Source of the DNA: a candidate division FCPU426 bacterium | GTDB taxonomy: Bacteria; Oederibacteriota; JAJYGY01; DAIDJD01 | Assembly (NCBI GenBank): GCA_031365225.1 | Contig: JANLXT010000059.1 | Span: 1-46,777, forward strand | Direction: 5' to 3' | DNA length: 46,777 nucleotides | Part shown: piece after piece, positions 1-46,777 of the stretch | Numbering within the stretch: position 1 is the first letter of the stretch | Layout of the letters: the number at the start of each line of letters is the position of its first letter | The notes under the pieces: generated by a model | Database searches by the model: none | Told to the model about the DNA's origin: nothing | Seen by the model: only the letters and a program-made list of their open reading frames with translations | Made by a program: the position numbers and the translations under genes

Positions 1-1
1 G

Positions 2-1096
2 TACGCCCAAGAAGCGCGCATGTATTCTTTTTTTATGTTTTTGACCATTGGTAGCGCTTTGAGCTTATTCCGTTTTATAGAAAGCCGGACTTTGTTGAAT
101 GCCGTGACGCTGGGCGTCTTGAACGGCCTGGCATTGTTGACACAGTATTTTGCCCTTTGGTCAGTTTTTTCGCAGGGGCTCTTGTTGGCATATCTGTCCA
201 TGCGCGGACAGCTTGGTAAACGGGGCACGCTTCTGGCTGCCGCTAGTTTCGGCGTTAGCTTTCTAATTTTTTTACCTTGGTTGCCAACTTTTTTAACCCA
301 TGTACGCTTGACGCAAGGGGGTGTGCACTACGCCCAAAAAACCTCTCTCACTTATCTTTTTCATATGCTGGATATTTTTTCTTCAGGCAAACGAGAAACA
401 TTGGTCATCCTGCCGCTATTTATCAAAGGGTGGGGCGAGGCTCTACAAAAGCGACAGCGCGCAGGCTCGTTGCTTGGTTGGCTCTTTGTGGCGGGCCTTG
501 CGGTGGCCTTGCTTTACGCGCTCTACAGGCCGACGCTTACCGATCGTAATTTGATTTTTTTGTTGCCCTTCTTTTTAATCGGCGTCGCCGCGGGGCTGGA
601 TCACCTGCTTTGGCATTTTCGGCTTCATGTCGTGGTGGGGGTGGTAGGCATTGTCGTCTTTGCCTCGACCCACCTCGTGCGGTTTCATCGTGTGAGCCCT
701 AACGCGTGGAAATACGATTGGCATGCCGTGGCGGAGACGATCCAGGCCACCGGTGGGGCGGACGAGCGGGTACTGGTCATGGGGCCGGGTTCTCGGCTAG
801 GCGTGGGCTACTATCTTTGCCCTGGAACCGTAGCGCCGATGCCCCTCGATTTTAGCAACGCGCCAGATAAGCGAATTTGGATCTTGGACGAGGGCTTAGT
901 AAAACAACTGAGTAAGCAGGCGTGGAGCGGTTGGCTTTTGCTTGAGTTTGGCGTCAATCGACCTGGGCATATGGACAGGCTTGTAGAGAGCTTTCAAGCG
1001 ACGCTGCCCCCGGCTGTGAAACTTTTCTATTCCCCCAACGCTGGTAACGGCCTCGCGCTCTATCACTTGCTTCCAAAAAGCTCTAAACACCCCTAA
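2..1096 (+). CDS. GT-C fold (family 39/PMT-like) membrane glycosyltransferase, 5'-partial
   Basis: Frame is open from the window edge (YAQEARMYS, matching the QEARMY motif of GT39-like proteins); many hydrophobic helices followed by a soluble C-terminal domain. Confidence 0.65.
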   Translation, partial: YAQEARMYSFFMFLTIGSALSLFRFIESRTLLNAVTLGVLNGLALLTQYFALWSVFSQGLLLAYLSMRGQLGKRGTLLAAASFGVSFLIFLPWLPTFLTHVRLTQGGVHYAQKTSLTYLFHMLDIFSSGKRETLVILPLFIKGWGEALQKRQRAGSLLGWLFVAGLAVALLYALYRPTLTDRNLIFLLPFFLIGVAAGLDHLLWHFRLHVVVGVVGIVVFASTHLVRFHRVSPNAWKYDWHAVAETIQATGGADERVLVMGPGSRLGVGYYLCPGTVAPMPLDFSNAPDKRIWILDEGLVKQLSKQAWSGWLLLEFGVNRPGHMDRLVESFQATLPPAVKLFYSPNAGNGLALYHLLPKSSKHP

Positions 1097-1117
1097 ATAT
1101 TGTGGTTTTACTTGCCC

Positions 1118-1146
1118 TTGCCACAAGGGCTGTGGGCCTTTATAAT
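1118..1146 (+). promoter_or_regulatory. sigma70-type promoter of the purH operon
   Basis: TTGCCA (1118-1123), 17-nt spacer, TATAAT (1141-1146), 44 nt before the purH GTG. Confidence 0.7.
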
Positions 1147-1190
1147 CATTTTTCCGTAAATTGATTTCATAACGATTTCAGGGGTTTTTC

Positions 1191-2774
1191 GTGGTCAAAG
1201 TACGCAGGGCATTGCTATCGGTGACAGACAAATCGGGCTTGGCGGACTTTGCCAAGGGCTTGGTGGCGTTAGGTGTTGAGCTGATCTCGACGGGTGGTAC
1301 GGCTAAAGTCTTGCGCGAAGCGGGACTGGCCGTCAAAGACATCAGCGAGCACACCGGTTTTCCAGAGATGTTGGATGGCCGGGTCAAGACCTTGCATCCG
1401 CTGATACACGGTGGCTTGCTGCATTTAAGGGACAACCCAGAGCATTTGGCGACCATCGCCAAGCATGCCATCGCACCCATCGACATGGTGGTCGTTAATC
1501 TTTATCCATTTCAAAAGACGATTGCCAAGCCAGGTGTGACGCTCGAAGAAGCGGTAGAAAATATCGATATCGGCGGCCCTAGCATGATACGCAGCGGCGC
1601 CAAAAACTTTCATAGCGTCGCTGTCATCGTCAACCCTGATCACTATCTGCCTATCTTGCAAGAGATGCAAAACAGCGGCGGGCAGGTCGCTGACGAGACA
1701 CTTAAAAAATTGGTGGTCGAAGCCTTTGGGCATACGGCCGAGTTTGATCGCGCGGTGCATGCCTATCTTCAGCATGCTCTCGGTGGCGAAGCCGAATTTC
1801 CGCAAACGCTCAATCTTAGCTTTGAAAAAGCTCAGGACCTGCGCTATGGCGAGAACCCGCATCAAAAGGCGGCTTTCTATACGCACCTTGGCGAAGGCGG
1901 GGCGCAGCTTGGCAACGCGCACCAGATCCACGGCAAAGAACTGTCTTACAACAACATCGCCGATCTAGACGCCGCGCTCAACGTGGTCAAAGAGTTTGAT
2001 GAGCCCGCGGTCAGCATTGTCAAACACGCCAATCCTTGTGGCGCCGCACGCGTGGATGCCAAGGGCGAGATCGCGCTGGCCTACAAGCTGGCCTTTGAGG
2101 CGGACCCTATCTCGGCTTTTGGCGGCATTGTGGCCGCCAACCGCCCTGTCGATGAGGCGTTTGCCAAAGAGATCGGTAGCACGTTCTTAGAATGCGTGGT
2201 CGCGCCATCGTTCACGCCCCAGGCGTTGGATATACTGACGCAAAAGAAAAACTTGCGTCTGCTTGAGGCGGATTTTTCCGCGGCCAGTCCGGTGTCCCTT
2301 CCTGGCATGGGTTTTGAGACGTACGCGATGAAGAAGGTCGCGGGCGGCTTGCTGGTGCAGACCCGTGACCGCAAACGCGTGACCCGCGCCGATTGCAAAG
2401 TGGTCACCAAGCGCGAACCCACCGACGCTGAGTGGATTGATCTGCTCTTTGGCTGGCGTGTGATTGTGCATGTAAAGTCCAACGCGATCTTGTTGACCAA
2501 AAATGGCTGCACGGTGGGCGTGGGTCCTGGCCAGACCAATCGCGTCGGCTCTGTCAAGATCGCTTGCGAGAGCGCGGGCGCGCGGGCTCAAGGTTCGGCA
2601 TTGGCTTCGGACGCTTTCTTTCCGTTTAGAGATGGTGTCGATGCGGCCGCCAAAGCCGGCGTGCGCGCGATCATTCAGCCCGGGGGCAGCGTCAAGGACG
2701 ACGACGCGATCGCCGCGGCGGACGAACAGGGGATCGCCATGGTCTTTACCGGTGTCCGGCACTTTAATCACTGA
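1191..2774 (+). CDS. purH: Bifunctional AICAR transformylase/IMP cyclohydrolase
   Basis: [53 protein letters not shown] motifs. Confidence 0.98.
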
Positions 2775-2785
2775 GGAGCTTTGCC

Positions 2786-3391
2786 ATGCGAAAAATACTT
2801 TGGATTTTGTTGGTGCTTGGTTTGCCTTTGCTTGCGCGGGCCGATGAGCATAACGCGGTGGGGAATGCCAAAAAAGCGGTGCAGGCTGTTAAAGAGGGGG
2901 CCACCCGCGCTGGCGAAGCCGCCAAAAACGCGGTGATCGCGGCAGAAGCCGCGCCCCAAGCGGTGTTGCCCGCGGTAGGCGCGAACCCATTGAGTCTGGT
3001 CGTCAACAACGCCACGCACCATATGCACAACAAGCTGGTGCATTTTCCCTTGGCACTGGGTTGCTTTGGGTTGTTCTTTTTGCTCTTAACATTAAAGTGG
3101 CCGGGCTTTCTTGCTTCGGCTCGCCTTAGCCTTGTGACGGCGTTGATCACGGGGCTTGCCGCGTTGACGACGGGCGGAGCGATGGAAGAGCATTTTGTGC
3201 CAGGTCCCAAGGCCGAGACGTTTGAGGCGCACGAGCGTTTTGCCCAAGGGTCGATGGTGTTGCTGGCATTAGCGCTCTTGCTAAGCTTCATGCCCTCGTT
3301 GCGTAAAGTTTGGTGGTTGGTGGCGCTGCTCGGGATTGGGGCGCTCTTGTTCACAGGTGGCTTGGGCGGGGTCTTGGCCCACACCCGCTAG
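2786..3391 (+). CDS. DUF2231-like membrane protein with signal peptide
   Basis: HxxLVHFPLAL motif, several TM helices, a later conserved His (HERFA) and a terminal GGxLAH. Confidence 0.6.
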   Translation: MRKILWILLVLGLPLLARADEHNAVGNAKKAVQAVKEGATRAGEAAKNAVIAAEAAPQAVLPAVGANPLSLVVNNATHHMHNKLVHFPLALGCFGLFFLLLTLKWPGFLASARLSLVTALITGLAALTTGGAMEEHFVPGPKAETFEAHERFAQGSMVLLALALLLSFMPSLRKVWWLVALLGIGALLFTGGLGGVLAHTR

Positions 3392-3394
3392 CGC

Positions 3395-4675
3395 ATGGAT
3401 ATCTTGCTGATCGGCGCGGGCGGCCGTGAGCATGCCCTTGCCCACAAGCTGACGCAAAGCACGCAATGCGATGTTCTGTGGATGGCCCCTGGCAATGACG
3501 GGATGGCTTCGTTGGGTCAACGCGCTGAGATCAACGTCGACGACGACGCGGCGATTGTCCGATTTTGTGTCGAAAAAAAGATAGGGCTGGTCGTCATCGG
3601 TCCCGAGGATCCACTGGCGCGTGGCTTGGCAGATGCTTTGCGTGAAGCAGGGATCTCTGTTTTTGGCCCAGGGCGTGCTGGCGCTCAATTAGAAGCCAGC
3701 AAGGATTTTTCTAAGCAATTTATGCGACGGCATAAAGTCGCCACCGCGCGCGCTCAGGCCTTTAGCGACAAAACGGCTTGTGCGGCTTATGCCAAGGGCC
3801 GGGGATTTCCGGTGGTGATCAAGGCCGACGGGCTGGCCGCGGGCAAGGGCGTGACGGTCTGTGTAGACGCCGCCATGCTGGACAAAGCGGTGGCGGATAT
3901 TTTTGACGCGAAGATCTTTGGCGTGGCTGGCCAGAGCGCCTTGGTCGAAGATTTTATGCTTGGCGAAGAAGCTTCCTTGCTCTGCTTTTGCGATGGCCAG
4001 ACGCTCGTGCCGATGGCCAGCGCCCAGGACCACAAGCGCGTTGGCGACGGCGACACAGGCCCCAACACCGGTGGCATGGGCGCCTACAGCCCCGCGCCCG
4101 TCTTGGATGAAGCCATGATGGCGCGGGTCTGGAAAGACATTTTGGACCCGACCTTGCTTGGCCTGCGCGAAGATGGGCTCGATTTTAGGGGCTGTTTGTA
4201 TGTCGGCCTGATGATCACCGCCACCGGGCCCATGGTGGTTGAATACAACGCTCGCTTTGGCGACCCCGAGACCCAGGTGGTCTTGCCCCGCGCGGACTTT
4301 GATCTGGTCGAAGTCTTGCTGGCGACCGCCAAGGGACGCTTGAGCACGTTGGCGCCCTTACGCTGGGACCCGCGGCCCACGGTGGCAGTGGTCCTCGCGT
4401 CAAAGGGCTACCCGGGGGCCATCGAAAAAGGGAAGCCGATCACCGGACTAGAAAGTGTGGATGGCGTCCACGGCGTCACCCTCTATCACTCGGGCACGGC
4501 CCAGCGTGACGGCGTTACCGTCACCGCGGGTGGCAGAGTGTTGGCGGTGAGCGCGTTAGGAACCGACTTGAAAGACGCAACCACGCGCGCCTACGCCGCG
4601 TGCGCCAAGATCAGCTTTGATGGCATGCACTATCGCAAGGATATCGCACAACGCGCATTGAATCGCTTGGAATAG
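3395..4675 (+). CDS. purD: Phosphoribosylamine-glycine ligase
   Basis: GAGGREHALA, KADGLAAGKGV, QDHKR, GPNTGGMGAY, EYNARFGDPE motifs. Confidence 0.98.
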   Translation: MDILLIGAGGREHALAHKLTQSTQCDVLWMAPGNDGMASLGQRAEINVDDDAAIVRFCVEKKIGLVVIGPEDPLARGLADALREAGISVFGPGRAGAQLEASKDFSKQFMRRHKVATARAQAFSDKTACAAYAKGRGFPVVIKADGLAAGKGVTVCVDAAMLDKAVADIFDAKIFGVAGQSALVEDFMLGEEASLLCFCDGQTLVPMASAQDHKRVGDGDTGPNTGGMGAYSPAPVLDEAMMARVWKDILDPTLLGLREDGLDFRGCLYVGLMITATGPMVVEYNARFGDPETQVVLPRADFDLVEVLLATAKGRLSTLAPLRWDPRPTVAVVLASKGYPGAIEKGKPITGLESVDGVHGVTLYHSGTAQRDGVTVTAGGRVLAVSALGTDLKDATTRAYAACAKISFDGMHYRKDIAQRALNRLE

Positions 4676-4696
4676 CGCACCTTCGGGAGAGTCACG

Positions 4697-5233
4697 ATGG
4701 CAGAAAAAGTCTTGGTTGGCATTTTGATGGGGTCGGATAGTGACCTCGGTACGATGGCCGCGACGTGCGGCGAGCTAGAACGCTTTGGCGTGCCGTTCGA
4801 GATTCATGTCTCGTCAGCGCATCGTTCTCCCGCCAAGACCATCGCTTATGTTGACAAGGCCCAAGCGGCGGGCGTCAAAGTTTTTATATGCGCTGCAGGC
4901 GCGGCGGCTCATCTTGCCGGTGTGGTGGCGGCGCACACGATCTTGCCTGTCATCGGCGTGCCCATGTCGACGGGACCTTTGGCTGGCGCGGATTCGCTTT
5001 ACAGCACCGTGCAAATGCCCCAGGGCATTCCTGTGGCGACGGTGGCGATCGGCAAAGCGGGAGCGGCCAACGCTGGAATTTTGGCGACCCAGATCTTGGC
5101 GTTGGCGGACCCCGCCTTGGCGGCCAAGTTGAGAGCCTTCAAGACTGATCTGGCTGTCAAGGTTGAGCAAAAAGACGCCGACTTGCAATCCAAGGGCTAC
5201 AAACAATACTTGACCCAGCAGGGCGACAAGTGA
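4697..5233 (+). CDS. purE: N5-CAIR mutase
   Basis: MGSDSD, SAHRSP, AGAAAHLAG, VQMPxGIPVATV motifs. Confidence 0.97.
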   Translation: MAEKVLVGILMGSDSDLGTMAATCGELERFGVPFEIHVSSAHRSPAKTIAYVDKAQAAGVKVFICAAGAAAHLAGVVAAHTILPVIGVPMSTGPLAGADSLYSTVQMPQGIPVATVAIGKAGAANAGILATQILALADPALAAKLRAFKTDLAVKVEQKDADLQSKGYKQYLTQQGDK

Positions 5234-5682
5234 GCAGGCAGCTTCTCAACACGGTGGGTGCGCTGGCGCTGACCCTTTGTGTGGCCAGTGCGGCTTTGGC
5301 CGAAGGCGAAGCCGCCACCGTGACTTTGCGCGCGATGGACCCTGCCAGGGCACGCCAAATCGCGCTTTGGCCAGGATTTTTATTGCACGGCGCGGGCCAT
5401 CGCTACGCGGGTGACAACGAGGCGTTTTATAGCATGGTCGGTGGCGAGCTTTTTGGTGTCCTGATCGGTGGTTTTGGGGTTGGCGAGCTTTTTGGCCCAG
5501 AAGTCAAAGGTGAGCACAAAGGCACCGCGTTGGCGTTGGCGGTGACAGGTGGTTCGATGTTTTTAGGCACCTGGCTCTGGGACATTGCCTTCGCTCCACG
5601 GGCGGCTAAAAAATTCAATGACGAACGAGGGCTGGGGCTTTGGCCCACGCTCAATGGTGCCGTGCTCGTGCTGCGTTTTTAG
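5230..5682 (+). CDS. Hypothetical exported/membrane protein
   Basis: GTGA overlap with purE; signal peptide, GAGHxYAG motif, hydrophobic segments, C-terminal Phe. Confidence 0.6.
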   Translation: MSRQLLNTVGALALTLCVASAALAEGEAATVTLRAMDPARARQIALWPGFLLHGAGHRYAGDNEAFYSMVGGELFGVLIGGFGVGELFGPEVKGEHKGTALALAVTGGSMFLGTWLWDIAFAPRAAKKFNDERGLGLWPTLNGAVLVLRF

Positions 5683-5690
5683 GAGCGTGT

Positions 5691-6128
5691 ATGAAGATCG
5701 CTTTGGGTACCGACCACGCGGGTTATGATTTTAAAGAAAGCCTGCAGACTTACTTAAAAGAGTGCGGCCATGATGTGCAAGACCTAGGCACTTATGACAA
5801 AGAGTCGGTCGACTATCCCGACTATGCCGAACGGGTCTGCAAGTACGTGGTGCAGGGGCAGGCAACTTTTGGCATTTTGATCTGCGGGTCGGGCATTGGC
5901 ATGAGCATCGCCGCCAACAAGGTCCATGGTATTCGCGCGGCGCTGGCGCACGATCTTTATACCGCCCGCATGGGACGCATGCATAACGACGCCAACGTGC
6001 TTGTGCTGCCATCGCGTTTGATCGCGCTGGCAATCGCCCAAGAGATAACAGATATTTTTTTAGCGACCCCTTTCGAGGGTGGGCGCCACACCGCCCGCCT
6101 TGAAAAGATTAAAAAACTAGAGTGTTAG
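5691..6128 (+). CDS. rpiB: Ribose-5-phosphate isomerase B
   Basis: DHAG, DYPD, CGSGIGMSIAANK, HNDAN, FEGGRH motifs; start moved to the ATG at 5691 after an AGGAG SD. Confidence 0.96.
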   Translation: MKIALGTDHAGYDFKESLQTYLKECGHDVQDLGTYDKESVDYPDYAERVCKYVVQGQATFGILICGSGIGMSIAANKVHGIRAALAHDLYTARMGRMHNDANVLVLPSRLIALAIAQEITDIFLATPFEGGRHTARLEKIKKLEC

Positions 6129-6187
6129 CTTAAAAAATTTCCTGGCAACGGATAGAAAACCGACCACCACCACTTTAGGGACCTGCG

Positions 6188-7429
6188 ATGGAATATAAAA
6201 ATATAAAAAAGACGGATCCCACGGTTTACAAGATCTTGATATCCGAGAACAAACGCCAAGAAGAAGAGCTGCAGCTGATCGCCAGCGAAAACTACACCTC
6301 GCGCGCGGTGATGGAAGCCCAAGGCTCTGTCATGACCAACAAATACGCCGAAGGTTATCCTGGCCGGCGCTATTACCAGGGTATGAAATATTATGACGAT
6401 GTCGAGACCCTGGCCATTGAGCGCGCCAAGCGTATTTTTGGGGCAGAACACGCCAATGTGCAGGCCAGCTCGGGCAGTCAAGCCAACATGGCCGCCTATT
6501 TTGCCGTGCTGCAGCCTGGCGAGACGGTCATGGGCATGGATCTTGCCTGCGGCGGGCATTTGACCCATGGCATGCGGCTTAATTTTTCGGGCATGTATTA
6601 CAAGGTGGCCGGTTACCCCGTGCGTCAGAGCGACTTTAGGTTGGACTACGATGTGATCGCGAGCCTGGCCAAGCAGCACAGACCTAAGATGATCATCGCG
6701 GGCGCCAGCGCCTATCCCCGCACCATCGATTTCGCGGCGTTCAAACGCATCGCCGATAGCGTGGGCGCAGTCTTGATGGCCGATATCGCCCATATCGCTG
6801 GCTTGGTGGCGGGGGGCGTGCATCCTTCGCCGTTCCCACACGCGGACATTGTCACGACGACCACGCACAAGACTTTGCGCGGGCCGCGGGGCGGACTGAT
6901 CTTGTGCAAAGAAGCCTTTGCCAAAAAAATTGATAGCCGTGTTTTTCCGGGTATTCAGGGTGGCCCCTTGATGCACGCGGTGGCGGCCAAGGCGGTGGCG
7001 TTTGGCGAGGTGCTCAAGCCCAGCTTCAAGGCCTATGCCAAGCAGATCGTTAAGAACGCCGCGGCGTTGGCCAAAGCGTTGCAGCAGCACGGCTACACGC
7101 TGACCACCAACGGCACCGACAACCATTTGATGCTGATTGATCTGCGTAGCAAAGGGATCAGTGGCGCCCAAGCCGCCACGGCGCTCGAAAATGCCGGTAT
7201 GATTCTTAATAAAAACGGGGTGCCTTTTGACACCCAGCCACCCATGGTGACCAGCGGTGTGCGTTTGGGCACGGCGGGGGTCACGACCCGCGGCATGAAA
7301 GAAGCGCAGATGAAACAGATCGCCGCGTGGATGGACACAGTGATGTCCGCGGTCGATAAGCCGGCGATTCACAAGAAGGTCAAGGCGCAGGTCGCGACGC
7401 TTTGCCGTAAGTTTCCAGTTTATCGCTAA
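6188..7429 (+). CDS. glyA: Serine hydroxymethyltransferase
   Basis: [35 protein letters not shown] (PLP lysine), FPGxQGGP motifs. Confidence 0.98.
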
Positions 7430-7432
7430 ACC

Positions 7433-7469
7433 TTGAGCCGCGAGCGACGCTCGCGGCTCAACTTTTTTT
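7433..7469 (+). terminator. Intrinsic terminator after glyA
   Basis: TTGAGCCGCGAGCG-A-CGCTCGCGGCTCAA perfect inverted repeat followed by a T tract. Confidence 0.8.
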
Positions 7470-10425
7470 GGCAGGCCCCTTGACTGTATTCGCTCCGCAA
7501 TCGCGCCCCGCGCGCGTGATCGACCGCCTCTTAGACCTTTTGTTGGTTTGCCTGCTCTTGGGCGCCCCTCTGATCTTTTTTACCCGGGGGCACGATGTCT
7601 TTGAATTTAATAAACTGACGACGGTTCGCGACCTGAGCACCTTGGCGTTGACGCTCTTTGTCATCAAGCTGCTCTGGGTACGGCCGTTCACGCTCTTGCG
7701 TGGCGGGCTCGAACGGCCGCTTTTGATGTTTTTGGGGGTGTCGCTGGTCGCGACCTTCAACACCATCAACTGGCGTCTTTCGGTGCACGGCGTCTACGAA
7801 GACTTTGAGGGCATCACCACGATCGTCAATTACGCTTTTTTGATGATCTTAACGCAACAGCATGTGCGCAGCGAACGCCAGATCAATCTTTTTCTTGGCG
7901 CGGTGGTGTTAGCGGGCACCGTGTCTGGTTTTTACGGCATCCTACAAAATTTTGGCATCGACTTTGTTCCGTGGAATCCTGACACCTACAGCAAAACACG
8001 CATGTTCAGCACCATGGGCAACCCCAACTTTTTGGCCGCGTACTTGGTCATGAGCCTGCCCATCTGTTTTGTCATGTTCTTAGATCTGCCAGACCGTATC
8101 CGGGTGGATAAAAACTTCACGGCGATTTTGGTCGTGGTGGGCCTCGCGGCGTCCGTTGGGTTATGCGCGCTTTTTGATGTCAACTATTTCAACATGGACC
8201 CAAAGTTTTATGAAGCCGAGAGCTTTGGGCAGATGCTCTTTACCCAAAAGTTTATCGCAACCAAGTTGTTGCTAGCTTTTCCGTTGATTGCCGCGTTCCT
8301 ACTGCACCAGGGTAAATTGCGCTATATCATCTTGCTGTCCATGCTCTTTCAAGTGGTGGCGGTGCTCTTTACTAAGAGCCGCGGGGGCGTCATCAGCCTG
8401 ACGGTGTTGGCCGCTCTTTTTGGGCTGGCCTTTGCTTGGGAAAGTGGCCGGGTCAAAGGGGTGCTGGCCGCGTTGGGCGTGGCACTTTTAAGCGCGCTGA
8501 TGTTTTATAGCGGGATCTGGCGCTGGTTCATGATCGCGGGGTTGGTGGAACATAAGTGGATTGGTTTGTTCATCATGGTCGCGGTCTTGGGTGGGTTGGC
8601 CCATTGGGCGAGGCAAAAAGCCAATAGTCAGATCATTCGTGACAACGCATGGATTTTGGCGATCTTTGTGCTTTTGATCTGGATGGCCCATTACAATGAC
8701 GCGATCCGCGGCACGAGCCTTGAGATGCTGGACCGCTTTCACCGGCTTTTTGACGTGAAAGAATTTAAGTACACCCCCCGCATTTTTATTTGGCGCAGTG
8801 CGCTGGCGATCATGCGCGATCATTTTTGGTTTGGCACAGGCCTCGATACTTTCCAATTGGCGTTTCCGCCCTATCGCTTGGCTTTGTATTGGAACCTGGA
8901 GTGGAATGGTACGCCCGAGAAGGCGCACAACATGGTCATGCAGATCGCCGCGACCATGGGCTTCACCGGCCTGGTCGCCTTTTTCTGGATGAAGGCGGCT
9001 TTGTTGCGCCGCGCCTACCTTGACTGGCGGCAACAAGAAGACCCCCGCAAACGCCTATTGATCGTCGCCTGCTTGGCTGCCATCTTGGCGTTTTTGGCGC
9101 AGAACTTATTCAGCTTCACGGTGGTGGGTTATGGCGCGCTGTATTGGATGCTGATGGGCTTGTTGCCGGCGATGACCGCGACCTGGAAAAAGAGCGAGGC
9201 CAGTGAGCCGGTCGCCGTGAGCAAGCCTGGGCTTGAGCTTGATTGGCGCCTGACCTTAGGATTGTTGGGCTTGACGGGCATCGTCTGCGCACTGGCGGGT
9301 CCCGATTTTTTTGGTACCGAAATTATCTGGTCGCTACGACTGCTTTTGACCTTGCTAGGATTGATCAGCTTGGGCGTGGTGCTATCGTCGGGCTCGGCAA
9401 AAATACCTCATTGGGCCCGGGTGGTTCTGTTGGGTGTCGTGGGATTGGGCATGTTTTTCTTTGCCATGCATTCCACACGCATCTGGGTGGCGGACAGCTT
9501 TTATAAGCAAGGCCAGGTTGGCATGGCGGTCAATCAGCCTGGCTACGCGGCGTTGATGTATCAAAAATCCGCGGGGCGGCTCTTAGATATCAATAGCCAA
9601 GCTCAGATCGACTCGATCCACCAGGCCATCACACCCACGCCCAAGGCGTTGCGGTTGCGGATTGAGCCTGGCCTCAATCCGGATCAGGAGCTTTACTGGG
9701 TCAAGATGGGCATCGCTTTTGAGAACGCGGCGGCCATGGCCACCAGCGCTGACGAGAAAAACCGTTATCTCTTGACCGCGCTGGCCATTCATCAGCTGAC
9801 GCTCGAGATGAATCCTGTGAACGGCTATAATTTCAACAACAAGGGGCGCGTCCTGCGCGCCATGGGTGAAGCCACGGGCAACACGCAGTATTACCAGCGT
9901 GCGCTCGAGCATTACAATCGGGCGGTGGCCTTGGACAGTCACAACGTTTATTTTAATCTAGATAAAGTGCAGACCTTCATCGCGTTGGGTGACCTGGGGC
10001 ACGCGTTCGAGACCGTGCAAAGCTGCATGCAGCGTTTTCCTGATTTTGGGTTGCCGTTCGCCTACGCGGGTTTTATCAACATGCGGGCGGGCCGTTTTCC
10101 AGAGGCGGCGAATTATTTAAGGCAATCGCTGACGCTTGATTTTCGTGGCGATCGCGGGCAACGTGGCCTGGCGGGTGTTAACTTAGGTTTGCTTGAGATG
10201 CGCGGTGGGCATGACCAGGCCGCCCAAGCGGCGTTTATGACCGCGATCGAGTCCAACCCTGGCCTGCAAGAGGCCTATATCAATCTAGCTCAGCTTCATC
10301 TTGCTAAGGGCCGTCGGGCCCAAGGCATCGAAGTCCTGCGTCGCCTGCTTCAGGTGATCCCAGGTCAACCCGCCGCGACCCAGACGCTTAAGAGCCTGGG
10401 CGCGCTCACGACCGGAGCCCGCTGA
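7468..10425 (+). CDS. O-antigen ligase (Wzy_C-like) family membrane protein with C-terminal TPR repeats
   Basis: [18 protein letters not shown], RxxIW, GTGLDTF, AHN motifs; helical TPR-like repeats at the C-terminus; start codon uncertain. Confidence 0.8.
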
Positions 10426-10919
10426 TGAAATGTCCTTTTTGCAGTTACCTTGAGGACAAGGTGGTTGATTCACGCGCCAGCAAAGCGGGTGACGCGATCC
10501 GGCGCCGGCGCGAGTGTTTAAAATGCGCCAAGCGCTTCACCACCTATGAGCAGATCGAGGACATTCAACCCGCGGTGATCAAAAAAGACGGGCGTCGCCA
10601 GAATTTTGATCGCGCCAAGATACTGAATGGATTGCGGCGCGCGTGCGAAAAACGCCCCATCAGCCTGCAGTCGCTTGAGGATCTGATTGACGGCGTGCAA
10701 CGCGAGCTTGAGCTGCGCTTCGAAAAAGAATACCCAGCCCAGCAGATCGGCGAGCTGGTCATGCAACGTCTGTATGTGCTGGACGAAGTGGCCTATGTGC
10801 GCTTTGCCAGCGTGTACCGTCAGTTTAAGGACATCAAGGCTTTCAACGAAGAGCTCAAAAAGTTTATGGCCATGGCCCGTTTAGACGACGACAGTCCGCC
10901 CGTCAAAGGCGGACGCTGA
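10425..10919 (+). CDS. nrdR: Transcriptional repressor NrdR
   Basis: MKCPFC..VVDSR..IRRRREC..C zinc ribbon, ATP-cone, [10 protein letters not shown]. Confidence 0.98.
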
Positions 10920-10948
10920 TCCATCGAGCTTGTTCTGGGGTGCGCGCT

Positions 10949-12772
10949 ATGCGATCCACTAAGTTCTTTACACTTATTTTTATCCTCTTGGCCGGGACTC
11001 TCTCGGCCAAAGAGCATCCAGTCAAAGCCAGTCTTGTCAGCTATAGCAAAGGATTCATGCCGGGGCAGGCGCTCACGGTCTCCCTGCGTTTAGAGCAGGC
11101 GCCTGGGTGGCATACCTATTGGCGTGATCCAGGCGACGCGGGCATGCCCACCGAATTTCAATGGACGCTACCCGCAGGTGTGAGCGCGGGGCCTGTCCTG
11201 TGGCCCCGGCCGATGACCTTCAAGGATGGCAGTGGCATGGTGGGTTACGGCTACGCCAAGCAGGCGCTGCTCTTGACGGTGCTGCAGGTGCCCGAAGATT
11301 ACGAAAGCTCACAGTTGACGCTCAAGGCGCAGGCCAGTTGGTTGGTGTGCCGTGAGGTTTGCATCCCTGGCAACGCGGGGGTCAGTTTAGAACTGTTGCG
11401 AGTCGAGAGCGGCGAGCTCTCAACTCACGCGCCACTTTTTAAGGCGGTCTTAGCGACCTTGGGCCAGGATCCCGCAGGCTACAAGTCGCCAAAGGGTGGC
11501 TGGTCCGACAACGACCCCAATGGGCCCCAAGCGAACGCGCCTGTCTACGGATTGGGGTGGATGCTTGTCTTGGCTTTTGTCGGTGGCTTGTTGCTCAATC
11601 TCATGCCCTGTGTGTTGCCAGTGCTATCGTTGAAGGCGCTGTCTTTGGTGGAGCAAGCGGGGGAGTCACGCCGGCAGGGGCTCAAGCTTTCGGCGGCATT
11701 CACTGCCGGGGTCTTGATCTGTTTTTGGGGCCTGGGTCTGGCGGTCTTGGGGCTTAAAGCGGGTGGCTCGGCAGTTGGCTGGGGCTTTCAGTTTCAGAGC
11801 CCAGGTTTTGTTGTTTTTATGGCTGCGCTGATCTTGGTGCTGGCGCTCAATCTTTTTGGCGTTTTTGAGATCACCTTGCCTGGCAATGCCACGCAGGGGC
11901 TGTCAAAGGGCGCGCGACGCCCCGGCTTGGCAGGCGCGTTTGGGCATGGCCTGGTCATCACGTTGTTGGCGACGCCTTGCAGCGCGCCCTTTTTAGGCAC
12001 CGCGGTGGGTTTTGCGTTCACCCAAAGTCCCGTGGTCTTGTTGGCGATCTTCACATCGGTAGGCCTTGGCTTAGCGCTCCCATTCGCGGTGCTGGGTGCT
12101 TGGCCTGCCGCGCACGCATGGCTGCCCAAGCCCGGCAAGTGGATGCTGCGTTTTAAAGAAGCGATGGGCTTCTTTTTGCTGGCGACGCTGGTATGGCTGC
12201 TGTGGGTCTTGTCAAAATTAAGCGGCACCGATGGCAGCGGCGCGGCCATGCTATTTTTAGTGATCCTGGCGTTCGCGGCGTGGGCCTGGGGTCATTGGGG
12301 CGCCTTGCATGCCCCGCCCGCTCAGCGAGCCTGGGTGGCGGTCGCGTTGGCCCTGATGCTTGGATTGGCGGGCGCAAAAACCTTGCCGCGCGCCAGTCGC
12401 ATGGATACTAGCATTGGGGCGTCGGTTGTCGAAGGCTGGAGCGCCTGGGATCTGGCTGAAGTCGAAAAACAATGGAAAGCCGGCCGAGTGGTCTTGGTGG
12501 ATTACACTGCCGATTGGTGCTGGACCTGCAAGGTCAACGAGAAAGCGGTGCTTGGCAATCAAATGGTGATCCAGGCGCTTGACGAGGCCAAGGCCCTAAA
12601 ATTTCGCGCGGACTGGACTCGCCGGGACCCCGCCATCACACGTTCTTTAGAAGGCTTCGACCGATCGGGTGTGCCGCTTTATGTGGTGTATCGCCCGGGC
12701 GAAGCGGCTCCGCGGGTCTTGCCCGAAGTCTTGACCCCAGCGATCGTGATCAAGGCATTGCAGGGCAAGTAG
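10949..12772 (+). CDS. dsbD: DsbD-family thiol:disulfide interchange protein
   Basis: GWHTYWRDPGDAG N-domain, LMPCVLP and TPCSAP membrane Cys motifs, thioredoxin ADWCWTC; an alternative GTG start lies at 10940. Confidence 0.85.
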   Translation: MRSTKFFTLIFILLAGTLSAKEHPVKASLVSYSKGFMPGQALTVSLRLEQAPGWHTYWRDPGDAGMPTEFQWTLPAGVSAGPVLWPRPMTFKDGSGMVGYGYAKQALLLTVLQVPEDYESSQLTLKAQASWLVCREVCIPGNAGVSLELLRVESGELSTHAPLFKAVLATLGQDPAGYKSPKGGWSDNDPNGPQANAPVYGLGWMLVLAFVGGLLLNLMPCVLPVLSLKALSLVEQAGESRRQGLKLSAAFTAGVLICFWGLGLAVLGLKAGGSAVGWGFQFQSPGFVVFMAALILVLALNLFGVFEITLPGNATQGLSKGARRPGLAGAFGHGLVITLLATPCSAPFLGTAVGFAFTQSPVVLLAIFTSVGLGLALPFAVLGAWPAAHAWLPKPGKWMLRFKEAMGFFLLATLVWLLWVLSKLSGTDGSGAAMLFLVILAFAAWAWGHWGALHAPPAQRAWVAVALALMLGLAGAKTLPRASRMDTSIGASVVEGWSAWDLAEVEKQWKAGRVVLVDYTADWCWTCKVNEKAVLGNQMVIQALDEAKALKFRADWTRRDPAITRSLEGFDRSGVPLYVVYRPGEAAPRVLPEVLTPAIVIKALQGK

Positions 12773-12790
12773 TTTTGCTGATTGACGCAT

Positions 12791-12829
12791 AAAAAAAGCC
12801 CCCAGGCTCTGGGGGCTTTTTGTTTTTTT
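12791..12829. terminator. Bidirectional intrinsic terminator
   Basis: AAAAAAAGCCCCCAG-GCT-CTGGGGGCTTTTT between convergent genes. Confidence 0.85.
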
Positions 12830-12837
12830 GAATAAGC

Positions 12838-13833
12838 TTAAGCCGCCAAAAACTTCCTCAATTTTGCCAGCTTGTCTGGTTCGGCGATGATGACCAAAGT
12901 ATCTTCGGCCTTCAAGCGATAATCGGGCACAAGGTTGTAGATAAAATCTTTGCCGCCATCACGGATCGCGATGGGGCTGAGACCAAACTGCTTTAAGAGC
13001 TCGAGCGACCCGATGGTCTTGCCCACGGCGTGACTGCCCTTGGTCACCGTGGCCTCTTCAAATCGCACACCCTTGCTGCTACGTATCATGGTGTCTAAAA
13101 AAGTCACGACATTGGGGCGCACCAGCTCGCTGGCCATGCGCAGACCACCGATCACCGTCGGCAAGACCACCGCGTCGGCGCCGGCGCGCTGCAACTTGGC
13201 GCGGCTGTTTTCGTGGACGACTTTGGCCACCACGCGTATTTTTGGGTTGAGCTCTTTGGCGGTTAGCGCCAAAAACAAGTTGAGCTCGTCGCTGTCCAGG
13301 CAGGCCGCCAGCCCCGCGGCCTTTTCGATACCCGCGCGCTGAAGCACCGTGTCGTCGGTGGCGTCGCCACTGATGTGAGGGTGCTCGCTCATCCCGTGGG
13401 TCTCAAGGCGATTGAGGTCGCGATCCACCACCACAAACGCGGCTTTGTTTTTGATCAATTCAGCGACGACATGGCGGCCGTTGTTGCCAGCGCCACACAC
13501 GATAAAATGCCCTTTCATCTTTTTGATCTGGCTATCGACTTTTCGTACGCGCAATAGTTTTTGCAAGTGACCCTCCACGACAAATGCTGTCAGTTCTAAA
13601 ACGGTGTAAGAGATGACGCCTAAGCCCGTGATGACCAAAAAAATCACGTAAATCTTGCCTACGTCATCTTTAGGGGTAAAGTCCCCGTAACCCACGGTGC
13701 CCAGGGTCACGATGGTCGTATAAAAACTATCTAACCAACTCCAGCCTTCGATCAGGTGAAACCCCGTGGCGCCCAAGACTGTCAGCAACACGATGGTCCC
13801 GATCAGGCCTCCGATCTTTTTTCTAATATCCAT
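12838..13833 (-). CDS. Potassium channel with RCK (TrkA-N/TrkA-C) domains
   Basis: Two TM helices with the TVGYGD selectivity filter, CGAGNNG Rossmann motif, TrkA-C tail. Confidence 0.93.
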   Translation of the reverse strand: MDIRKKIGGLIGTIVLLTVLGATGFHLIEGWSWLDSFYTTIVTLGTVGYGDFTPKDDVGKIYVIFLVITGLGVISYTVLELTAFVVEGHLQKLLRVRKVDSQIKKMKGHFIVCGAGNNGRHVVAELIKNKAAFVVVDRDLNRLETHGMSEHPHISGDATDDTVLQRAGIEKAAGLAACLDSDELNLFLALTAKELNPKIRVVAKVVHENSRAKLQRAGADAVVLPTVIGGLRMASELVRPNVVTFLDTMIRSSKGVRFEEATVTKGSHAVGKTIGSLELLKQFGLSPIAIRDGGKDFIYNLVPDYRLKAEDTLVIIAEPDKLAKLRKFLAA

Positions 13834-13902
13834 GCTGGCCCCGCCTCTAAAAGGTCTTAAAAGTGGGCCATTATAGCCCTAGGCATGGGCCCAGCGCCAC
13901 CC

Positions 13903-13931
13903 TTGACCCAAGCCCTAAAAATGGCTATAAA
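13903..13931 (+). promoter_or_regulatory. Promoter of tRNA-Asn
   Basis: TTGACC (13903-13908), 17-nt spacer, TATAAA (13926-13931). Confidence 0.6.
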
Positions 13932-13969
13932 ATCAGTCCCCCATCACGATAAAATGATGGCGGACGCGG

Positions 13970-14044
13970 TCCCTGATAGCTCAATGGTGGAGCATTCGAC
14001 TGTTAATCGAAGGGTTCCTGGTTCGAGTCCAGGTCAGGGAGCCA
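13970..14044 (+). tRNA. tRNA-Asn (anticodon GTT)
   Basis: Acceptor TCCCTGA/TCAGGGA plus G-CCA, D-arm GCTC/GAGC, anticodon arm TTCGA-CTGTTAA-TCGAA, T-arm CCTGG-TTCGAGT-CCAGG. Confidence 0.97.
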
Positions 14045-15573
14045 ATCTGTGACAATAGGAGAACTTCGTGCAAACGGGGTTCTCCTTTGTCATTTTTAAG
14101 GGGTAGGGTGTATTCGATCTCGACCTGGGGCAGGCTGACGGTGATGCGTTTGACGAATGAGCGGATCAAGGCTTTGGTCTGAGACAGGCTGCCCTGTGCC
14201 AAGAGTTCTTTTAGCGCCCAGACGCGGTCTCGGATCTGAGTGGCGGTGTATTGCGAAGGGGCATGCTGGTATACCGCTAATTCACGCTGCTTGGGCAGCA
14301 GCGCCTCGATTTCTTCGTTAAGGCCGCTCAGGCGTGGTCTGACTTCGCCAGGTTCCATTTGACTGGTCTCGAGTAGATCCATGAGTTTTGCCTTGCGGTT
14401 GTTTAGGTCCTGCATTTTTCCAGCCAGAGCGTCCTTTTCTTTTTCCCAAGTTGCCATATGTTCTTGATCGCGAATACGCAACAATTCTACGAGCTCTAAC
14501 AGGTTTTCTGGTGTTAGGACGTCCTCTTTCAGGCATTCGAGCACGGCTGTCTCAAATTTCTCTTTGGGCACTGGTAACGACCGGCATGCAGCGCTGCCCT
14601 TGGTCTTGTGGGCGCTGCATCCATAGTACTTATAGGTACCACCCTTGCCGGTGGCGGAAGTCATGGTCGCGCCGCATTCTGCACAACGCACCAATCCTGA
14701 TAAAAGATAAGGGCTTGCAACGCTGCGGGGGCTAAATTCTTTGGGCCTTCGATCGCCGAAGGTGGCCTTGATGGTCCGGTGCTGTTCCAAGCTTATGTAG
14801 GCAGCATGTGTGTCAGGGACCAAAGTGGGCTCGTGCTTGCTCAAGGTCCTGTTGTAGACGGTGTTGCCAGTGTACATAGAATTATTGAGAACACTGTAGA
14901 TGCTGGTCTTGCCCCATAGCTTTCCGCTCGCAGTCAGGAGACGAGCACCATTGAGAATTTTTGCGATCTCCATCCCGCCATGGCCCTGAAAAGAAAGGTC
15001 AAATATTTTTCGAACGGTGGATTCATGGACGGGGTCGATCACTAGCCTGCTGTGCTCCGTTTGGCCCTCTTTTACTTTGATGGCCTTGTACCCAAGCGGG
15101 GCTCTACCACCATAAAAGTAGCCTCGTTGGGCGGCTTCTTTCATCCCGCGCCGGGTGTCTTGAGCCAAATTGTCCGAATAGAACTCATCCATGCTCTCGA
15201 TTATGCCTTCAAGGAGCCTTCCTGACGGCGAGTCCTCGACTTTCTCGTTCAACGAAAAGACCTGAACGCCAGCCTTCCGCAACAATGATTTGTAGACGAT
15301 AGAATCTTCGCGATTCCGCGCAAAACGCGAGAATTTCCAAACGATGATGACATCCACGATCTTGGGCTTCTGCTTTGCCAGCGTGATCATGTTCTTAAAA
15401 TCTGGCCTACGGGTGGTCTTGCCGCTCAAGGCCTCATCGACGAACTCTTGCACGACCTGCCAGCCAGATTTTTCAGCATGTTCACGCATGGCCCTAAGCT
15501 GGCTGGGAATGGACAGGTCTTTTTCAGCCTGCTGATCGGACGAAACTCGGGCATAAAGGACGGCGCGCATCAT
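13981..15573 (-). CDS. Large serine recombinase (integrase)
   Basis: YARVSS catalytic Ser, SRFARN, recombinase domain, YLLSGLVRCAECG..YYGC..C zinc ribbon, coiled coil; 3' end overlaps the tRNA antisense. Confidence 0.93.
   Translation of the reverse strand: MMRAVLYARVSSDQQAEKDLSIPSQLRAMREHAEKSGWQVVQEFVDEALSGKTTRRPDFKNMITLAKQKPKIVDVIIVWKFSRFARNREDSIVYKSLLRKAGVQVFSLNEKVEDSPSGRLLEGIIESMDEFYSDNLAQDTRRGMKEAAQRGYFYGGRAPLGYKAIKVKEGQTEHSRLVIDPVHESTVRKIFDLSFQGHGGMEIAKILNGARLLTASGKLWGKTSIYSVLNNSMYTGNTVYNRTLSKHEPTLVPDTHAAYISLEQHRTIKATFGDRRPKEFSPRSVASPYLLSGLVRCAECGATMTSATGKGGTYKYYGCSAHKTKGSAACRSLPVPKEKFETAVLECLKEDVLTPENLLELVELLRIRDQEHMATWEKEKDALAGKMQDLNNRKAKLMDLLETSQMEPGEVRPRLSGLNEEIEALLPKQRELAVYQHAPSQYTATQIRDRVWALKELLAQGSLSQTKALIRSFVKRITVSLPQVEIEYTLPLKNDKGEPRLHEVLLLSQIGSLTWTRTRNPSINSRMLHH
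14034..14091 (+). repeat. Left att direct repeat (58 bp)
   Basis: TCAGGGAGCCAATCTGTGACAATAGGAGAACTTCGTGCAAACGGGGTTCTCCTTTGTC, identical to 36970-37027. Confidence 0.92.
14051..14097 (+). terminator. Putative tRNA terminator hairpin inside the att repeat
   Basis: GACAA.AGGAGAAC.../...GTTCTCCT.TTGTC stem with GCAA loop, followed by ATTTTT in this copy only. Confidence 0.55.
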
Positions 15574-15983
15574 GGCTTTTTTCTCTTTTTGGGTTTTTCA
15601 GGTTTTCGGTAGGTGCGGGTCTTCAAGTCCCAGCCGTCGATGTTGATCTCGTCAAATGGCTTTTGGGCATATTTGACAACTTTTAAGATGCTCTGGCGCA
15701 TCTCGGGGGTCAGGCGTTGATAGTACTTGAGCAACTCTTCAACCTCTTGCCTTGGCACCATGATTTTGACGCCCAGCTTGTTTTCTTTTTCAAAGAGGTA
15801 ATCGGGGGTCACTCCCAGCACCTCTGCTATCAGGGCCAGTGACTTGGCATTGACCGTTTCCATCTTTCCTTTCTCTAGGCGTGAGATGGTGGCCTGAGTC
15901 AAACCGCAAGAATCCGCCAACACAAATTGGGGCATCTGCAATTGAGTTCGTAGACGTTTGATCACTTCCCCGATCTTCGCCAT
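15570..15983 (-). CDS. XRE-family HTH repressor
   Basis: IKRLR..Q..LA..GLTQATISRLEKG HTH; its stop overlaps the recombinase start (ATGA). Confidence 0.88.
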   Translation of the reverse strand: MAKIGEVIKRLRTQLQMPQFVLADSCGLTQATISRLEKGKMETVNAKSLALIAEVLGVTPDYLFEKENKLGVKIMVPRQEVEELLKYYQRLTPEMRQSILKVVKYAQKPFDEINIDGWDLKTRTYRKPEKPKKRKKP

Positions 15984-16066
15984 TTATCCCCCTGAAGTAT
16001 GGCTTGACATTTATACTCTAATGTATAATTAATACGTTAGCTGTATACATAGATTAGGGGGAAGCC

Positions 16067-16315
16067 GTGCGTAATTCAAGCAGATTCACAAACCGTTTTT
16101 TGGGTGGTTTAGGGCCCATGGCTGTCCAGCCTGCTAGGCGAGCGGCACCCTTTCGCGCCCAAGTGGCCCGCTATTATGCAGCATGTCGGCACGCCCTTCT
16201 TGCGGCGCTGCCTAGAACGCCAGCCCAAGAGACCTTGAGAAAGAGCGGGTTGACTATTTTGGCCGAACTGCTCGCAAAGAGCTTTGAGGCATCGCCACCA
16301 CCCACGGAGAGCTAA
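16067..16315 (+). CDS. Small hypothetical protein divergent from the XRE repressor
   Basis: AGGGGGA SD before GTG; ends 2 nt before the next ATG. Confidence 0.5.
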   Translation: MRNSSRFTNRFLGGLGPMAVQPARRAAPFRAQVARYYAACRHALLAALPRTPAQETLRKSGLTILAELLAKSFEASPPPTES

Positions 16316-16317
16316 TC

Positions 16318-17172
16318 ATGCCTAAAAAGGAAGAACGCAATTGGTATACCAACCCAGAAGATTTTATTGAGCTTCAAGAGAGGGCCGGGCGGGGCGAATT
16401 GGCGGCCATGCGCAAGGTGGCTTTGGAATATGTCACGGGAAGCTGGTATGGGGATCGCCCCGAAAAGGCGCGGGAGCTATACCTTCGCATCGCCGCCCAC
16501 CCTAAGGCGCAGGCCCAGGAGCGTCAGGCGTTGGCTAAAGCTGGATCCGGCGAGCTGAAGGCTATTCTCGATTTGGCCGAAGGGTACATGTTTGGCGCCT
16601 TTCGCGCTCCTGACGTACCCAAGGGAATTGTTTGGTACAAGCGAGCCGTTAAAATGAAGTCCGCAAAAGCGGCTTACGAGCTTTCCAATATCTATTCGGT
16701 CCTCACTCATTTTCCGGACTACTGTAACGGTGAAACGGAATTCAAGTACCTGAAGATCGCGGCCGACCTAGGGCATATTGAAGCGATGGCCGAAGTGGCG
16801 GACAAGCTTCTAAGGCCAGTCGTCCCTTTGCATCGGTTTATGACCGCTATGCGCTACGCCAGCAAGGCCAGCAAGGTAGGCAATCGCCGCGCGATTCAGG
16901 TATTAGGACAAAACCTGATTTACTATAAGGGTCGGTATCAAAAAGACGCCTACCGCTGCGCAGTCAAGTGCGCCAAGTGGGGCGAACCCTGGGCATTTAG
17001 GTACGCATTCTTAGCTTATCGAAATGGATTTGGGGTGCGAAAAAATAAAAAAATGGCCCTTAAATTTCAGCCCAGAGATAAAGAAAAGAGGGAACAACTG
17101 ATTAAACTGGGGATACATGATTCGATTTCACTCAAGCACGATGGGGGTTTGCGAGCCTATATGGGGTTTTAA
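16318..17172 (+). CDS. Sel1-like repeat protein
   Basis: Repeated A..LA..Y..G and WY..A / AA..G..EA helical hairpin patterns. Confidence 0.75.
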   Translation: MPKKEERNWYTNPEDFIELQERAGRGELAAMRKVALEYVTGSWYGDRPEKARELYLRIAAHPKAQAQERQALAKAGSGELKAILDLAEGYMFGAFRAPDVPKGIVWYKRAVKMKSAKAAYELSNIYSVLTHFPDYCNGETEFKYLKIAADLGHIEAMAEVADKLLRPVVPLHRFMTAMRYASKASKVGNRRAIQVLGQNLIYYKGRYQKDAYRCAVKCAKWGEPWAFRYAFLAYRNGFGVRKNKKMALKFQPRDKEKREQLIKLGIHDSISLKHDGGLRAYMGF

Positions 17173-17221
17173 TCATAAATGGGCCATTTTATTCAGTCGA
17201 AATACGAATAAACCCACGATT

Positions 17222-17263
17222 TGAATAGAGCCTAGGCAGCGCTATCTACCTAGGCTCTATTCA
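17222..17263. terminator. Hairpin between convergent genes
   Basis: 15-bp perfect inverted repeat TGAATAGAGCCTAGG...CCTAGGCTCTATTCA. Confidence 0.65.
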
Positions 17264-17278
17264 TTGGCCTCAAAAGTT

Positions 17279-17818
17279 TTATTTTGAATTGGATTTTTTC
17301 CAGGCATTCACAAATTCTAGGACCATCGCCCTGACTTGAGCACGGACGTCGCTAGAGTCAATTTTTCGATTTAGTACACCAACTGTTCCCACGGCCCCCT
17401 TTTTCTTAGTCATCCACGTGATTCCCAAAGTCTTGATCGAGGGATCGCGATCAAGGGTTGCCCCCTGAAACAACATCGCGCTTGCATCTATATTTGCGGA
17501 TCCCTTGTCGCCCATTGTTAACACAGCGATGACAACGAACTGAGTGGGCGCAGTGGCCTTGTCGAGCTCGGCAAGGGTAAGGATCTTAAATCCTTCATCA
17601 CGGAGCTTACCCTCAATATCCGAATGCTTGATATCGTCCTGTAGCTGATCATAAGAGCTCTTAAATTGGTTGATGACCTGAACCCTTACACCCAACTCGG
17701 ATAGGTTCTTTAGGGACAAGATAGCAGGATCTGCTTTGGCATTGTCGGCTTTTGCTGTTACGGCCATGCTGAGGATGATGGCTAAAATTGCGATGAATGT
17801 TGGAATCTTGCGCTGCAT
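17279..17818 (-). CDS. Hypothetical exported protein
   Basis: AGGAGGGAG SD, signal peptide ending AKA, 179-aa alpha/beta body. Confidence 0.75.
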   Translation of the reverse strand: MQRKIPTFIAILAIILSMAVTAKADNAKADPAILSLKNLSELGVRVQVINQFKSSYDQLQDDIKHSDIEGKLRDEGFKILTLAELDKATAPTQFVVIAVLTMGDKGSANIDASAMLFQGATLDRDPSIKTLGITWMTKKKGAVGTVGVLNRKIDSSDVRAQVRAMVLEFVNAWKKSNSK

Positions 17819-17881
17819 GCTCCCTCCTGATTGATTGTTTGGGCTCGTGGCCCCATTTTTGTCTGACCCTTAGTGAAAGAT

Positions 17882-17920
17882 GACTATAGTCCGAAAGACT
17901 ATTGTCCGTCGACTATTGTC
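17882..17920 (+). promoter_or_regulatory. Three C-box-like operator repeats
   Basis: GACTATAGTC (17882), GACTATTGTC (17897), GACTATTGTC (17911) upstream of an XRE gene. Confidence 0.7.
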
Positions 17921-17958
17921 TTCGCCAAAACTACCCTCTTTAAACAGGAGGGAAGCCA

Positions 17959-18195
17959 GTGCAGCCAGAAAAAGCGTTCGGCCTTGTGTTAGCTGAAACA
18001 CGCAAGAAAAGAGGCGTTTCTCAAGAAGAGCTCGCAGAGATCGCGGGACTGGACCGCACTTTTATCTCGTTGCTTGAGCGAGGCAAGCGTCAGCCGTCCT
18101 TGACCAGCATGCTGACTTTGGCAAAAGCTTTGAATATCAAACCAGATAAGTTGTTGTTAGCAGTGACTAAGCTCTTGGACAAGCGCGCGGCTTGA
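17959..18195 (+). CDS. XRE HTH protein resembling restriction-modification controller (C) proteins
   Basis: FG..L...R...G.SQE.LA..AGLDRTFISLLERGKRQPSL; AGGAGG SD before GTG. Confidence 0.88.
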   Translation: MQPEKAFGLVLAETRKKRGVSQEELAEIAGLDRTFISLLERGKRQPSLTSMLTLAKALNIKPDKLLLAVTKLLDKRAA

Positions 18196-18362
18196 TCTGT
18201 CGGGGAAACTATTTTGAATTTGCGGGATAAAATCTGTCTCACAATTGCTCGTGTGCCACATCGCGGTCCTTTCCCATTGACTTAAAGTTTCGTACCACAA
18301 AACTTGTTTTCTTAAAGTCTTTGTAATTATGTTGCTCAATTTATCTCTATGTGCGCTAATCA

Positions 18363-21300
18363 TTGCCAAGTCAAATTTGCCACGGGGACTCAGTGAAATT
18401 AATTTCGAAAACGCATTTATGGCATCAAACAATTAGATCGATTGCTACTTTGGTGCGTGATGCCGTTTGTCCAATTATTAATACGTCAAAATGCTTCTTG
18501 CTCGGCATCTTTCTTCTAAGCTCCTCCGCCCACGCCATCGATTGGCCTTTTTTCAAAGCTGATGCTGCACGTAGTGGGACCACGACGGACACCGTCCTTG
18601 GCCCTGGCCTTGAGCTCAAGTGGATGGGCAAGGCAGGCGATGCTGGCATCGTCAGTTATTCGTCCCCGATTGTTGCGGGCGACCAGGCCTTTATCTCCCA
18701 TAGCAATGGCCTCGTGACCGCGTTTGACCTTAGCCCCAACTTTGCGGTTCAAAGCGACGGCAGTGCTTTGCCCACGTTCTATGCACCCACCAAAAGTGCG
18801 GCCAAGGCCTGGCAATTCAGGACCAATGGATCGGTGTATTCGAGCCCGGCGTTTGCGGTGTCAAATTTTGTACGGCGAGTTTTTGTCGGGACAACGTCGG
18901 GTACGGTCTATGCGCTTAAAGCCAATGCGGTGGATCCGCAGGGCGAACAGCTTTGGCGAGCAGACCTAGGCGGCGCTTTCTTTGCCTCGCCCATCGTTGC
19001 GGATGTGACAGGTGTTGGTCCAACGCTCTTTGTGGCGGCAGTCACGGGGGATGTCTATGCGCTCAACGCAATTGATGGCAGCGTGCGTTGGAAGATCGCC
19101 ATGCCAGGTCAAGTGCTTGCCTCGCCGGTGTTTGACACGCCCAAGCAGCGGCTCTATCTCGTCGACATGCGTGGCAACATCAGGGCGTTTGTAGCGAGCA
19201 CTGGTGGGGTGTTATGGAACCGTGGTTCACAAAATAGCTTTCATGCAACTCCTGCTCTACAAGGGGATGTTCTCTATGTTGTTGGCAGAAATGGCATTGT
19301 TCGCTCGATTGATGCTAGCGCCCTCATTTATCCCGCAGAACGAAATATCTTCAGCACCCTCACGCTACCCACAGGGATAGTCTCTTCGCCAGCAATCACA
19401 AGCTATTTAGGCAAGCCTCGATTGCTGGTCCTAACCCATGACGGCACACTTCGAGCCATTGACGCCAATGTTGGCGGCGGTGGTTTGACTGCGGCTTGGA
19501 CATTGGCCCCTAAAATTGTAGACGCAGGCGGAACCGCGAGTGTGAGTATCGCTGGTACTCGAGCCTATGTGGGCACGCAAGATGGTACCTTGCGCATGAT
19601 CGATGTCGCTGATGGAGCGGTACGCTTTGAGCAAAAATTAGCAGGCGGTGCCGAGATCGCGCCTGCAGTGGCGCAAAGCAGTTTGCTTGTGGCAAGCAAC
19701 GATGGCGCATTGCGGGCCTATGGCATGCCGATCAGTAGCATCCGGGTCTCTGGTCAATCAACGGTAGCGGCAGGGTTGTCTAATTCTTATGTCTTCGAAG
19801 CCCTCGACGCAGCAGGCAATGTGGTCCCAACAGCGGCGGGCCCCGCGTCGGTTACGACGAGCCTTTTGCCGGGCCAGAATCAGTTGCAAGTCGTGTCCAC
19901 GGGCCCGCTCAACGCAGGCCGGGGAACGATGACACTTGTGCGTAGCCCTGGCAACTATTTGGTCAAGGTCAGTGTGGTGGTTGCGGGCAAGACGTACATA
20001 GGGGCTTTGACGGTGCTCTTTGTTGGCGCGAGCCCAACACCTACGCCTTCGCCATCGATAACGCCTAGCGATACCCTGACGCCAACGGCCACCGCGACTG
20101 CGACTGAGTCGGTGACGCCAACGCTCACTCAAACGAGCACCTTCACGACCACCGAGACGGTGTCCGCTACTTACACCAGCACGCCGACTGCAACCTCGAC
20201 GTCCGTGCCCACGCCCGGGACTGATAACGGTTTTACTTATTATTGGTTCATCAAAGTTCAGAATCGGACCGGACTGACCTATGACAACACCACGGTTCAG
20301 CTTTCGGATGGAACGGGATTCGTGGATTTAGCTTCGCGCATCGCCGATAACAAAATCGAGAGCGATGGCAGTGACATACGTATTGTGGATGACCAAGGGG
20401 TGCAGGTACCGTTTGATTTGGTCAACGACCCCAACCACACAAATGCGATCTTGCGATTTAAGGTCAGCCATCTGGATCCAAGCCAAGAAAAAATCTATCG
20501 CATGGATTTTGGAAAACCCGGGGTCGGTTTCCCCGCAGGATATGGGACCACCGCTTATCTCGAGCAAGTCTATGGTATCGCCGATAGCTTTGAGGGAACC
20601 GCGATTGAAGGGGCTAAGTGGACCGTGAATTCTGGTGCACCGGTAGTCGGGGGCGGCCAACTGTCCGTCGATTTGCCCTTTGACATTCAGACGCTGGCGA
20701 CGCTGGACACTTCGTATGGTGGCCGCTATGAATTCACCGGCAATGGCGGAAATAGTGAACCGTATTTGGGTGGTCAATTTAATTGGCAGATGTTGCAAGA
20801 CAGCTCCCATTACGTAAGGGGGTATAGAAACCGTCTTTCGGGCATTGGCTTTGAAGTGAGCAACCTTGTTAATCAGATGCTCCCGGCGCAACCGCCAACA
20901 CCCTTTGGCGGCATTGTCAAATGGGCGGTTATCAGCAATGGCGGGCGTTATGGTGTCACTAAGGATGATGGGGCCAATGATTTCTATTGGGGCGTCTTTG
21001 TCAACCGGCCAAATCCTTTAGTCATCGGCCAGACTAAATTCAGCGCTTTCGGTACATTAGATGCCGGTGTCTCGGCAACAGCAATATTCCAAAAAATAGT
21101 AGCTTATGCGGTTCGTGATAACGGGCCGACCGCCACGTTGTTGGGCGACCACCCCGTTATTTTTGATGGTCCAGTGACCAATGATCCGGTGCCTGAGACA
21201 CATTGGAATCAAGCTTCGCACGAAGAGAAGCTTCCACTTGTACAGGTACCAACCAATCAGGTGGTCCTCAAAGGGTTCCCGCGTCCAAGTGATCTGCTTG

Positions 21301-22403
21301 TGTCGCAGGGTTCGCTGTGGGTTGTGGATCAGCAAAATGCGCATGTGCGGCGCTTTGACCGACTTTCGTTGAATCCAACAGGGGTCTTTAGCCAAAATCT
21401 AGTCGCGCCCGAAGCGTTGGCGTGGGATGCGCTGCATCAATGGATCTGGATCGCTGATCCTGGTGCGCATCGCGTTGTGGCAATGGACCTAGATGGTAGT
21501 TTAGTGCGAACGATTAGCCAGCGTGGTAGCGAACCTCTGATTTTGCCTAGTGGAGTGGCAGTGGATACCAATGGGTTGGTTTATGTGGTTGATCGCCAGG
21601 CCGCGACCTTGTCCTGCTATCACGCGGACGGCTCTTATTATTGGTCGCGTGGCGCTCTCGGTTATGAAGCCAATCGCTTTGCCAGCCCGTCACGAGTCGC
21701 TGTGGGCAAGAACGGTATGGTGCATGTCAGTGACCCAGGTAATCAGCGTGTGGCTAGCTGGGATAAAAATGGCTATCCCATCCGTCAGTTGCCGCGTCTA
21801 TCAGCGATGGCTTTCAATGTGGACACGCCAGTCGGCTTGGCGGTTGATGCCAAAGAACGCCTTTGGTTTGTCGACGCGGCTAAGGGCCGGTTGGTCTGCA
21901 ATGATGCTAACGGCCAGCTTTTAGGCGTTGGTGTTGAGCACGCATTCACTGAGCCTGCAGGTATTTTTGTTGAAGAGGATGGCACAACGTGGGTCGCGGA
22001 TCGCGGCAAGGGCGAGGTGGTTGGCTTTAGGGATGGCCAAGCACCCACCAATCCCTCGGCTGGTGACGTGGTAGCTTCGTCACGGCGAGATTCAAAAGAG
22101 TTGACACCAGCCAAGCATTGGTTGCCACAGGAAGTAAAATTCTTGGTCGCTCCTAACCCTGCCAAACGCGATGTGGTGATCGGGATTCGATTGGCGCAAA
22201 GCGCCAAGGTCACAGTGTTCGTCTCAAATATCGCAGGCGAGACCCCCTATTCCATCGATCTGGGCACTTTGCCAGCGGGGGAGAGCGTGGTCCAAGCACT
22301 CTTGCCCAATCTTGCGTCAGGAATTTATCTGCTGTCTGCCCAAGTTGAGGGCCCCTATGGTCCCAAGATCTTGGCGACTCAAAAAGTGGCGGTGCTGCGA
22401 TGA
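18363..22403 (+). CDS. Large secreted protein: PQQ-like beta-propeller, Thr/Pro linker, DUF2341-like, NHL repeats, T9SS-CTD-like tail
   Basis: AHA/IDWPFF..RSG after a signal peptide; SSP and YAL..G..W repeats; DGSDIRIVD; P.GVAVD..G.VYV.D repeats; APNP..LASGIY..KVAVLR; true start probably downstream of 18363. Confidence 0.85.
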   Translation: MPSQICHGDSVKLISKTHLWHQTIRSIATLVRDAVCPIINTSKCFLLGIFLLSSSAHAIDWPFFKADAARSGTTTDTVLGPGLELKWMGKAGDAGIVSYSSPIVAGDQAFISHSNGLVTAFDLSPNFAVQSDGSALPTFYAPTKSAAKAWQFRTNGSVYSSPAFAVSNFVRRVFVGTTSGTVYALKANAVDPQGEQLWRADLGGAFFASPIVADVTGVGPTLFVAAVTGDVYALNAIDGSVRWKIAMPGQVLASPVFDTPKQRLYLVDMRGNIRAFVASTGGVLWNRGSQNSFHATPALQGDVLYVVGRNGIVRSIDASALIYPAERNIFSTLTLPTGIVSSPAITSYLGKPRLLVLTHDGTLRAIDANVGGGGLTAAWTLAPKIVDAGGTASVSIAGTRAYVGTQDGTLRMIDVADGAVRFEQKLAGGAEIAPAVAQSSLLVASNDGALRAYGMPISSIRVSGQSTVAAGLSNSYVFEALDAAGNVVPTAAGPASVTTSLLPGQNQLQVVSTGPLNAGRGTMTLVRSPGNYLVKVSVVVAGKTYIGALTVLFVGASPTPTPSPSITPSDTLTPTATATATESVTPTLTQTSTFTTTETVSATYTSTPTATSTSVPTPGTDNGFTYYWFIKVQNRTGLTYDNTTVQLSDGTGFVDLASRIADNKIESDGSDIRIVDDQGVQVPFDLVNDPNHTNAILRFKVSHLDPSQEKIYRMDFGKPGVGFPAGYGTTAYLEQVYGIADSFEGTAIEGAKWTVNSGAPVVGGGQLSVDLPFDIQTLATLDTSYGGRYEFTGNGGNSEPYLGGQFNWQMLQDSSHYVRGYRNRLSGIGFEVSNLVNQMLPAQPPTPFGGIVKWAVISNGGRYGVTKDDGANDFYWGVFVNRPNPLVIGQTKFSAFGTLDAGVSATAIFQKIVAYAVRDNGPTATLLGDHPVIFDGPVTNDPVPETHWNQASHEEKLPLVQVPTNQVVLKGFPRPSDLLVSQGSLWVVDQQNAHVRRFDRLSLNPTGVFSQNLVAPEALAWDALHQWIWIADPGAHRVVAMDLDGSLVRTISQRGSEPLILPSGVAVDTNGLVYVVDRQAATLSCYHADGSYYWSRGALGYEANRFASPSRVAVGKNGMVHVSDPGNQRVASWDKNGYPIRQLPRLSAMAFNVDTPVGLAVDAKERLWFVDAAKGRLVCNDANGQLLGVGVEHAFTEPAGIFVEEDGTTWVADRGKGEVVGFRDGQAPTNPSAGDVVASSRRDSKELTPAKHWLPQEVKFLVAPNPAKRDVVIGIRLAQSAKVTVFVSNIAGETPYSIDLGTLPAGESVVQALLPNLASGIYLLSAQVEGPYGPKILATQKVAVLR
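20031..20222 (+). repeat. Low-complexity Thr/Pro/Ser linker-coding region
   Basis: Translates SPTPTPSPSITPSDTLTPTATATATES...TPGT. Confidence 0.8.
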
Positions 22404-23167
22404 GGTTGAAACGCTTTTACTTCCTCACTGTGGTGTTTGCTTGCGCACCAAGATTAGTTTGGGCAGGCGCACCTATACCCTCTGACACAAGCGGTCCAGT
22501 TTTGCAATGGCGAGTGGGCCAGGCGGTAAACTACCGAATGACAATTAAGGCACCCGGATTTGAAGATCAAGTTCGCAATACCAGATACGCTATTGTAAAA
22601 AAAGAAGATTCAGGCCAATTTTGGTTTGAAGTCAGTCAAACTAATCTCGCCGGGTCAAATATTCTGACAATTTCACGACTTGTCACGCCCACGACTGAAA
22701 CGACACTTCTAGGATCATTGATTTTCGATGGGATAGAATCTTTTGCAGCAAGTCGTGTTTTACAAAAAATTGGGAATCAAAACCCGGCGGAGCTTGCCCC
22801 TGAAATGTTTCCGCAAGGGAAAACAGCTAGCGGGATCAATGGCCTATACCAATCATTTGCAACTACCGGCAACGGATTGGTCACGACGGCAGCAGGGGCT
22901 TTTCAAGTGGTGACAATGACGGCGACATTTCATCAAAGTGCACAACCAAGTCAGCCCCCACGGAACCCTAACGCCATCGTATTAGTTCTAAGTCAGGGCG
23001 TGCCTGTTCGAGGTATTGTTCGTTACAGCTTTCCGCTCCCGCCTGATTTTTCTAGCAACGTCACAAGAACTGTCATGGTAGAAATAGATTCTATTGAGTA
23101 TTCGGCCAGTACGCGTATTTCTGGTACGCCTAGTCGCCTTCTTCCTTTTACAACACCGTCACGATGA
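22400..23167 (+). CDS. Hypothetical exported protein
   Basis: ATGA overlap with the upstream gene; signal peptide; beta-rich; V.TAAGAF motif. Confidence 0.7.
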   Translation: MRLKRFYFLTVVFACAPRLVWAGAPIPSDTSGPVLQWRVGQAVNYRMTIKAPGFEDQVRNTRYAIVKKEDSGQFWFEVSQTNLAGSNILTISRLVTPTTETTLLGSLIFDGIESFAASRVLQKIGNQNPAELAPEMFPQGKTASGINGLYQSFATTGNGLVTTAAGAFQVVTMTATFHQSAQPSQPPRNPNAIVLVLSQGVPVRGIVRYSFPLPPDFSSNVTRTVMVEIDSIEYSASTRISGTPSRLLPFTTPSR

Positions 23168-23228
23168 AGTTGCTGTACGTATTAGAATGTGTCGCGCTAT
23201 CTACGATGGCAAATCAAATGGTGCATCG

Positions 23229-26200
23229 ATGATTTTTTTAAAATTTTGCAAGAACATTCAAATTTTGAGAGAAACGAGCTATCTCGAATCCAGACTTCTG
23301 TCTTTTCTTTTATTTCTTTCACTAAACGTGCAACTTGGTCACGCACTTGCAGCTTCAGACCCATGCCCAAATGGTTGCGGTGGCGTCATTATAAGCGGTG
23401 GTGGTGGGGGTAGCGGGGGACCCACGGGTCAGCCAGCTAAGCCGGGACCGACACCCAAAACGAAAACCGATCCTCGGCTAGCGCCCTCAAAGCAACCGTG
23501 TTCTGGAGATCCAGTATCAACTGCGGACGGTACTAACTATTTCTCGGTTTCAGATTTTGACTACGCACGCGTGGCTCCGAGTTTCCCTTTGCGCTTTAGG
23601 CGTTTCTACCAAAATGGATTTTCAAGTGTTGCGGGAGAGCTTGGCGAAGGTTGGACTCATGATTATTCGACTGCATTCATTTTTGATGAAGAAAAAAATG
23701 AATATATTATGTTAGGCTCAGAAACTGGTGGTAAATTTTATGTTGATTTGACAAGCGCAGACCCCAGTTATTTGAAAGCACAGGAGGGACTATTCGCTTC
23801 GGCACGCCTTTTGCCTGCTGGAGAGATTGTAAATGGACAATGTCGTACGAACTCAAGCCCGCCAAGTTTATATACATGCAATTATGGAGAAGACTTCGTC
23901 CGAAACCTACTCTCGACACTTAACTATAACTTACCCGCCGAAATAGCTGGTTTGCTAGAAAGAGAATCCTATTACGGCGGATTGATATATACCGACAAAT
24001 TTGGAAAGGTGACATATTTTATTGCGTTAGCTCCAGGAGCGCCAAACGTCTTTGTGCCAGTATTGGAGGTCGATCGGTGGGGCAATCGCTTAAGCTATGA
24101 ATATGAATCGTACATAAGGCATCCTGGTTTTAGCTCATATTCAACCGCTTGCAATGGGGAATTTTGTGTTCCCCATATTGGTGGGAGCAATGCAATATTC
24201 GATTTACGCTTGCAACAAGTGAGTTCCTTTCCCAAGGGCAGAGATGTTGCCGATTGGCAGATTCAGTTTGAATACAAAGTGTCAAACTCGGTTCGGGATG
24301 ATCGCTATGGCTACAAGATTACGGCTGTTACAAATAGCCTTGGCGAGCGAATAGGGTTTAGTTATCTTTATAGTGAACAATTGAGTCAATATGGCCCTGA
24401 AATAATATTTGATAGTCGACCTATTATTTCTGCAATCAGGTCGGATGGCACATCAGCTAGCTACAGCTACTTTAGCCAAGATGAGCCTCTATTAGTCGCA
24501 AAAAAAGACTCGAAGGCAGAGCCGAGCGGAAGGAATTTTTCCTATGCCGTTGAGTCTTTTAGTGGAGTGGCACGGGGCACAACAAACGTAATAGATGGAA
24601 ACGGAAATTTGACAACTGAGATTGGTTTGCCATGGTCAAGTATCATTTCGAAATCTTACCCCTATGACGTTGTTACAAAAGACCATCTCGGACGCACGAC
24701 GCGCATTGATACCTATGGTTTGCAAAACCAATTACCCTATTCTGGTAACATAATTCCCATAGATGCCCCTCTTTGCCTTTCGAGCCACATTTTTTTGACA
24801 TCGGCAAATTCGTTTATCAGACGCTATGGTTATAACCAAGATGGGCTTTTGGTTGAGGAGCTCAACGATTACACCGGAATCGCCTTGCTGATGTCCTATG
24901 ACGCAAAAGGCAACTTGATCGCCCGTCAAAATACGTTCAATCAAGGTGTTGGCATCCCCGCGGAGTCTTGGACCTACGACCCGTTGAGTCGGCCATTGAG
25001 CTACGTCGATAAAAATGGTCGAACAACCTCCTATGTCTATGGGGATGGACTTAATCTTACCGAGATAAATCGCCCCCTGGGGTGGAAGAACACTTTTTTA
25101 TATGACCCCTTTGGCAAACTCATCGAGTCGATAGACGCCAATGGGCATAGAACAAAGGTTAGCTATGACGCGGCTGGCCATCTTCAGCGTTCTCAAGGTC
25201 CCGATCTTTCTATCCCGGCGACCCAGTATATCTTTGACCCCAAGGGTCGGCTCGAGTCTCAGACAGATGCTTTGGGCGCAACTATTCGTAATACTTGGAC
25301 AATCGACGGGCTCTTGGCGAGCGCCACGCTGGCAGACGGCAGTAGTGTCGTTTTTACTTACGACGCTATGCGTAATTTGATTAATAGCAAGGATGCGAAC
25401 GGGACTATCACACAGAATTTTTATGATAATTCAAATAACCTTATTCAAGTAGATTCTGCCAGCAACCGCCCGGACGCAATCAGCCAGCACTTTGAATATG
25501 ACCCTCAGAGGAACTGTACAGCTGTCATTGATGGTGCTGGCAAGAGGACAAGTTTCACCTTCAACTTGCAGGGCCTGCTTGCGAGTAGCAGTGATCCCTT
25601 GGGTAAGGGGGGAGACCTTCGTTACGATTCCAACTTAAAGCCCATCAGAAAAACGGATACCCGCGGCGTAGTCAGGACGTACACCTATTTCGGAAACGGC
25701 CGATTGAAGAAAATTAGTTTCTCGGGGGCCCCACTATCCAATCCGGCACAGCCTGTCGAGTTTACCTATGACGGAAACGGCAATCGCATTTCCATGACGG
25801 ATGGAATGGGAACGAAAACATATTCCCGCGATCTGCTTGATAGGCTGACGCACATTCACGATGCCGCGAGAAATTTTGATATTAACTACACGTTTGACTT
25901 GGTCGGCAATCGTACTGCGATGAACTATGTGATCCAAGGAAGCCTCATCGATAGCTTTGCCTACAATTTTGACGTGAGTGATCGCATGATTACAGTCACC
26001 GAGACGCGGACCGGCATGCCCTCTGAGGTTTCCGATTTCACCTATAACGCCATCAATCAAATTAGCAAGGTGCGCTATCCTAACGGAGTAGCTGAAGCTC
26101 GATATACGTATCACCCGGACAACCATCGCCTGATTGGGCAAACCAACGTCAATGAACGTGGAAGCGCACTCTCGCAATTTGACTATAGCTATGATTCTGC

Positions 26201-27497
26201 AGGGAATATCAAGACTGCCAAAGACCTTGCGGGTTTGAATATCTATAGCCTTGATTCAAAAAATCAACTTTTGGACTCCGCAACCTCAGCTGCGACAAAT
26301 AACCAAAGTTTCACCTACGATGAAGCCGGCAACCGCGTATCGTTGATCGAGTCATCGGGCAATACCTCTTACACCATCAACCAAGGCAACGAGGCTGTTG
26401 CGGTGGGTGGGCAAACAGTCACTTATGATCGGGCTGGGAATATGTTCTCGAAGAGCGGAGGGGCTGGAAGTCAGTATGGATGGGATAGCCTAAATCGTTT
26501 AGTGAAAGTAGAGAGCATCATCCCTATCCAGACCATTGCCACGTTCCAGTACGATGGCGATGGGATCCGGAGCAAAAAAGTCAATGGCGCAGGAAGTGCG
26601 ACAAATTATTTCTTCGATGGATTGCAGGTTTTGGCGGAGACAGATGCGAGCGGGATAATCAAAAAGACCTACAATCCTGGCATCTCGACCACGGATGATA
26701 AAGGCAACAAGTTTTACACGCTCGTCAACGGGCATGGGGATGTTGCGAACCTGATCGACCGTGACGGCAATATCGTGGATACCTATAGCTACGATGCCTT
26801 TGGTAAGACTATCGGGGTGGCGAAAAATTCAAACGGATTTAGATATGTGGGGCAATACGGGGTGCACAGTGACGACGACCTAGGCTTACAGTACATGTGG
26901 AATCGTTGGTATGACTCTGAGTTAGGGAGATTTATCAGCCGTGACCCTATCGGAATGGCTGGGGGATTGAACCTTTACGTATACACAGGAAATAATCCCG
27001 TGACTTATGTGGATTCGCTAGGATTGTGTGCCGATCCCAATGGTCCCGATCCTGGGTTTAACGGTCATAGTCATTGGGAGGGCTTGTTAATCGTTAGTGA
27101 CTCAAATAGCTCCGGAGACTCGGGTGGAGGCAGTGTCTTAGGCATTATTAGCTCGATTGTATCTTCGCCAGGAAATCCAAATGTACGACTTGGAATGATA
27201 CCATTTGGATTCGGGAGCCTTGGTGGCGTGGGTTTTTTTAGATCCTCAATACCTAAGTTGCCATTTAATAATAAAGTATTTGGGCAACTAATGAAGTGGG
27301 GTTCGAATAGTGCGACAGCAAGGGCTCAAATAGGAAATCTCTCTGCGGAAGTTTTGAGAAAAGCCGGGATGACTAGTAATATGGCAGAGGAATGGGCTGC
27401 ATTTTACAGAAACGAGTCACTTTTGGTACCGAGAAATCCTTCTGCGGCAGGTCGTGCAGAGTTACTGGAGGACGTAGCAAAAATGCTGCGCCAATAA
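23229..27497 (+). CDS. RHS/YD-repeat polymorphic toxin with DUF6531-like N-domain
   Basis: GDPV..ADG..RRFY..LGEGWTHDY (DUF6531-like), many YD repeats, core RWYDSELGRFISRDPIG..NLYVYTGNNPVTYVDSLGL, then a variable C-terminus; start taken as the ATG at 23229. Confidence 0.92.
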   Translation: MIFLKFCKNIQILRETSYLESRLLSFLLFLSLNVQLGHALAASDPCPNGCGGVIISGGGGGSGGPTGQPAKPGPTPKTKTDPRLAPSKQPCSGDPVSTADGTNYFSVSDFDYARVAPSFPLRFRRFYQNGFSSVAGELGEGWTHDYSTAFIFDEEKNEYIMLGSETGGKFYVDLTSADPSYLKAQEGLFASARLLPAGEIVNGQCRTNSSPPSLYTCNYGEDFVRNLLSTLNYNLPAEIAGLLERESYYGGLIYTDKFGKVTYFIALAPGAPNVFVPVLEVDRWGNRLSYEYESYIRHPGFSSYSTACNGEFCVPHIGGSNAIFDLRLQQVSSFPKGRDVADWQIQFEYKVSNSVRDDRYGYKITAVTNSLGERIGFSYLYSEQLSQYGPEIIFDSRPIISAIRSDGTSASYSYFSQDEPLLVAKKDSKAEPSGRNFSYAVESFSGVARGTTNVIDGNGNLTTEIGLPWSSIISKSYPYDVVTKDHLGRTTRIDTYGLQNQLPYSGNIIPIDAPLCLSSHIFLTSANSFIRRYGYNQDGLLVEELNDYTGIALLMSYDAKGNLIARQNTFNQGVGIPAESWTYDPLSRPLSYVDKNGRTTSYVYGDGLNLTEINRPLGWKNTFLYDPFGKLIESIDANGHRTKVSYDAAGHLQRSQGPDLSIPATQYIFDPKGRLESQTDALGATIRNTWTIDGLLASATLADGSSVVFTYDAMRNLINSKDANGTITQNFYDNSNNLIQVDSASNRPDAISQHFEYDPQRNCTAVIDGAGKRTSFTFNLQGLLASSSDPLGKGGDLRYDSNLKPIRKTDTRGVVRTYTYFGNGRLKKISFSGAPLSNPAQPVEFTYDGNGNRISMTDGMGTKTYSRDLLDRLTHIHDAARNFDINYTFDLVGNRTAMNYVIQGSLIDSFAYNFDVSDRMITVTETRTGMPSEVSDFTYNAINQISKVRYPNGVAEARYTYHPDNHRLIGQTNVNERGSALSQFDYSYDSAGNIKTAKDLAGLNIYSLDSKNQLLDSATSAATNNQSFTYDEAGNRVSLIESSGNTSYTINQGNEAVAVGGQTVTYDRAGNMFSKSGGAGSQYGWDSLNRLVKVESIIPIQTIATFQYDGDGIRSKKVNGAGSATNYFFDGLQVLAETDASGIIKKTYNPGISTTDDKGNKFYTLVNGHGDVANLIDRDGNIVDTYSYDAFGKTIGVAKNSNGFRYVGQYGVHSDDDLGLQYMWNRWYDSELGRFISRDPIGMAGGLNLYVYTGNNPVTYVDSLGLCADPNGPDPGFNGHSHWEGLLIVSDSNSSGDSGGGSVLGIISSIVSSPGNPNVRLGMIPFGFGSLGGVGFFRSSIPKLPFNNKVFGQLMKWGSNSATARAQIGNLSAEVLRKAGMTSNMAEEWAAFYRNESLLVPRNPSAAGRAELLEDVAKMLRQ

Positions 27498-27498
27498 A

Positions 27499-27729
27499 AT
27501 GAAAAACAGTCGCATAGACATTCAAAATTGCGGAACCAGCGAATTGATTTTGTTCATTGAGCCATGGGGAATAGATTACGCAGTGAAGCCAAAGGAATCA
27601 ATTGAAATTCTTTTTATTGGAGCAGAAGAGGGTACCGTGATGGTTGAGCATTTTCCTTCGAGAATAGTAGTATATGGATGGGCAGAAACTAACCTTGAAG
27701 TTCGACAAAATGGGGTACTTCTAAATTGA
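27499..27729 (+). CDS. Putative immunity protein of the RHS toxin
   Basis: 76-aa ORF starting 1 nt after the toxin stop; EPWG motif. Confidence 0.7.
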   Translation: MKNSRIDIQNCGTSELILFIEPWGIDYAVKPKESIEILFIGAEEGTVMVEHFPSRIVVYGWAETNLEVRQNGVLLN

Positions 27730-27820
27730 CCACTTTTGCAACGGATGTAAATCGCCAGCAACCCTTGGAGACTTCACCCATTTTTGATAGTCACGGGTGA
27801 GGCTTTTTCGGACGGCCGTA

Positions 27821-29193
27821 GGTTATGCAACATTTTTTGGTGTAAATTCCACCAGGGCGTAGAGCTGGCAAGTGCGGCCTAGAGGGCCGCGCTCATGTGT
27901 TTGGCGCCGTGAATGCGTTTGGTTTCCCAACGGCGCTGATGTTCGATGGAGATGGACCAGACTAGCTTCCAGACCTCTCCCTCAGCTTGCATGGCACCAG
28001 CGGGCCTCAGCCGCCGGCGCAGTTCGCGGTTAAATCGTTCGATTAAGTTGCTCGATCGTAGAGTGCTCCAGATGGCCTTGTCTTCGTTCATAAAGGTCAA
28101 GAAGCGCTCAGGATCGGCGCAGGTTAGCTCGACAGCCTTGGGATAGAACCTCTTCCAGCGACTTTGTAGCTGACCAAGAGCGATGTACGCCGACTCACGA
28201 TTCGGTGCCCAGAATATCTTTTTAAAATCCGCCATAAATTCTTTTTGGTCTTTGCCGGCAATTCGAACTCGAACGTTGTGCATCTTGTGAACAATACAAA
28301 GTTGGTGAGGCACGGCCAGCAGCTTCGAAACTGCAGCTCCGATGGCTTTGTGGTCGTCTGAGATGGCGAGCTTGATCTTTGAGGTGTCGAGTCCACGCGC
28401 TTTTAATTCTTTGATGAACGCCGACCACGAATCCTCAGACTCTCGATCACCGAGCAAAAAACCCAAGACGTGGCGTTTGCCATCAGGCGTGATGCCAATC
28501 GCCGCCAATATGGCCTGTTTGGCAGTGAACTTAGAGACCCGAACAGGTAAGTAGAGGGCATCTAAGAACAGATAGGCGATCTCGTCGGTGATAGGTCTGC
28601 CAAGCCAAGCCAGCGCTTCGGGAATGAGCTTGTTCGTGAGCACAGAGACGTCAGCGGATCGAAGCTTGGTACCAAAGGCAGAGTTGAGCTCTTGAGCCAC
28701 CGCTCTTGTGGATGTACCGCGTAGCCAGAAACGTGTCGCAAGAATACCAGCTAGATTCTTGCCAGTGCGCTTCAAGCTCTCTAAAAAGGGTGACGGTGGG
28801 TTTGCTCCGCGTAGCACTGGACGACGGAGCGTGACCGAGCTAAAGATGCCTTTAAGCCTAAAGGGCTTGTAGCCATTGCGGGACAGGGACGCGGTATCGC
28901 TGCGTTCGTGAAAATCCCGTCCCAACAGGTCAGTCTGCTCCGATAAAAGACTCCGATTTAAAGAGTCTGCCAAGGCCGCATGCATCTCAGATTCGACCAG
29001 GGCCATGACTAGACCAGGATCAAGCTCTTGTTGGATCTTGGCACGGATAAATTTACGAGTTTGCTGAGCCAGGTTTTGTGATACGCTTTTCATGGGCGTA
29101 GATCTCCGTAAAAGGGGACTGGGGTTGTGGTAAACACCAGACTACGCCCTTTTCTATTTAAACGGAACTTACACCTAGTTTTGTAGCACAACC
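27821..29193 (-). mobile_element. IS256-family insertion sequence
   Basis: Imperfect 30-bp terminal IRs (GGTTATGCAACATTTTTTGGTGTAAATTCC vs reverse complement of 29164-29193, 22/30 matches) around a transposase; no target duplication seen. Confidence 0.85.
27879..29093 (-). CDS. IS256 (mutator-type) DDE transposase
   Basis: YLFLDA, ISDD, QLCIVH, SNLIERFNRELRRR motifs. Confidence 0.92.
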   Translation of the reverse strand: MKSVSQNLAQQTRKFIRAKIQQELDPGLVMALVESEMHAALADSLNRSLLSEQTDLLGRDFHERSDTASLSRNGYKPFRLKGIFSSVTLRRPVLRGANPPSPFLESLKRTGKNLAGILATRFWLRGTSTRAVAQELNSAFGTKLRSADVSVLTNKLIPEALAWLGRPITDEIAYLFLDALYLPVRVSKFTAKQAILAAIGITPDGKRHVLGFLLGDRESEDSWSAFIKELKARGLDTSKIKLAISDDHKAIGAAVSKLLAVPHQLCIVHKMHNVRVRIAGKDQKEFMADFKKIFWAPNRESAYIALGQLQSRWKRFYPKAVELTCADPERFLTFMNEDKAIWSTLRSSNLIERFNRELRRRLRPAGAMQAEGEVWKLVWSISIEHQRRWETKRIHGAKHMSAAL

Positions 29194-29952
29194 TTGCAAG
29201 GCAAGATGGTCACGTTGGTGTTTGAGGGATTGATCCCAGTAGGGAAGGGTTATCTGGAACGAATCGGTTTTTTTGATGCCGACAAGCTGCATCCTTCCAT
29301 TGAGGTCTTACCCTATCGGTTTCGAGGGATGTCTTCGGCTATTCTTCATGACGGTCAGAGCGACAACCTGGTCGAGATACAACCTATCCGACTGGCTGAT
29401 TCCGACTGTATTGAATTTCAACCCATACCGAGTCGAATCGGTGATCGCGTACAAAAGGCCTATGATGGGCATGAACAGCAGGGGAGCGTGACTAGTTCGT
29501 GTTTCACATTGGTCGCGGAGCTTGGACAAAACATCATCCATCACAGTAATTCTGTGACGGATGGGTATGCCTCGTATCAACGGTTCCCAGCAAAAAATAC
29601 ATTTAAAGTTGCCGTCTCCGACTGCGGGGATGGAATCCTCGCCACGATCCGCCCGGCACTGGTTGAACAACGGCACAAGGATTTGTCGGACAGCAAACTG
29701 CTTCTCGAGATGCTCAATAGCGGGAAGCTGTCCCGTCTTAATGACGGTGGAGGCTCCGGACTATATTCATGTGCTAAAAATGCCTTGGCTTTTAAGGCGC
29801 AGATGTGGCTCCGGCTTCCGACCTGCAGTGCTTTCCTTCGGCCGGTCGGCCGAGCTGGCCAGCAATATGGCTTGGTCGACTTCGATGAAGGGGTCCCCTT
29901 TTTCCCGGGCACCCATGTTTCCTTCAGATACATCTTGACGCCGGCGACTTAA
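29194..29952 (+). pseudogene. Anti-sigma-type (GHKL/HATPase) kinase, probably 5'-truncated by IS256
   Basis: Frame is open from the IS end; N-box ELGQNIIHHS, G1 DCGDGI, G2 GGSGL; partial STAS-like N-part (GYLERIGFFD); could still be translated from the ATG at 29206. Confidence 0.7.
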
Positions 29953-29971
29953 TCTGCTTTACTTCATATCA

Positions 29972-30520
29972 ATGAAGCAGACGCCTACGATACAATTAAG
30001 ATCCTGCATGGACTCTGAGGTAGGGCTTAGCCGTCCAATGGGGGCCAAGTGTTACAAGCGCCTCAAGGCTGAAGTAGAGGCCAGAGGGGACGAAGACCTG
30101 TTCCGTGTATCGTTGCAAGGCGTGAAACAGACAGATACGTCCTTTCCAAAGCATGGCTTGCTGGCCTTGGCCAAGGAACTTAGAGGCAAGAAGGCGTTTT
30201 GTTTAGCTGATGCTTTCGATCAGGAGTTTCTAGAAAACTGGGGAGACGCGGCTGATGTAGCAGAGTTCCCCTTGATCGCCTGGGGTGCAAAGAGCTACAA
30301 GCTCCTAGGGCCAAAACCGGGTGGTGGTCTTGCTGAAGTGTTCGAGTTCGTGATGGGGCGAGAGGCAACTGGCGCCGCCGACCTAAAGCAAAAGTTCGGG
30401 TTCCAAGTTCCAAATGCGAGCAACAAGCTGAAAAAGCTCTTTGATCAGGGGTACGTGTGGAGACGTGTTCGCGTAGCAGGGTCCGGAGGCATAGAGCATG
30501 ACTACTTGGCCATAAAATGA
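29972..30520 (+). CDS. STAS-like + winged-HTH DNA-binding protein
   Basis: SLQGVKQTDTSF (STAS phospho-Ser-like motif, Ser57); C-terminal ADL..FG..VPNASNKLKKLFDQGYVWR wHTH. Confidence 0.75.
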   Translation: MKQTPTIQLRSCMDSEVGLSRPMGAKCYKRLKAEVEARGDEDLFRVSLQGVKQTDTSFPKHGLLALAKELRGKKAFCLADAFDQEFLENWGDAADVAEFPLIAWGAKSYKLLGPKPGGGLAEVFEFVMGREATGAADLKQKFGFQVPNASNKLKKLFDQGYVWRRVRVAGSGGIEHDYLAIK

Positions 30521-30613
30521 TTTTTTTTGGATACACCTTCATACGACTAGTGTGAAGCAGAACTGAGTAGAAGGGGATTTCCCCTAAACTAACATACGAA
30601 AGAAAAGGCAAGG

Positions 30614-31534
30614 ATGCGAAATATGACTGCTGAAACTGAAAATCTTGCCCTACCCAAGGGTATCCATCGGAGCCGTGCTCTTCCAGATGCGACTCTCGGA
30701 ACCCTTTGGGATTCGATCTTCCTCGACGAGCGGCTGAAGTCTCAACTTTTGTCACAAGCGATGTTGAACTTCACGCTTCGAGGCAAGGTTGCACGTAGCG
30801 TGATTCCATTGCACGGGGTCATCCTATTGGTCGGCCCTCCGGGCACAGGTAAGACGTCCCTCGCCCTGGGCCTAGCTAGTCGTACCGCTGAGTCGTTCAA
30901 GAGCGGCAAATTCCGCCTGCTCGAGGTTGAACCTCATATGTTGACCAGTTCAGCAATGGGCAAAACCCAGCGTGCTGTCTCAGACCTGTTCTCTCAGGCG
31001 ATAGCCGAGTCCGCTGCAAATGGGCCTACCATTGTGCTGCTCGATGAAGTTGAAACACTGGCGGCCGATCGTTCGAAGATGAGCTTAGAGGCAAACCCAG
31101 TCGATATTCATCGTGCGACCGATGCCGTATTGGTGCAGCTCGATGCTTTGGCGGAGCGGTATCCGAACCTTCTCTTCGTCGCCACCAGCAATTTCCCTCA
31201 AGCGGTCGACAGCGCGTTTACCTCTCGTTGCGATCTTGTTATGGAGATCCCGTTGCCAGATCGCCAGGCATGCAGCCAGATCTTGAAGGATTGCCTGATA
31301 GGTCTTGGCAAGGTATATCCCGCCATCGCCAAGCTGGCGATCTCTTCACAATTTGAACACTGCGCGGAAGCTTGTGTAGGGATTGATGGAAGGGCCATAC
31401 GAAAGATGGTGGCCAACGCACTCGCCAGCAGTCCCAAGACCGCGATGAATCCAGAACAGGTTTCAATCGAGAACCTGTTAGCCGCTGCCAAAACCGCAAA
31501 GGCAAGTCGCATTCCTGAAGGGAAAAGTAAATGA
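30614..31534 (+). CDS. cap6: CBASS TRIP13/Pch2-like AAA+ ATPase
   Basis: GPPGTGKT, LLDEVE, TSN, D.AF.SR.D motifs; adjacent to HORMA genes. Confidence 0.9.
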   Translation: MRNMTAETENLALPKGIHRSRALPDATLGTLWDSIFLDERLKSQLLSQAMLNFTLRGKVARSVIPLHGVILLVGPPGTGKTSLALGLASRTAESFKSGKFRLLEVEPHMLTSSAMGKTQRAVSDLFSQAIAESAANGPTIVLLDEVETLAADRSKMSLEANPVDIHRATDAVLVQLDALAERYPNLLFVATSNFPQAVDSAFTSRCDLVMEIPLPDRQACSQILKDCLIGLGKVYPAIAKLAISSQFEHCAEACVGIDGRAIRKMVANALASSPKTAMNPEQVSIENLLAAAKTAKASRIPEGKSK

Positions 31535-32007
31535 GTACCGTCGCCAGTCGCACGTTCCGGAGCAGCCCGCAGCGGGATGCGTTGCAAACTTGGACTGCGA
31601 TAGTTGAATTACTAACGCAGGGCAAGTCTAGCGTTGCTCGAACTGAATTGCTGGCGATTGGCGGAATAGCAGCAACATTAATCGCCGATCGAACCCCAAA
31701 AGATGAGGCGATAGTCGTTATTTGTGACGGTCCACGCACTCGGCTCTATTGTCTATATGACGATGAAGCTATTGAGGGATCTGATGCCAGCGAAGATGCG
31801 CTGGGTTTTGATCCTTTGAAAGGGGACTGGAACGTCTCCCTGCCTTGTGCAGCGGCCGATGTCAAATGGGTGCAAGCCGCACTCAAGAAGCATAGCAGAC
31901 GCATTGTTGCGCGTGAGAGCGGAGCGGATGTAAAGACGGCGGAAAGCAAGAACGTGTCGAAGGCTGAAGACCTCATTTTTGATCCGAAAGGGTTCCTCAA
32001 ATCATGA
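31531..32007 (+). CDS. cap8: CBASS HORMA3 protein
   Basis: [39 protein letters not shown], recognised as close to Pseudomonas HORMA3. Confidence 0.88.
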
Positions 32008-32504
32008 GCAATGTCACAGTCAATACCTACACCCACTCCGTCGTCTATGTTGCGAACAATATTCTCAAGAGCCTGAAGGATATTATTGTTCTCAGTGGCC
32101 TTGATCCTGCAAATCTTGTGGATGATTGGGCATGTAAGATGCGCGGACTTCAGACGTGGCTCACCTCGCAGCATCTAGAGCGGGTGATCCTTGAGGTCTT
32201 TGATCCCAAAACCGACGCGTTGGTCGGACGATGGGATATTGATGTCGTGTACACGATGGGCTCAGGTGACGGGGGATTCTGGACTGACACGGACCAAATC
32301 AAATATCACATTGGCAAAGCAGGACTAGTGCCAAGCGCAGCTCGCTATCGGATTTTGCTTCAGAACAAGCCTGGACGCCCAGATGTCGAAGGATGGGGAC
32401 CTGCTGAGTACAGGTCCACTGAAGGGTTTGTCCGTCAAAGTCTAGGCACTACGATTGAGCATAACGGGTTGGGCGGAAGCGCCGCTTATTGGAGGAAAAG
32501 CTAG
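32004..32504 (+). CDS. cap7: CBASS HORMA2 protein
   Basis: [35 protein letters not shown], recognised as close to Pseudomonas HORMA2. Confidence 0.88.
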
Positions 32505-33403
32505 TGTTAACCATCGACGATGCCTTTCGCAAGTTCAAGAGCCGGCTCGAGCTCAATGAGCGGGAGCAAAAGAACGCGTCCGCCCGGCAAACTGAGGTGC
32601 GGGAATATCTCGAAACAAAATTCTCAATCGAGCGCAGTTTTCTAACCGGGTCCTACGCTCGGCACACCAAAACGAAGCCTCTCAAAGACATCGACATCTT
32701 TTTCGTGATGAGCGAGTCTGAAAAGAAGTACCGGTCCAAAGCACCTTCGGTGGTGATCGGTGAATATTTTAAAGCCCTGGTTGCTAAGTATGGCGAAAAG
32801 GCCGTGCGCAAGCAAAGCCGGTCGGTCAATGTCGACTTTGGAATTGTAGCCGATGTAGACGATAATACTGACTACCGGGTGCTCAGTGTTGACGTCGTGC
32901 CGGCCTTTGAAGATGGGAAAAATTACGAGATACCTGACGACGATATCGGGAAGTGGATCAAAACGAATCCCGAGATTCATGCGGACAAGGCGACTGCGGC
33001 GCATCAGGCCTTTTCCGGTGAATGGAAGGGTTTGGTGCGAATGGTCAAATATTGGAATAACAATGCAAAGCACGGAGAAAAGCCGGTAAAACCCTCTTTC
33101 CTTATCGAGGTCATGGCTCTCCAGTGTTTGCATGGCGACTGGCAGGGTCGCTTTGACTATGAGATGCAGGCGTTTTTTTCCACCTTGGCTGATCGGATTT
33201 TAGATGAGTGGCCAGATCCCGCTGGACTAGGGCCTCCGATTAGCGCGGGGATGGATGCTACTCGCAAAGCGCGGGCTCAAAGCTTTCTTTCGGCAGCAAG
33301 TAGGGAGGCAACCATCGCTATAAATCATGCGCGCCAAGGGCGCACTGGCGAGGCTTTGACAGCTTGGCGTACATTGTTTGGATCTAAGTTCCCGCTCTCC
33401 TAG
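32504..33403 (+). CDS. cdnD: CD-NTase (CdnD-like cyclic oligonucleotide synthase)
   Basis: [16 protein letters not shown] nucleotidyltransferase motif, [15 protein letters not shown]; GTG start at 32504 after GGAGG. Confidence 0.92.
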
Positions 33404-33452
33404 CGCCTGTGCGGAAAGGTGCCTTTGATAGCAGTACTTCTAAAGGCAGAGT

Positions 33453-34967
33453 ATGGCTGACGCCCCGACAGCTCTATGGCATGGAGGCAATTACCAAGCG
33501 CGCATCTTCTGGATGCACGCGCTAAACCTGCTTGCGCGACACACATCCGTAAGCGAGGTTACTTTTGAAGCAAATGGCCCCAAGGCTTTTGATGATGTTG
33601 TAGTCAAGTATGACCCGCCTGTGGCGCGTTCGGGACCGGAACGGGTTAGCGTCGAATATCTCCAGATCAAATGGCACGTAGAAATGGGCGGAAGGTTTGG
33701 CTACGCGGACTTTATTGATCCTGGTTTTATTGGGGCAAAGAGAGTTTCGATTTTGGAACGCCTTCAAGAAGCGCGGAAGATGGCGCCCACATCGGCCCAC
33801 TTCTTATTTTTCACCACCTACCAGATCAAGGATGGAGATCCTCTTGCTTGCCTGATTTCTGGCGTTGATAGGAGTCTCCTCGTTGGAAAGCTTTTTGATG
33901 GTTCAACTGACAGGAGCCATACAGGTCAAATCCGGGAACTATGGAGGAAACATCTTGGCCTTGCGACCGACGACGAACTCAAAGATGTAGTGATTGGTCT
34001 CAGGATATGTGCTGGGTATCACTCTCTGCAGGAACTGAGGGATGAATTGAATTATAGGGCGCAGAACGTGGGCGTTTTGGCTTGTTCGACTAATTCAGAT
34101 TTTCGCTATGATGAACTCGCACGACAGTTGAAGTCTAGGAAGTTAAACACTTTGACAAAAGCGACGATTCTTAAGCTTTTCAAGGAAGAAGGGTTGCTGG
34201 TTGAACTGGCTGCTGAAACGAATCTATTCTTGCCGATTGCAATTCGTAGCTTTTTGGGACCTGCCGCCGATATCGTAGGAGCAGCACCGGAGGATACGCT
34301 GCTTCTCACTGATGATTTTGGACAGCGCTACTTAGAGGACGGCCGGGAATGGCAGCGCGACATTCGCCCGAAGGTCGAAGCGTTCTTGCGAGCCGCAGTG
34401 AAGAAGTCTTCCAGCTTGAGACTAATTTTAGACGCGCACGCGTCCATCGCGTTTCTCTCAGGCGTTGTTTTGGATCTAAAGTCCGGCGTCAAGACATTGC
34501 TTGTCCAGAAAGGACGAATTGGATCTAGCCTTTGGCGGGCCGATGATGGCTCGGCAGATAAAGGCGGGCGTTTTGAGATCGCCACCGAAGTCATCGGCGA
34601 TGGCCAAGAAATAGCTATTTCGATTAGCGTCTCTCAGCCCACGCTGGCCCAGACGAAGGGCTACGTTGCCGGGCAGCTACTAAATGTTGGCACGGTGATC
34701 TCGTTTACCATGGCGACCGGACTGAGACAGCAAAGTGTACAGGGCGGAGAACATGCGGCAGCTTTAGCTGAGCAGATCTCCAATTGCGTACGGGAGCTGA
34801 AGGCAGATAGTCCAGACGCTATCGTGCATATTTTTGCAGCCTGTCCGAATAGCCTATTGTTTTTTCTGGGCCAACAAAACAAGGGGATTGCTCCCTGTAT
34901 CGTCTACGAATTCGATTTTGATCGGTTGGGGAACAAGAGCTATCAGCCTTCATTTGAGATTGATTGA
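33453..34967 (+). CDS. cap4: Cap4-like effector: restriction-endonuclease-fold nuclease + SAVED domain
   Basis: G.NYQARIFW, FDDVVV..YLQIKWH PD-(D/E)xK-like core; SAVED motifs AHASIAFL.G and VHIFAACPN.L.FFLGQ. Confidence 0.85.
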   Translation: MADAPTALWHGGNYQARIFWMHALNLLARHTSVSEVTFEANGPKAFDDVVVKYDPPVARSGPERVSVEYLQIKWHVEMGGRFGYADFIDPGFIGAKRVSILERLQEARKMAPTSAHFLFFTTYQIKDGDPLACLISGVDRSLLVGKLFDGSTDRSHTGQIRELWRKHLGLATDDELKDVVIGLRICAGYHSLQELRDELNYRAQNVGVLACSTNSDFRYDELARQLKSRKLNTLTKATILKLFKEEGLLVELAAETNLFLPIAIRSFLGPAADIVGAAPEDTLLLTDDFGQRYLEDGREWQRDIRPKVEAFLRAAVKKSSSLRLILDAHASIAFLSGVVLDLKSGVKTLLVQKGRIGSSLWRADDGSADKGGRFEIATEVIGDGQEIAISISVSQPTLAQTKGYVAGQLLNVGTVISFTMATGLRQQSVQGGEHAAALAEQISNCVRELKADSPDAIVHIFAACPNSLLFFLGQQNKGIAPCIVYEFDFDRLGNKSYQPSFEID

Positions 34968-35279
34968 CTTGAAAAGCGTTGTGGATATCCGTTAACCGGA
35001 GAGGATTCGGCATGTATTTTATTGGGACGTGTGTTCAAGTCCGGGTTTTAGAAAGGACGACCTCTAACTGGCTGCCGGTGGGGATCGACCTATCTGATTC
35101 GCAAAGTGTGGGGCGAGTTGTAAGTTCGAAGGAGTACTATGCAATTTTTTTGTCCGTAATGTCATTTTTTGGGAGCTACCCTCGAGGTCGCTTAGGATTC
35201 CTTGGCTCGAGGGAATTTAGAAATTGGTGATCTGAGGAATCCGAGCGGCACACTTAGAATTTCGGCTGACGGAGGGAAC

Positions 35280-36632
35280 ATGTGCGACGAACAAGGCAAT
35301 CCGGAGTTGGGACTTGAACCCATCTATTCAAATCAGATCAACCAGCCAATCACCCTATATAACGGGCCATGCGAATTGGGATTGCCGGAAAGCTCCATTT
35401 CCGCAAACGTGCATCTCTACTACGCGTGGCGTCCAAACGGCGGGCCCGAAGTAGAGGTCTTGCTTCCTAGCTTCATCCCGAGCTTGAATTTGATGAACGG
35501 ATTCTCGCTGAGGATTAGCGCCCTTGGCCTAATTTTAGGTATTACCGGAAGAAGGATGACGACTTCGACAAATGGCGTGACTAGGTTGTGGGGGCTTGTC
35601 GAGGGCCGCCTTAGGTATGGCCAGCAAACGGGTTTAACGAAGATGAAATTTCACGTCGTAAACTTTCAGGCGGTGCGTGGGGCTCACCTACGCCGAGGCA
35701 ACAACCGAATCGCTGGCAGAATAGAACTTGCAAATGCGAATTGGAGAATTCAGGTCGATCCAGTTGAAGGGCATGGGATCAACCAAGAATTCAGCCAAAC
35801 ACTGGACGACACAAAGGGGTACGGAATAACCCACATCGGGTGTATCTCGAAAAATGATAATTCCGAATTTTCCGCCGATGATTGCGAGCCCCTTCTTGTT
35901 GCGCTAGGGAAGACGCTTAGTTTTGCGGGTGCCGTGTACACCTACCCAATCCTTTGGTGCGGCTATTCCCAGACAGGTACCATAGTGTTTCGTGATTGGT
36001 CCCGCTGCAGAATCGATGCCTACCAGAACAACACAACTTGGTTCTCCGGATCACCACCTCTCGGGCTTCAAGAGGTATTTAATGGTTGGCTGCAACTTTC
36101 GAGCCATCCGGACTATGAAACGATTGTTGCGGCATGGGGCATGTACATGGATTCCCACTCACCGAGCGTATCTCAAGAATCCGAGCTGGTGATCGCACAG
36201 GCGGCCTTGGAAGGGATTGAGACCGGCTGGAATTTTCCCCCAATGAACAATTTTACCACTGCCCCAGTATTCAACCCGTCCGCCACTGCGGCAGATAGGA
36301 TTTGGTCTGTCGCAAATTCTTTGGGGATGGCACCAACCGCACCACAACATTTTGTGCAGCTAAATGCGCTAGCGCATCCTACCCCTAACGCTCCGGTCTT
36401 GGAGAAGGTGACATGGGTTCGCAACTCCATAGCCCATCTTGGTAACTACCCTAGACTGGCAAATCAACATGATCTCGTCGTCTATGAATCTTGGCTCTAT
36501 GCAGTGTGGTTGCTAGAGCTGGCCCTCCTTCGGCTACTAGATTTTCCGGGCCCCTATCAAAATCGAATCGCTGTCCAGCACCACGTCCAGGTTGAACCAG
36601 TTCCTTGGATTCGGATCCCGCAGGGGCCCTAA
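35280..36632 (+). CDS. Hypothetical protein with C-terminal HEPN-type RxxxxH motif (ApeA/YopA-like)
   Basis: GGAGGG SD before the ATG at 35280; FHVVNF, GYGITHIG, LSFA; RNSIAH near the C-terminus. Confidence 0.65.
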   Translation: MCDEQGNPELGLEPIYSNQINQPITLYNGPCELGLPESSISANVHLYYAWRPNGGPEVEVLLPSFIPSLNLMNGFSLRISALGLILGITGRRMTTSTNGVTRLWGLVEGRLRYGQQTGLTKMKFHVVNFQAVRGAHLRRGNNRIAGRIELANANWRIQVDPVEGHGINQEFSQTLDDTKGYGITHIGCISKNDNSEFSADDCEPLLVALGKTLSFAGAVYTYPILWCGYSQTGTIVFRDWSRCRIDAYQNNTTWFSGSPPLGLQEVFNGWLQLSSHPDYETIVAAWGMYMDSHSPSVSQESELVIAQAALEGIETGWNFPPMNNFTTAPVFNPSATAADRIWSVANSLGMAPTAPQHFVQLNALAHPTPNAPVLEKVTWVRNSIAHLGNYPRLANQHDLVVYESWLYAVWLLELALLRLLDFPGPYQNRIAVQHHVQVEPVPWIRIPQGP

Positions 36633-36969
36633 CGCCGAGAGCCGCAACAGGCTCGTCCTACAATTTTTGACCGGGCTGAAATGACGAAGAACGAAACAGG
36701 TTGGGCGCCAGCTACAAAACCCTTCAGGACCATCGGTCCTGTTCTAGGCCGTCTTACGCCGCCTTCCGTTTGGCGGGAGAATCGAGGGCTAGGACTAGGT
36801 GGGTGCTCTTGGAACCGCCTGAAATCACTTTAAATTTGAAGGTGTCGACGAAGTAGGGGCGGTTCGGAGGGAAACGGACCTGTGGCATCAAGGTTGTACG
36901 GACTGGGGAGCACTCAAGACCGACAGGAGAACTGGAAGGCTATCTGGAATGTTCTTCCGTCGGTACCCT

Positions 36970-37027
36970 TCAGGGAGCCAATCTGTGACAATAGGAGAAC
37001 TTCGTGCAAACGGGGTTCTCCTTTGTC
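36970..37027 (+). repeat. Right att direct repeat (58 bp, contains the tRNA 3' end TCAGGGAGCCA)
   Basis: Identical to 14034-14091. Confidence 0.92.
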
Positions 37028-37116
37028 GTCTGGAAGCCAACGGGGGCATGGAGAACGCCTTGCCGGAGACCTTCGGGCAGCTGGACGAGCTGCTGGCGGT
37101 CTTGGGCGCGAAGTAG
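37028..37116 (+). pseudogene. 3' remnant of a probable SRPBCC/AHA1-family gene
   Basis: Reads LEANGGMENALPETFGQLDELLAVLGAK-stop, resembling SRPBCC C-terminal helices; no 5' part present. Confidence 0.4.
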
Positions 37117-37208
37117 GGACGAAAACGAAGAAGGCTCTGCTGATGCCCAGCAGGGTCTTCTTCGTTTAGAATGGGGCTCCTGGCTTTCAGGCATCGGAGG
37201 TCCCATTC

Positions 37209-38180
37209 ATGCAAGCGATCGTCTTCACCCACTACGGCCCGCCCGAATCCCTTCGGCTTCTCGACGTCCCAGTTCCGGTCCCCGCGGCCAATCAGGTCTT
37301 AGTCCAGATCCGCGCCGCCGCGGCGAACGCCGCTGACTGGCATGTCCTCCGCGCCGACCCCTTCCTAGCCCGCCTGATGTGCGGTCTCTTCAAACCCACG
37401 CGCCAGCGCTTAGGCGCCGACTTGGCCGGCGTGGTCGAGGCGGTCGGCTCCGGCGTGACCCGTTTCAAGGCCGGTGACGAGGTCTTCGGCATCCTTGAAT
37501 TCAAGGAATGGGGCGCCTACGCCGAAAAGGCCGTCGTTCAGGAAGACCTGCTGGCGCTGAAACCCGCCGGATTCAGCTTCGAGGAAGCCGCCGCAGTGCC
37601 ACTGGCGGCCCTGACCGCTTTGCAGGGCCTGCGCGACGGTGTAAAACTGCAGAAGGGCGAGAGGATCCTGATCAACGGGGCCTCGGGCGGTGTGGGCAGC
37701 TTTGCGGTCCAGATCGCCAAGGCCTTGGGCGCGGAGGTGACCGCGATCTGCAGCACCGCCAACGTGGAAGCCGTCCGCGGGCTGGGCGCTGACCACGTTA
37801 TCGACTACAAGCAGACGGACTTCACCCAGCAGCCGCAGCGCTACGACGCGGTCTTCGCCGCCAACGGAAATACGTCGCTCGGGGCCTACAAGCGTCTGCT
37901 GACGCCGCAGGGCCACTACGGGGGTTCCGGCGGTTCGGGCAAGCAGATGGCGCAGTCCATGCTGCTGGGGCCCTTCCTATCCGAACGGAAGGGGCGACGC
38001 TTCAGCTGGACGGATATGCGGCCCAAGCGGGCGGACCTGGAGCAGTTGCGCGGGCTCATGGAGAGCGGAGCGTTGAAGCCGCTGATCGACCGCAGCTACC
38101 CCTTGGCCCAGGCGCCCCAGGCCATCGCCTATCTGGAAGAAGGACACGCTCGAGGCAAAGTGGTGATCACGGTCGCCTAG
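37209..38180 (+). CDS. NAD(P)-dependent MDR-family oxidoreductase (quinone reductase-like)
   Basis: YGPPE, GADLAGVVEAVG, GAYAE, INGASGGVG, GHARGKVV motifs; GGAGG SD. Confidence 0.92.
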   Translation: MQAIVFTHYGPPESLRLLDVPVPVPAANQVLVQIRAAAANAADWHVLRADPFLARLMCGLFKPTRQRLGADLAGVVEAVGSGVTRFKAGDEVFGILEFKEWGAYAEKAVVQEDLLALKPAGFSFEEAAAVPLAALTALQGLRDGVKLQKGERILINGASGGVGSFAVQIAKALGAEVTAICSTANVEAVRGLGADHVIDYKQTDFTQQPQRYDAVFAANGNTSLGAYKRLLTPQGHYGGSGGSGKQMAQSMLLGPFLSERKGRRFSWTDMRPKRADLEQLRGLMESGALKPLIDRSYPLAQAPQAIAYLEEGHARGKVVITVA

Positions 38181-38194
38181 GCCAGAGTAAAGGG

Positions 38195-38243
38195 GCCAAA
38201 AAAAGAACAGCCCGGCCGTCGGCCGGGCTGTTCTTTTTTTGGC
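38195..38243. terminator. Bidirectional intrinsic terminator
   Basis: 23-bp perfect inverted repeat GCCAAAAAAAGAACAGCCCGGCC-GTC-GGCCGGGCTGTTCTTTTTTTGGC. Confidence 0.9.
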
Positions 38244-38257
38244 TTTCCTGTTGATGC

Positions 38258-38746
38258 TCAGCCCTCGAAGAAGGGCCTCGCCTTGGCCGTCCCCGCTTCT
38301 ACCTCATGCCGGTAGACCTGTACCCATCCATTGGTATCCTTGAACAACCTCACGCACTTGATGTATTTCTCATCCGTCAGGTAGAAGCGATGGTAGCGGC
38401 CGTCGGGGACGGAGATGAAGTCCCCGCTGCCTACTTCGACCTTCATCCACTTGTCGTCCAGGCTGCGGATCTCCCAGATGCCGCCGCCAGCCAGGGTGAA
38501 GCGGACTTCGTCGCCAGGGTGGTAGTGCTCGATCTCGAACTTGGCGCACATCGCTTCGTAGTTCGGCAGGGCCGGCGACATGTTCACTTCGTCTTGGGTC
38601 ACGTAGCCGTGTTCCTTCATCACCTTGTCCAGATGACCTTGGTAGGAGGCCGGGTCGGTGGGGAGCTGCATAAAAGTGATGCCCTGCTCGTTTAATTCCT
38701 GAGACGTGATCTCTTTGCCTGTCTCTAACCATACTGCTTTCATCAT
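38258..38746 (-). CDS. mtnD: Acireductone dioxygenase
   Basis: EHYH..DEVRF cupin metal motif, GDFISVP.G.YHRF, VRLF; next to mtnB. Confidence 0.9.
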   Translation of the reverse strand: MMKAVWLETGKEITSQELNEQGITFMQLPTDPASYQGHLDKVMKEHGYVTQDEVNMSPALPNYEAMCAKFEIEHYHPGDEVRFTLAGGGIWEIRSLDDKWMKVEVGSGDFISVPDGRYHRFYLTDEKYIKCVRLFKDTNGWVQVYRHEVEAGTAKARPFFEG

Positions 38747-38776
38747 TCCTCCAAAAAAGTCGATTGAGTCGTCAAT

Positions 38777-39400
38777 CTATTCCGCGTCAAGGGCCAGCCC
38801 AAGCTGTTTCATGCGGCCCGCGGTTTCGAACAAGTAGTCATAGCTCTCAGCTTGGGCCTTGGCATGCTGCCAGTTACGGCCCCAGACATAGACCCCGTGA
38901 TCGCGGACCAGCACCGCGTTGGCTCTTGGGTTGTCACGGATGGCTTGGCTCAACGAGCCGGCCAGATCCCGCTCTTGCGCCGTATTTTCGATGATGGGCA
39001 GCTCAAGGGTGTCGAAAGCGCCATAGCCTTCTACGCCCTTCTGCATCTCCATGCCGCTGATGCGGAATCTCTTCTTAAAGAGCTTGGTCACCAGCAGGGC
39101 GTGGATCGAATGGCTGTGCAGGACAGCGCCCGCGTTCCGCAGCTTGTAGGCGTGCATAAAGAGGGGGGCACACTGGGAGAGCTGGGCCCCGTGGCCAGGC
39201 TCCTCAACGATGCCGCCTTCTTCATTCAGCACAAAGATATCTTCGGGAACTAAGCGTTCTTTTTGAACGCCGCTGGGGGCCATGTAGATGCGACCGCCCT
39301 CTTTAAGGGAGATGCCGCCACCGGTGCCAGAAGCCCAGCCAAGATGGTAGAACTGCCGACAAAGCTCACAGACCAATTCTCGATTTTTTTGAATTTCCAT
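38777..39400 (-). CDS. mtnB: Methylthioribulose-1-phosphate dehydratase
   Basis: GW.SGTGGGIS, APSGVQKE, AVLHSHS, PIIEN, HGVYVWG motifs. Confidence 0.92.
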   Translation of the reverse strand: MEIQKNRELVCELCRQFYHLGWASGTGGGISLKEGGRIYMAPSGVQKERLVPEDIFVLNEEGGIVEEPGHGAQLSQCAPLFMHAYKLRNAGAVLHSHSIHALLVTKLFKKRFRISGMEMQKGVEGYGAFDTLELPIIENTAQERDLAGSLSQAIRDNPRANAVLVRDHGVYVWGRNWQHAKAQAESYDYLFETAGRMKQLGLALDAE

Positions 39401-39508
39401 GACATTATCGTAGCAAGCTTTTCTTATTTACGTCAAGAAGCCTGGCAGAACCCTCCGCCCGAAAGGCCCTTTGTGCGCGCTGAAGAGAATCGCCATGCTT
39501 TGACGGTG

Positions 39509-40210
39509 ATGGACAAGCAAGTCATGGCCGCCCTCAAAGCAGCGGACTGGGACGAGGTGAGCGTCCTTGCGGAGGCTCTGCGCCAGGCTCTTTTAAACGG
39601 AGAAGCCTCCAAGGCCGACAGCAATTGGAACGCGCCCGCGGTACCCTTGGCTCTCTCGGCGACCTTGCCCGAGAAACGCTTGGGCTGGGCCATCGCCGAG
39701 GGACATGGCGGCGATCCTTGGTTGGCGGATATCCCCGCGAGCGTCGGCCTTTTGGGTGACAAGCTAGGGCGCAGTTTGGACTTGGCGCATTTGGACAGTG
39801 AAGGGGTGACCTTTTACGCCTTTAAAGTAGGCTTTGGCGGCGAAGAGATTTTTAAGGCCCTGCGCGACTTGCTGGTCCTGAGCGTCCTCTATCGGACGTT
39901 CCTGCAGAGCCCCCGTCAGTTCGGCTACAACACCGAGCGCTCGCCGCTGCGCCTGGACGAGCCCGTGCTGCGTTGGGAGCTGGTCGGCCCAAAAGACTTG
40001 ATCAATCCGCGCAAGACCGAGATGCGCTGGGGCGAGAAGGACACCTCGGGCATGCGGAACGTCATGCAGAGCTTGGGCGTGGCCAGCTTTTCGCTGGGGC
40101 GCCTGCAGGCCGAAGCGGAAGCCCTGCAAGCGAACTTGTCCAAGGACAATTTTTCAGGGGCTCGCGCGCGGCAATGGTTCGAGAATCGCGTCAGCGTCGA
40201 GATCGCCTGA
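39509..40210 (+). CDS. Hypothetical protein
   Basis: Long ORF with coding-like codon use; start taken at the ATG at 39509 to avoid overlapping mtnB. Confidence 0.6.
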   Translation: MDKQVMAALKAADWDEVSVLAEALRQALLNGEASKADSNWNAPAVPLALSATLPEKRLGWAIAEGHGGDPWLADIPASVGLLGDKLGRSLDLAHLDSEGVTFYAFKVGFGGEEIFKALRDLLVLSVLYRTFLQSPRQFGYNTERSPLRLDEPVLRWELVGPKDLINPRKTEMRWGEKDTSGMRNVMQSLGVASFSLGRLQAEAEALQANLSKDNFSGARARQWFENRVSVEIA

Positions 40211-40334
40211 GGACACGAGAATTCCGTGGATCGGCCACCAACCTGTTCCCGTCATTAATTTCTGCTAATATTATCTAGGTTCAATCAAATTCGAAACACT
40301 CCGCTCAATGGGCGGGCCATTCATGGAGACGACA

Positions 40335-40934
40335 ATGACGCGATATTTTTATTTTTTGGTGCTGCCGCTGCTGGTCTTTTGTGTGAGCGGTTGCGCGACG
40401 GTCGGTCAGATGCCGGCAAAAGCGGTTGATAAAGATCTCAAGTTCTTTGTCGGCGGGACAGCGCCCTTGCGCGAGACTGTCATCAAGGACGGGCAGATTG
40501 AGTTTGCCTTTGACACGGGCACGAGTTGGGGCACCAGCTTGGATATTGGGTTGGCGGATCAGGATTTGGTCGGCTACGGCAGTTTTACCTTCGAGCTGAA
40601 AGCGGCGGAAACGGTGGATGTCGGTGTGTTCATCGCAGAGCGCGGGGTCGCTCTGCCGACGGCGGATTTTAAGGTTTTTAAAGATGGCTCGGATGGAGAA
40701 TCTTTTATATTTACTAAAGAAGACGGAGCTCAGCGATTGCGGACGACTAACCAATGGGTGCGCTACGACCTGCCCTTGTCTCGGCGGGTGCCCAATCTGG
40801 ATTACGGCAATCAAAAGGGGAATCATCACATGGACCTGGGCGGCATCGAGAGCGTTAGCTTTTTGATCGGTGGCAAGCAGGGCAAGGGCTTGCTTGAGAT
40901 ACGCGGGCTCAAGTTTTTGCCGGCAATCAAGTAG
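40335..40934 (+). CDS. Lipoprotein with a possible galactose-binding-fold/carbohydrate-binding domain
   Basis: GGAGA SD, lipobox VSG-C, DL.GY..FTF.LK and W..Y.LPL patterns. Confidence 0.6.
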   Translation: MTRYFYFLVLPLLVFCVSGCATVGQMPAKAVDKDLKFFVGGTAPLRETVIKDGQIEFAFDTGTSWGTSLDIGLADQDLVGYGSFTFELKAAETVDVGVFIAERGVALPTADFKVFKDGSDGESFIFTKEDGAQRLRTTNQWVRYDLPLSRRVPNLDYGNQKGNHHMDLGGIESVSFLIGGKQGKGLLEIRGLKFLPAIK

Positions 40935-40987
40935 GAGCGTTCAGCATAGAGCTGCAGGATTGTACGGTGACCCCAAGAACGCTGTTG

Positions 40988-41704
40988 CTAGATCACCTGG
41001 CCCGGCGCGCCCGCTAGAAAATCCAGAAATGCCTCTGCCTGAGCCCTGCCATAAGCCTCTTGAGCCTGCCATGCTGCACGGCAAGCCCAAGCTGCCTGTT
41101 CCAAGCCGCGGGCGGGATCGAGGGGCGCTTGCAGCACTTTGGCCAGGGCTTGCTCAGCCCGCACGTCCTTCCGGGCGTATTCGCTCCAGGGACGCCAGGC
41201 GCTGAACTCGTCGTTCAAGCGTTGCATGTCGGCCTTGATCTTGGCCAGCACGCTGCGCGGCGCGGTAAAGCCCTGGCTCTCCCAGCTCAAAAAAGCATCC
41301 AGCTCTGCTAGCACAGGATGAGTCTGACGCAGGTCAGCCAGGGCCAGCAGGCCCCAGCGCCGGTCAAAAACCATCCAGCGCAGCAGCTTGGGACCCACGG
41401 GCTTGAGCTCGGACCCCGTGGGGATGGCCTTGGCGAAGCGGCTCGGCCAAGCCTTGTAATCGGGCTCGGGCAGGGCCTCAAAGAGCCCGTCCGCCAGCCG
41501 CAAGAGCTCTTCGGGCACGCCCATCTCAGCCGCTAGGCCCGCATGACCGCCGTTGGGATCCCGGGTCCAGCAGCCCACGGCGCAGCCCCTGCTCTCGGCG
41601 GCGTCCCAATACAAGCCCTTAGCATAGCGGTCCAGCTCTTGATGCTGCCGAGCGACCGCCAAGTAGCTCTTTTTAAGATCGGGTGAATCCAGATAAGCTC
41701 GCAT
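40988..41704 (-). CDS. Hypothetical protein with a GCAVGC motif
   Basis: GAGGA SD before the ATG at 41704; RGCAVGC..H..GVP..L.LAD.LFE.LP..WP.RF. Confidence 0.65.
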   Translation of the reverse strand: MRAYLDSPDLKKSYLAVARQHQELDRYAKGLYWDAAESRGCAVGCWTRDPNGGHAGLAAEMGVPEELLRLADGLFEALPEPDYKAWPSRFAKAIPTGSELKPVGPKLLRWMVFDRRWGLLALADLRQTHPVLAELDAFLSWESQGFTAPRSVLAKIKADMQRLNDEFSAWRPWSEYARKDVRAEQALAKVLQAPLDPARGLEQAAWACRAAWQAQEAYGRAQAEAFLDFLAGAPGQVI

Positions 41705-41840
41705 GCTGTCCTCGGGTCTTGGTGACAGCTCCACTCTAGCCCTTCAAACGGCTTGTGACGGTGACGGCGGACACAGCGGCGGGGTGATCTTGGACACAGA
41801 AATCTGGCTGCTTATTTGACCTGCTTTAGGAATGAAATAT

Positions 41841-41884
41841 GACAAGCTTGCTTGACACACCTCAAAAGACAAGTATACTTTACA
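41841..41884 (+). promoter_or_regulatory. Promoter with two overlapping operator repeats
   Basis: TTGACA (41852), 16-nt spacer, TATACT (41874); GACAAG-N4-CTT(G/T)ACA at 41841 and 41868. Confidence 0.7.
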
Positions 41885-41885
41885 C

Positions 41886-42083
41886 ATGAAGAATCGAATC
41901 GCAGAGCTCCGCAACAAAGCAGGCCTTTCCCAGGCCGACCTTGCAGGGAAGCTCGAAGTCTCGCGCCAGACCATCAATTCCATCGAAGTGGGCCGTTATA
42001 CCCCGTCCCTTCCTTTGGCCATGGCGCTCGCCCGCTACTTCAAGCGGCCCGTCGAGGAGGTGTTCCGCTATGAGAAAGAATAA
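41886..42083 (+). CDS. XRE-family HTH regulator
   Basis: MKNRI.ELR...SQ.DLA..L.VSRQTINSIE.GRY.PSL.LA. Confidence 0.92.
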   Translation: MKNRIAELRNKAGLSQADLAGKLEVSRQTINSIEVGRYTPSLPLAMALARYFKRPVEEVFRYEKE

Positions 42084-42465
42084 GAAGAAGGGCCCCAACA
42101 TAAGGCTGCGAGCAGCCGTATTCGCTTTCTTTGGCGGGCTGGTCATGGCCGGCGCTGCTTATCTCGGATTCGATGGCAACCTGGCTTTGGCGGCCTCACA
42201 GCTGGTCATCCTCTGGTCCGTAGGGCTGTGGATCTATTTTGGCAAGAGCGACCTTGTCGAGACGATGCGGCAAACGGATGAGCGCCAAAAGCAGATCGTG
42301 GGGCATGCGCGTGAATACACGCTGGAGATCATGGGAGTGGTCATCCTGTGCGACGCCCTCTACGAGATCGCGAGCGGGAAAGCCTTTGGCCCTTTTATAG
42401 CGCTAGGGAGCCTGACTGGACTTGTTTTCCTTGTCTCGATACTGGTGCTGCGGGCGAAGAGTTAA
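42070..42465 (+). CDS. Small membrane protein (DUF2178-like)
   Basis: Four TM helices, DERQ..I...A motif; overlaps the XRE gene end. Confidence 0.7.
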   Translation: MRKNKKKGPNIRLRAAVFAFFGGLVMAGAAYLGFDGNLALAASQLVILWSVGLWIYFGKSDLVETMRQTDERQKQIVGHAREYTLEIMGVVILCDALYEIASGKAFGPFIALGSLTGLVFLVSILVLRAKS

Positions 42466-42627
42466 AGGGGAGCCGCTGTGCAACGGCTAAAACCTCTATC
42501 CTCATAGAAATAAAAAGGGCGCTGCCGAGGCTGTAGGTGCCGCTGCCGGTCTTGTCGCCGGGCCGACTTAGGCCATAATCGGAGCATGTTAAGATGTGCC
42601 ATCCGCTACGCTCGATTCGGAGTTCGC

Positions 42628-43446
42628 ATGCCCAGATCCCTGCTCTTTATCCTCGCGATGGGTACCGCCATGACCGTACACGCCGCCAGCCCCTGGCCCC
42701 GGGGCAGCCAGGCTGCCGTCTCGCTGACCTATGACGACAGCCCCCTCTCGCATCTGCAGAACGCCGTCCCGGCCCTGGACCGCCAGCGACTGAAAGGGAC
42801 CTTCTTCATCAATCCCGGGCAACAGCCCTTCAGGGATAATAGAGCGGCTTGGGCCAAGGTGGCGGGGAGCGGGCACGAAGTAGCCAGCCACACTTTCACG
42901 CACCCTTGCTGCCGAGATTTTTCTTTTGTGCCCAAGGGGCAGGGTCTTGAAGACCTGAACCGTTCGCAGATGGCCGCCCAGCTGGATGACACGATCGCGG
43001 CTTTGAAGGGCATCGGGGTCACAAGCATGGCCTCTTTCGCCTATCCTTGCGGGCAGGGCTATTTTGGCGAGAAAAAAGAATCCTACATACCCCTGCTGCG
43101 CACCCGCCATCTTTACGCCCGGGGCGTGGGCCAACCCGATCGCTTCAATGCGGATCGTTCTAAGCTGGACCCCTACGCCATCTCGTCGGTCGATGGTGCC
43201 AAGACCTTGGCCGAGCTCGAAACCCTGGCAGAGCAAGCGGCGGCGCAGGGTGGTTGGTTGGTGTTCTACTTCCATGGCGTGGGTGGGGATCACCTGGCGG
43301 TGGACGGACAGGTGCACGAACAATTTCTTAAATACCTGGCGGCTAATCCCAAGCGCTATTGGGTGGCGCCCTTTGTCGAGGTGGGGGATAGGGTCTTTGC
43401 AAAAAAAAGCCCGGCCAAGAAGGCCGGGCGTAAGAAGTTATTGTGA
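42628..43446 (+). CDS. Polysaccharide deacetylase (NodB/CE4) family protein
   Basis: SLTYDD, GTFF, GHEVASHTFTH, FAYPCG, FHG motifs; signal peptide. Confidence 0.9.
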   Translation: MPRSLLFILAMGTAMTVHAASPWPRGSQAAVSLTYDDSPLSHLQNAVPALDRQRLKGTFFINPGQQPFRDNRAAWAKVAGSGHEVASHTFTHPCCRDFSFVPKGQGLEDLNRSQMAAQLDDTIAALKGIGVTSMASFAYPCGQGYFGEKKESYIPLLRTRHLYARGVGQPDRFNADRSKLDPYAISSVDGAKTLAELETLAEQAAAQGGWLVFYFHGVGGDHLAVDGQVHEQFLKYLAANPKRYWVAPFVEVGDRVFAKKSPAKKAGRKKLL

Positions 43447-43457
43447 GGGAGCGGAGC

Positions 43458-44987
43458 TCACTGCAGCTTCTTCGGTGGATGTTCTCTTAAGAACAGATAG
43501 CGTGCTCGATGTTCATCTTTTTTGGCGGTTGCGTCTGGCGTCAGGTGCATGACGCTGTAGTTGGTCTTGGCCTGATAGGCCGGCCATTTGGGAAGTCCCT
43601 TGCCGTTAGGATCACCCCGCTTCGCGAAGTTGCTCCAGTAATCCATCATCAAGCTAGAGACCTTGCGGTGCTCAGGGCCCCAAGCGGGCGCGTCCTTGAT
43701 CAGATCCAGGGTCCCAAAGACGTAGGGGATCTCTTGGGCGTGGTTGGCAGTGTCCTTGCCTGGGGTGGGTTGGTCAAAGCGGTAGCGATAGGCCTTGGCT
43801 TTGGGTGTCGTGACTTGAGCTTCTAGCCAGCTCCATGTCGAATAGCCGATAAAGCCGTCCCCGGCAAAGTCCTGGGCTGAGCGCATGGCTTCTTCTTTGG
43901 TGTTGCCGGGATAGACCTTGAGGAAGGCGTCGGCGTGCTCGTCAAAGAGCAACTTGGCACGCTCAGCGTAGTTTTTGGGTGAGGGCTCTTGACCCGAGAA
44001 GAAGGATTGATAACCGCCCTCATCTTTGTTCCAACCAGCCAACAGCGGCACCTTGGCTTGCCGACCCTTGGCAAAGATCTCGCTGGCCTGCGCGGGCATA
44101 AAGGCTCCATCCAGGCAGGCATTAAAGCGGAAAGGGGCTTTGGCTGTGACCTTGAGCAGCTCAGTCGCGCTGAGTGCGCGTAGTTCTTTGAGACTGGTCT
44201 TGCCAAGCTCTTGGCCCAGCTTCTCGCCGTCTGCCTCAGCTTCAGCCCGGGGCTTCAGCGCCCGGGCGTCGCCAAAAAATGCCCCGCTTTGGCCGATGGC
44301 TTTGTGAAAGAGCCCTTTGGACTGAGGGCTGGCCATGTGGGCCGAGACCGAGAAGGACCCGGCGGATTCGCCGAAGATGGTGACGTTCTTAGGATCGCCG
44401 CCAAAGGCCTTGATGTTGCGCTGCACCCAACGCAGGGCCGCAGCTTGGTCCATGAGCCCGTAATTGCCAGAGGCGCCGCTGGCTTCTTTGGCCAGCGCTG
44501 GATGCGCGAAGAAGCCAAAGATGTTCAGCCGATAATTCATGCTGACCACGACCACACCTTTTTTAGAAAGAGCTTCGCCGTCCTGACGCCGCTCTGAGCT
44601 ACCGCCGACCCCTAAGCCACCGCCGTGGATCCAGACCATGATCGGGACCTGCTTGGCTTGCGCGGGCGCCCAGACATTCAGCGTCAGGCAGTCTTCGGAC
44701 ATCTCTGGGTCACGGAACGTGATGTCGTCCCAGACCATGTGCTGCATGGGATGCTTGCCGAACTGCTCTGCCTTAAGTACTCCTGACCAAGGGGGGGCTT
44801 CTTGGGGCGCTTTCCAACGCAGCTCACCCACGGGCTGGGCCGCGTAGGGGATGCCTAAGAAGGTGTTTGTCTTGCCATCGGCGCTCTGCAGGCCCTGGAT
44901 CTGGCCCTTGTCGGTCGTGACCAGGGGGGCCGAAACTAAGGGGCTCGCGAGCACGAGAGCGGCCATGAAAAGTGACTTAAAGAGCAT
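43458..44987 (-). CDS. Type B carboxylesterase
   Basis: FLGIPYA, SEDCLTLNVW, HGGG, FGESAG nucleophile, signal peptide. Confidence 0.93.
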   Translation of the reverse strand: MLFKSLFMAALVLASPLVSAPLVTTDKGQIQGLQSADGKTNTFLGIPYAAQPVGELRWKAPQEAPPWSGVLKAEQFGKHPMQHMVWDDITFRDPEMSEDCLTLNVWAPAQAKQVPIMVWIHGGGLGVGGSSERRQDGEALSKKGVVVVSMNYRLNIFGFFAHPALAKEASGASGNYGLMDQAAALRWVQRNIKAFGGDPKNVTIFGESAGSFSVSAHMASPQSKGLFHKAIGQSGAFFGDARALKPRAEAEADGEKLGQELGKTSLKELRALSATELLKVTAKAPFRFNACLDGAFMPAQASEIFAKGRQAKVPLLAGWNKDEGGYQSFFSGQEPSPKNYAERAKLLFDEHADAFLKVYPGNTKEEAMRSAQDFAGDGFIGYSTWSWLEAQVTTPKAKAYRYRFDQPTPGKDTANHAQEIPYVFGTLDLIKDAPAWGPEHRKVSSLMMDYWSNFAKRGDPNGKGLPKWPAYQAKTNYSVMHLTPDATAKKDEHRARYLFLREHPPKKLQ

Positions 44988-45080
44988 GGGGGACCTCTAG
45001 AGAATTAAGTTAAGATAAATAGAGTAGCACGCCAAGCAGAGCAGAGTCAGGCTGGATTTTCGAGAGGGAACCGCGCCAAG

Positions 45081-45716
45081 ATGCAGTGGAAAGTGTTGAT
45101 CCAAGAAGAGTCAGCCAAGGACTATCACCGGGCCCTGCGCGCGAAGCTGGTCAAGGCCAAGGACGCCTGCCCGCCCAAGGCCAACATCTACCGGGCGCTG
45201 AAGCTGACGCCTTTTGAAAATGTGAAGGTGGTCATCCTGGGCCAGGATCCCTACCATGGGGGGCAGGCTAACGGGCTGGCCTTTGCTGTGGATGCTGGTT
45301 ATCCCGTGCCACCTTCGCTGCGGAATATTTTCAAAGAGATAGAGGCTGAGTACGGCTCGAAGCCAAGCTCGCCCAGTTTAGAGCAGTGGGCCGCTCAGGG
45401 TGTGCTACTGTTGAACACGGTGCTGACGGTCCAAAAGCACCAGGCTCTCTCGCACAAAGACCTTGGTTGGCAGGCCTTCACCGATCGGGTTATCGCCGAG
45501 CTGGGCAGCGATGCGAAGCCGCGTGTCTTTATCCTGTGGGGTAGTCAGGCTCGCAGCAAGCGGGCGCTGGTGCAGGCACCCAATCTGGTCCTAGAGAGCG
45601 TGCATCCCTCACCTTTGTCGGCACATCGAGGTTTTTTTGGGTGCGGGCATTTTAAGTTAGCGAACGCCTTTTTAGAAAAGCACGGTAGGACCCCGGTGGA
45701 CTGGTTGCGCGCGTGA
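45081..45716 (+). CDS. ung: Uracil-DNA glycosylase
   Basis: GQDPYH, PPSL.NI, GVLLLN, HPSPLS motifs. Confidence 0.96.
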   Translation: MQWKVLIQEESAKDYHRALRAKLVKAKDACPPKANIYRALKLTPFENVKVVILGQDPYHGGQANGLAFAVDAGYPVPPSLRNIFKEIEAEYGSKPSSPSLEQWAAQGVLLLNTVLTVQKHQALSHKDLGWQAFTDRVIAELGSDAKPRVFILWGSQARSKRALVQAPNLVLESVHPSPLSAHRGFFGCGHFKLANAFLEKHGRTPVDWLRA

Positions 45717-45749
45717 GTAGGCGCTAGCATCTTGAAAGGTTGGTAAATC

Positions 45750-46769
45750 ATGCGATGGATCCGTTACACCAAAAGCGCCTTCAGCGAGCGCAAAATGACC
45801 GCGGGCGCGGCGTTGCCCAAACCGGTTCGCAAGGGCATGACCTGGGTGGACATCGATGCGGCTGAGCGCGGCTCTTTGCAGTCTGCGGCCAGGGCGTTTA
45901 AGATCCATCCATTGGCCCTCGAAGACGCTCTGCATCTGCACCAGCGCCCCAAGTTTGAAGATCACGGTAGCTGTTATTTTTTTGTGTTGCCCTTGCTCAG
46001 TTATCGCAAGGGTCTCAAGAGCGCCCAGATCAGTCTTTTCTTTGGTGATAGTTTTGTGGTCTCGGCCGCTTCAACCCCTGTGCCAGGTTTTGAGCTGGTT
46101 GCTGAGCGCTTGCGCCATGATCGAGCTGGTCTCAGGGGCAAAAGGGCGGATGCCTTGCTCCATTCTTTAGTCGATTCGGTCATCGATACCTATGCCGTGG
46201 TGCTCGAAAAGTTTGATGAGCGCTTTGGAGAGCTAGAAGCCATCATCGCTTCGCGCCAGCCGCAGCGGGCGGCCACGGGTTTGCGGGGCCTGCGTCTGGA
46301 TCTCTTTCACGGGCATCGCTTGCTGTTATCGTTAGAAGAGGCTTTGACGCGCCTGCACGCCGATCGCGAAGATTTTATCGAGCCTAACATGCAACCCTAT
46401 TTTCGCGACTTGATCGACCATGTGGCGCGGGCCCTGGACCACGTGGATTCTTTGCGTGAGGCGGCCGCGGACTTGATGCAGTTGCAGCATGCGGCTCTTA
46501 CCGAGCGGACCGGCGAGGCCACCCAGGTCCTGACCGTGATCGCCACGATCTTCATGCCCCTCTCGTTCATCGCCGGGGTCTATGGCATGAACTTTGATCG
46601 CGCAGCCTCCGCCTGGAACATGCCTGAGCTGGGCTGGGCCTATGGCTATCTGGCCGTGCTGGCCCTGATGCTCTCGGTGGCCTTGGGCATGCTCTTTTTC
46701 TTTCGCCGCCGGGGTTGGCTGGGACAAGGCCTGTTCTGGCGTAAGGGAAAGCCAAAGAGGCTTGTTTAG
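45750..46769 (+). CDS. corA: Magnesium/cobalt transporter CorA
   Basis: IHPLALED, QRPK.E, YFRD..DH, GVYGMNF, MPEL motifs. Confidence 0.95.
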   Translation: MRWIRYTKSAFSERKMTAGAALPKPVRKGMTWVDIDAAERGSLQSAARAFKIHPLALEDALHLHQRPKFEDHGSCYFFVLPLLSYRKGLKSAQISLFFGDSFVVSAASTPVPGFELVAERLRHDRAGLRGKRADALLHSLVDSVIDTYAVVLEKFDERFGELEAIIASRQPQRAATGLRGLRLDLFHGHRLLLSLEEALTRLHADREDFIEPNMQPYFRDLIDHVARALDHVDSLREAAADLMQLQHAALTERTGEATQVLTVIATIFMPLSFIAGVYGMNFDRAASAWNMPELGWAYGYLAVLALMLSVALGMLFFFRRRGWLGQGLFWRKGKPKRLV

Positions 46770-46777
46770 GCGATTCA

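Follow-up and report, generated by a model that had tools for sequence, protein, structure and literature searches.

The window is the whole stretch of DNA that we analyzed, 46,777 nt (46.8 kb) in length. ARAGORN called one tRNA gene in it, a tRNA-Asn(GTT), and the only long open reading frame across this gene occupies positions 13981–15573 of the minus strand. The final 64 nt of the frame are antisense within the tRNA-Asn gene, and the encoded protein ends in ...SQIGSLTWTRTRNPSINSRMLHH. The N-terminus of the protein matches the Pfam family Resolvase (PF00239, residues 4–151, E 6e-36), followed by Recombinase (PF07508, residues 183–270, E 4.7e-14) and Zn_ribbon_recom (PF13408, residues 290–346, E 2.7e-15). 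Because it combines these three domains, we classify the protein as a large serine recombinase (LSR). The features of the locus are listed below, in order of position.

13970–14044, plus strand: tRNA-Asn (GTT), 75 nt with encoded CCA; B arm of attL (ARAGORN)
13981–15573, minus strand: LSR gene, 530 aa in the integrated state (ORF list, Pfam)
14021–14064: attL-type site, GTTC-N36-GAAC (pattern search)
14034–14091: attL copy of an exact 58-bp repeat (repeat search, sequence read)
14039–14040: putative central (crossover) dinucleotide, GA on the plus strand, placed at the midpoint of GTTC-N42-GAAC; partner at 36975–36976
14057–14096, plus strand: hairpin and T-rich tract directly 3' of tRNA-Asn, terminator-like (terminator scan)
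14092–36969: island body, about 22.9 kb (composition profile; Pfam on 19 ORFs)
15570–15983, minus strand: HTH_3 (XRE-type) gene, sharing 4 nt with the start of the recombinase gene (ORF list, Pfam)
36914–36969, minus strand: P arm, coding the 18-aa tail and stop of the excised-state recombinase, with AGAAC at the attP-type distance (scripted join and translation, sequence read)
36951–37000: attP-type site, GTTC-N42-GAAC, physically at attR and made of P arm (36951–36969) and repeat (pattern search)
36970–37027: attR copy of the 58-bp repeat (repeat search, sequence read, own-genome search at 100% identity)

A recombinase gene at the edge of an integrative island

The recombinase has the features of an LSR: a resolvase catalytic domain with a nucleophilic serine, then the Recombinase domain and a four-Cys zinc ribbon. 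We built an alignment (A1) of the query and 30 sequences hand-picked among the best 120 of 2120 matches in a protein search. These rows were taken from top matches and long contigs and are 40–53% identical to the query. R9, S11 and Q15 are invariant across the 31 sequences, as are C297, C300, C319 and C330. In a PDB comparison, the catalytic domain of the TP901-1 integrase matched the recombinase at 2.9e-15, and SPbeta SprA (9dxh) aligned to residues 139–483, ending at 483. A coiled-coil motif inserted in the zinc-ribbon domain is a further LSR trait. For the window protein, AlphaFold2 (AF2) predicted long helices at residues 355–402 and 408–434, after the zinc ribbon, in a model with a pTM of 0.42. 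The overlapping HTH_3 gene is probably co-transcribed with the recombinase; among 84 usable loci of relatives, 7 have a homolog of it upstream of the recombinase. The terminator-like hairpin (MFE -28.2 kcal/mol, z -8.3) is antisense of recombinase codons about 494–508, and a comparable hairpin was found at 7 of 31 tRNA-adjacent loci of relatives.

A repeat search over 27 kb identified a direct repeat at 14034–14100 and 36970–37036, the first 58 nt of which are identical. The sole other repeat family in the searched region was 23 nt long with 83% identity. The 58-bp repeat consists of 11 nt of the tRNA-Asn 3' end and 47 nt beyond it that code for recombinase residues 495–510. Between the two copies the G+C content is mostly 45–54%, compared with 55–65% in the flanks. 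Pfam analysis of 19 ORFs in the island identified an RHS toxin, an IS256-family transposase and a set of CBASS type III genes (TRIP13-like ATPase, HORMA, SMODS cyclase and SAVED effector). No other recombinase was found among these 19 ORFs. The results support the conclusion that the 58-bp repeats bound an integrative defence island whose single recombinase gene is 13981–15573. A second full tRNA-Asn copy was not found in the 2.82-Mb genome bin to which the window belongs, and the copy in the window is the only strong one there.

State-dependent coding of the recombinase C-terminus

The initial annotation of this DNA, made from the sequence alone, held that the recombinase frame runs through the whole repeat and takes its last 17 codons from the strand opposite the tRNA. 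The ORF list and the repeat search agree with this claim: residues 495–513 are coded within the 58-bp repeat, and residues 514–530 (17 aa) by antisense tRNA-Asn. The annotation had also joined the island ends by hand and read an 18-aa tail across the junction. We repeated the join by script from slices of the window and obtained exactly that result. No stop interrupts the frame at the junction: ...SQIGSL is followed by KGTDGRTFQIAFQFSCRS and a stop, spanning 36970 to 36914 in 18 codons plus the stop and giving a 531-aa excised form. An open frame of such length at joined ends is unremarkable taken alone. The analysis supports the conclusion that the integrated and excised states encode different last 17–18 residues of the recombinase. 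The further proposal that the two states make isoforms of different behavior held for the coding of these residues, and we saw no sign that activities differ or that the swap sets directionality without an RDF.

We looked for the same layout in relatives. A single-protein search of contigs from one genome per species gave no match. An alignment-based scan of one genome per species identified 78 loci in many phyla, and a scan of viral contigs added 13 further loci at at least 40% identity. The resulting set of 91 loci leaves out L114 (a truncated match) and L115–L180 (lower or partial matches). About 45 of the loci are from Dehalococcoidia and are 35–42% identical to the window recombinase. ARAGORN called a tRNA antisense at the recombinase 3' end in 37 of the 91 loci, always in the same frame. 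These tRNAs cover 11 identities (Asn 10, Ile 6, Val 5, Ala 4, Ser 3, Met 2, Glu 2, Lys 2, His 1, Asp 1, Gln 1). For the loci without a tRNA we considered tmRNA as the target and rejected it, as ARAGORN -m found no tmRNA beside any of the 78 genome loci. Phage and plasmid collections contained no close relative, the best matches being about 31–35% identical over part of the protein, and no naturally excised copy was among them. Because the arrangement recurs in 37 of 91 loci with fixed motif spacing, we regard it as a built-in feature and not an accident of the window.

To examine the spacing, we aligned the tRNA-adjacent loci at the 3' end of the tRNA. In nearly every case, GTTCT, which forms the V-L codons of a conserved E-V-L, has its first base 20 nt ahead of the antisense CCA. 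In A1, V504 and L505 are invariant, and E503 and G511 are conserved in at least 90% of the rows. Across many different tRNAs from many phyla, GTTCT stands at a fixed distance from the tRNA 3' end. It must therefore belong to the element, and the crossover must lie between GTTCT and the T-arm. A crossover at the hairpin centre or at the far end of the repeat was rejected because of the same fixed distance. The tail on the other side is antisense tRNA. Reading A1 by eye, we found one tail pattern, continuing to the final residues and with R-T at the same column, in 27 of 31 rows; in integrated tails this pair is CGA-ACC, the antisense of the T-loop GGTTCG, and the V/I-N-S of these tails contains the antisense of the GTT anticodon.

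We counted strict GTTC-Nn-GAAC patterns (n = 20–60) around the 91 gene ends. N36 spacing was present at 36 loci. An ARAGORN tRNA accompanies 26 of these, and the other 10 carry tRNA-like fragments, judged from their tail sequences. N42 spacing occurred at 9 loci, none of them with a tRNA, and every other spacing occurred at 3 loci or fewer. The whole window contains just two GTTC-N36..42-GAAC matches against 4.58 expected, a count that is not above chance. It is their positions that are informative: the match at attL is N36 and the match at attR is N42. The attL-type site takes one motif from the T-loop of tRNA-Asn and the other from the strand antisense to codons V504-L505. The hand-joined attP is GTTC-N42-GAAC, the spacing found at attP-type junctions of relatives. 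The same outer motif thus stands at unequal distances in the half-sites of attP and attB (N42 versus N36), as in LSRs. According to the available text of a study of LSR sites, the zinc-ribbon motif is as a rule closer to the centre in attB than in attP, by 5 bp (PMC3783163). The 6-bp outward shift of the motif on the attP-type half-site fits this published rule.

The midpoint of the N42 site would place the crossover in codon S512, at tRNA positions 71–72. Two relatives agree with this placement: the island ends of L034 and L028 share cores of 7 nt and 13 nt, respectively, both containing the putative centre, and their P arms carry AGAAC at the attP-type distance. The far ends of these two islands were located by motif. 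A search for direct repeats of at least 12 nt in the 10-kb flanks of relatives gave spurious matches only, and whole-genome searches of L034 and L028 found no second copy of at least 18 nt on the same contig.

Origin and possible function of the tail swap

We think it probable that the island was inserted at the 3' tip of tRNA-Asn by its own LSR, that attP lies in the 3' end of the recombinase gene, and that the tail swap is a by-product. According to this model, a 22.9-kb integrative island would have entered the 3' tip of the single tRNA-Asn gene, and attP would lie within the 3' end of the recombinase gene throughout the recombinase relatives. The inner (P') half-site would be made of codons about 503–511, with the conserved E-V-L reading GAAGTTCT in the DNA. 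In the integrated state, the outer half-site would be the tRNA T-arm, attB-like in that its T-loop GAAC is 6 bp nearer the centre. In the excised state it would be the far end of the island, with GAAC at the attP-type distance. The T-loop motif is presumably what the zinc-ribbon domain reads. With attP in the 3' end of the gene, everything after residue 513 would be coded by whichever arm is joined to it: 17 residues of antisense tRNA if integrated, or 18 residues of the P arm if excised. Our reading is that the tail swap follows from the position of the site.

The integrated tail looks like filler. Its length after the crossover codon ranges from 1 to 364 aa (median 16) in the 33 measurable N36 loci, and 8 of these loci have a tail of at most 4 aa. 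The initial annotation had suggested that an alignment of C-termini would tell which tail is conserved. In our comparison the integrated tails varied in length, and the excised ones shared R-T-F. It had also suggested AlphaFold models of both isoforms. In the AF2 model of the 530-aa integrated form, the last predicted strand covers residues 500–506 (pLDDT about 70) and pLDDT is below 50 at 509–518 and 526–530; the swapped part thus falls beyond the last strand, in a poorly predicted region. For the other form we folded the attP-type relative L059 from a 17-row alignment, which gave a poor model (mean pLDDT 64.9, below 50 in the tail).

The excised tail could matter more, and the main alternative to our model assigns it a role. 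Under this alternative, the excised-state protein with its own tail is the active integrase. Integration then puts filler coded by the tRNA in its place and makes the mRNA cross a busy tRNA gene in the antisense direction. This lowers the activity or level of the enzyme, so that the integrated state is stabilized, or the direction of recombination biased, without a separate factor. There is precedent in the myxophage Mx8, where attP lies in int and integration alters enzyme behavior, as far as the available text describes (PMC6070905). McMurdie et al. raised the same possibility for the recombinase DsiB in the accessible part of their paper (PMC3146451). Three properties of the tails themselves also favor a function. 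R-T-F, followed by alternating hydrophobic residues, is common to the excised-form tails of the window, L034, L028, L059 and L063, which represent the window's subfamily (three members) and Dehalococcoidia (two). Nucleotide differences between related attP-type junctions are biased toward third codon positions (51, 67 and 125 at the three positions over all related pairs), a bias also seen in three pairs without a convergent gene (8, 3 and 18, or 18 of 29 at third positions). Finally, the excised-type tails at the 9 N42 loci are never shorter than 15 aa, in contrast to the integrated tails of 4 aa or fewer.

Each of the first two properties has another explanation. AGAACTTC is the reverse complement of GAAGTTCT in a palindromic site, so R-T-F is the in-frame mirror of the E-V-L codons and the symmetry of the binding DNA suffices to explain it. 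An antisense integrase-like frame has its third codon positions at the same nucleotides as the tail frame, and in 8 of 21 attP-type loci a second recombinase gene, convergent with the first, has the P arm as its 3' end. In addition, beyond R-T-F the excised tails, which range from 15 to 55 aa, do not align between subfamilies. The evidence for selection on the excised tail is suggestive yet ambiguous as read from these comparisons, and a function for it is possible. We consider a functional isoform switch unlikely as the explanation of the locus.

The attR site complicates the simple picture. At attR, 47 nt of the tail-coding (P') arm of the recombinase recur in the host flank at 100% identity, and the copy stops exactly where the hairpin stem ends. 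Because the host flank repeats these 47 nt, attR is a full attP-type site with no gene behind it. The 58-bp identity is atypical for the recombinase relatives, in which the shared core is short, and for LSRs in general. The 47-nt copy is not explained by a simple attP x attB reaction. Either of two histories would fit: it may be what is left of a second tandem copy, or the island may have inserted into a remnant attL.

The tail swap and the odd attR could be taken together as a switch that needs no additional factor, an idea we put forward as speculative and improbable. The excised gene would end in its own short tail, and in the integrated gene the stop would be reached only through head-on transcription of tRNA-Asn. 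Little or no complete enzyme would then be made once the island is integrated. With an attL-type site on one flank and a full attP-type site on the other, insertion and excision would be the same reaction, attP x attL giving attL and attP. If true, this reaction could explain the tandem arrays and the convergent recombinase pairs of relatives.

The copied flank also bears on whether the island moves at all. We examined sequencing data for other junctions. Run X1, the one run that contains the stretch and probably the source sample, was available as k=31 Logan contigs that end 30 nt into the 58-bp repeat. Because such contigs break at the repeat, the four junction types are indistinguishable in X1, and the depth of the repeat (18.1, compared with 6.9–7.9 in the flanks) is uninformative about them. 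Run X2 contained only a 227-nt piece of the left-flank gene, plus tRNAs of other organisms. No empty site was found in relatives, 30 of 40 of which match the tRNA alone, and 7 loci showed no TrkA-like or dehydrogenase synteny up to 1.5 kb from tRNA-Asn. Neither a metagenome scan with the left-flank protein nor a search with a 30-nt P-arm string gave a match.

A last alternative is that the island no longer moves, the 58-bp repeat being the scar of an older tandem array or rearrangement and the long ORF a leftover, with the two isoforms never both made. An attR of attP type with just 47 nt of P' arm and no recombinase gene, as if a second copy had been deleted, the IS256-family transposase inside the island and the lack of an alternative junction in the k=31 contigs (broken at the repeat) and the P-arm string scan agree with such a remnant, which we nevertheless judge very unlikely, the least probable of the explanations, given that the recombinase ORF is unbroken and has kept every conserved residue, that the repeat copies are 100% identical over 58 nt and that the P arm retains the GAAC motif of relatives at the exact distance. 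We infer that the island is still mobile.

The structural part of our preferred model, with attP inside the gene and a state-dependent C-terminus, is well supported, and it has practical consequences. Serine integrases are prized tools for genome engineering, with short sites and a well understood one-way reaction. Here a large, phylum-spanning branch appears to use the tRNA T-arm and acceptor end as the bacterial half-site and to keep attP in its last codons, so one enzyme type can colonize many tRNA genes. The relatives give ready-made attP/attB pairs. For annotation, the C-terminal residues of such proteins in databases are mostly antisense tRNA, and the 'conserved tail' that alignments seem to show is an artefact because it reflects tRNA conservation. 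If the tail swap does tune activity, it would control directionality in a way unlike the known RDF route.

Comparison with known systems

Genes that span attachment sites are found in several mobile elements. In SSV1-type viruses, the integrase gene spans attP and integration splits it into two parts. In integration-dependent phage immunity, it is the repressor gene that spans attP, and the repressor loses a degradation tag. Both cases involve tyrosine integrases. The window gene resembles them in that it spans attP and its product changes on integration, and the comparison with att-split integrases made in the initial annotation is apt. The Int protein of Mx8 is likewise a tyrosine recombinase, with a much larger share of its C-terminus replaced. 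The available text on Mx8 IntP and IntX describes an attP inside int, a new 3' end after integration and changed enzyme behavior (PMC6070905), and reports continued production of the altered protein (Tojo 1996 and Magrini 1999, as cited there). By that description, the window shares with Mx8 an attP inside the integrase ORF and a C-terminus that changes on integration. The two differ in that the window enzyme is a serine recombinase by Pfam, and in that functional consequences are shown for Mx8.

To our knowledge, serine integrases use protein-coding genes as targets. Our literature search found no tRNA-targeting serine integrase in print, the ssrA islands being the exception. The window recombinase shares its domain order with the integrases of LI/A118, phiC31, Bxb1 and SPbeta (SprA), and a short identity core is present in its typical relatives, as in these systems. 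Canonical LSR sites, in the available account, are pseudo-palindromic and about 50 bp at attP, the spacing being shorter in the bacterial half-site (PMC3783163). Unlike canonical LSRs, the window enzyme has attP in its own gene, targets a tRNA and shows a half-site offset of 6 bp instead of 5.

A close match is with the ssrA islands of Dehalococcoides, which in the accessible part of their description carry DsiB, a serine recombinase of roughly 540 aa, at the island edge (McMurdie et al. 2011, PMC3146451). These islands form tandem arrays and target a stable RNA gene at its tRNA-like 3' end (PMC3146451). The authors doubted that the antisense part is functional and suggested that the DsiB gene may be fully functional only on the circle (PMC3146451). 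A state-dependent recombinase end is thus not new: for DsiB, both this layout and this speculation appeared in print in 2011 (PMC3146451). As in the DsiB islands, the window recombinase overlaps attL at its 3' end and has its stop codon outside the island. Unlike them, the window has tRNA-Asn as its target and not ssrA (tmRNA), and its repeat is 58 bp. The six-gene module described with DsiB (the small serine recombinase DsiA, RecF-like, ParB, Mom and primase-like genes among them) is absent by Pfam from the 19 ORFs of the window island. The likeness to DsiB is one of layout, as described, and sits alongside the Dehalococcoidia loci that are 35–42% identical to the window protein. The window is a further case of this described layout, with a tRNA in place of a tmRNA as the target.

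The attR attachment site and the tRNA-Asn hairpin

The attR end of the island carries a complete attP-type site (36951-37027, with GTTC-N42-GAAC at 36951-37000). An exact copy of 47 nt of the arm that encodes the recombinase tail (14045-14091) lies in the host-side flank of attR. This flank copy is longer than the identity between island ends in the two relatives with both ends located, which extends over only 7 nt in L034 and 13 nt in L028. The tRNA end of the island carries the following feature:

14057-14096, forward strand: hairpin with a 13-bp stem and a T-rich tract, directly 3' of tRNA-Asn and antisense to recombinase codons ~494-508

The terminator of tRNA-Asn seems to be provided by the element. 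On the opposite strand, the T-run downstream of the tRNA reads as lysine codons of the recombinase protein linker. The attR copy of the hairpin has no T-run, and a strong hairpin is present at 7 of the 31 tRNA-adjacent loci.

Genes adjoining the recombinase

Among 21 loci examined, all either attP-type or lacking a tRNA, 8 (L038, L040, L045, L047, L048, L056, L069 and L082) have tail-to-tail pairs of large serine recombinase genes with one common att core. The second gene lies just 3' of the recombinase stop codon, and because a single att core is common to both genes, each recombinase runs into the antisense of its partner's last codons. At the other end of the window recombinase is a gene that may encode a regulator or a directionality factor:

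15570-15983, reverse strand: XRE-type HTH gene, with a 4-nt overlap at the recombinase start codon

In relatives, a homologue of this gene is upstream of the recombinase at just 7 of the 84 loci.

Island cargo

The island carries an RHS module and a CBASS module on either side of a transposase gene:

18363-22403: PQQ/NHL beta-propeller protein (1346 aa), upstream of the RHS gene
23094-27729: RHS-repeat protein (1467 aa) with DUF4951 at its extreme C-terminus, then a 76-aa ORF
27879-29093, reverse strand: IS256/Mutator-family transposase
30614-34967: CBASS type III operon

The 76-aa ORF is a possible immunity gene. The CBASS operon encodes a TRIP13-like AAA ATPase, a 158-aa ORF with no assignment, a bacterial HORMA_2 protein, a SMODS cyclase and an effector of 504 aa with a SAVED domain.

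tRNA-Asn in host relatives

Two genomes of host relatives, G019 and G007, contain an extra, partial copy of tRNA-Asn corresponding to its 3' part:

G019, contig C4: tRNA-Asn at 466500-466574; partial 3' copy at 498509-498553 (45 nt, 32 kb away)
G007, contig C62: tRNA-Asn at 16991-17059; partial 3' copy at 16787-16823 (37 nt, ~170 nt away)

These copies suggest that further elements use the same tRNA.

Follow-up and report, generated by a model that had tools for sequence, protein, structure and literature searches.

A predicted Sec-dependent RHS toxin with two candidate accessory genes in an uncultured diderm bacterium

Introduction

WapA of Gram-positive bacteria is the studied example of the Sec-dependent RHS toxins, and in the Tc (ABC) toxins a TcB propeller and a TcC RHS cocoon dock on TcA. 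Sec-dependent ('T2SS/Sec') RHS polymorphic toxins are a recognised class in Table 1 of Zhang et al. 2012 (PMC3482391), and the TcdB/TcaC route is among those in the same table. Bacterial teneurin-like proteins (TLPs) are described as carrying a Sec signal, a YD shell around a polymorphic toxin and an NHL propeller, and have been reported from six phyla other than the one studied here (PMC13018210). How these Sec-signal toxins reach their targets is treated as an open question in section 10 of that article (PMC13018210, 2026). Among T6SS Rhs effectors, those served by an Eag (DUF1795) chaperone (PMC7773334) have a small dedicated gene directly 5' of their own Rhs gene.

Here, we analyse a four-gene locus in a stretch of 46,777 nucleotides, the whole of which we call the window, from an uncultured diderm sediment bacterium of a small candidate phylum. 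The host genome (G000) is a 346-contig draft that is 97.99% complete. The module is a Sec-dependent RHS toxin, a known class, with two dedicated accessory genes, and the four-gene locus is best explained as a T6SS-independent RHS polymorphic-toxin operon. We consider the linkage of the module genes solid and infer the delivery mechanism.

Results

The four co-directional genes that an earlier note on this DNA had described are real and lie where it placed them in the ORF listing. They encode, all on the + strand, a giant propeller protein (gene 1, P0001; listed ORF 18363-22403, 1346 aa), an exported protein of 255 aa (gene 2, P0002; 22400-23167), the RHS toxin (gene 3; 23229..27497, listed ORF from 23094, 1467 aa as listed) and a protein of 76 aa in the immunity position (gene 4, P0004; 27499..27729). 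Directly 5' of the cluster lies a gene for an XRE-type HTH protein of 78 aa (17959..18195, + strand; HTH_3, E 7.8e-16), whose position makes it a possible regulator of the cluster. The region's strongest hairpin follows the last gene (27871..27893, + strand; 10 pairs, 7 G-C) and possibly marks the operon end, the sites of the hairpin scan overall being no more numerous than in shuffled sequence. Signal peptides were predicted from a hydrophobicity scan and inspection by eye; by this heuristic, a hydrophobic N-terminus is present in 9/9 RHS proteins, 5/5 small proteins and 9/9 giant proteins examined. The listed TTG starts of gene 1 and of the RHS gene are probably too far upstream.

The product of gene 1 begins with a predicted signal peptide, cleaved after AHA at residue 58 of the listed ORF; the true start is most likely GTG 18393 or TTG/GTG 18450/18453. 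There follow a PQQ/ACSF4-like propeller, an Ig-like segment, a Thr/Pro linker (residues ~560-625), a weak DUF2341 match, an NHL propeller and a T9SS-type tail. Of the architecture proposed earlier, the propellers and the Thr/Pro stretch stand, with clear profile matches to PQQ_2 (E 2.8e-27), Beta-prop_ACSF4 (3e-28) and NHL (3.7e-11). The DUF2341-like domain (E 5e-4, 20.9 bits, cut-off 23.4) and the CTD-like tail (Por_Secre_tail, E 0.0048, 17.6-20.5 bits, cut-off 27; NCBIfam TIGR04183, 21.7 bits, cut-off 23) are found below cut-off only, as is a match to TEN_NHL (23.8 bits, cut-off 27.1). In alignments, the tail is 28-32% identical to the C-terminal ends of three other ORFs of the host genome, all with a match to Por_Secre_tail and two of them above its cut-off, and the orthologue in genome G004 has a tail above that cut-off (27.8-32 bits). 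These alignments point to homology with T9SS-type sorting domains for a tail whose own scores lie under the Pfam and NCBIfam cut-offs.

Gene 2 starts within the stop of gene 1, with a 4-nt overlap (ATGA), and its product has a hydrophobic N-terminus ending VWA|G. No Pfam or NCBIfam model matches it, the LolA-type families of Pfam included, in keeping with its earlier description as an exported unknown. The family is very rare, with only three other clusters among 1.8 billion representatives, and gene 2 is the founding member of a rare new protein family. Two structure models were made for the family, P0002 and P0014. The P0014 model (pLDDT 76.3, pTM 0.71) has 11-12 strands and two short helices; that of P0002, at a pLDDT of 55, gives the same list of structural matches. 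Compared by VIA, the P0014 model matches 2yzy (Z 11.5, rmsd 3.6, 150 aligned), EPD-BCP1 (Z 10.2), 4fvs (9.3), MucB (9.2) and LolA (9.0-9.2), values only moderately above 7-8, which the tool gives as its background. Its best Foldseek match is 4fvs (E 9.9e-6), among matches with E of 1e-5 to 1e-3 and low TM-scores of 0.25-0.46. The models thus predict an open beta-barrel of the LolA/LolB/LppX/RseB kind, and we regard the protein as a candidate escort or adaptor of the RHS.

For the RHS protein, the most likely start codon is the ATG at 23229 (MIFLKF...). Its N-terminus agrees with what had been read from the translation, namely a hydrophobic stretch ending in ALA (signal peptide ALA|A), a CPNGC and a Gly/Pro linker. 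DUF6531 (residues 138-201), the RHS/YD shell (RHS_repeat PF05593, E 8.9e-46; TIGR01643, E 3.4e-35) and Rhs_assc_core (TIGR03696; residues 1233-1311, 78.8 bits, cut-off 32.5) come next, the core motif ending in ...YVDSLGL as against the usual DPxGL. The 156-aa C-terminal region after the core has a Gly-rich hydrophobic stretch and DUF4951 (residues 1383-1463; 45.4 bits, above the cut-off of 27.3). Shell repeats and an Rhs core with a variable C-terminal toxin place the protein among the RHS/YD toxins. Gene 4, the small ORF that the note had also pointed out, begins one base past the RHS stop; its 76-aa product has no signal peptide and no family match in Pfam or NCBIfam, and from its position it would be the immunity protein.

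The absence of PAAR, VgrG, Eag and WXG that had been observed in the window extends to the 97.99%-complete genome. PAAR (PF05488), VgrG (PF05954), Hcp (PF05638) and TssC (PF05943) each had 0 matches in the whole of G000, as had the Eag-type DcrB/DUF1795 family (PF08786), whose control was positive in E. coli; WXG100 and SpvB were likewise not found there. With no T6SS marker found in the 97.99%-complete genome and a signal-peptide-like RHS N-terminus, a dependence of the toxin on such a system, which the earlier note had raised against itself, finds no support. TcA (VRP1) had no match in the genome, but its control was silent as well. Across the phylum, TssC was found in 0/99 genomes and DUF6531-RHS genes in 27/99, so that the phylum retains RHS toxins without a T6SS.

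Three identities were considered for the RHS protein and rejected. It does not fit a T6SS Rhs effector, as the protein carries neither PAAR nor prePAAR and the genome search found neither T6SS markers nor DUF1795; nor a Tc toxin, as SpvB was found in neither the RHS nor the genome; nor a teneurin-like protein, as NHL matches are confined to gene 1, with none in the RHS.

The host genome has possible parts of a T9SS context. Por_Secre_tail has 17 matches, 7 of them above cut-off, and PorV_fam barrels have 28, with 15 above cut-off. An SprA-like ORF of 2188 aa matches in four stretches, which score 91.6, 63, 35.8 and 31.6 bits and all fall short of the cut-off of 200 bits. The PorU model matches in its tail part only, with no PorU core, and GldL and GldM had no match in the genome, with their controls silent too.

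The earlier note had staked its reading on the genes occurring together elsewhere, and they do. A gene of the 255-aa family lies directly 5' of a signal-peptide RHS gene in 6/7 assessable loci: the window, C154 (a contig of the same genome with a second, diverged copy of the module), G019, G055 (= L019), G069 and the metagenome locus L022. The remaining locus is L021, where 11 kb around the family member contain no RHS. Within genomes, members found with the family HMM occur only in this position (window, C154, G019, G055, G069), and the small gene overlaps the RHS start by 4 nt in C154, G019 and G069. A PQQ/NHL giant adjoins the pair in at least 4/6 loci (window, C154, G019, G055/L019), and the N-terminal propellers of these giants are orthologous, at 25-27% identity between families; orthologous N-terminal propellers stand beside RHS genes in G019, G055 and G004. 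In G004, G015 and G026, an RHS gene adjoins a PQQ-type giant but the small family is missing. The two are also adjacent in G066, where the RHS start lies off the contig and the small family is not assessable. The genome loci all come from one phylum and are kin, not independent; four loci are unplaced metagenome contigs, one of which (L019) belongs to the G055 population.

Discussion

How might these products work together? We propose, tentatively and at somewhat less than an even chance for the mechanism as a whole, that Sec moves the propeller protein, the LolA-like protein and the RHS into the periplasm. There, the LolA-like protein would act as a pair-specific escort or assembly factor of its own RHS. 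As the host is a diderm, the outer membrane would still have to be crossed. The propeller protein may be exported and held on the surface by an SprA/PorV-type pathway, where it would supply adhesion or target recognition, and the RHS would reach the surface with or through it. The C-terminal toxin would then be released at a neighbouring cell's envelope or into it, and the producer would be protected by the downstream immunity protein.

A more specific form of this proposal seems to us rather unlikely, namely that the LolA-like protein and the tail-bearing propeller form an undescribed route for an RHS cocoon across the outer membrane, with hand-over by the escort, an SprA/PorV-type exit and a contact-dependent weapon on the surface. 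If the route were true, it would give Sec-dependent RHS or teneurin-like toxins their first accessory machinery, and a T9SS cargo would for the first time be seen to take another protein along. Against both forms of the proposal, the literature searched offered no precedent for such a T9SS cargo. The RHS cocoon is a very large passenger, and its size counts against the proposed T9SS-type export.

The functional unit may instead comprise the LolA-like protein and the RHS alone, the propeller being an independent adhesin or glycan-binding protein that lies nearby through variable islands of secreted-protein genes; we hold this possible, if doubtful. Gene order is rearranged between families, the propeller coming first in f1 and last in f9; a gene for a PMT_2 membrane protein separates propeller and small gene in C154; the PQQ orthologue of G069 sits on a separate short contig; and PQQ-type propellers are common in the phylum (65/99 genomes with a match at E <= 1e-10). 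Within the host genome, moreover, the two propeller N-termini are 83-86% identical, whereas the two small proteins share 22-24% and the RHS N-termini ~25%, so the small protein diverges with the RHS and not with the propeller, which also counts in favour of our main proposal. However, the adjacency of propeller and RHS survives rearrangement across families f1, f4 and f9, the propeller stop and the start codon that follows share 4 nt both in the window and in G004, and in G015 and G026 a PQQ or Kelch propeller is fused to the N-terminus of the RHS.

It is also conceivable, though we find it unlikely, that the RHS goes only as far as the periplasm or envelope, to be released passively (vesicles, lysis) or to act by teneurin-like, cell-bound contact; there would then be no outer-membrane route, and the LolA-like protein would be a stabiliser or solubiliser. 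The RHS has a Sec-type signal alone, without a sorting tail, a situation similar to that of the bacterial teneurin-like proteins, whose Sec signals, according to PMC13018210, come with no machinery known to deliver them. Membrane- or wall-active toxins need access to the envelope only, and several RHS C-termini of these loci have the look of such toxins: those of G019, G055, G069 and G026 are Gly-rich hydrophobic tails, and that of G015 has a weak M15 peptidase match (E 3.3e-4). This reading leaves unexplained why the gene for a tail-bearing propeller stays linked to RHS across families.

Less probable still is that the 255-aa protein is a periplasmic, immunity-like factor of self-protection rather than an escort. 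It is exported, RHS-specific and strongly diverged between the paralogous loci (22-24% identity), the LolA-like folds RseB and MucB bind partner peptides according to the titles of the structural matches, and in G019 no ORF follows the RHS, the gap to the next gene being just 45 nt. But the family persists across differing toxin C-termini (DUF4951, Gly-rich hydrophobic tails, others), the small gene precedes the toxin where immunity genes normally come after, and the immunity position downstream of the toxin is taken by separate ORFs: one of 76 aa in the window, one of 71 aa with two hydrophobic helices in G055 and one of 114 aa in G069. Finally, a T6SS, Tc-type injector or T7SS elsewhere in the genome is highly improbable: its cluster could be missing from a 346-contig draft, but TssC, Hcp, VgrG, PAAR, DcrB/DUF1795, WXG100 and SpvB are all at 0 at 97.99% completeness, TssC is at 0/99 in the phylum, and the RHS is without PAAR or SpvB.

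Under our proposal of escort and surface propeller, the module offers two conserved candidate partners with which the question of delivery can be put to the test. A further gain is a new small family with a predicted LolA-like fold, for which RHS genes are the main known context (6/7 loci). The reading of the earlier note is partly supported. Its 'alternative delivery system' holds as to a new accessory set and not as to a new class, since the Sec-dependent RHS route is already recognised, and its display or targeting of the RHS by the propeller, with the 255-aa protein as adaptor or chaperone, stays putative.

The locus resembles those of the Sec-dependent RHS toxins: the protein has a signal peptide as its sole trafficking signal, an RHS/YD shell, an Rhs core and a C-terminal toxin of the variable kind, and a small ORF lies where an immunity gene would be expected. 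That route stands in Table 1 of PMC3482391 without a signature neighbour gene, whereas two conserved accessory genes are found here. With the TLPs, the locus shares the Sec signal, the YD shell around a polymorphic toxin and an associated NHL propeller, together with a presumed exposure at the surface and the absence of an obvious means of delivery. TLPs, however, join the FN-plug, the NHL propeller and the YD shell in a single chain, mostly with a TIP domain, as described in PMC13018210, while in our locus a second protein bears the NHL and PQQ propellers and the RHS is left with DUF6531 only. As in the Tc toxins, an RHS cocoon would act jointly with a beta-propeller and with a large, separate protein for contact with the target; unlike in those toxins, the RHS is without an SpvB domain or an integrin-like propeller, and the propellers are of PQQ/NHL type and belong to a protein whose tail is of the T9SS type. 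The Eag-type effectors resemble the locus in having a small upstream accessory gene specific to its own RHS. Being exported and of a predicted LolA-like fold, the 255-aa accessory would act in the periplasm, not in the cytoplasm as Eag does.

An RHS toxin with an export-type N-terminus in a four-gene cluster

The contig analysed in full (C247) belongs to a draft genome of 2.82 Mb in 346 contigs, 97.99% complete and with a G+C content of 56%. The earlier note had described four co-directional genes encoding a propeller protein, a small exported protein, an exported RHS protein and an immunity-like ORF, and this architecture is borne out, with the starts of genes 1 and 3 corrected. Gene 1 (18363-22403, 1346 aa as listed) matches PQQ_2/ACSF4-type propellers at E about 1e-27 and NHL at E 3.7e-11 in Pfam and NCBIfam, while its DUF2341 and Por_Secre_tail matches are weak and under cut-off. 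Its translation carries an N-terminal hydrophobic segment ending AHA and a Thr/Pro-rich stretch. Gene 2 (22400-23167, 255 aa) overlaps gene 1 at an ATGA and has a signal-peptide-like N-terminus by heuristic; searched against Pfam and NCBIfam it gave zero matches. Gene 3 is listed at 23094-27497 and contains DUF6531, RHS repeats, an Rhs_assc_core (78.8 bits) and a C-terminal DUF4951 (45.4 bits). Translation probably begins at the ATG at 23229, from which a hydrophobic leader ending ALA is followed by CPNGC and a Gly/Pro linker. Gene 4 (27499-27729, 76 aa) begins one base past the RHS stop, and no family was found for it in Pfam or NCBIfam. A promoter and terminator scan gave no excess of sites over shuffled sequence (14 vs 11.0 +/- 3.4 and 12 vs 11.1 +/- 3.5).

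Upstream of the cluster lie a large serine recombinase (13981-15573, minus strand) with an HTH gene (together 13981-15983), two HTH proteins in all, and a Sel1-repeat protein. Downstream, a Mutator-family transposase (27879-29093, minus strand) precedes a CBASS-type anti-phage operon (30614-34967, with 29194-30520 upstream of it). The operon encodes an AAA+/TRIP13-like ATPase (30614-31534), a 158-aa protein without an assigned family, a bacHORMA_2 protein (32004-32504, E 3.9e-85), a SMODS nucleotidyltransferase (32489-33403) and a SAVED-domain effector (33453-34967). Because a recombinase and a transposase flank the toxin cluster and the G+C content of the RHS segment is low (45-49% vs 56% for the genome), the cluster is located in a mobile or variable island.

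The small gene precedes a signal-peptide RHS gene in most loci

Co-occurrence of the three large genes elsewhere, the check set by the earlier note, was followed through other loci and holds up. A signal-peptide RHS gene lies directly downstream of the small gene in six of the seven assessable loci, and a giant PQQ/NHL protein is adjacent in at least four of those six. The count takes genome G055 and metagenome contig L019 as one locus and leaves out L020, a metagenome contig that ends inside the small gene. All genomes compared are kin within one phylum, and thus the loci are not independent samples.

The second locus of the same genome, on contig C154, was revealed by BLAST within the genome and reads argF, a PQQ/NHL protein, a PMT_2-type membrane protein, a 257-aa exported protein and a DUF6531 RHS protein with a signal peptide, truncated by the contig end. 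The 257-aa and 255-aa proteins are of one family: the former matches the metagenome relative P0007 at E 2e-10 and the 255-aa protein itself at E 2e-4. In genome G019 the small gene overlaps the RHS gene by 4 nt and a PQQ/NHL/Kelch/malectin protein of roughly 3450 aa follows. G055 shares this order, and its small gene carries a frameshift (L008 11473-12355); L019 is 99.8% identical to this locus over 18.4 kb, and there the small gene is intact (10001-10861, 286 aa). The 4-nt overlap of small gene and RHS recurs in G069, whose PQQ orthologue lies on a separate 3.8-kb contig, and metagenome contig L022 shows the tail end of an upstream protein, the small gene and a signal-peptide RHS. The remaining locus, on the 11-kb metagenome contig L021, has a small gene (2722-3639) and no RHS anywhere on the contig. 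Near it lie an isocitrate/isopropylmalate dehydrogenase gene, two ORFs of 176 aa and 248 aa, the longer one a multi-pass membrane ORF, and the gene of a 624-aa protein that contains a hydrophobic segment.

Two further features of C154 deserve mention. The propeller gene (L001 2966-6527, minus strand) is split into two frames (956 and 283 aa) overlapping at 3657-3817, either by an assembly error or as a pseudogene; contigs of the single DNA run leave 3785-3941 unbridged. Between it and the small gene lies the PMT_2 match, a 489-aa multi-pass membrane protein of the protein O-mannosyltransferase-like type (1500-2969, minus strand). The Thr/Pro-rich linkers of the propeller proteins and the RHS N-termini could be glycosylated.

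RHS genes also adjoin PQQ-type giant proteins without the small family, as in genomes G004, G015 and G026. The pair in G004 overlaps by 4 nt and the tail of its giant protein is above cut-off. In G066 an RHS gene again lies beside a PQQ-type giant, with the RHS start off the contig, so that the small family is not assessable there. Two RHS proteins have a propeller fused before DUF6531, PQQ_2 in G015 (L012 4146-9548) and Kelch in G026 (L011 6223-11295). In G015 a 232-aa exported protein unrelated to the small family occupies its position, with a 4-nt overlap, and may be an analogue. Across the phylum, a close propeller-profile match occurs on the same contig as at least 7 of the 38 DUF6531 places, many contigs being too short to judge. 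A locus search with a propeller alignment returned only two distant, unrelated loci, in a Euryarchaeota MAG and a Verrucomicrobia MAG.

The small family is rare and diverges with its RHS protein

The small family is very rare. An exhaustive phmmer search of 1.84 billion representatives gave three relatives of the 255-aa protein, P0005 (47% identity), P0007 and P0006, and a word-seeded protein search returned the query itself only. In P0006, an 807-aa metagenome protein, a hydrophobic N-terminus precedes three tandem small-family domains (E 2e-31, 1e-22 and 5e-30). A first alignment-based locus search found nothing in genome contigs or metagenome contigs; a narrower alignment recovered four metagenome loci (L019, L020, L021 and L022), and profile searches of the phylum added members in G019, G055 and G069. 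The ORFs upstream of the RHS genes in G015 (the 232-aa protein), G026, G066 and G004 gave no accepted match to the family HMM, and a later scan recovered none of them. A 310-aa ORF of G066 was discounted as a member, its match being partial (39 residues, 6.2 bits). An ESM Atlas feature search with the 255-aa protein returned unnamed clusters only, with recognition below the mark set by the tool.

Which protein the small protein accompanies can be addressed by comparing the two loci of the same genome. The propeller N-termini are 83-86% identical, and for the C154 protein against gene 1 the N-terminal 524 residues and the C-terminal tail are 83-84% identical. Between the two small proteins identity is just 22-24%, and between the two RHS N-termini about 25%. 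The divergence of the small protein therefore tracks its RHS and not the propeller. This joint divergence, together with the fixed position upstream of the RHS gene, points to the RHS protein as the probable specific partner of the small protein. Co-folding of RHS residues 42-780 with residues 23-255 of the small protein, from alignments of five rows each, scored 0.00, which counts neither way on binding.

A model of the 255-aa protein from a 5-row alignment is weak (pLDDT 55, pTM 0.59). The G019 member, from a 9-row alignment, gives a better one (pLDDT 76.3, pTM 0.71) with 11-12 strands and two short helices. Foldseek and an independent all-against-representatives aligner retrieved the same set of structures for both models, namely 4fvs, 2yzy, YmcC-like, LolA, LolB, LppX, LprG, RseB, MucB, ependymin and VioE. 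The best scores are Z 11.5 (rmsd 3.6 over 150 residues) and Foldseek E 9.9e-6, with TM-scores of just 0.25-0.46; a further weak match is chain A of 9jg8, a Bacteroides T6SS cargo complex (Z 5.1, Foldseek E 1.9e-3). With scores this moderate, we read the small family as a probable LolA-like open barrel. Known functions of this fold are the carriage of acyl chains or lipids and the clamping of partner peptides. Such a predicted fold would fit an escort role and is no proof of one.

Secretion machinery in the genome and the phylum

The earlier note had found no PAAR, VgrG, Eag, WXG or TcA/TcB gene in the window. For the first four this now extends to the whole genome, in which TssC, PAAR, VgrG (Phage_GPD), Hcp, DcrB/DUF1795, WXG100 and SpvB have zero matches each; the TcA part does not carry over in the same way, VRP1 having no match in the genome and its search control being likewise silent. 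None of the 99 species genomes of the phylum gave a TssC match, whereas 27 of the 99 have DUF6531-RHS genes, in 38 places. As a rule, then, the RHS toxins of this lineage do not depend on a T6SS.

Features of T9SS type are present in the genome. Por_Secre_tail has 17 matches in the genome, 7 of them above cut-off, one 2188-aa ORF matches SprA in four stretches, and PorV_fam has 28 matches, 15 above cut-off. No PorU core was detected in the genome, nor were GldL and GldM, for which the controls were silent too. The PorV family is greatly expanded and spread over many contigs (e.g. C229, C335, C100, C279 and C96), and several copies adjoin ORFs with a T9SS-type tail, as if every cargo were paired with a barrel of its own. 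Three other tail-family ORFs of the genome have C-termini that align with the tail of gene 1 (28-32% identity); two of the three exceed the Por_Secre_tail cut-off, and the third, on C134, is under it at 20.4 bits. All six giant-protein C-termini examined match Por_Secre_tail, FlgD_ig or CHU_C at 16 to 32 bits. In the giant protein of G015 the tail match is not terminal and lies about 90 residues before the C-terminus.

Toxin C-termini

The 156 residues past the RHS core of gene 3 include a Gly-rich hydrophobic stretch and, after it, DUF4951. This domain matches an uncharacterised NMR structure (2mmb, E 5.5e-6) and three stand-alone 93-aa proteins; a literature search found no paper on it. RHS C-termini differ among related loci. 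Gly-rich hydrophobic tails, judged by eye and composition, occur in G019, G055, G069 and G026, and the C-terminus in G015 weakly matches an M15/VanY peptidase (E 3.3e-4, under cut-off). Small two-helix membrane ORFs follow the RHS gene in G055 and G069. Toxins of these kinds would need access to the envelope only, which is compatible with delivery from outside, and we take this as a lead only.

Further RHS C-terminal pieces in the same genome, on C345, C163 and C232, are 51-63% identical to the end of the gene 3 RHS core and have a different tail each. Two of these pieces sit at the end of a contig and the third is internal; probably they are orphan toxin cassettes, or else the end that the C154 RHS lacks.

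A proposed delivery model and its relation to known systems

The linkage of the module is well supported. Besides this linkage the analysis gives export-type N-termini, judged by heuristic only, and a tail context of T9SS type, and markers of T6SS, Tc and T7SS were sought in the genome and not found. For delivery we propose a hypothesis. Sec would export the propeller protein, the small protein and the RHS protein. The small protein would escort its own RHS in the periplasm, and the propeller protein might reach the surface by a SprA/PorV-type pathway and serve there in adhesion or targeting. The RHS protein would then arrive at the surface with or through the propeller protein.

Taken together, the accessory genes are a real and conserved set that is restricted to this lineage and goes with a toxin of known kind. 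What is new is the accessory set and not the kind of toxin; a literature search at the level of listings and abstracts found no description of this gene set. Table 1 of PMC3482391 recognises Sec-dependent RHS toxins as a class without signature neighbour genes. Tc toxins and T6SS Rhs-Eag pairs offer functional analogies only, their defining parts having been sought here and none found. Closer are the bacterial teneurin-like proteins, which PMC13018210 describes as single chains with a Sec signal, an NHL propeller and a YD shell, reported from six phyla other than this one, and whose delivery it states to be unexplained. Held against the one-polypeptide criterion of that class, the present module has its elements on separate chains, and it resembles a split version of a teneurin-like protein with extra parts.

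What the first reader, a model, noticed from the sequence alone, without database searches (positions are those of the whole stretch)
29194..30613. Anti-sigma-type kinase + STAS-wHTH pair sitting directly upstream of CBASS
Seen: a GHKL/HATPase ORF (ELGQNIIHHS, DCGDGI, GGSGL) followed by a protein that fuses a STAS-like domain (DTSF, Ser57) to a winged HTH. Both are co-directional with, and 93 nt upstream of, the CBASS operon. Established: SpoIIAB/RsbW kinases phosphorylate a Ser at the equivalent position of STAS anti-anti-sigma factors (SpoIIAA Ser58), and CBASS loci often carry dedicated regulators (CapW, CapH/CapP). Inference: a partner-switch module rewired so that phosphorylation of a DNA-binding STAS protein, rather than sigma release, gates immune-operon transcription. 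I recall a similar pair being reported recently as CapK/CapS but cannot verify that here, so novelty needs a literature check.
Basis: partly seen in the sequence, partly recalled or inferred. Interest (0 to 1): 0.8.

Follow-up and report, generated by a model that had tools for sequence, protein, structure and literature searches.

The report
IS-truncated CapK/CapS regulator of CBASS
This is a copy of the recently published CapK kinase / CapS repressor pair that switches on a phage-defence operon after DNA damage, but here a mobile element has cut off the front of the kinase gene, so it is a decayed example of a known system.

Summary
Window 29972-30520 encodes a full-length CapS (STAS + winged HTH). 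It matches the solved CapS structures 9Z72 and 9Z71 at E 8.5e-28 and 4.2e-24, and keeps the phospho-acceptor Ser57 and the DNA-contact residues. Window 29195-29952 is the 3' part of capK, an anti-sigma-type GHKL kinase. It is 31% identical to the experimentally studied E. roggenkampii CapK (E 2e-19), and active-site Asn113 aligns with N218. CapK/CapS was described by Chambers et al. (EMBO J 2026). Their Dataset EV2 already lists 6 capKS loci upstream of type III CBASS, the type found here: TRIP13, two HORMA proteins, a CD-NTase and a nuclease-SAVED effector.

The right end of a 1375-bp IS256-family element lies at 29194. A 95%-identical 317-aa ortholog (P0155) shows that 65 N-terminal residues are missing, which is half of the STAS sensor domain. 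The capK promoter region is gone too, and the missing part is nowhere else in the genome.

capS keeps a conserved promoter inside the capK 3' end and operator-like TTCA/TGAA sites.

Most likely (about 60%, inferred) the kinase is dead and CBASS stays under non-inducible CapS repression.

The parts
27820..29194 (.). IS256/Mutator-family insertion sequence, 1375 bp. The transposase gene is 27879-29093 on the minus strand. The terminal inverted repeats are 27820-27850 and 29164-29194.
   Evidence: Pfam Transposase_mut scores E 4.2e-66 over profile positions 29-377 of 379. The inverted repeats are 31 nt and 74% complementary. The left end is confirmed by a solo copy in contig C163 that matches IS positions 1-30. 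The right end is confirmed by a second Logan contig that matches 29159-29194 and diverges right after 29194. No 8- or 9-bp target duplication is present: the flanks are ACGGCCGT on the left and TGCAAGGC on the right (read).
29195..29952 (+). capK remnant. It corresponds to codons 66-317 of an HTH-less STAS-GHKL kinase. It holds the C-terminal half of the STAS domain and a complete GHKL domain (N113, D143xGxG147, G187xG189). The stop codon TAA is at 29950-29952.
   Evidence: BLASTP to the 317-aa ortholog P0155 gives 239/252 identical, with window residues 1-252 matching P0155 residues 66-317. BLASTP to E. roggenkampii CapK gives E 2e-19, with window residues 3-248 matching residues 121-365. All 10 invariant family columns in the retained part are kept. 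The frame is closed by a TAG inside the IS.
29935..29963 (+). Candidate capS promoter P1 inside the capK 3' end. The -35 is TTGACG (29935-29940), the spacer is 17 nt, and the -10 is TTTACT (29958-29963).
   Evidence: CTTGAC, AATCTGCT and TGAAG are invariant in the alignment of the window with 4 capK-capS junctions from Chloroflexota and Thermodesulfobacteriota MAGs (A5). The tool's own sigma-70 scan did not report it, because its rule requires an A at position 2 of the -10.
29962..29981 (+). Operator-like site 1, overlapping the capS start. It consists of CTTCA (29962-29966), a narrow palindrome-like ATCA-A-TGAA (29968-29976) and TGAAGCAGA (29973-29981).
   Evidence: The 9-mer TGAAGCAGA occurs only twice in the 46.8-kb window, here and in site 2. 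The expected count is 0.48, and 8 of 100 shuffles reach 2. The position corresponds to the E. roggenkampii 'narrow palindrome' between capK and capS (A5). Binding has not been tested.
29972..30520 (+). capS: a STAS + winged-HTH repressor of 182 aa. Ser57 is the phospho-acceptor. N148, K154 and G172-G173 are the DNA-contact positions.
   Evidence: phmmer against the PDB hits 9Z72 (V. cholerae CapS) at E 8.5e-28 over residues 6-181 and 9Z71 (E. roggenkampii CapS) at E 4.2e-24. The paper identifies these PDB codes. BLASTP to WP_001567865.1 gives 32% identity and E 3e-32, with S54/N145/K151/G169-170 aligned to S57/N148/K154/G172-173.
30521..30561 (+). T-run (30521-30528) followed by operator-like site 2: TTCA (30538-30541), 11 nt, then TGAA (30553-30556), within TGAAGCAGA (30553-30561).
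   Evidence: In alignment A6 the site is positionally homologous to the experimentally defined E. roggenkampii wide palindrome TTAA-N10-TTAA (paper). Four of 5 relatives have TTCA-N10-TGAA, and L019 has TTCA-N10-TAAA. The window has one extra base in the spacer.
30614..31534 (+). CBASS TRIP13-like AAA+ ATPase
   Evidence: PADLOC TRIP13 scores E 1e-148 over profile positions 4-300 of 302. Pfam AAA scores 5.5e-22.
31531..32007 (+). CBASS HORMA protein
   Evidence: PADLOC HORMA PDLC00881 scores E 4e-71 over profile positions 1-157 of 157.
32004..32504 (+). CBASS second HORMA protein (bacHORMA_2)
   Evidence: Pfam PF18173 scores E 3.9e-85 over profile positions 1-165 of 166.
32489..33403 (+). CD-NTase (SMODS) cyclase
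   Evidence: PADLOC Cyclase PDLC00809 scores E 1.3e-146. Pfam SMODS scores 3e-21.
33453..34967 (+). Effector: endonuclease (PD-DExK type by the PADLOC model name) fused to a SAVED sensor
   Evidence: PADLOC Effector PDLC00737 scores E 6e-190 over its full length. Pfam SAVED scores 4.9e-34.

Best explanation
The locus is a CapK/CapS transcriptional control module placed in front of a complete type III CBASS operon, inside a low-GC island.

In intact systems the published mechanism is as follows. The CapS dimer binds palindromic operators at its own promoter and at the downstream operon's promoter, and represses both. Single-stranded DNA made during DNA repair activates CapK. CapK then phosphorylates one Ser on the CapS STAS domain, the dimer falls apart, and the operon is de-repressed.

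In this window an IS256-family element ends at base 29194, inside codon 66 of capK. The first 65 codons are gone. By the model of a full-length relative, these encode strand 1, helix 1, strand 2 and helix 2 of the STAS domain. Whatever lay upstream is gone too, including the capK promoter. There is no target-site duplication, so the loss came with an IS-associated deletion or rearrangement, not a simple insertion.

Several parts are untouched:
- the GHKL catalytic domain;
- capS;
- a conserved promoter for capS that lies in the capK 3' end;
- the operator-like sites;
- all five CBASS genes.

Shown: the identity of the parts, the truncation and the breakpoint.

Inferred at about 60%: the remnant kinase is not made, or cannot sense ssDNA. 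CapS would then stay unphosphorylated, and CBASS would be held at the basal, CapS-repressed level and no longer be boosted by DNA damage.
For: CapS identity:
- It matches the solved CapS structures at E 8.5e-28 and 4.2e-24.
- S57, N148, K154 and G172-G173 align with the functionally tested S54, N145, K151 and G169-G170.

CapK identity:
- BLASTP to WP_001567866.1 gives E 2e-19 and aligns N113 with N218. That gene lies directly upstream of the CapS accession named in the paper.
- The fold is nearest to SpoIIAB, RsbW and UsfX, with Z 13.3-10.8 in the top 9 rows.

Synteny: a GHKL ORF of 308-389 aa lies directly upstream of capS in all 9 loci inspected, 5 plasmid loci and 4 MAG loci.

Truncation:
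- The ortholog P0155 is 317 aa, and the window equals its residues 66-317 at 95% identity.
- All 100 homologues of 285-400 aa have at least 44 residues (median 69.5) before the point where the window copy starts.
- The frame is closed by a TAG inside the IS.
- The IS ends are defined.
- One Logan contig of 6370 nt spans 27400-30700 with 0 differences.
- The 5' part is not found elsewhere in the 346 contigs, using P0002 or P0155.

What the lost part does:
- In the AF2 model of full-length P0002 (pLDDT 93.5), residues 1-66 are E3-8, H17-31, E38-43 and H51-66.
- In the paper, ssDNA is predicted to bind between the STAS and GHKL domains. W68A, which lies in the region missing here, abolishes activation. 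Deleting capK abolishes induction.

capS independence: a conserved TTGAC-N17 promoter and operator-like sites are present.

No sigma-70-like promoter was found between the IS and capK.
Against: The functional consequence is inference only, and there are no expression data.

The remnant ORF is still open for 252 codons. It keeps all 10 invariant family positions that lie in the retained part. It has diverged from its ortholog no faster than capS has: 12 of 252 differences against 9 of 160. So it may be recent, or still used.

An in-frame ATG at 29206 is preceded by AAGG, so translation is possible.

The closest orthologs (P0155, P0002, P0006) lack the Trp that corresponds to E. roggenkampii W68. 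The sensor details may therefore differ in this clade.

The promoter scan is conservative, since it also missed the conserved capS promoter.

Operator site 2 has an 11-nt spacer where relatives have 10.

The spanning Logan contig comes from the run that is probably the source of the assembly, so it is not independent.
Confidence: 0.8

Rival explanations
1. The remnant kinase is still expressed, for example from an outward promoter of the IS or by read-through. Having lost the STAS half that gates it, it would phosphorylate CapS without needing ssDNA. CapS would then be kept off the DNA, and CBASS would be constitutively de-repressed.
For: The GHKL domain is complete and all invariant residues are kept. 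The ORF is intact, with no excess divergence relative to capS. An ATG at 29206 has an AAGG 4 nt upstream (read). The AF2 model of the fragment is confident over the kinase domain. The paper's ΔHTH CapK remained functional, which shows some tolerance to N-terminal deletion.
Against: No promoter-like site was found upstream. The transposase gene points the other way. The deletion removes four secondary-structure elements of a single domain, which usually destabilises the domain. In the paper a point mutation in this region (W68A) kills activity and does not free it.
Confidence: 0.13
2. The IS-capK junction is an assembly chimera or a minority allele. Under this reading, the organism's main genotype has an intact capK.
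For: The genome is a 346-contig metagenome-assembled genome. Related IS ends with other flanks exist in the same sample and in other sediment metagenomes. No target-site duplication flanks the IS.
Against: A separately built Logan contig (6370 nt, depth 8.3) crosses both IS junctions with 0 differences, and no alternative joint was reported. The capK 5' part is absent from the rest of the assembly even when searched with a 95%-identical query. Only one full IS copy is present in the assembly, so there is no repeat to mis-join.
Confidence: 0.05
3. The pair is a classical anti-sigma / anti-anti-sigma partner switch (SpoIIAB-SpoIIAA or RsbW-RsbV type) that controls a sigma factor and is unrelated to CBASS.
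For: The kinase fold is nearest to SpoIIAB, RsbW and UsfX. A Ser sits at the SpoIIAA Ser58-equivalent position.
Against: The STAS protein carries a wHTH with the CapS DNA-contact residues and is a full-length homologue of the CapS crystal structures. None of the 9 neighbouring ORFs scanned matches a sigma factor family. The kinase family is found upstream of capS and immune operons.
Confidence: 0.01

Closest known systems
CapK + CapS (Chambers, Rani, Min, Villa, Corbett; EMBO J 2026, PMC13373217; bioRxiv 10.64898/2026.02.02.703251)
   Same: The gene order capK-capS-immune operon is the same. CapS is a full-length homologue of the solved structures, with the phospho-Ser and DNA-contact residues. 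The kinase has the GHKL domain with the catalytic Asn. There are two operator-like sites at positions equivalent to those in E. roggenkampii. Association with type III CBASS is already listed 6 times in Dataset EV2.
   Different: capK is 5'-truncated by an IS, with 65 residues lost. Even the intact ortholog (317 aa) lacks the N-terminal HTH that the paper gives as part of CapK, as does the 313-aa Sphingobium herbicidovorans plasmid CapK. The candidate half-site is TTCA/TGAA, not TTAA, and the wide spacing is 11 nt, not 10. The ATG start used by capS in the relatives aligns with ACG in the window, whose capS ORF instead opens at an ATG five codons upstream with no Shine-Dalgarno sequence. The host belongs to a lineage in which 0 of 60 related genomes carry a CapK homologue.
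VapK-VapS-VapC toxin-antitoxin system (same paper, section read)
   Same: VapK is also an HTH-less STAS-GHKL kinase of about the same size as the intact ortholog here.
   Different: VapS has a STAS domain plus a short C-terminal tail and no wHTH, and it is followed by a PIN-domain VapC. Here the STAS protein has a wHTH, and a CBASS operon follows with no PIN gene.
SpoIIAB-SpoIIAA, RsbW-RsbV and UsfX-RsfB partner-switching modules
   Same: The kinase fold matches (Z 13.3-10.8). A STAS-domain substrate has a Ser at the equivalent helix position.
   Different: The output is DNA binding by the substrate itself, not release of a sigma factor. The kinase carries its own STAS domain. There is no sigma factor gene nearby.
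CapW and CapH+CapP, the other DNA-damage-responsive regulators of CBASS and other immune operons (as described in the paper)
   Same: They occupy the same place in the locus and have the same logic: a repressor is released when ssDNA or DNA damage is sensed.
   Different: The proteins and chemistry are unrelated (ligand binding for CapW, proteolysis for CapH+CapP), whereas this system uses phosphorylation.

Membership tests
CapS | N-terminal STAS domain fused to a C-terminal winged HTH, about 180 aa | tested here: met
   phmmer aligns window residues 6-181 with chain residues 9-184 of 9Z72 (E 8.5e-28), and residues 21-178 with 9Z71 (E 4.2e-24). The paper gives the STAS domain as residues 1-111 and the wHTH as 112-184 of that structure.
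CapS | Absolutely conserved phospho-acceptor Ser on the STAS domain (E. roggenkampii S54, V. cholerae S58) | tested here: met
   Ser57 aligns with S54 in BLASTP against WP_001567865.1. It is invariant in the 4-sequence alignment A4.
CapS | Conserved DNA-contact residues N145, K151 and G169-G170 | tested here: met
   N148, K154 and G172-G173 align with them and are invariant in A4.
CapS | Binds palindromic operators at its own promoter and at the downstream operon's promoter | tested here: inconclusive
   Candidate TTCA/TGAA sites lie at the positionally equivalent places. The wide site has an 11-nt spacer, not 10. No binding assay is possible with these tools.
CapK | GHKL kinase domain with the catalytic Asn (E. 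roggenkampii N218) | tested here: met
   N113 aligns with N218. E109, N113, H117, D143, G147 and G189 are invariant family columns that the window keeps. The fold is nearest to SpoIIAB.
CapK | Complete STAS domain N-terminal to the kinase domain, forming the ssDNA groove | tested here: not met
   Only residues equivalent to 66-317 of the 317-aa ortholog remain. The lost part holds 2 strands and 2 helices of the STAS domain in the model of P0002.
CapK | Conserved aromatic residue for ssDNA stacking (W68; F54 in VapK) | tested here: not met
   The region is deleted in the window. The column is W in 82 of 100 homologues, but it is G or S in the closest ones, P0155, P0002 and P0006.
CapK | N-terminal HTH domain | tested here: not met
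   It is absent from the intact 317-aa ortholog and from the roughly 305-aa length class. The paper found no phenotype for ΔHTH.
CapK | Gene immediately followed by capS, usually upstream of an immune operon | tested here: met
   There are 19 nt between the capK stop and the capS ATG, and CBASS begins 93 nt further on.
Type III CBASS | CD-NTase plus HORMA and TRIP13 accessory proteins and a nucleotide-activated effector | tested here: met
   All five proteins match PADLOC or Pfam models over essentially their full length.
SpoIIAB/SpoIIAA-type partner switch | Kinase sequesters a sigma factor, with a sigma gene in the operon | tested here: not met
   None of the 9 neighbouring ORFs scanned matched a sigma factor family. 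The substrate carries a DNA-binding domain instead.
IS256 family insertion sequence | Mutator-type DDE transposase, terminal inverted repeats, and an 8-9 bp target duplication (the duplication length is recalled, not from a call) | tested here: inconclusive
   The transposase and inverted repeats are present. No direct repeat flanks the element, which fits an adjacent deletion or recombination and not a simple insertion.

The most novel reading that the evidence does not exclude
The IS has produced a natural 'sensor-less' CapK. The GHKL core with half a STAS domain would still be made and would phosphorylate CapS without ssDNA gating. [quoted passage not shown] The intact ORF and its normal rate of divergence are what keep this reading alive.
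Probability: 0.12. Interest if true: 0.45.

Novelty: new member of a known kind. Interest (0 to 1): 0.2.

Why it matters
The find adds little that is new in kind. The regulator pair, its mechanism and its association with type III CBASS are in print.

Three smaller points are useful.

- It is a clear natural case of a mobile element removing the damage sensor of an immune-operon regulator while sparing the repressor and the operon. This is one way a costly abortive-infection system can be silenced without being lost.
- Together with four MAG loci and one Sphingobium plasmid, it indicates that the two-operator layout found in E. roggenkampii is conserved with another half-site. The wide site has half-sites 10 bp apart and follows a T-run after capS. 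In these lineages the half-site is TTCA/TGAA. These loci come from Chloroflexota, Thermodesulfobacteriota and Alphaproteobacteria.
- It shows that HTH-less kinases pair with wHTH-bearing CapS, not only with VapS.

Tried and rejected
Complex prediction. The result was 'no answer': the score was 0.69, but one control scored 0.53. It is evidence neither for nor against binding.

Locus searches.
- The single CapK fragment found nothing in genome contigs.
- The CapS alignment A4 then gave 4 loci.
- The metagenome scan with CapS gave 5 loci that match only the wHTH part, residues 120-182. These were not analysed further.
- The 18.4-kb contig with the intact ortholog did not appear there.

Relatives: 0 of 60 related genomes had a CapK homologue, so no syntenic intact locus was available from kin.

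Other sediment runs (X2-X4) hold only pieces of the IS and nothing of capK. This says nothing about habitat.

The sigma-70 scan of 27700-30700 found 0 sites. It is too strict to count as absence.

The 47 of 149 HMMER hits shorter than 285 aa were considered as possible natural short forms. They were set aside because they open at conserved internal Met residues and look like contig-edge or mis-called fragments. Two hits longer than 400 aa were also left out of the 100-sequence count.

Full report
**What is there**

ORF listing and reading of 28.9-30.9 kb confirm two co-directional ORFs. The second is 29972-30520, 182 aa, with TDTSFP and Ser57. A five-gene operon follows after 93 nt. Pfam and PADLOC identify the operon as a complete type III CBASS:
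- TRIP13-like ATPase, 30614-31534;
- two HORMA proteins, 31531-32007 and 32004-32504;
- CD-NTase, 32489-33403;
- endonuclease-SAVED effector, 33453-34967.

The two regulators are almost invisible to curated libraries. HATPase_c scores E 0.046, below its cut-off. The second ORF has no Pfam or PADLOC family, and only weak NCBIfam hits appear.

**Literature**

A full-text search found the system at once: Chambers et al., EMBO J 2026 (PMC13373217; preprint February 2026). I read the abstract, Results sections 7-13, the Discussion, the bioinformatics methods and the data-availability section. [quoted passage not shown]

The paper defines CapK as HTH-STAS-GHKL and CapS as STAS-wHTH. Its main findings are:
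- CapS is a dimeric repressor that binds a 'narrow' TTAA-N1-TTAA site between capK and capS and a 'wide' TTAA-N10-TTAA site before the downstream operon.
- ssDNA-activated CapK phosphorylates CapS S54, which dissociates the dimer and de-represses transcription.
- Deleting capK abolishes induction.
- W68A abolishes ssDNA activation.
- Deleting the HTH has no phenotype.

Of 443 capK loci, 75 precede CBASS. Dataset EV2 lists 6 as 'CBASS Type III', two in Mesorhizobium and four in Bradyrhizobium. A second search for CapK + CapS + CBASS found 5 papers, 3 of them listed, and the two titles I opened are by the Corbett group.

**Membership of CapS**

phmmer against PDB sequences hits 9Z72 (E 8.5e-28, residues 6-181) and 9Z71 (E 4.2e-24). 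The paper identifies these as V. cholerae and E. roggenkampii CapS.

I located the paper's own E. roggenkampii pair on an IncHI2A plasmid. WP_001567865.1 is named in the paper as CapS, and WP_001567866.1 lies directly upstream of it.

BLASTP of window CapS against that CapS gives 32% identity and E 3e-32. S57, N148, K154 and G172-G173 align with S54, N145, K151 and G169-G170.

**Membership of CapK**

BLASTP of the window kinase ORF against WP_001567866.1 (368 aa) gives 31% identity and E 2e-19. Window residues 3-248 match residues 121-365, N113 aligns with the catalytic N218 and K134 with K239.

An exhaustive HMMER search found 222 representative proteins at E <= 1e-3. They fall into two length classes, about 305 aa and about 365 aa. 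The longer class carries the HTH.

The AF2 model of the window ORF has pLDDT 90.3. Re-ranked by VIA-align, it has SpoIIAB, RsbW and UsfX as its top 9 rows, with Z from 13.3 to 10.8, and GyrB, topoisomerase VI and CheA at Z 9.6 or below. Foldseek's own order had put topoisomerase VI-B and CheA first. The 'anti-sigma-type' label is therefore justified.

**The kinase gene is decapitated**

Directly upstream, on the other strand, is a Mutator/IS256-family transposase at 27879-29093 (Pfam E 4.2e-66). It is flanked by 31-nt inverted repeats at 27820-27850 and 29164-29194.

The kinase frame is closed by a TAG inside the right repeat. Its 'TTG start' uses the last IS base.

The right IS end at 29194 is independently marked. 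A second contig in run X1 matches 29159-29194 and then diverges.

Cluster look-up gave the decisive comparison. The window ORF's 90%-identity cluster contains P0155, a 317-aa protein. It lies on a contig of 18,401 nt, the same length as the contig that carries a 94%-identical CapS (P0003). The window ORF equals P0155 residues 66-317, with 239 of 252 residues identical. So 65 residues are missing.

All 100 HMMER hits of 285-400 aa have at least 44 residues (median 69.5) before that point. For this count, 47 shorter hits and 2 longer hits among the 149 were left out.

In the AF2 model of the full-length relative P0002 (pLDDT 93.5), the missing stretch forms strand 3-8, helix 17-31, strand 38-43 and helix 51-66. 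That is half of the STAS domain.

The flanks of the IS show no target duplication, and the left flank belongs to an RHS-like cassette. The 5' part was therefore removed by a deletion or rearrangement.

The 5' part is not found anywhere else in the 346-contig genome, which is 98% complete. I searched with P0002 and with the 95%-identical P0155.

One Logan contig of 6370 nt crosses 27400-30700 without a difference, and no alternative joint was reported. That run is probably the source of the assembly, so the support is not independent.

**What is left intact**

The remnant keeps every invariant family position that lies in the retained part. It differs from its ortholog at 12 of 252 positions, against 9 of 160 for CapS. 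Decay has therefore not begun, or the piece is still constrained.

I aligned the capK-capS junction with four loci found with a CapS alignment. These come from two Ktedonobacteraceae MAGs, one Chloroflexota MAG and one Thermodesulfobacteriota MAG. The alignment shows an invariant CTTGAC, a 17-nt spacer ending in AATCTGC, a -10-like hexamer and an invariant TGAAG (A5).

In the window this puts a promoter at 29935-29963, inside the retained capK 3' end. capS and CBASS therefore do not depend on the lost upstream region.

The relatives' Shine-Dalgarno sequence (GAAGGAG) corresponds to GAAGCAG in the window. Their ATG corresponds to ACG. The window capS ORF opens at an ATG five codons upstream, at about the predicted transcript start.

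Downstream of capS, all loci have a T-run followed by a palindrome (A6). Four of 5 relatives have TTCA-N10-TGAA, and L019 has TTCA-N10-TAAA. It sits exactly where E. roggenkampii has its experimentally defined TTAA-N10-TTAA. The window has TTCA-N11-TGAA at 30538-30556.

The 9-mer TGAAGCAGA occurs in the window only at these two sites.

These are candidate operators. Binding was not tested.

**Neighbourhoods**

CapS tblastn hit 41 plasmid records, and the CapK relative P0002 hit 39. In the 5 plasmid loci and 4 MAG loci I opened, a GHKL ORF of 308-389 aa always lies directly upstream of capS.

The Sphingobium plasmid CapK is 313 aa, so HTH-less kinases do pair with wHTH-bearing CapS.

In L018 the pair precedes a TRIP13 fragment and an HNH-SAVED effector.

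None of 60 related genomes has a CapK homologue. The region 22-36 kb has 47-53% GC against about 58% outside it. The locus therefore sits in an acquired island.

**How it most likely works now**

Shown: the identity of all parts, the breakpoint and the loss of 65 residues plus upstream DNA.

Inferred: the remnant has no detectable promoter (the scan is conservative). It has also lost half of the domain that, in the published model, forms the ssDNA groove with the kinase domain.

The published capK deletion and W68A phenotypes predict loss of induction. I therefore put about 60% on a dead kinase, with CBASS held at basal level under CapS repression. I put about 13% on a still-active, ungated kinase. 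The rest goes to intermediate outcomes or artefact.

A complex prediction of the remnant with CapS gave no verdict and is not used.

**Verdict**

This is a correct observation and a correct recall of a published system. It is a new, IS-damaged member of a known kind, and its interest is low.

Noticed in passing
window 35202-36632 (+): A 476-aa ORF lies 235 nt downstream of the CBASS effector. It has no Pfam, PADLOC or NCBIfam match. The protein-atlas feature search places it nearest to YopA_M/YopA_C and ApeA/HEPN-like clusters (score 0.98). It may be another defence gene. This is a lead only.
   Followed up: partly
window 18363-27497 and 27499-27729: Two very large ORFs (1346 and 1467 aa) are followed by a 76-aa ORF directly left of the IS. 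By eye they look like RHS/YD-repeat toxins with a small immunity gene. This was not tested against any library. Together with capKS-CBASS they lie in a low-GC stretch.
   Followed up: no
L006 (own genome contig C163) 1132-1170: A solo copy of the IS left end, about 40 bp and 93% identical over 30 bp, lies right after another RHS-like C-terminus and small ORF, and before an argininosuccinate-synthase-like gene. It may be a trace of earlier IS activity next to a second RHS cassette.
   Followed up: partly
window 29972-29989: The ATG used by capS in four related loci corresponds to ACG in the window. The window ORF opens at an ATG five codons upstream, which overlaps the operator-like site, has no Shine-Dalgarno sequence and lies about 9 nt after the -10. 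The transcript may be leaderless or poorly translated. The gene call for the 94%-identical relative starts at Met23 instead.
   Followed up: partly
L018 (Thermodesulfobacteriota MAG contig) 1103-4282: capK (308 aa) and capS are followed by only a 149-aa TRIP13 fragment and an HNH-SAVED effector, with no HORMA or CD-NTase between them. It looks like a decayed type III CBASS behind an intact regulator, the mirror image of the window.
   Followed up: partly
L016 (Acinetobacter johnsonii plasmid pXBB1-8) 7555-11721: Two ISAba1 copies bracketing two unrelated genes sit between capS and the E2/ThiF (Bub-type) genes it would regulate. This is another case of IS disruption of a capKS-controlled locus.
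   Followed up: no
L019 (Ktedonobacteraceae MAG) 4247-5485: A 412-aa HTH + M78-peptidase protein lies two genes upstream of capK. It matches the PADLOC RmrA, capP and capH models. Two different damage-type regulators sit side by side there.
   Followed up: no
L022 (own genome contig C124) 1420-2331 (-): A 303-aa ORF is distantly similar to the CapK GHKL part (E 0.002, 32% identity over residues 174-310 of P0155). It lies between an MraY-like membrane transferase and an amine-oxidase-like gene, with no STAS partner next to it.
   Followed up: no
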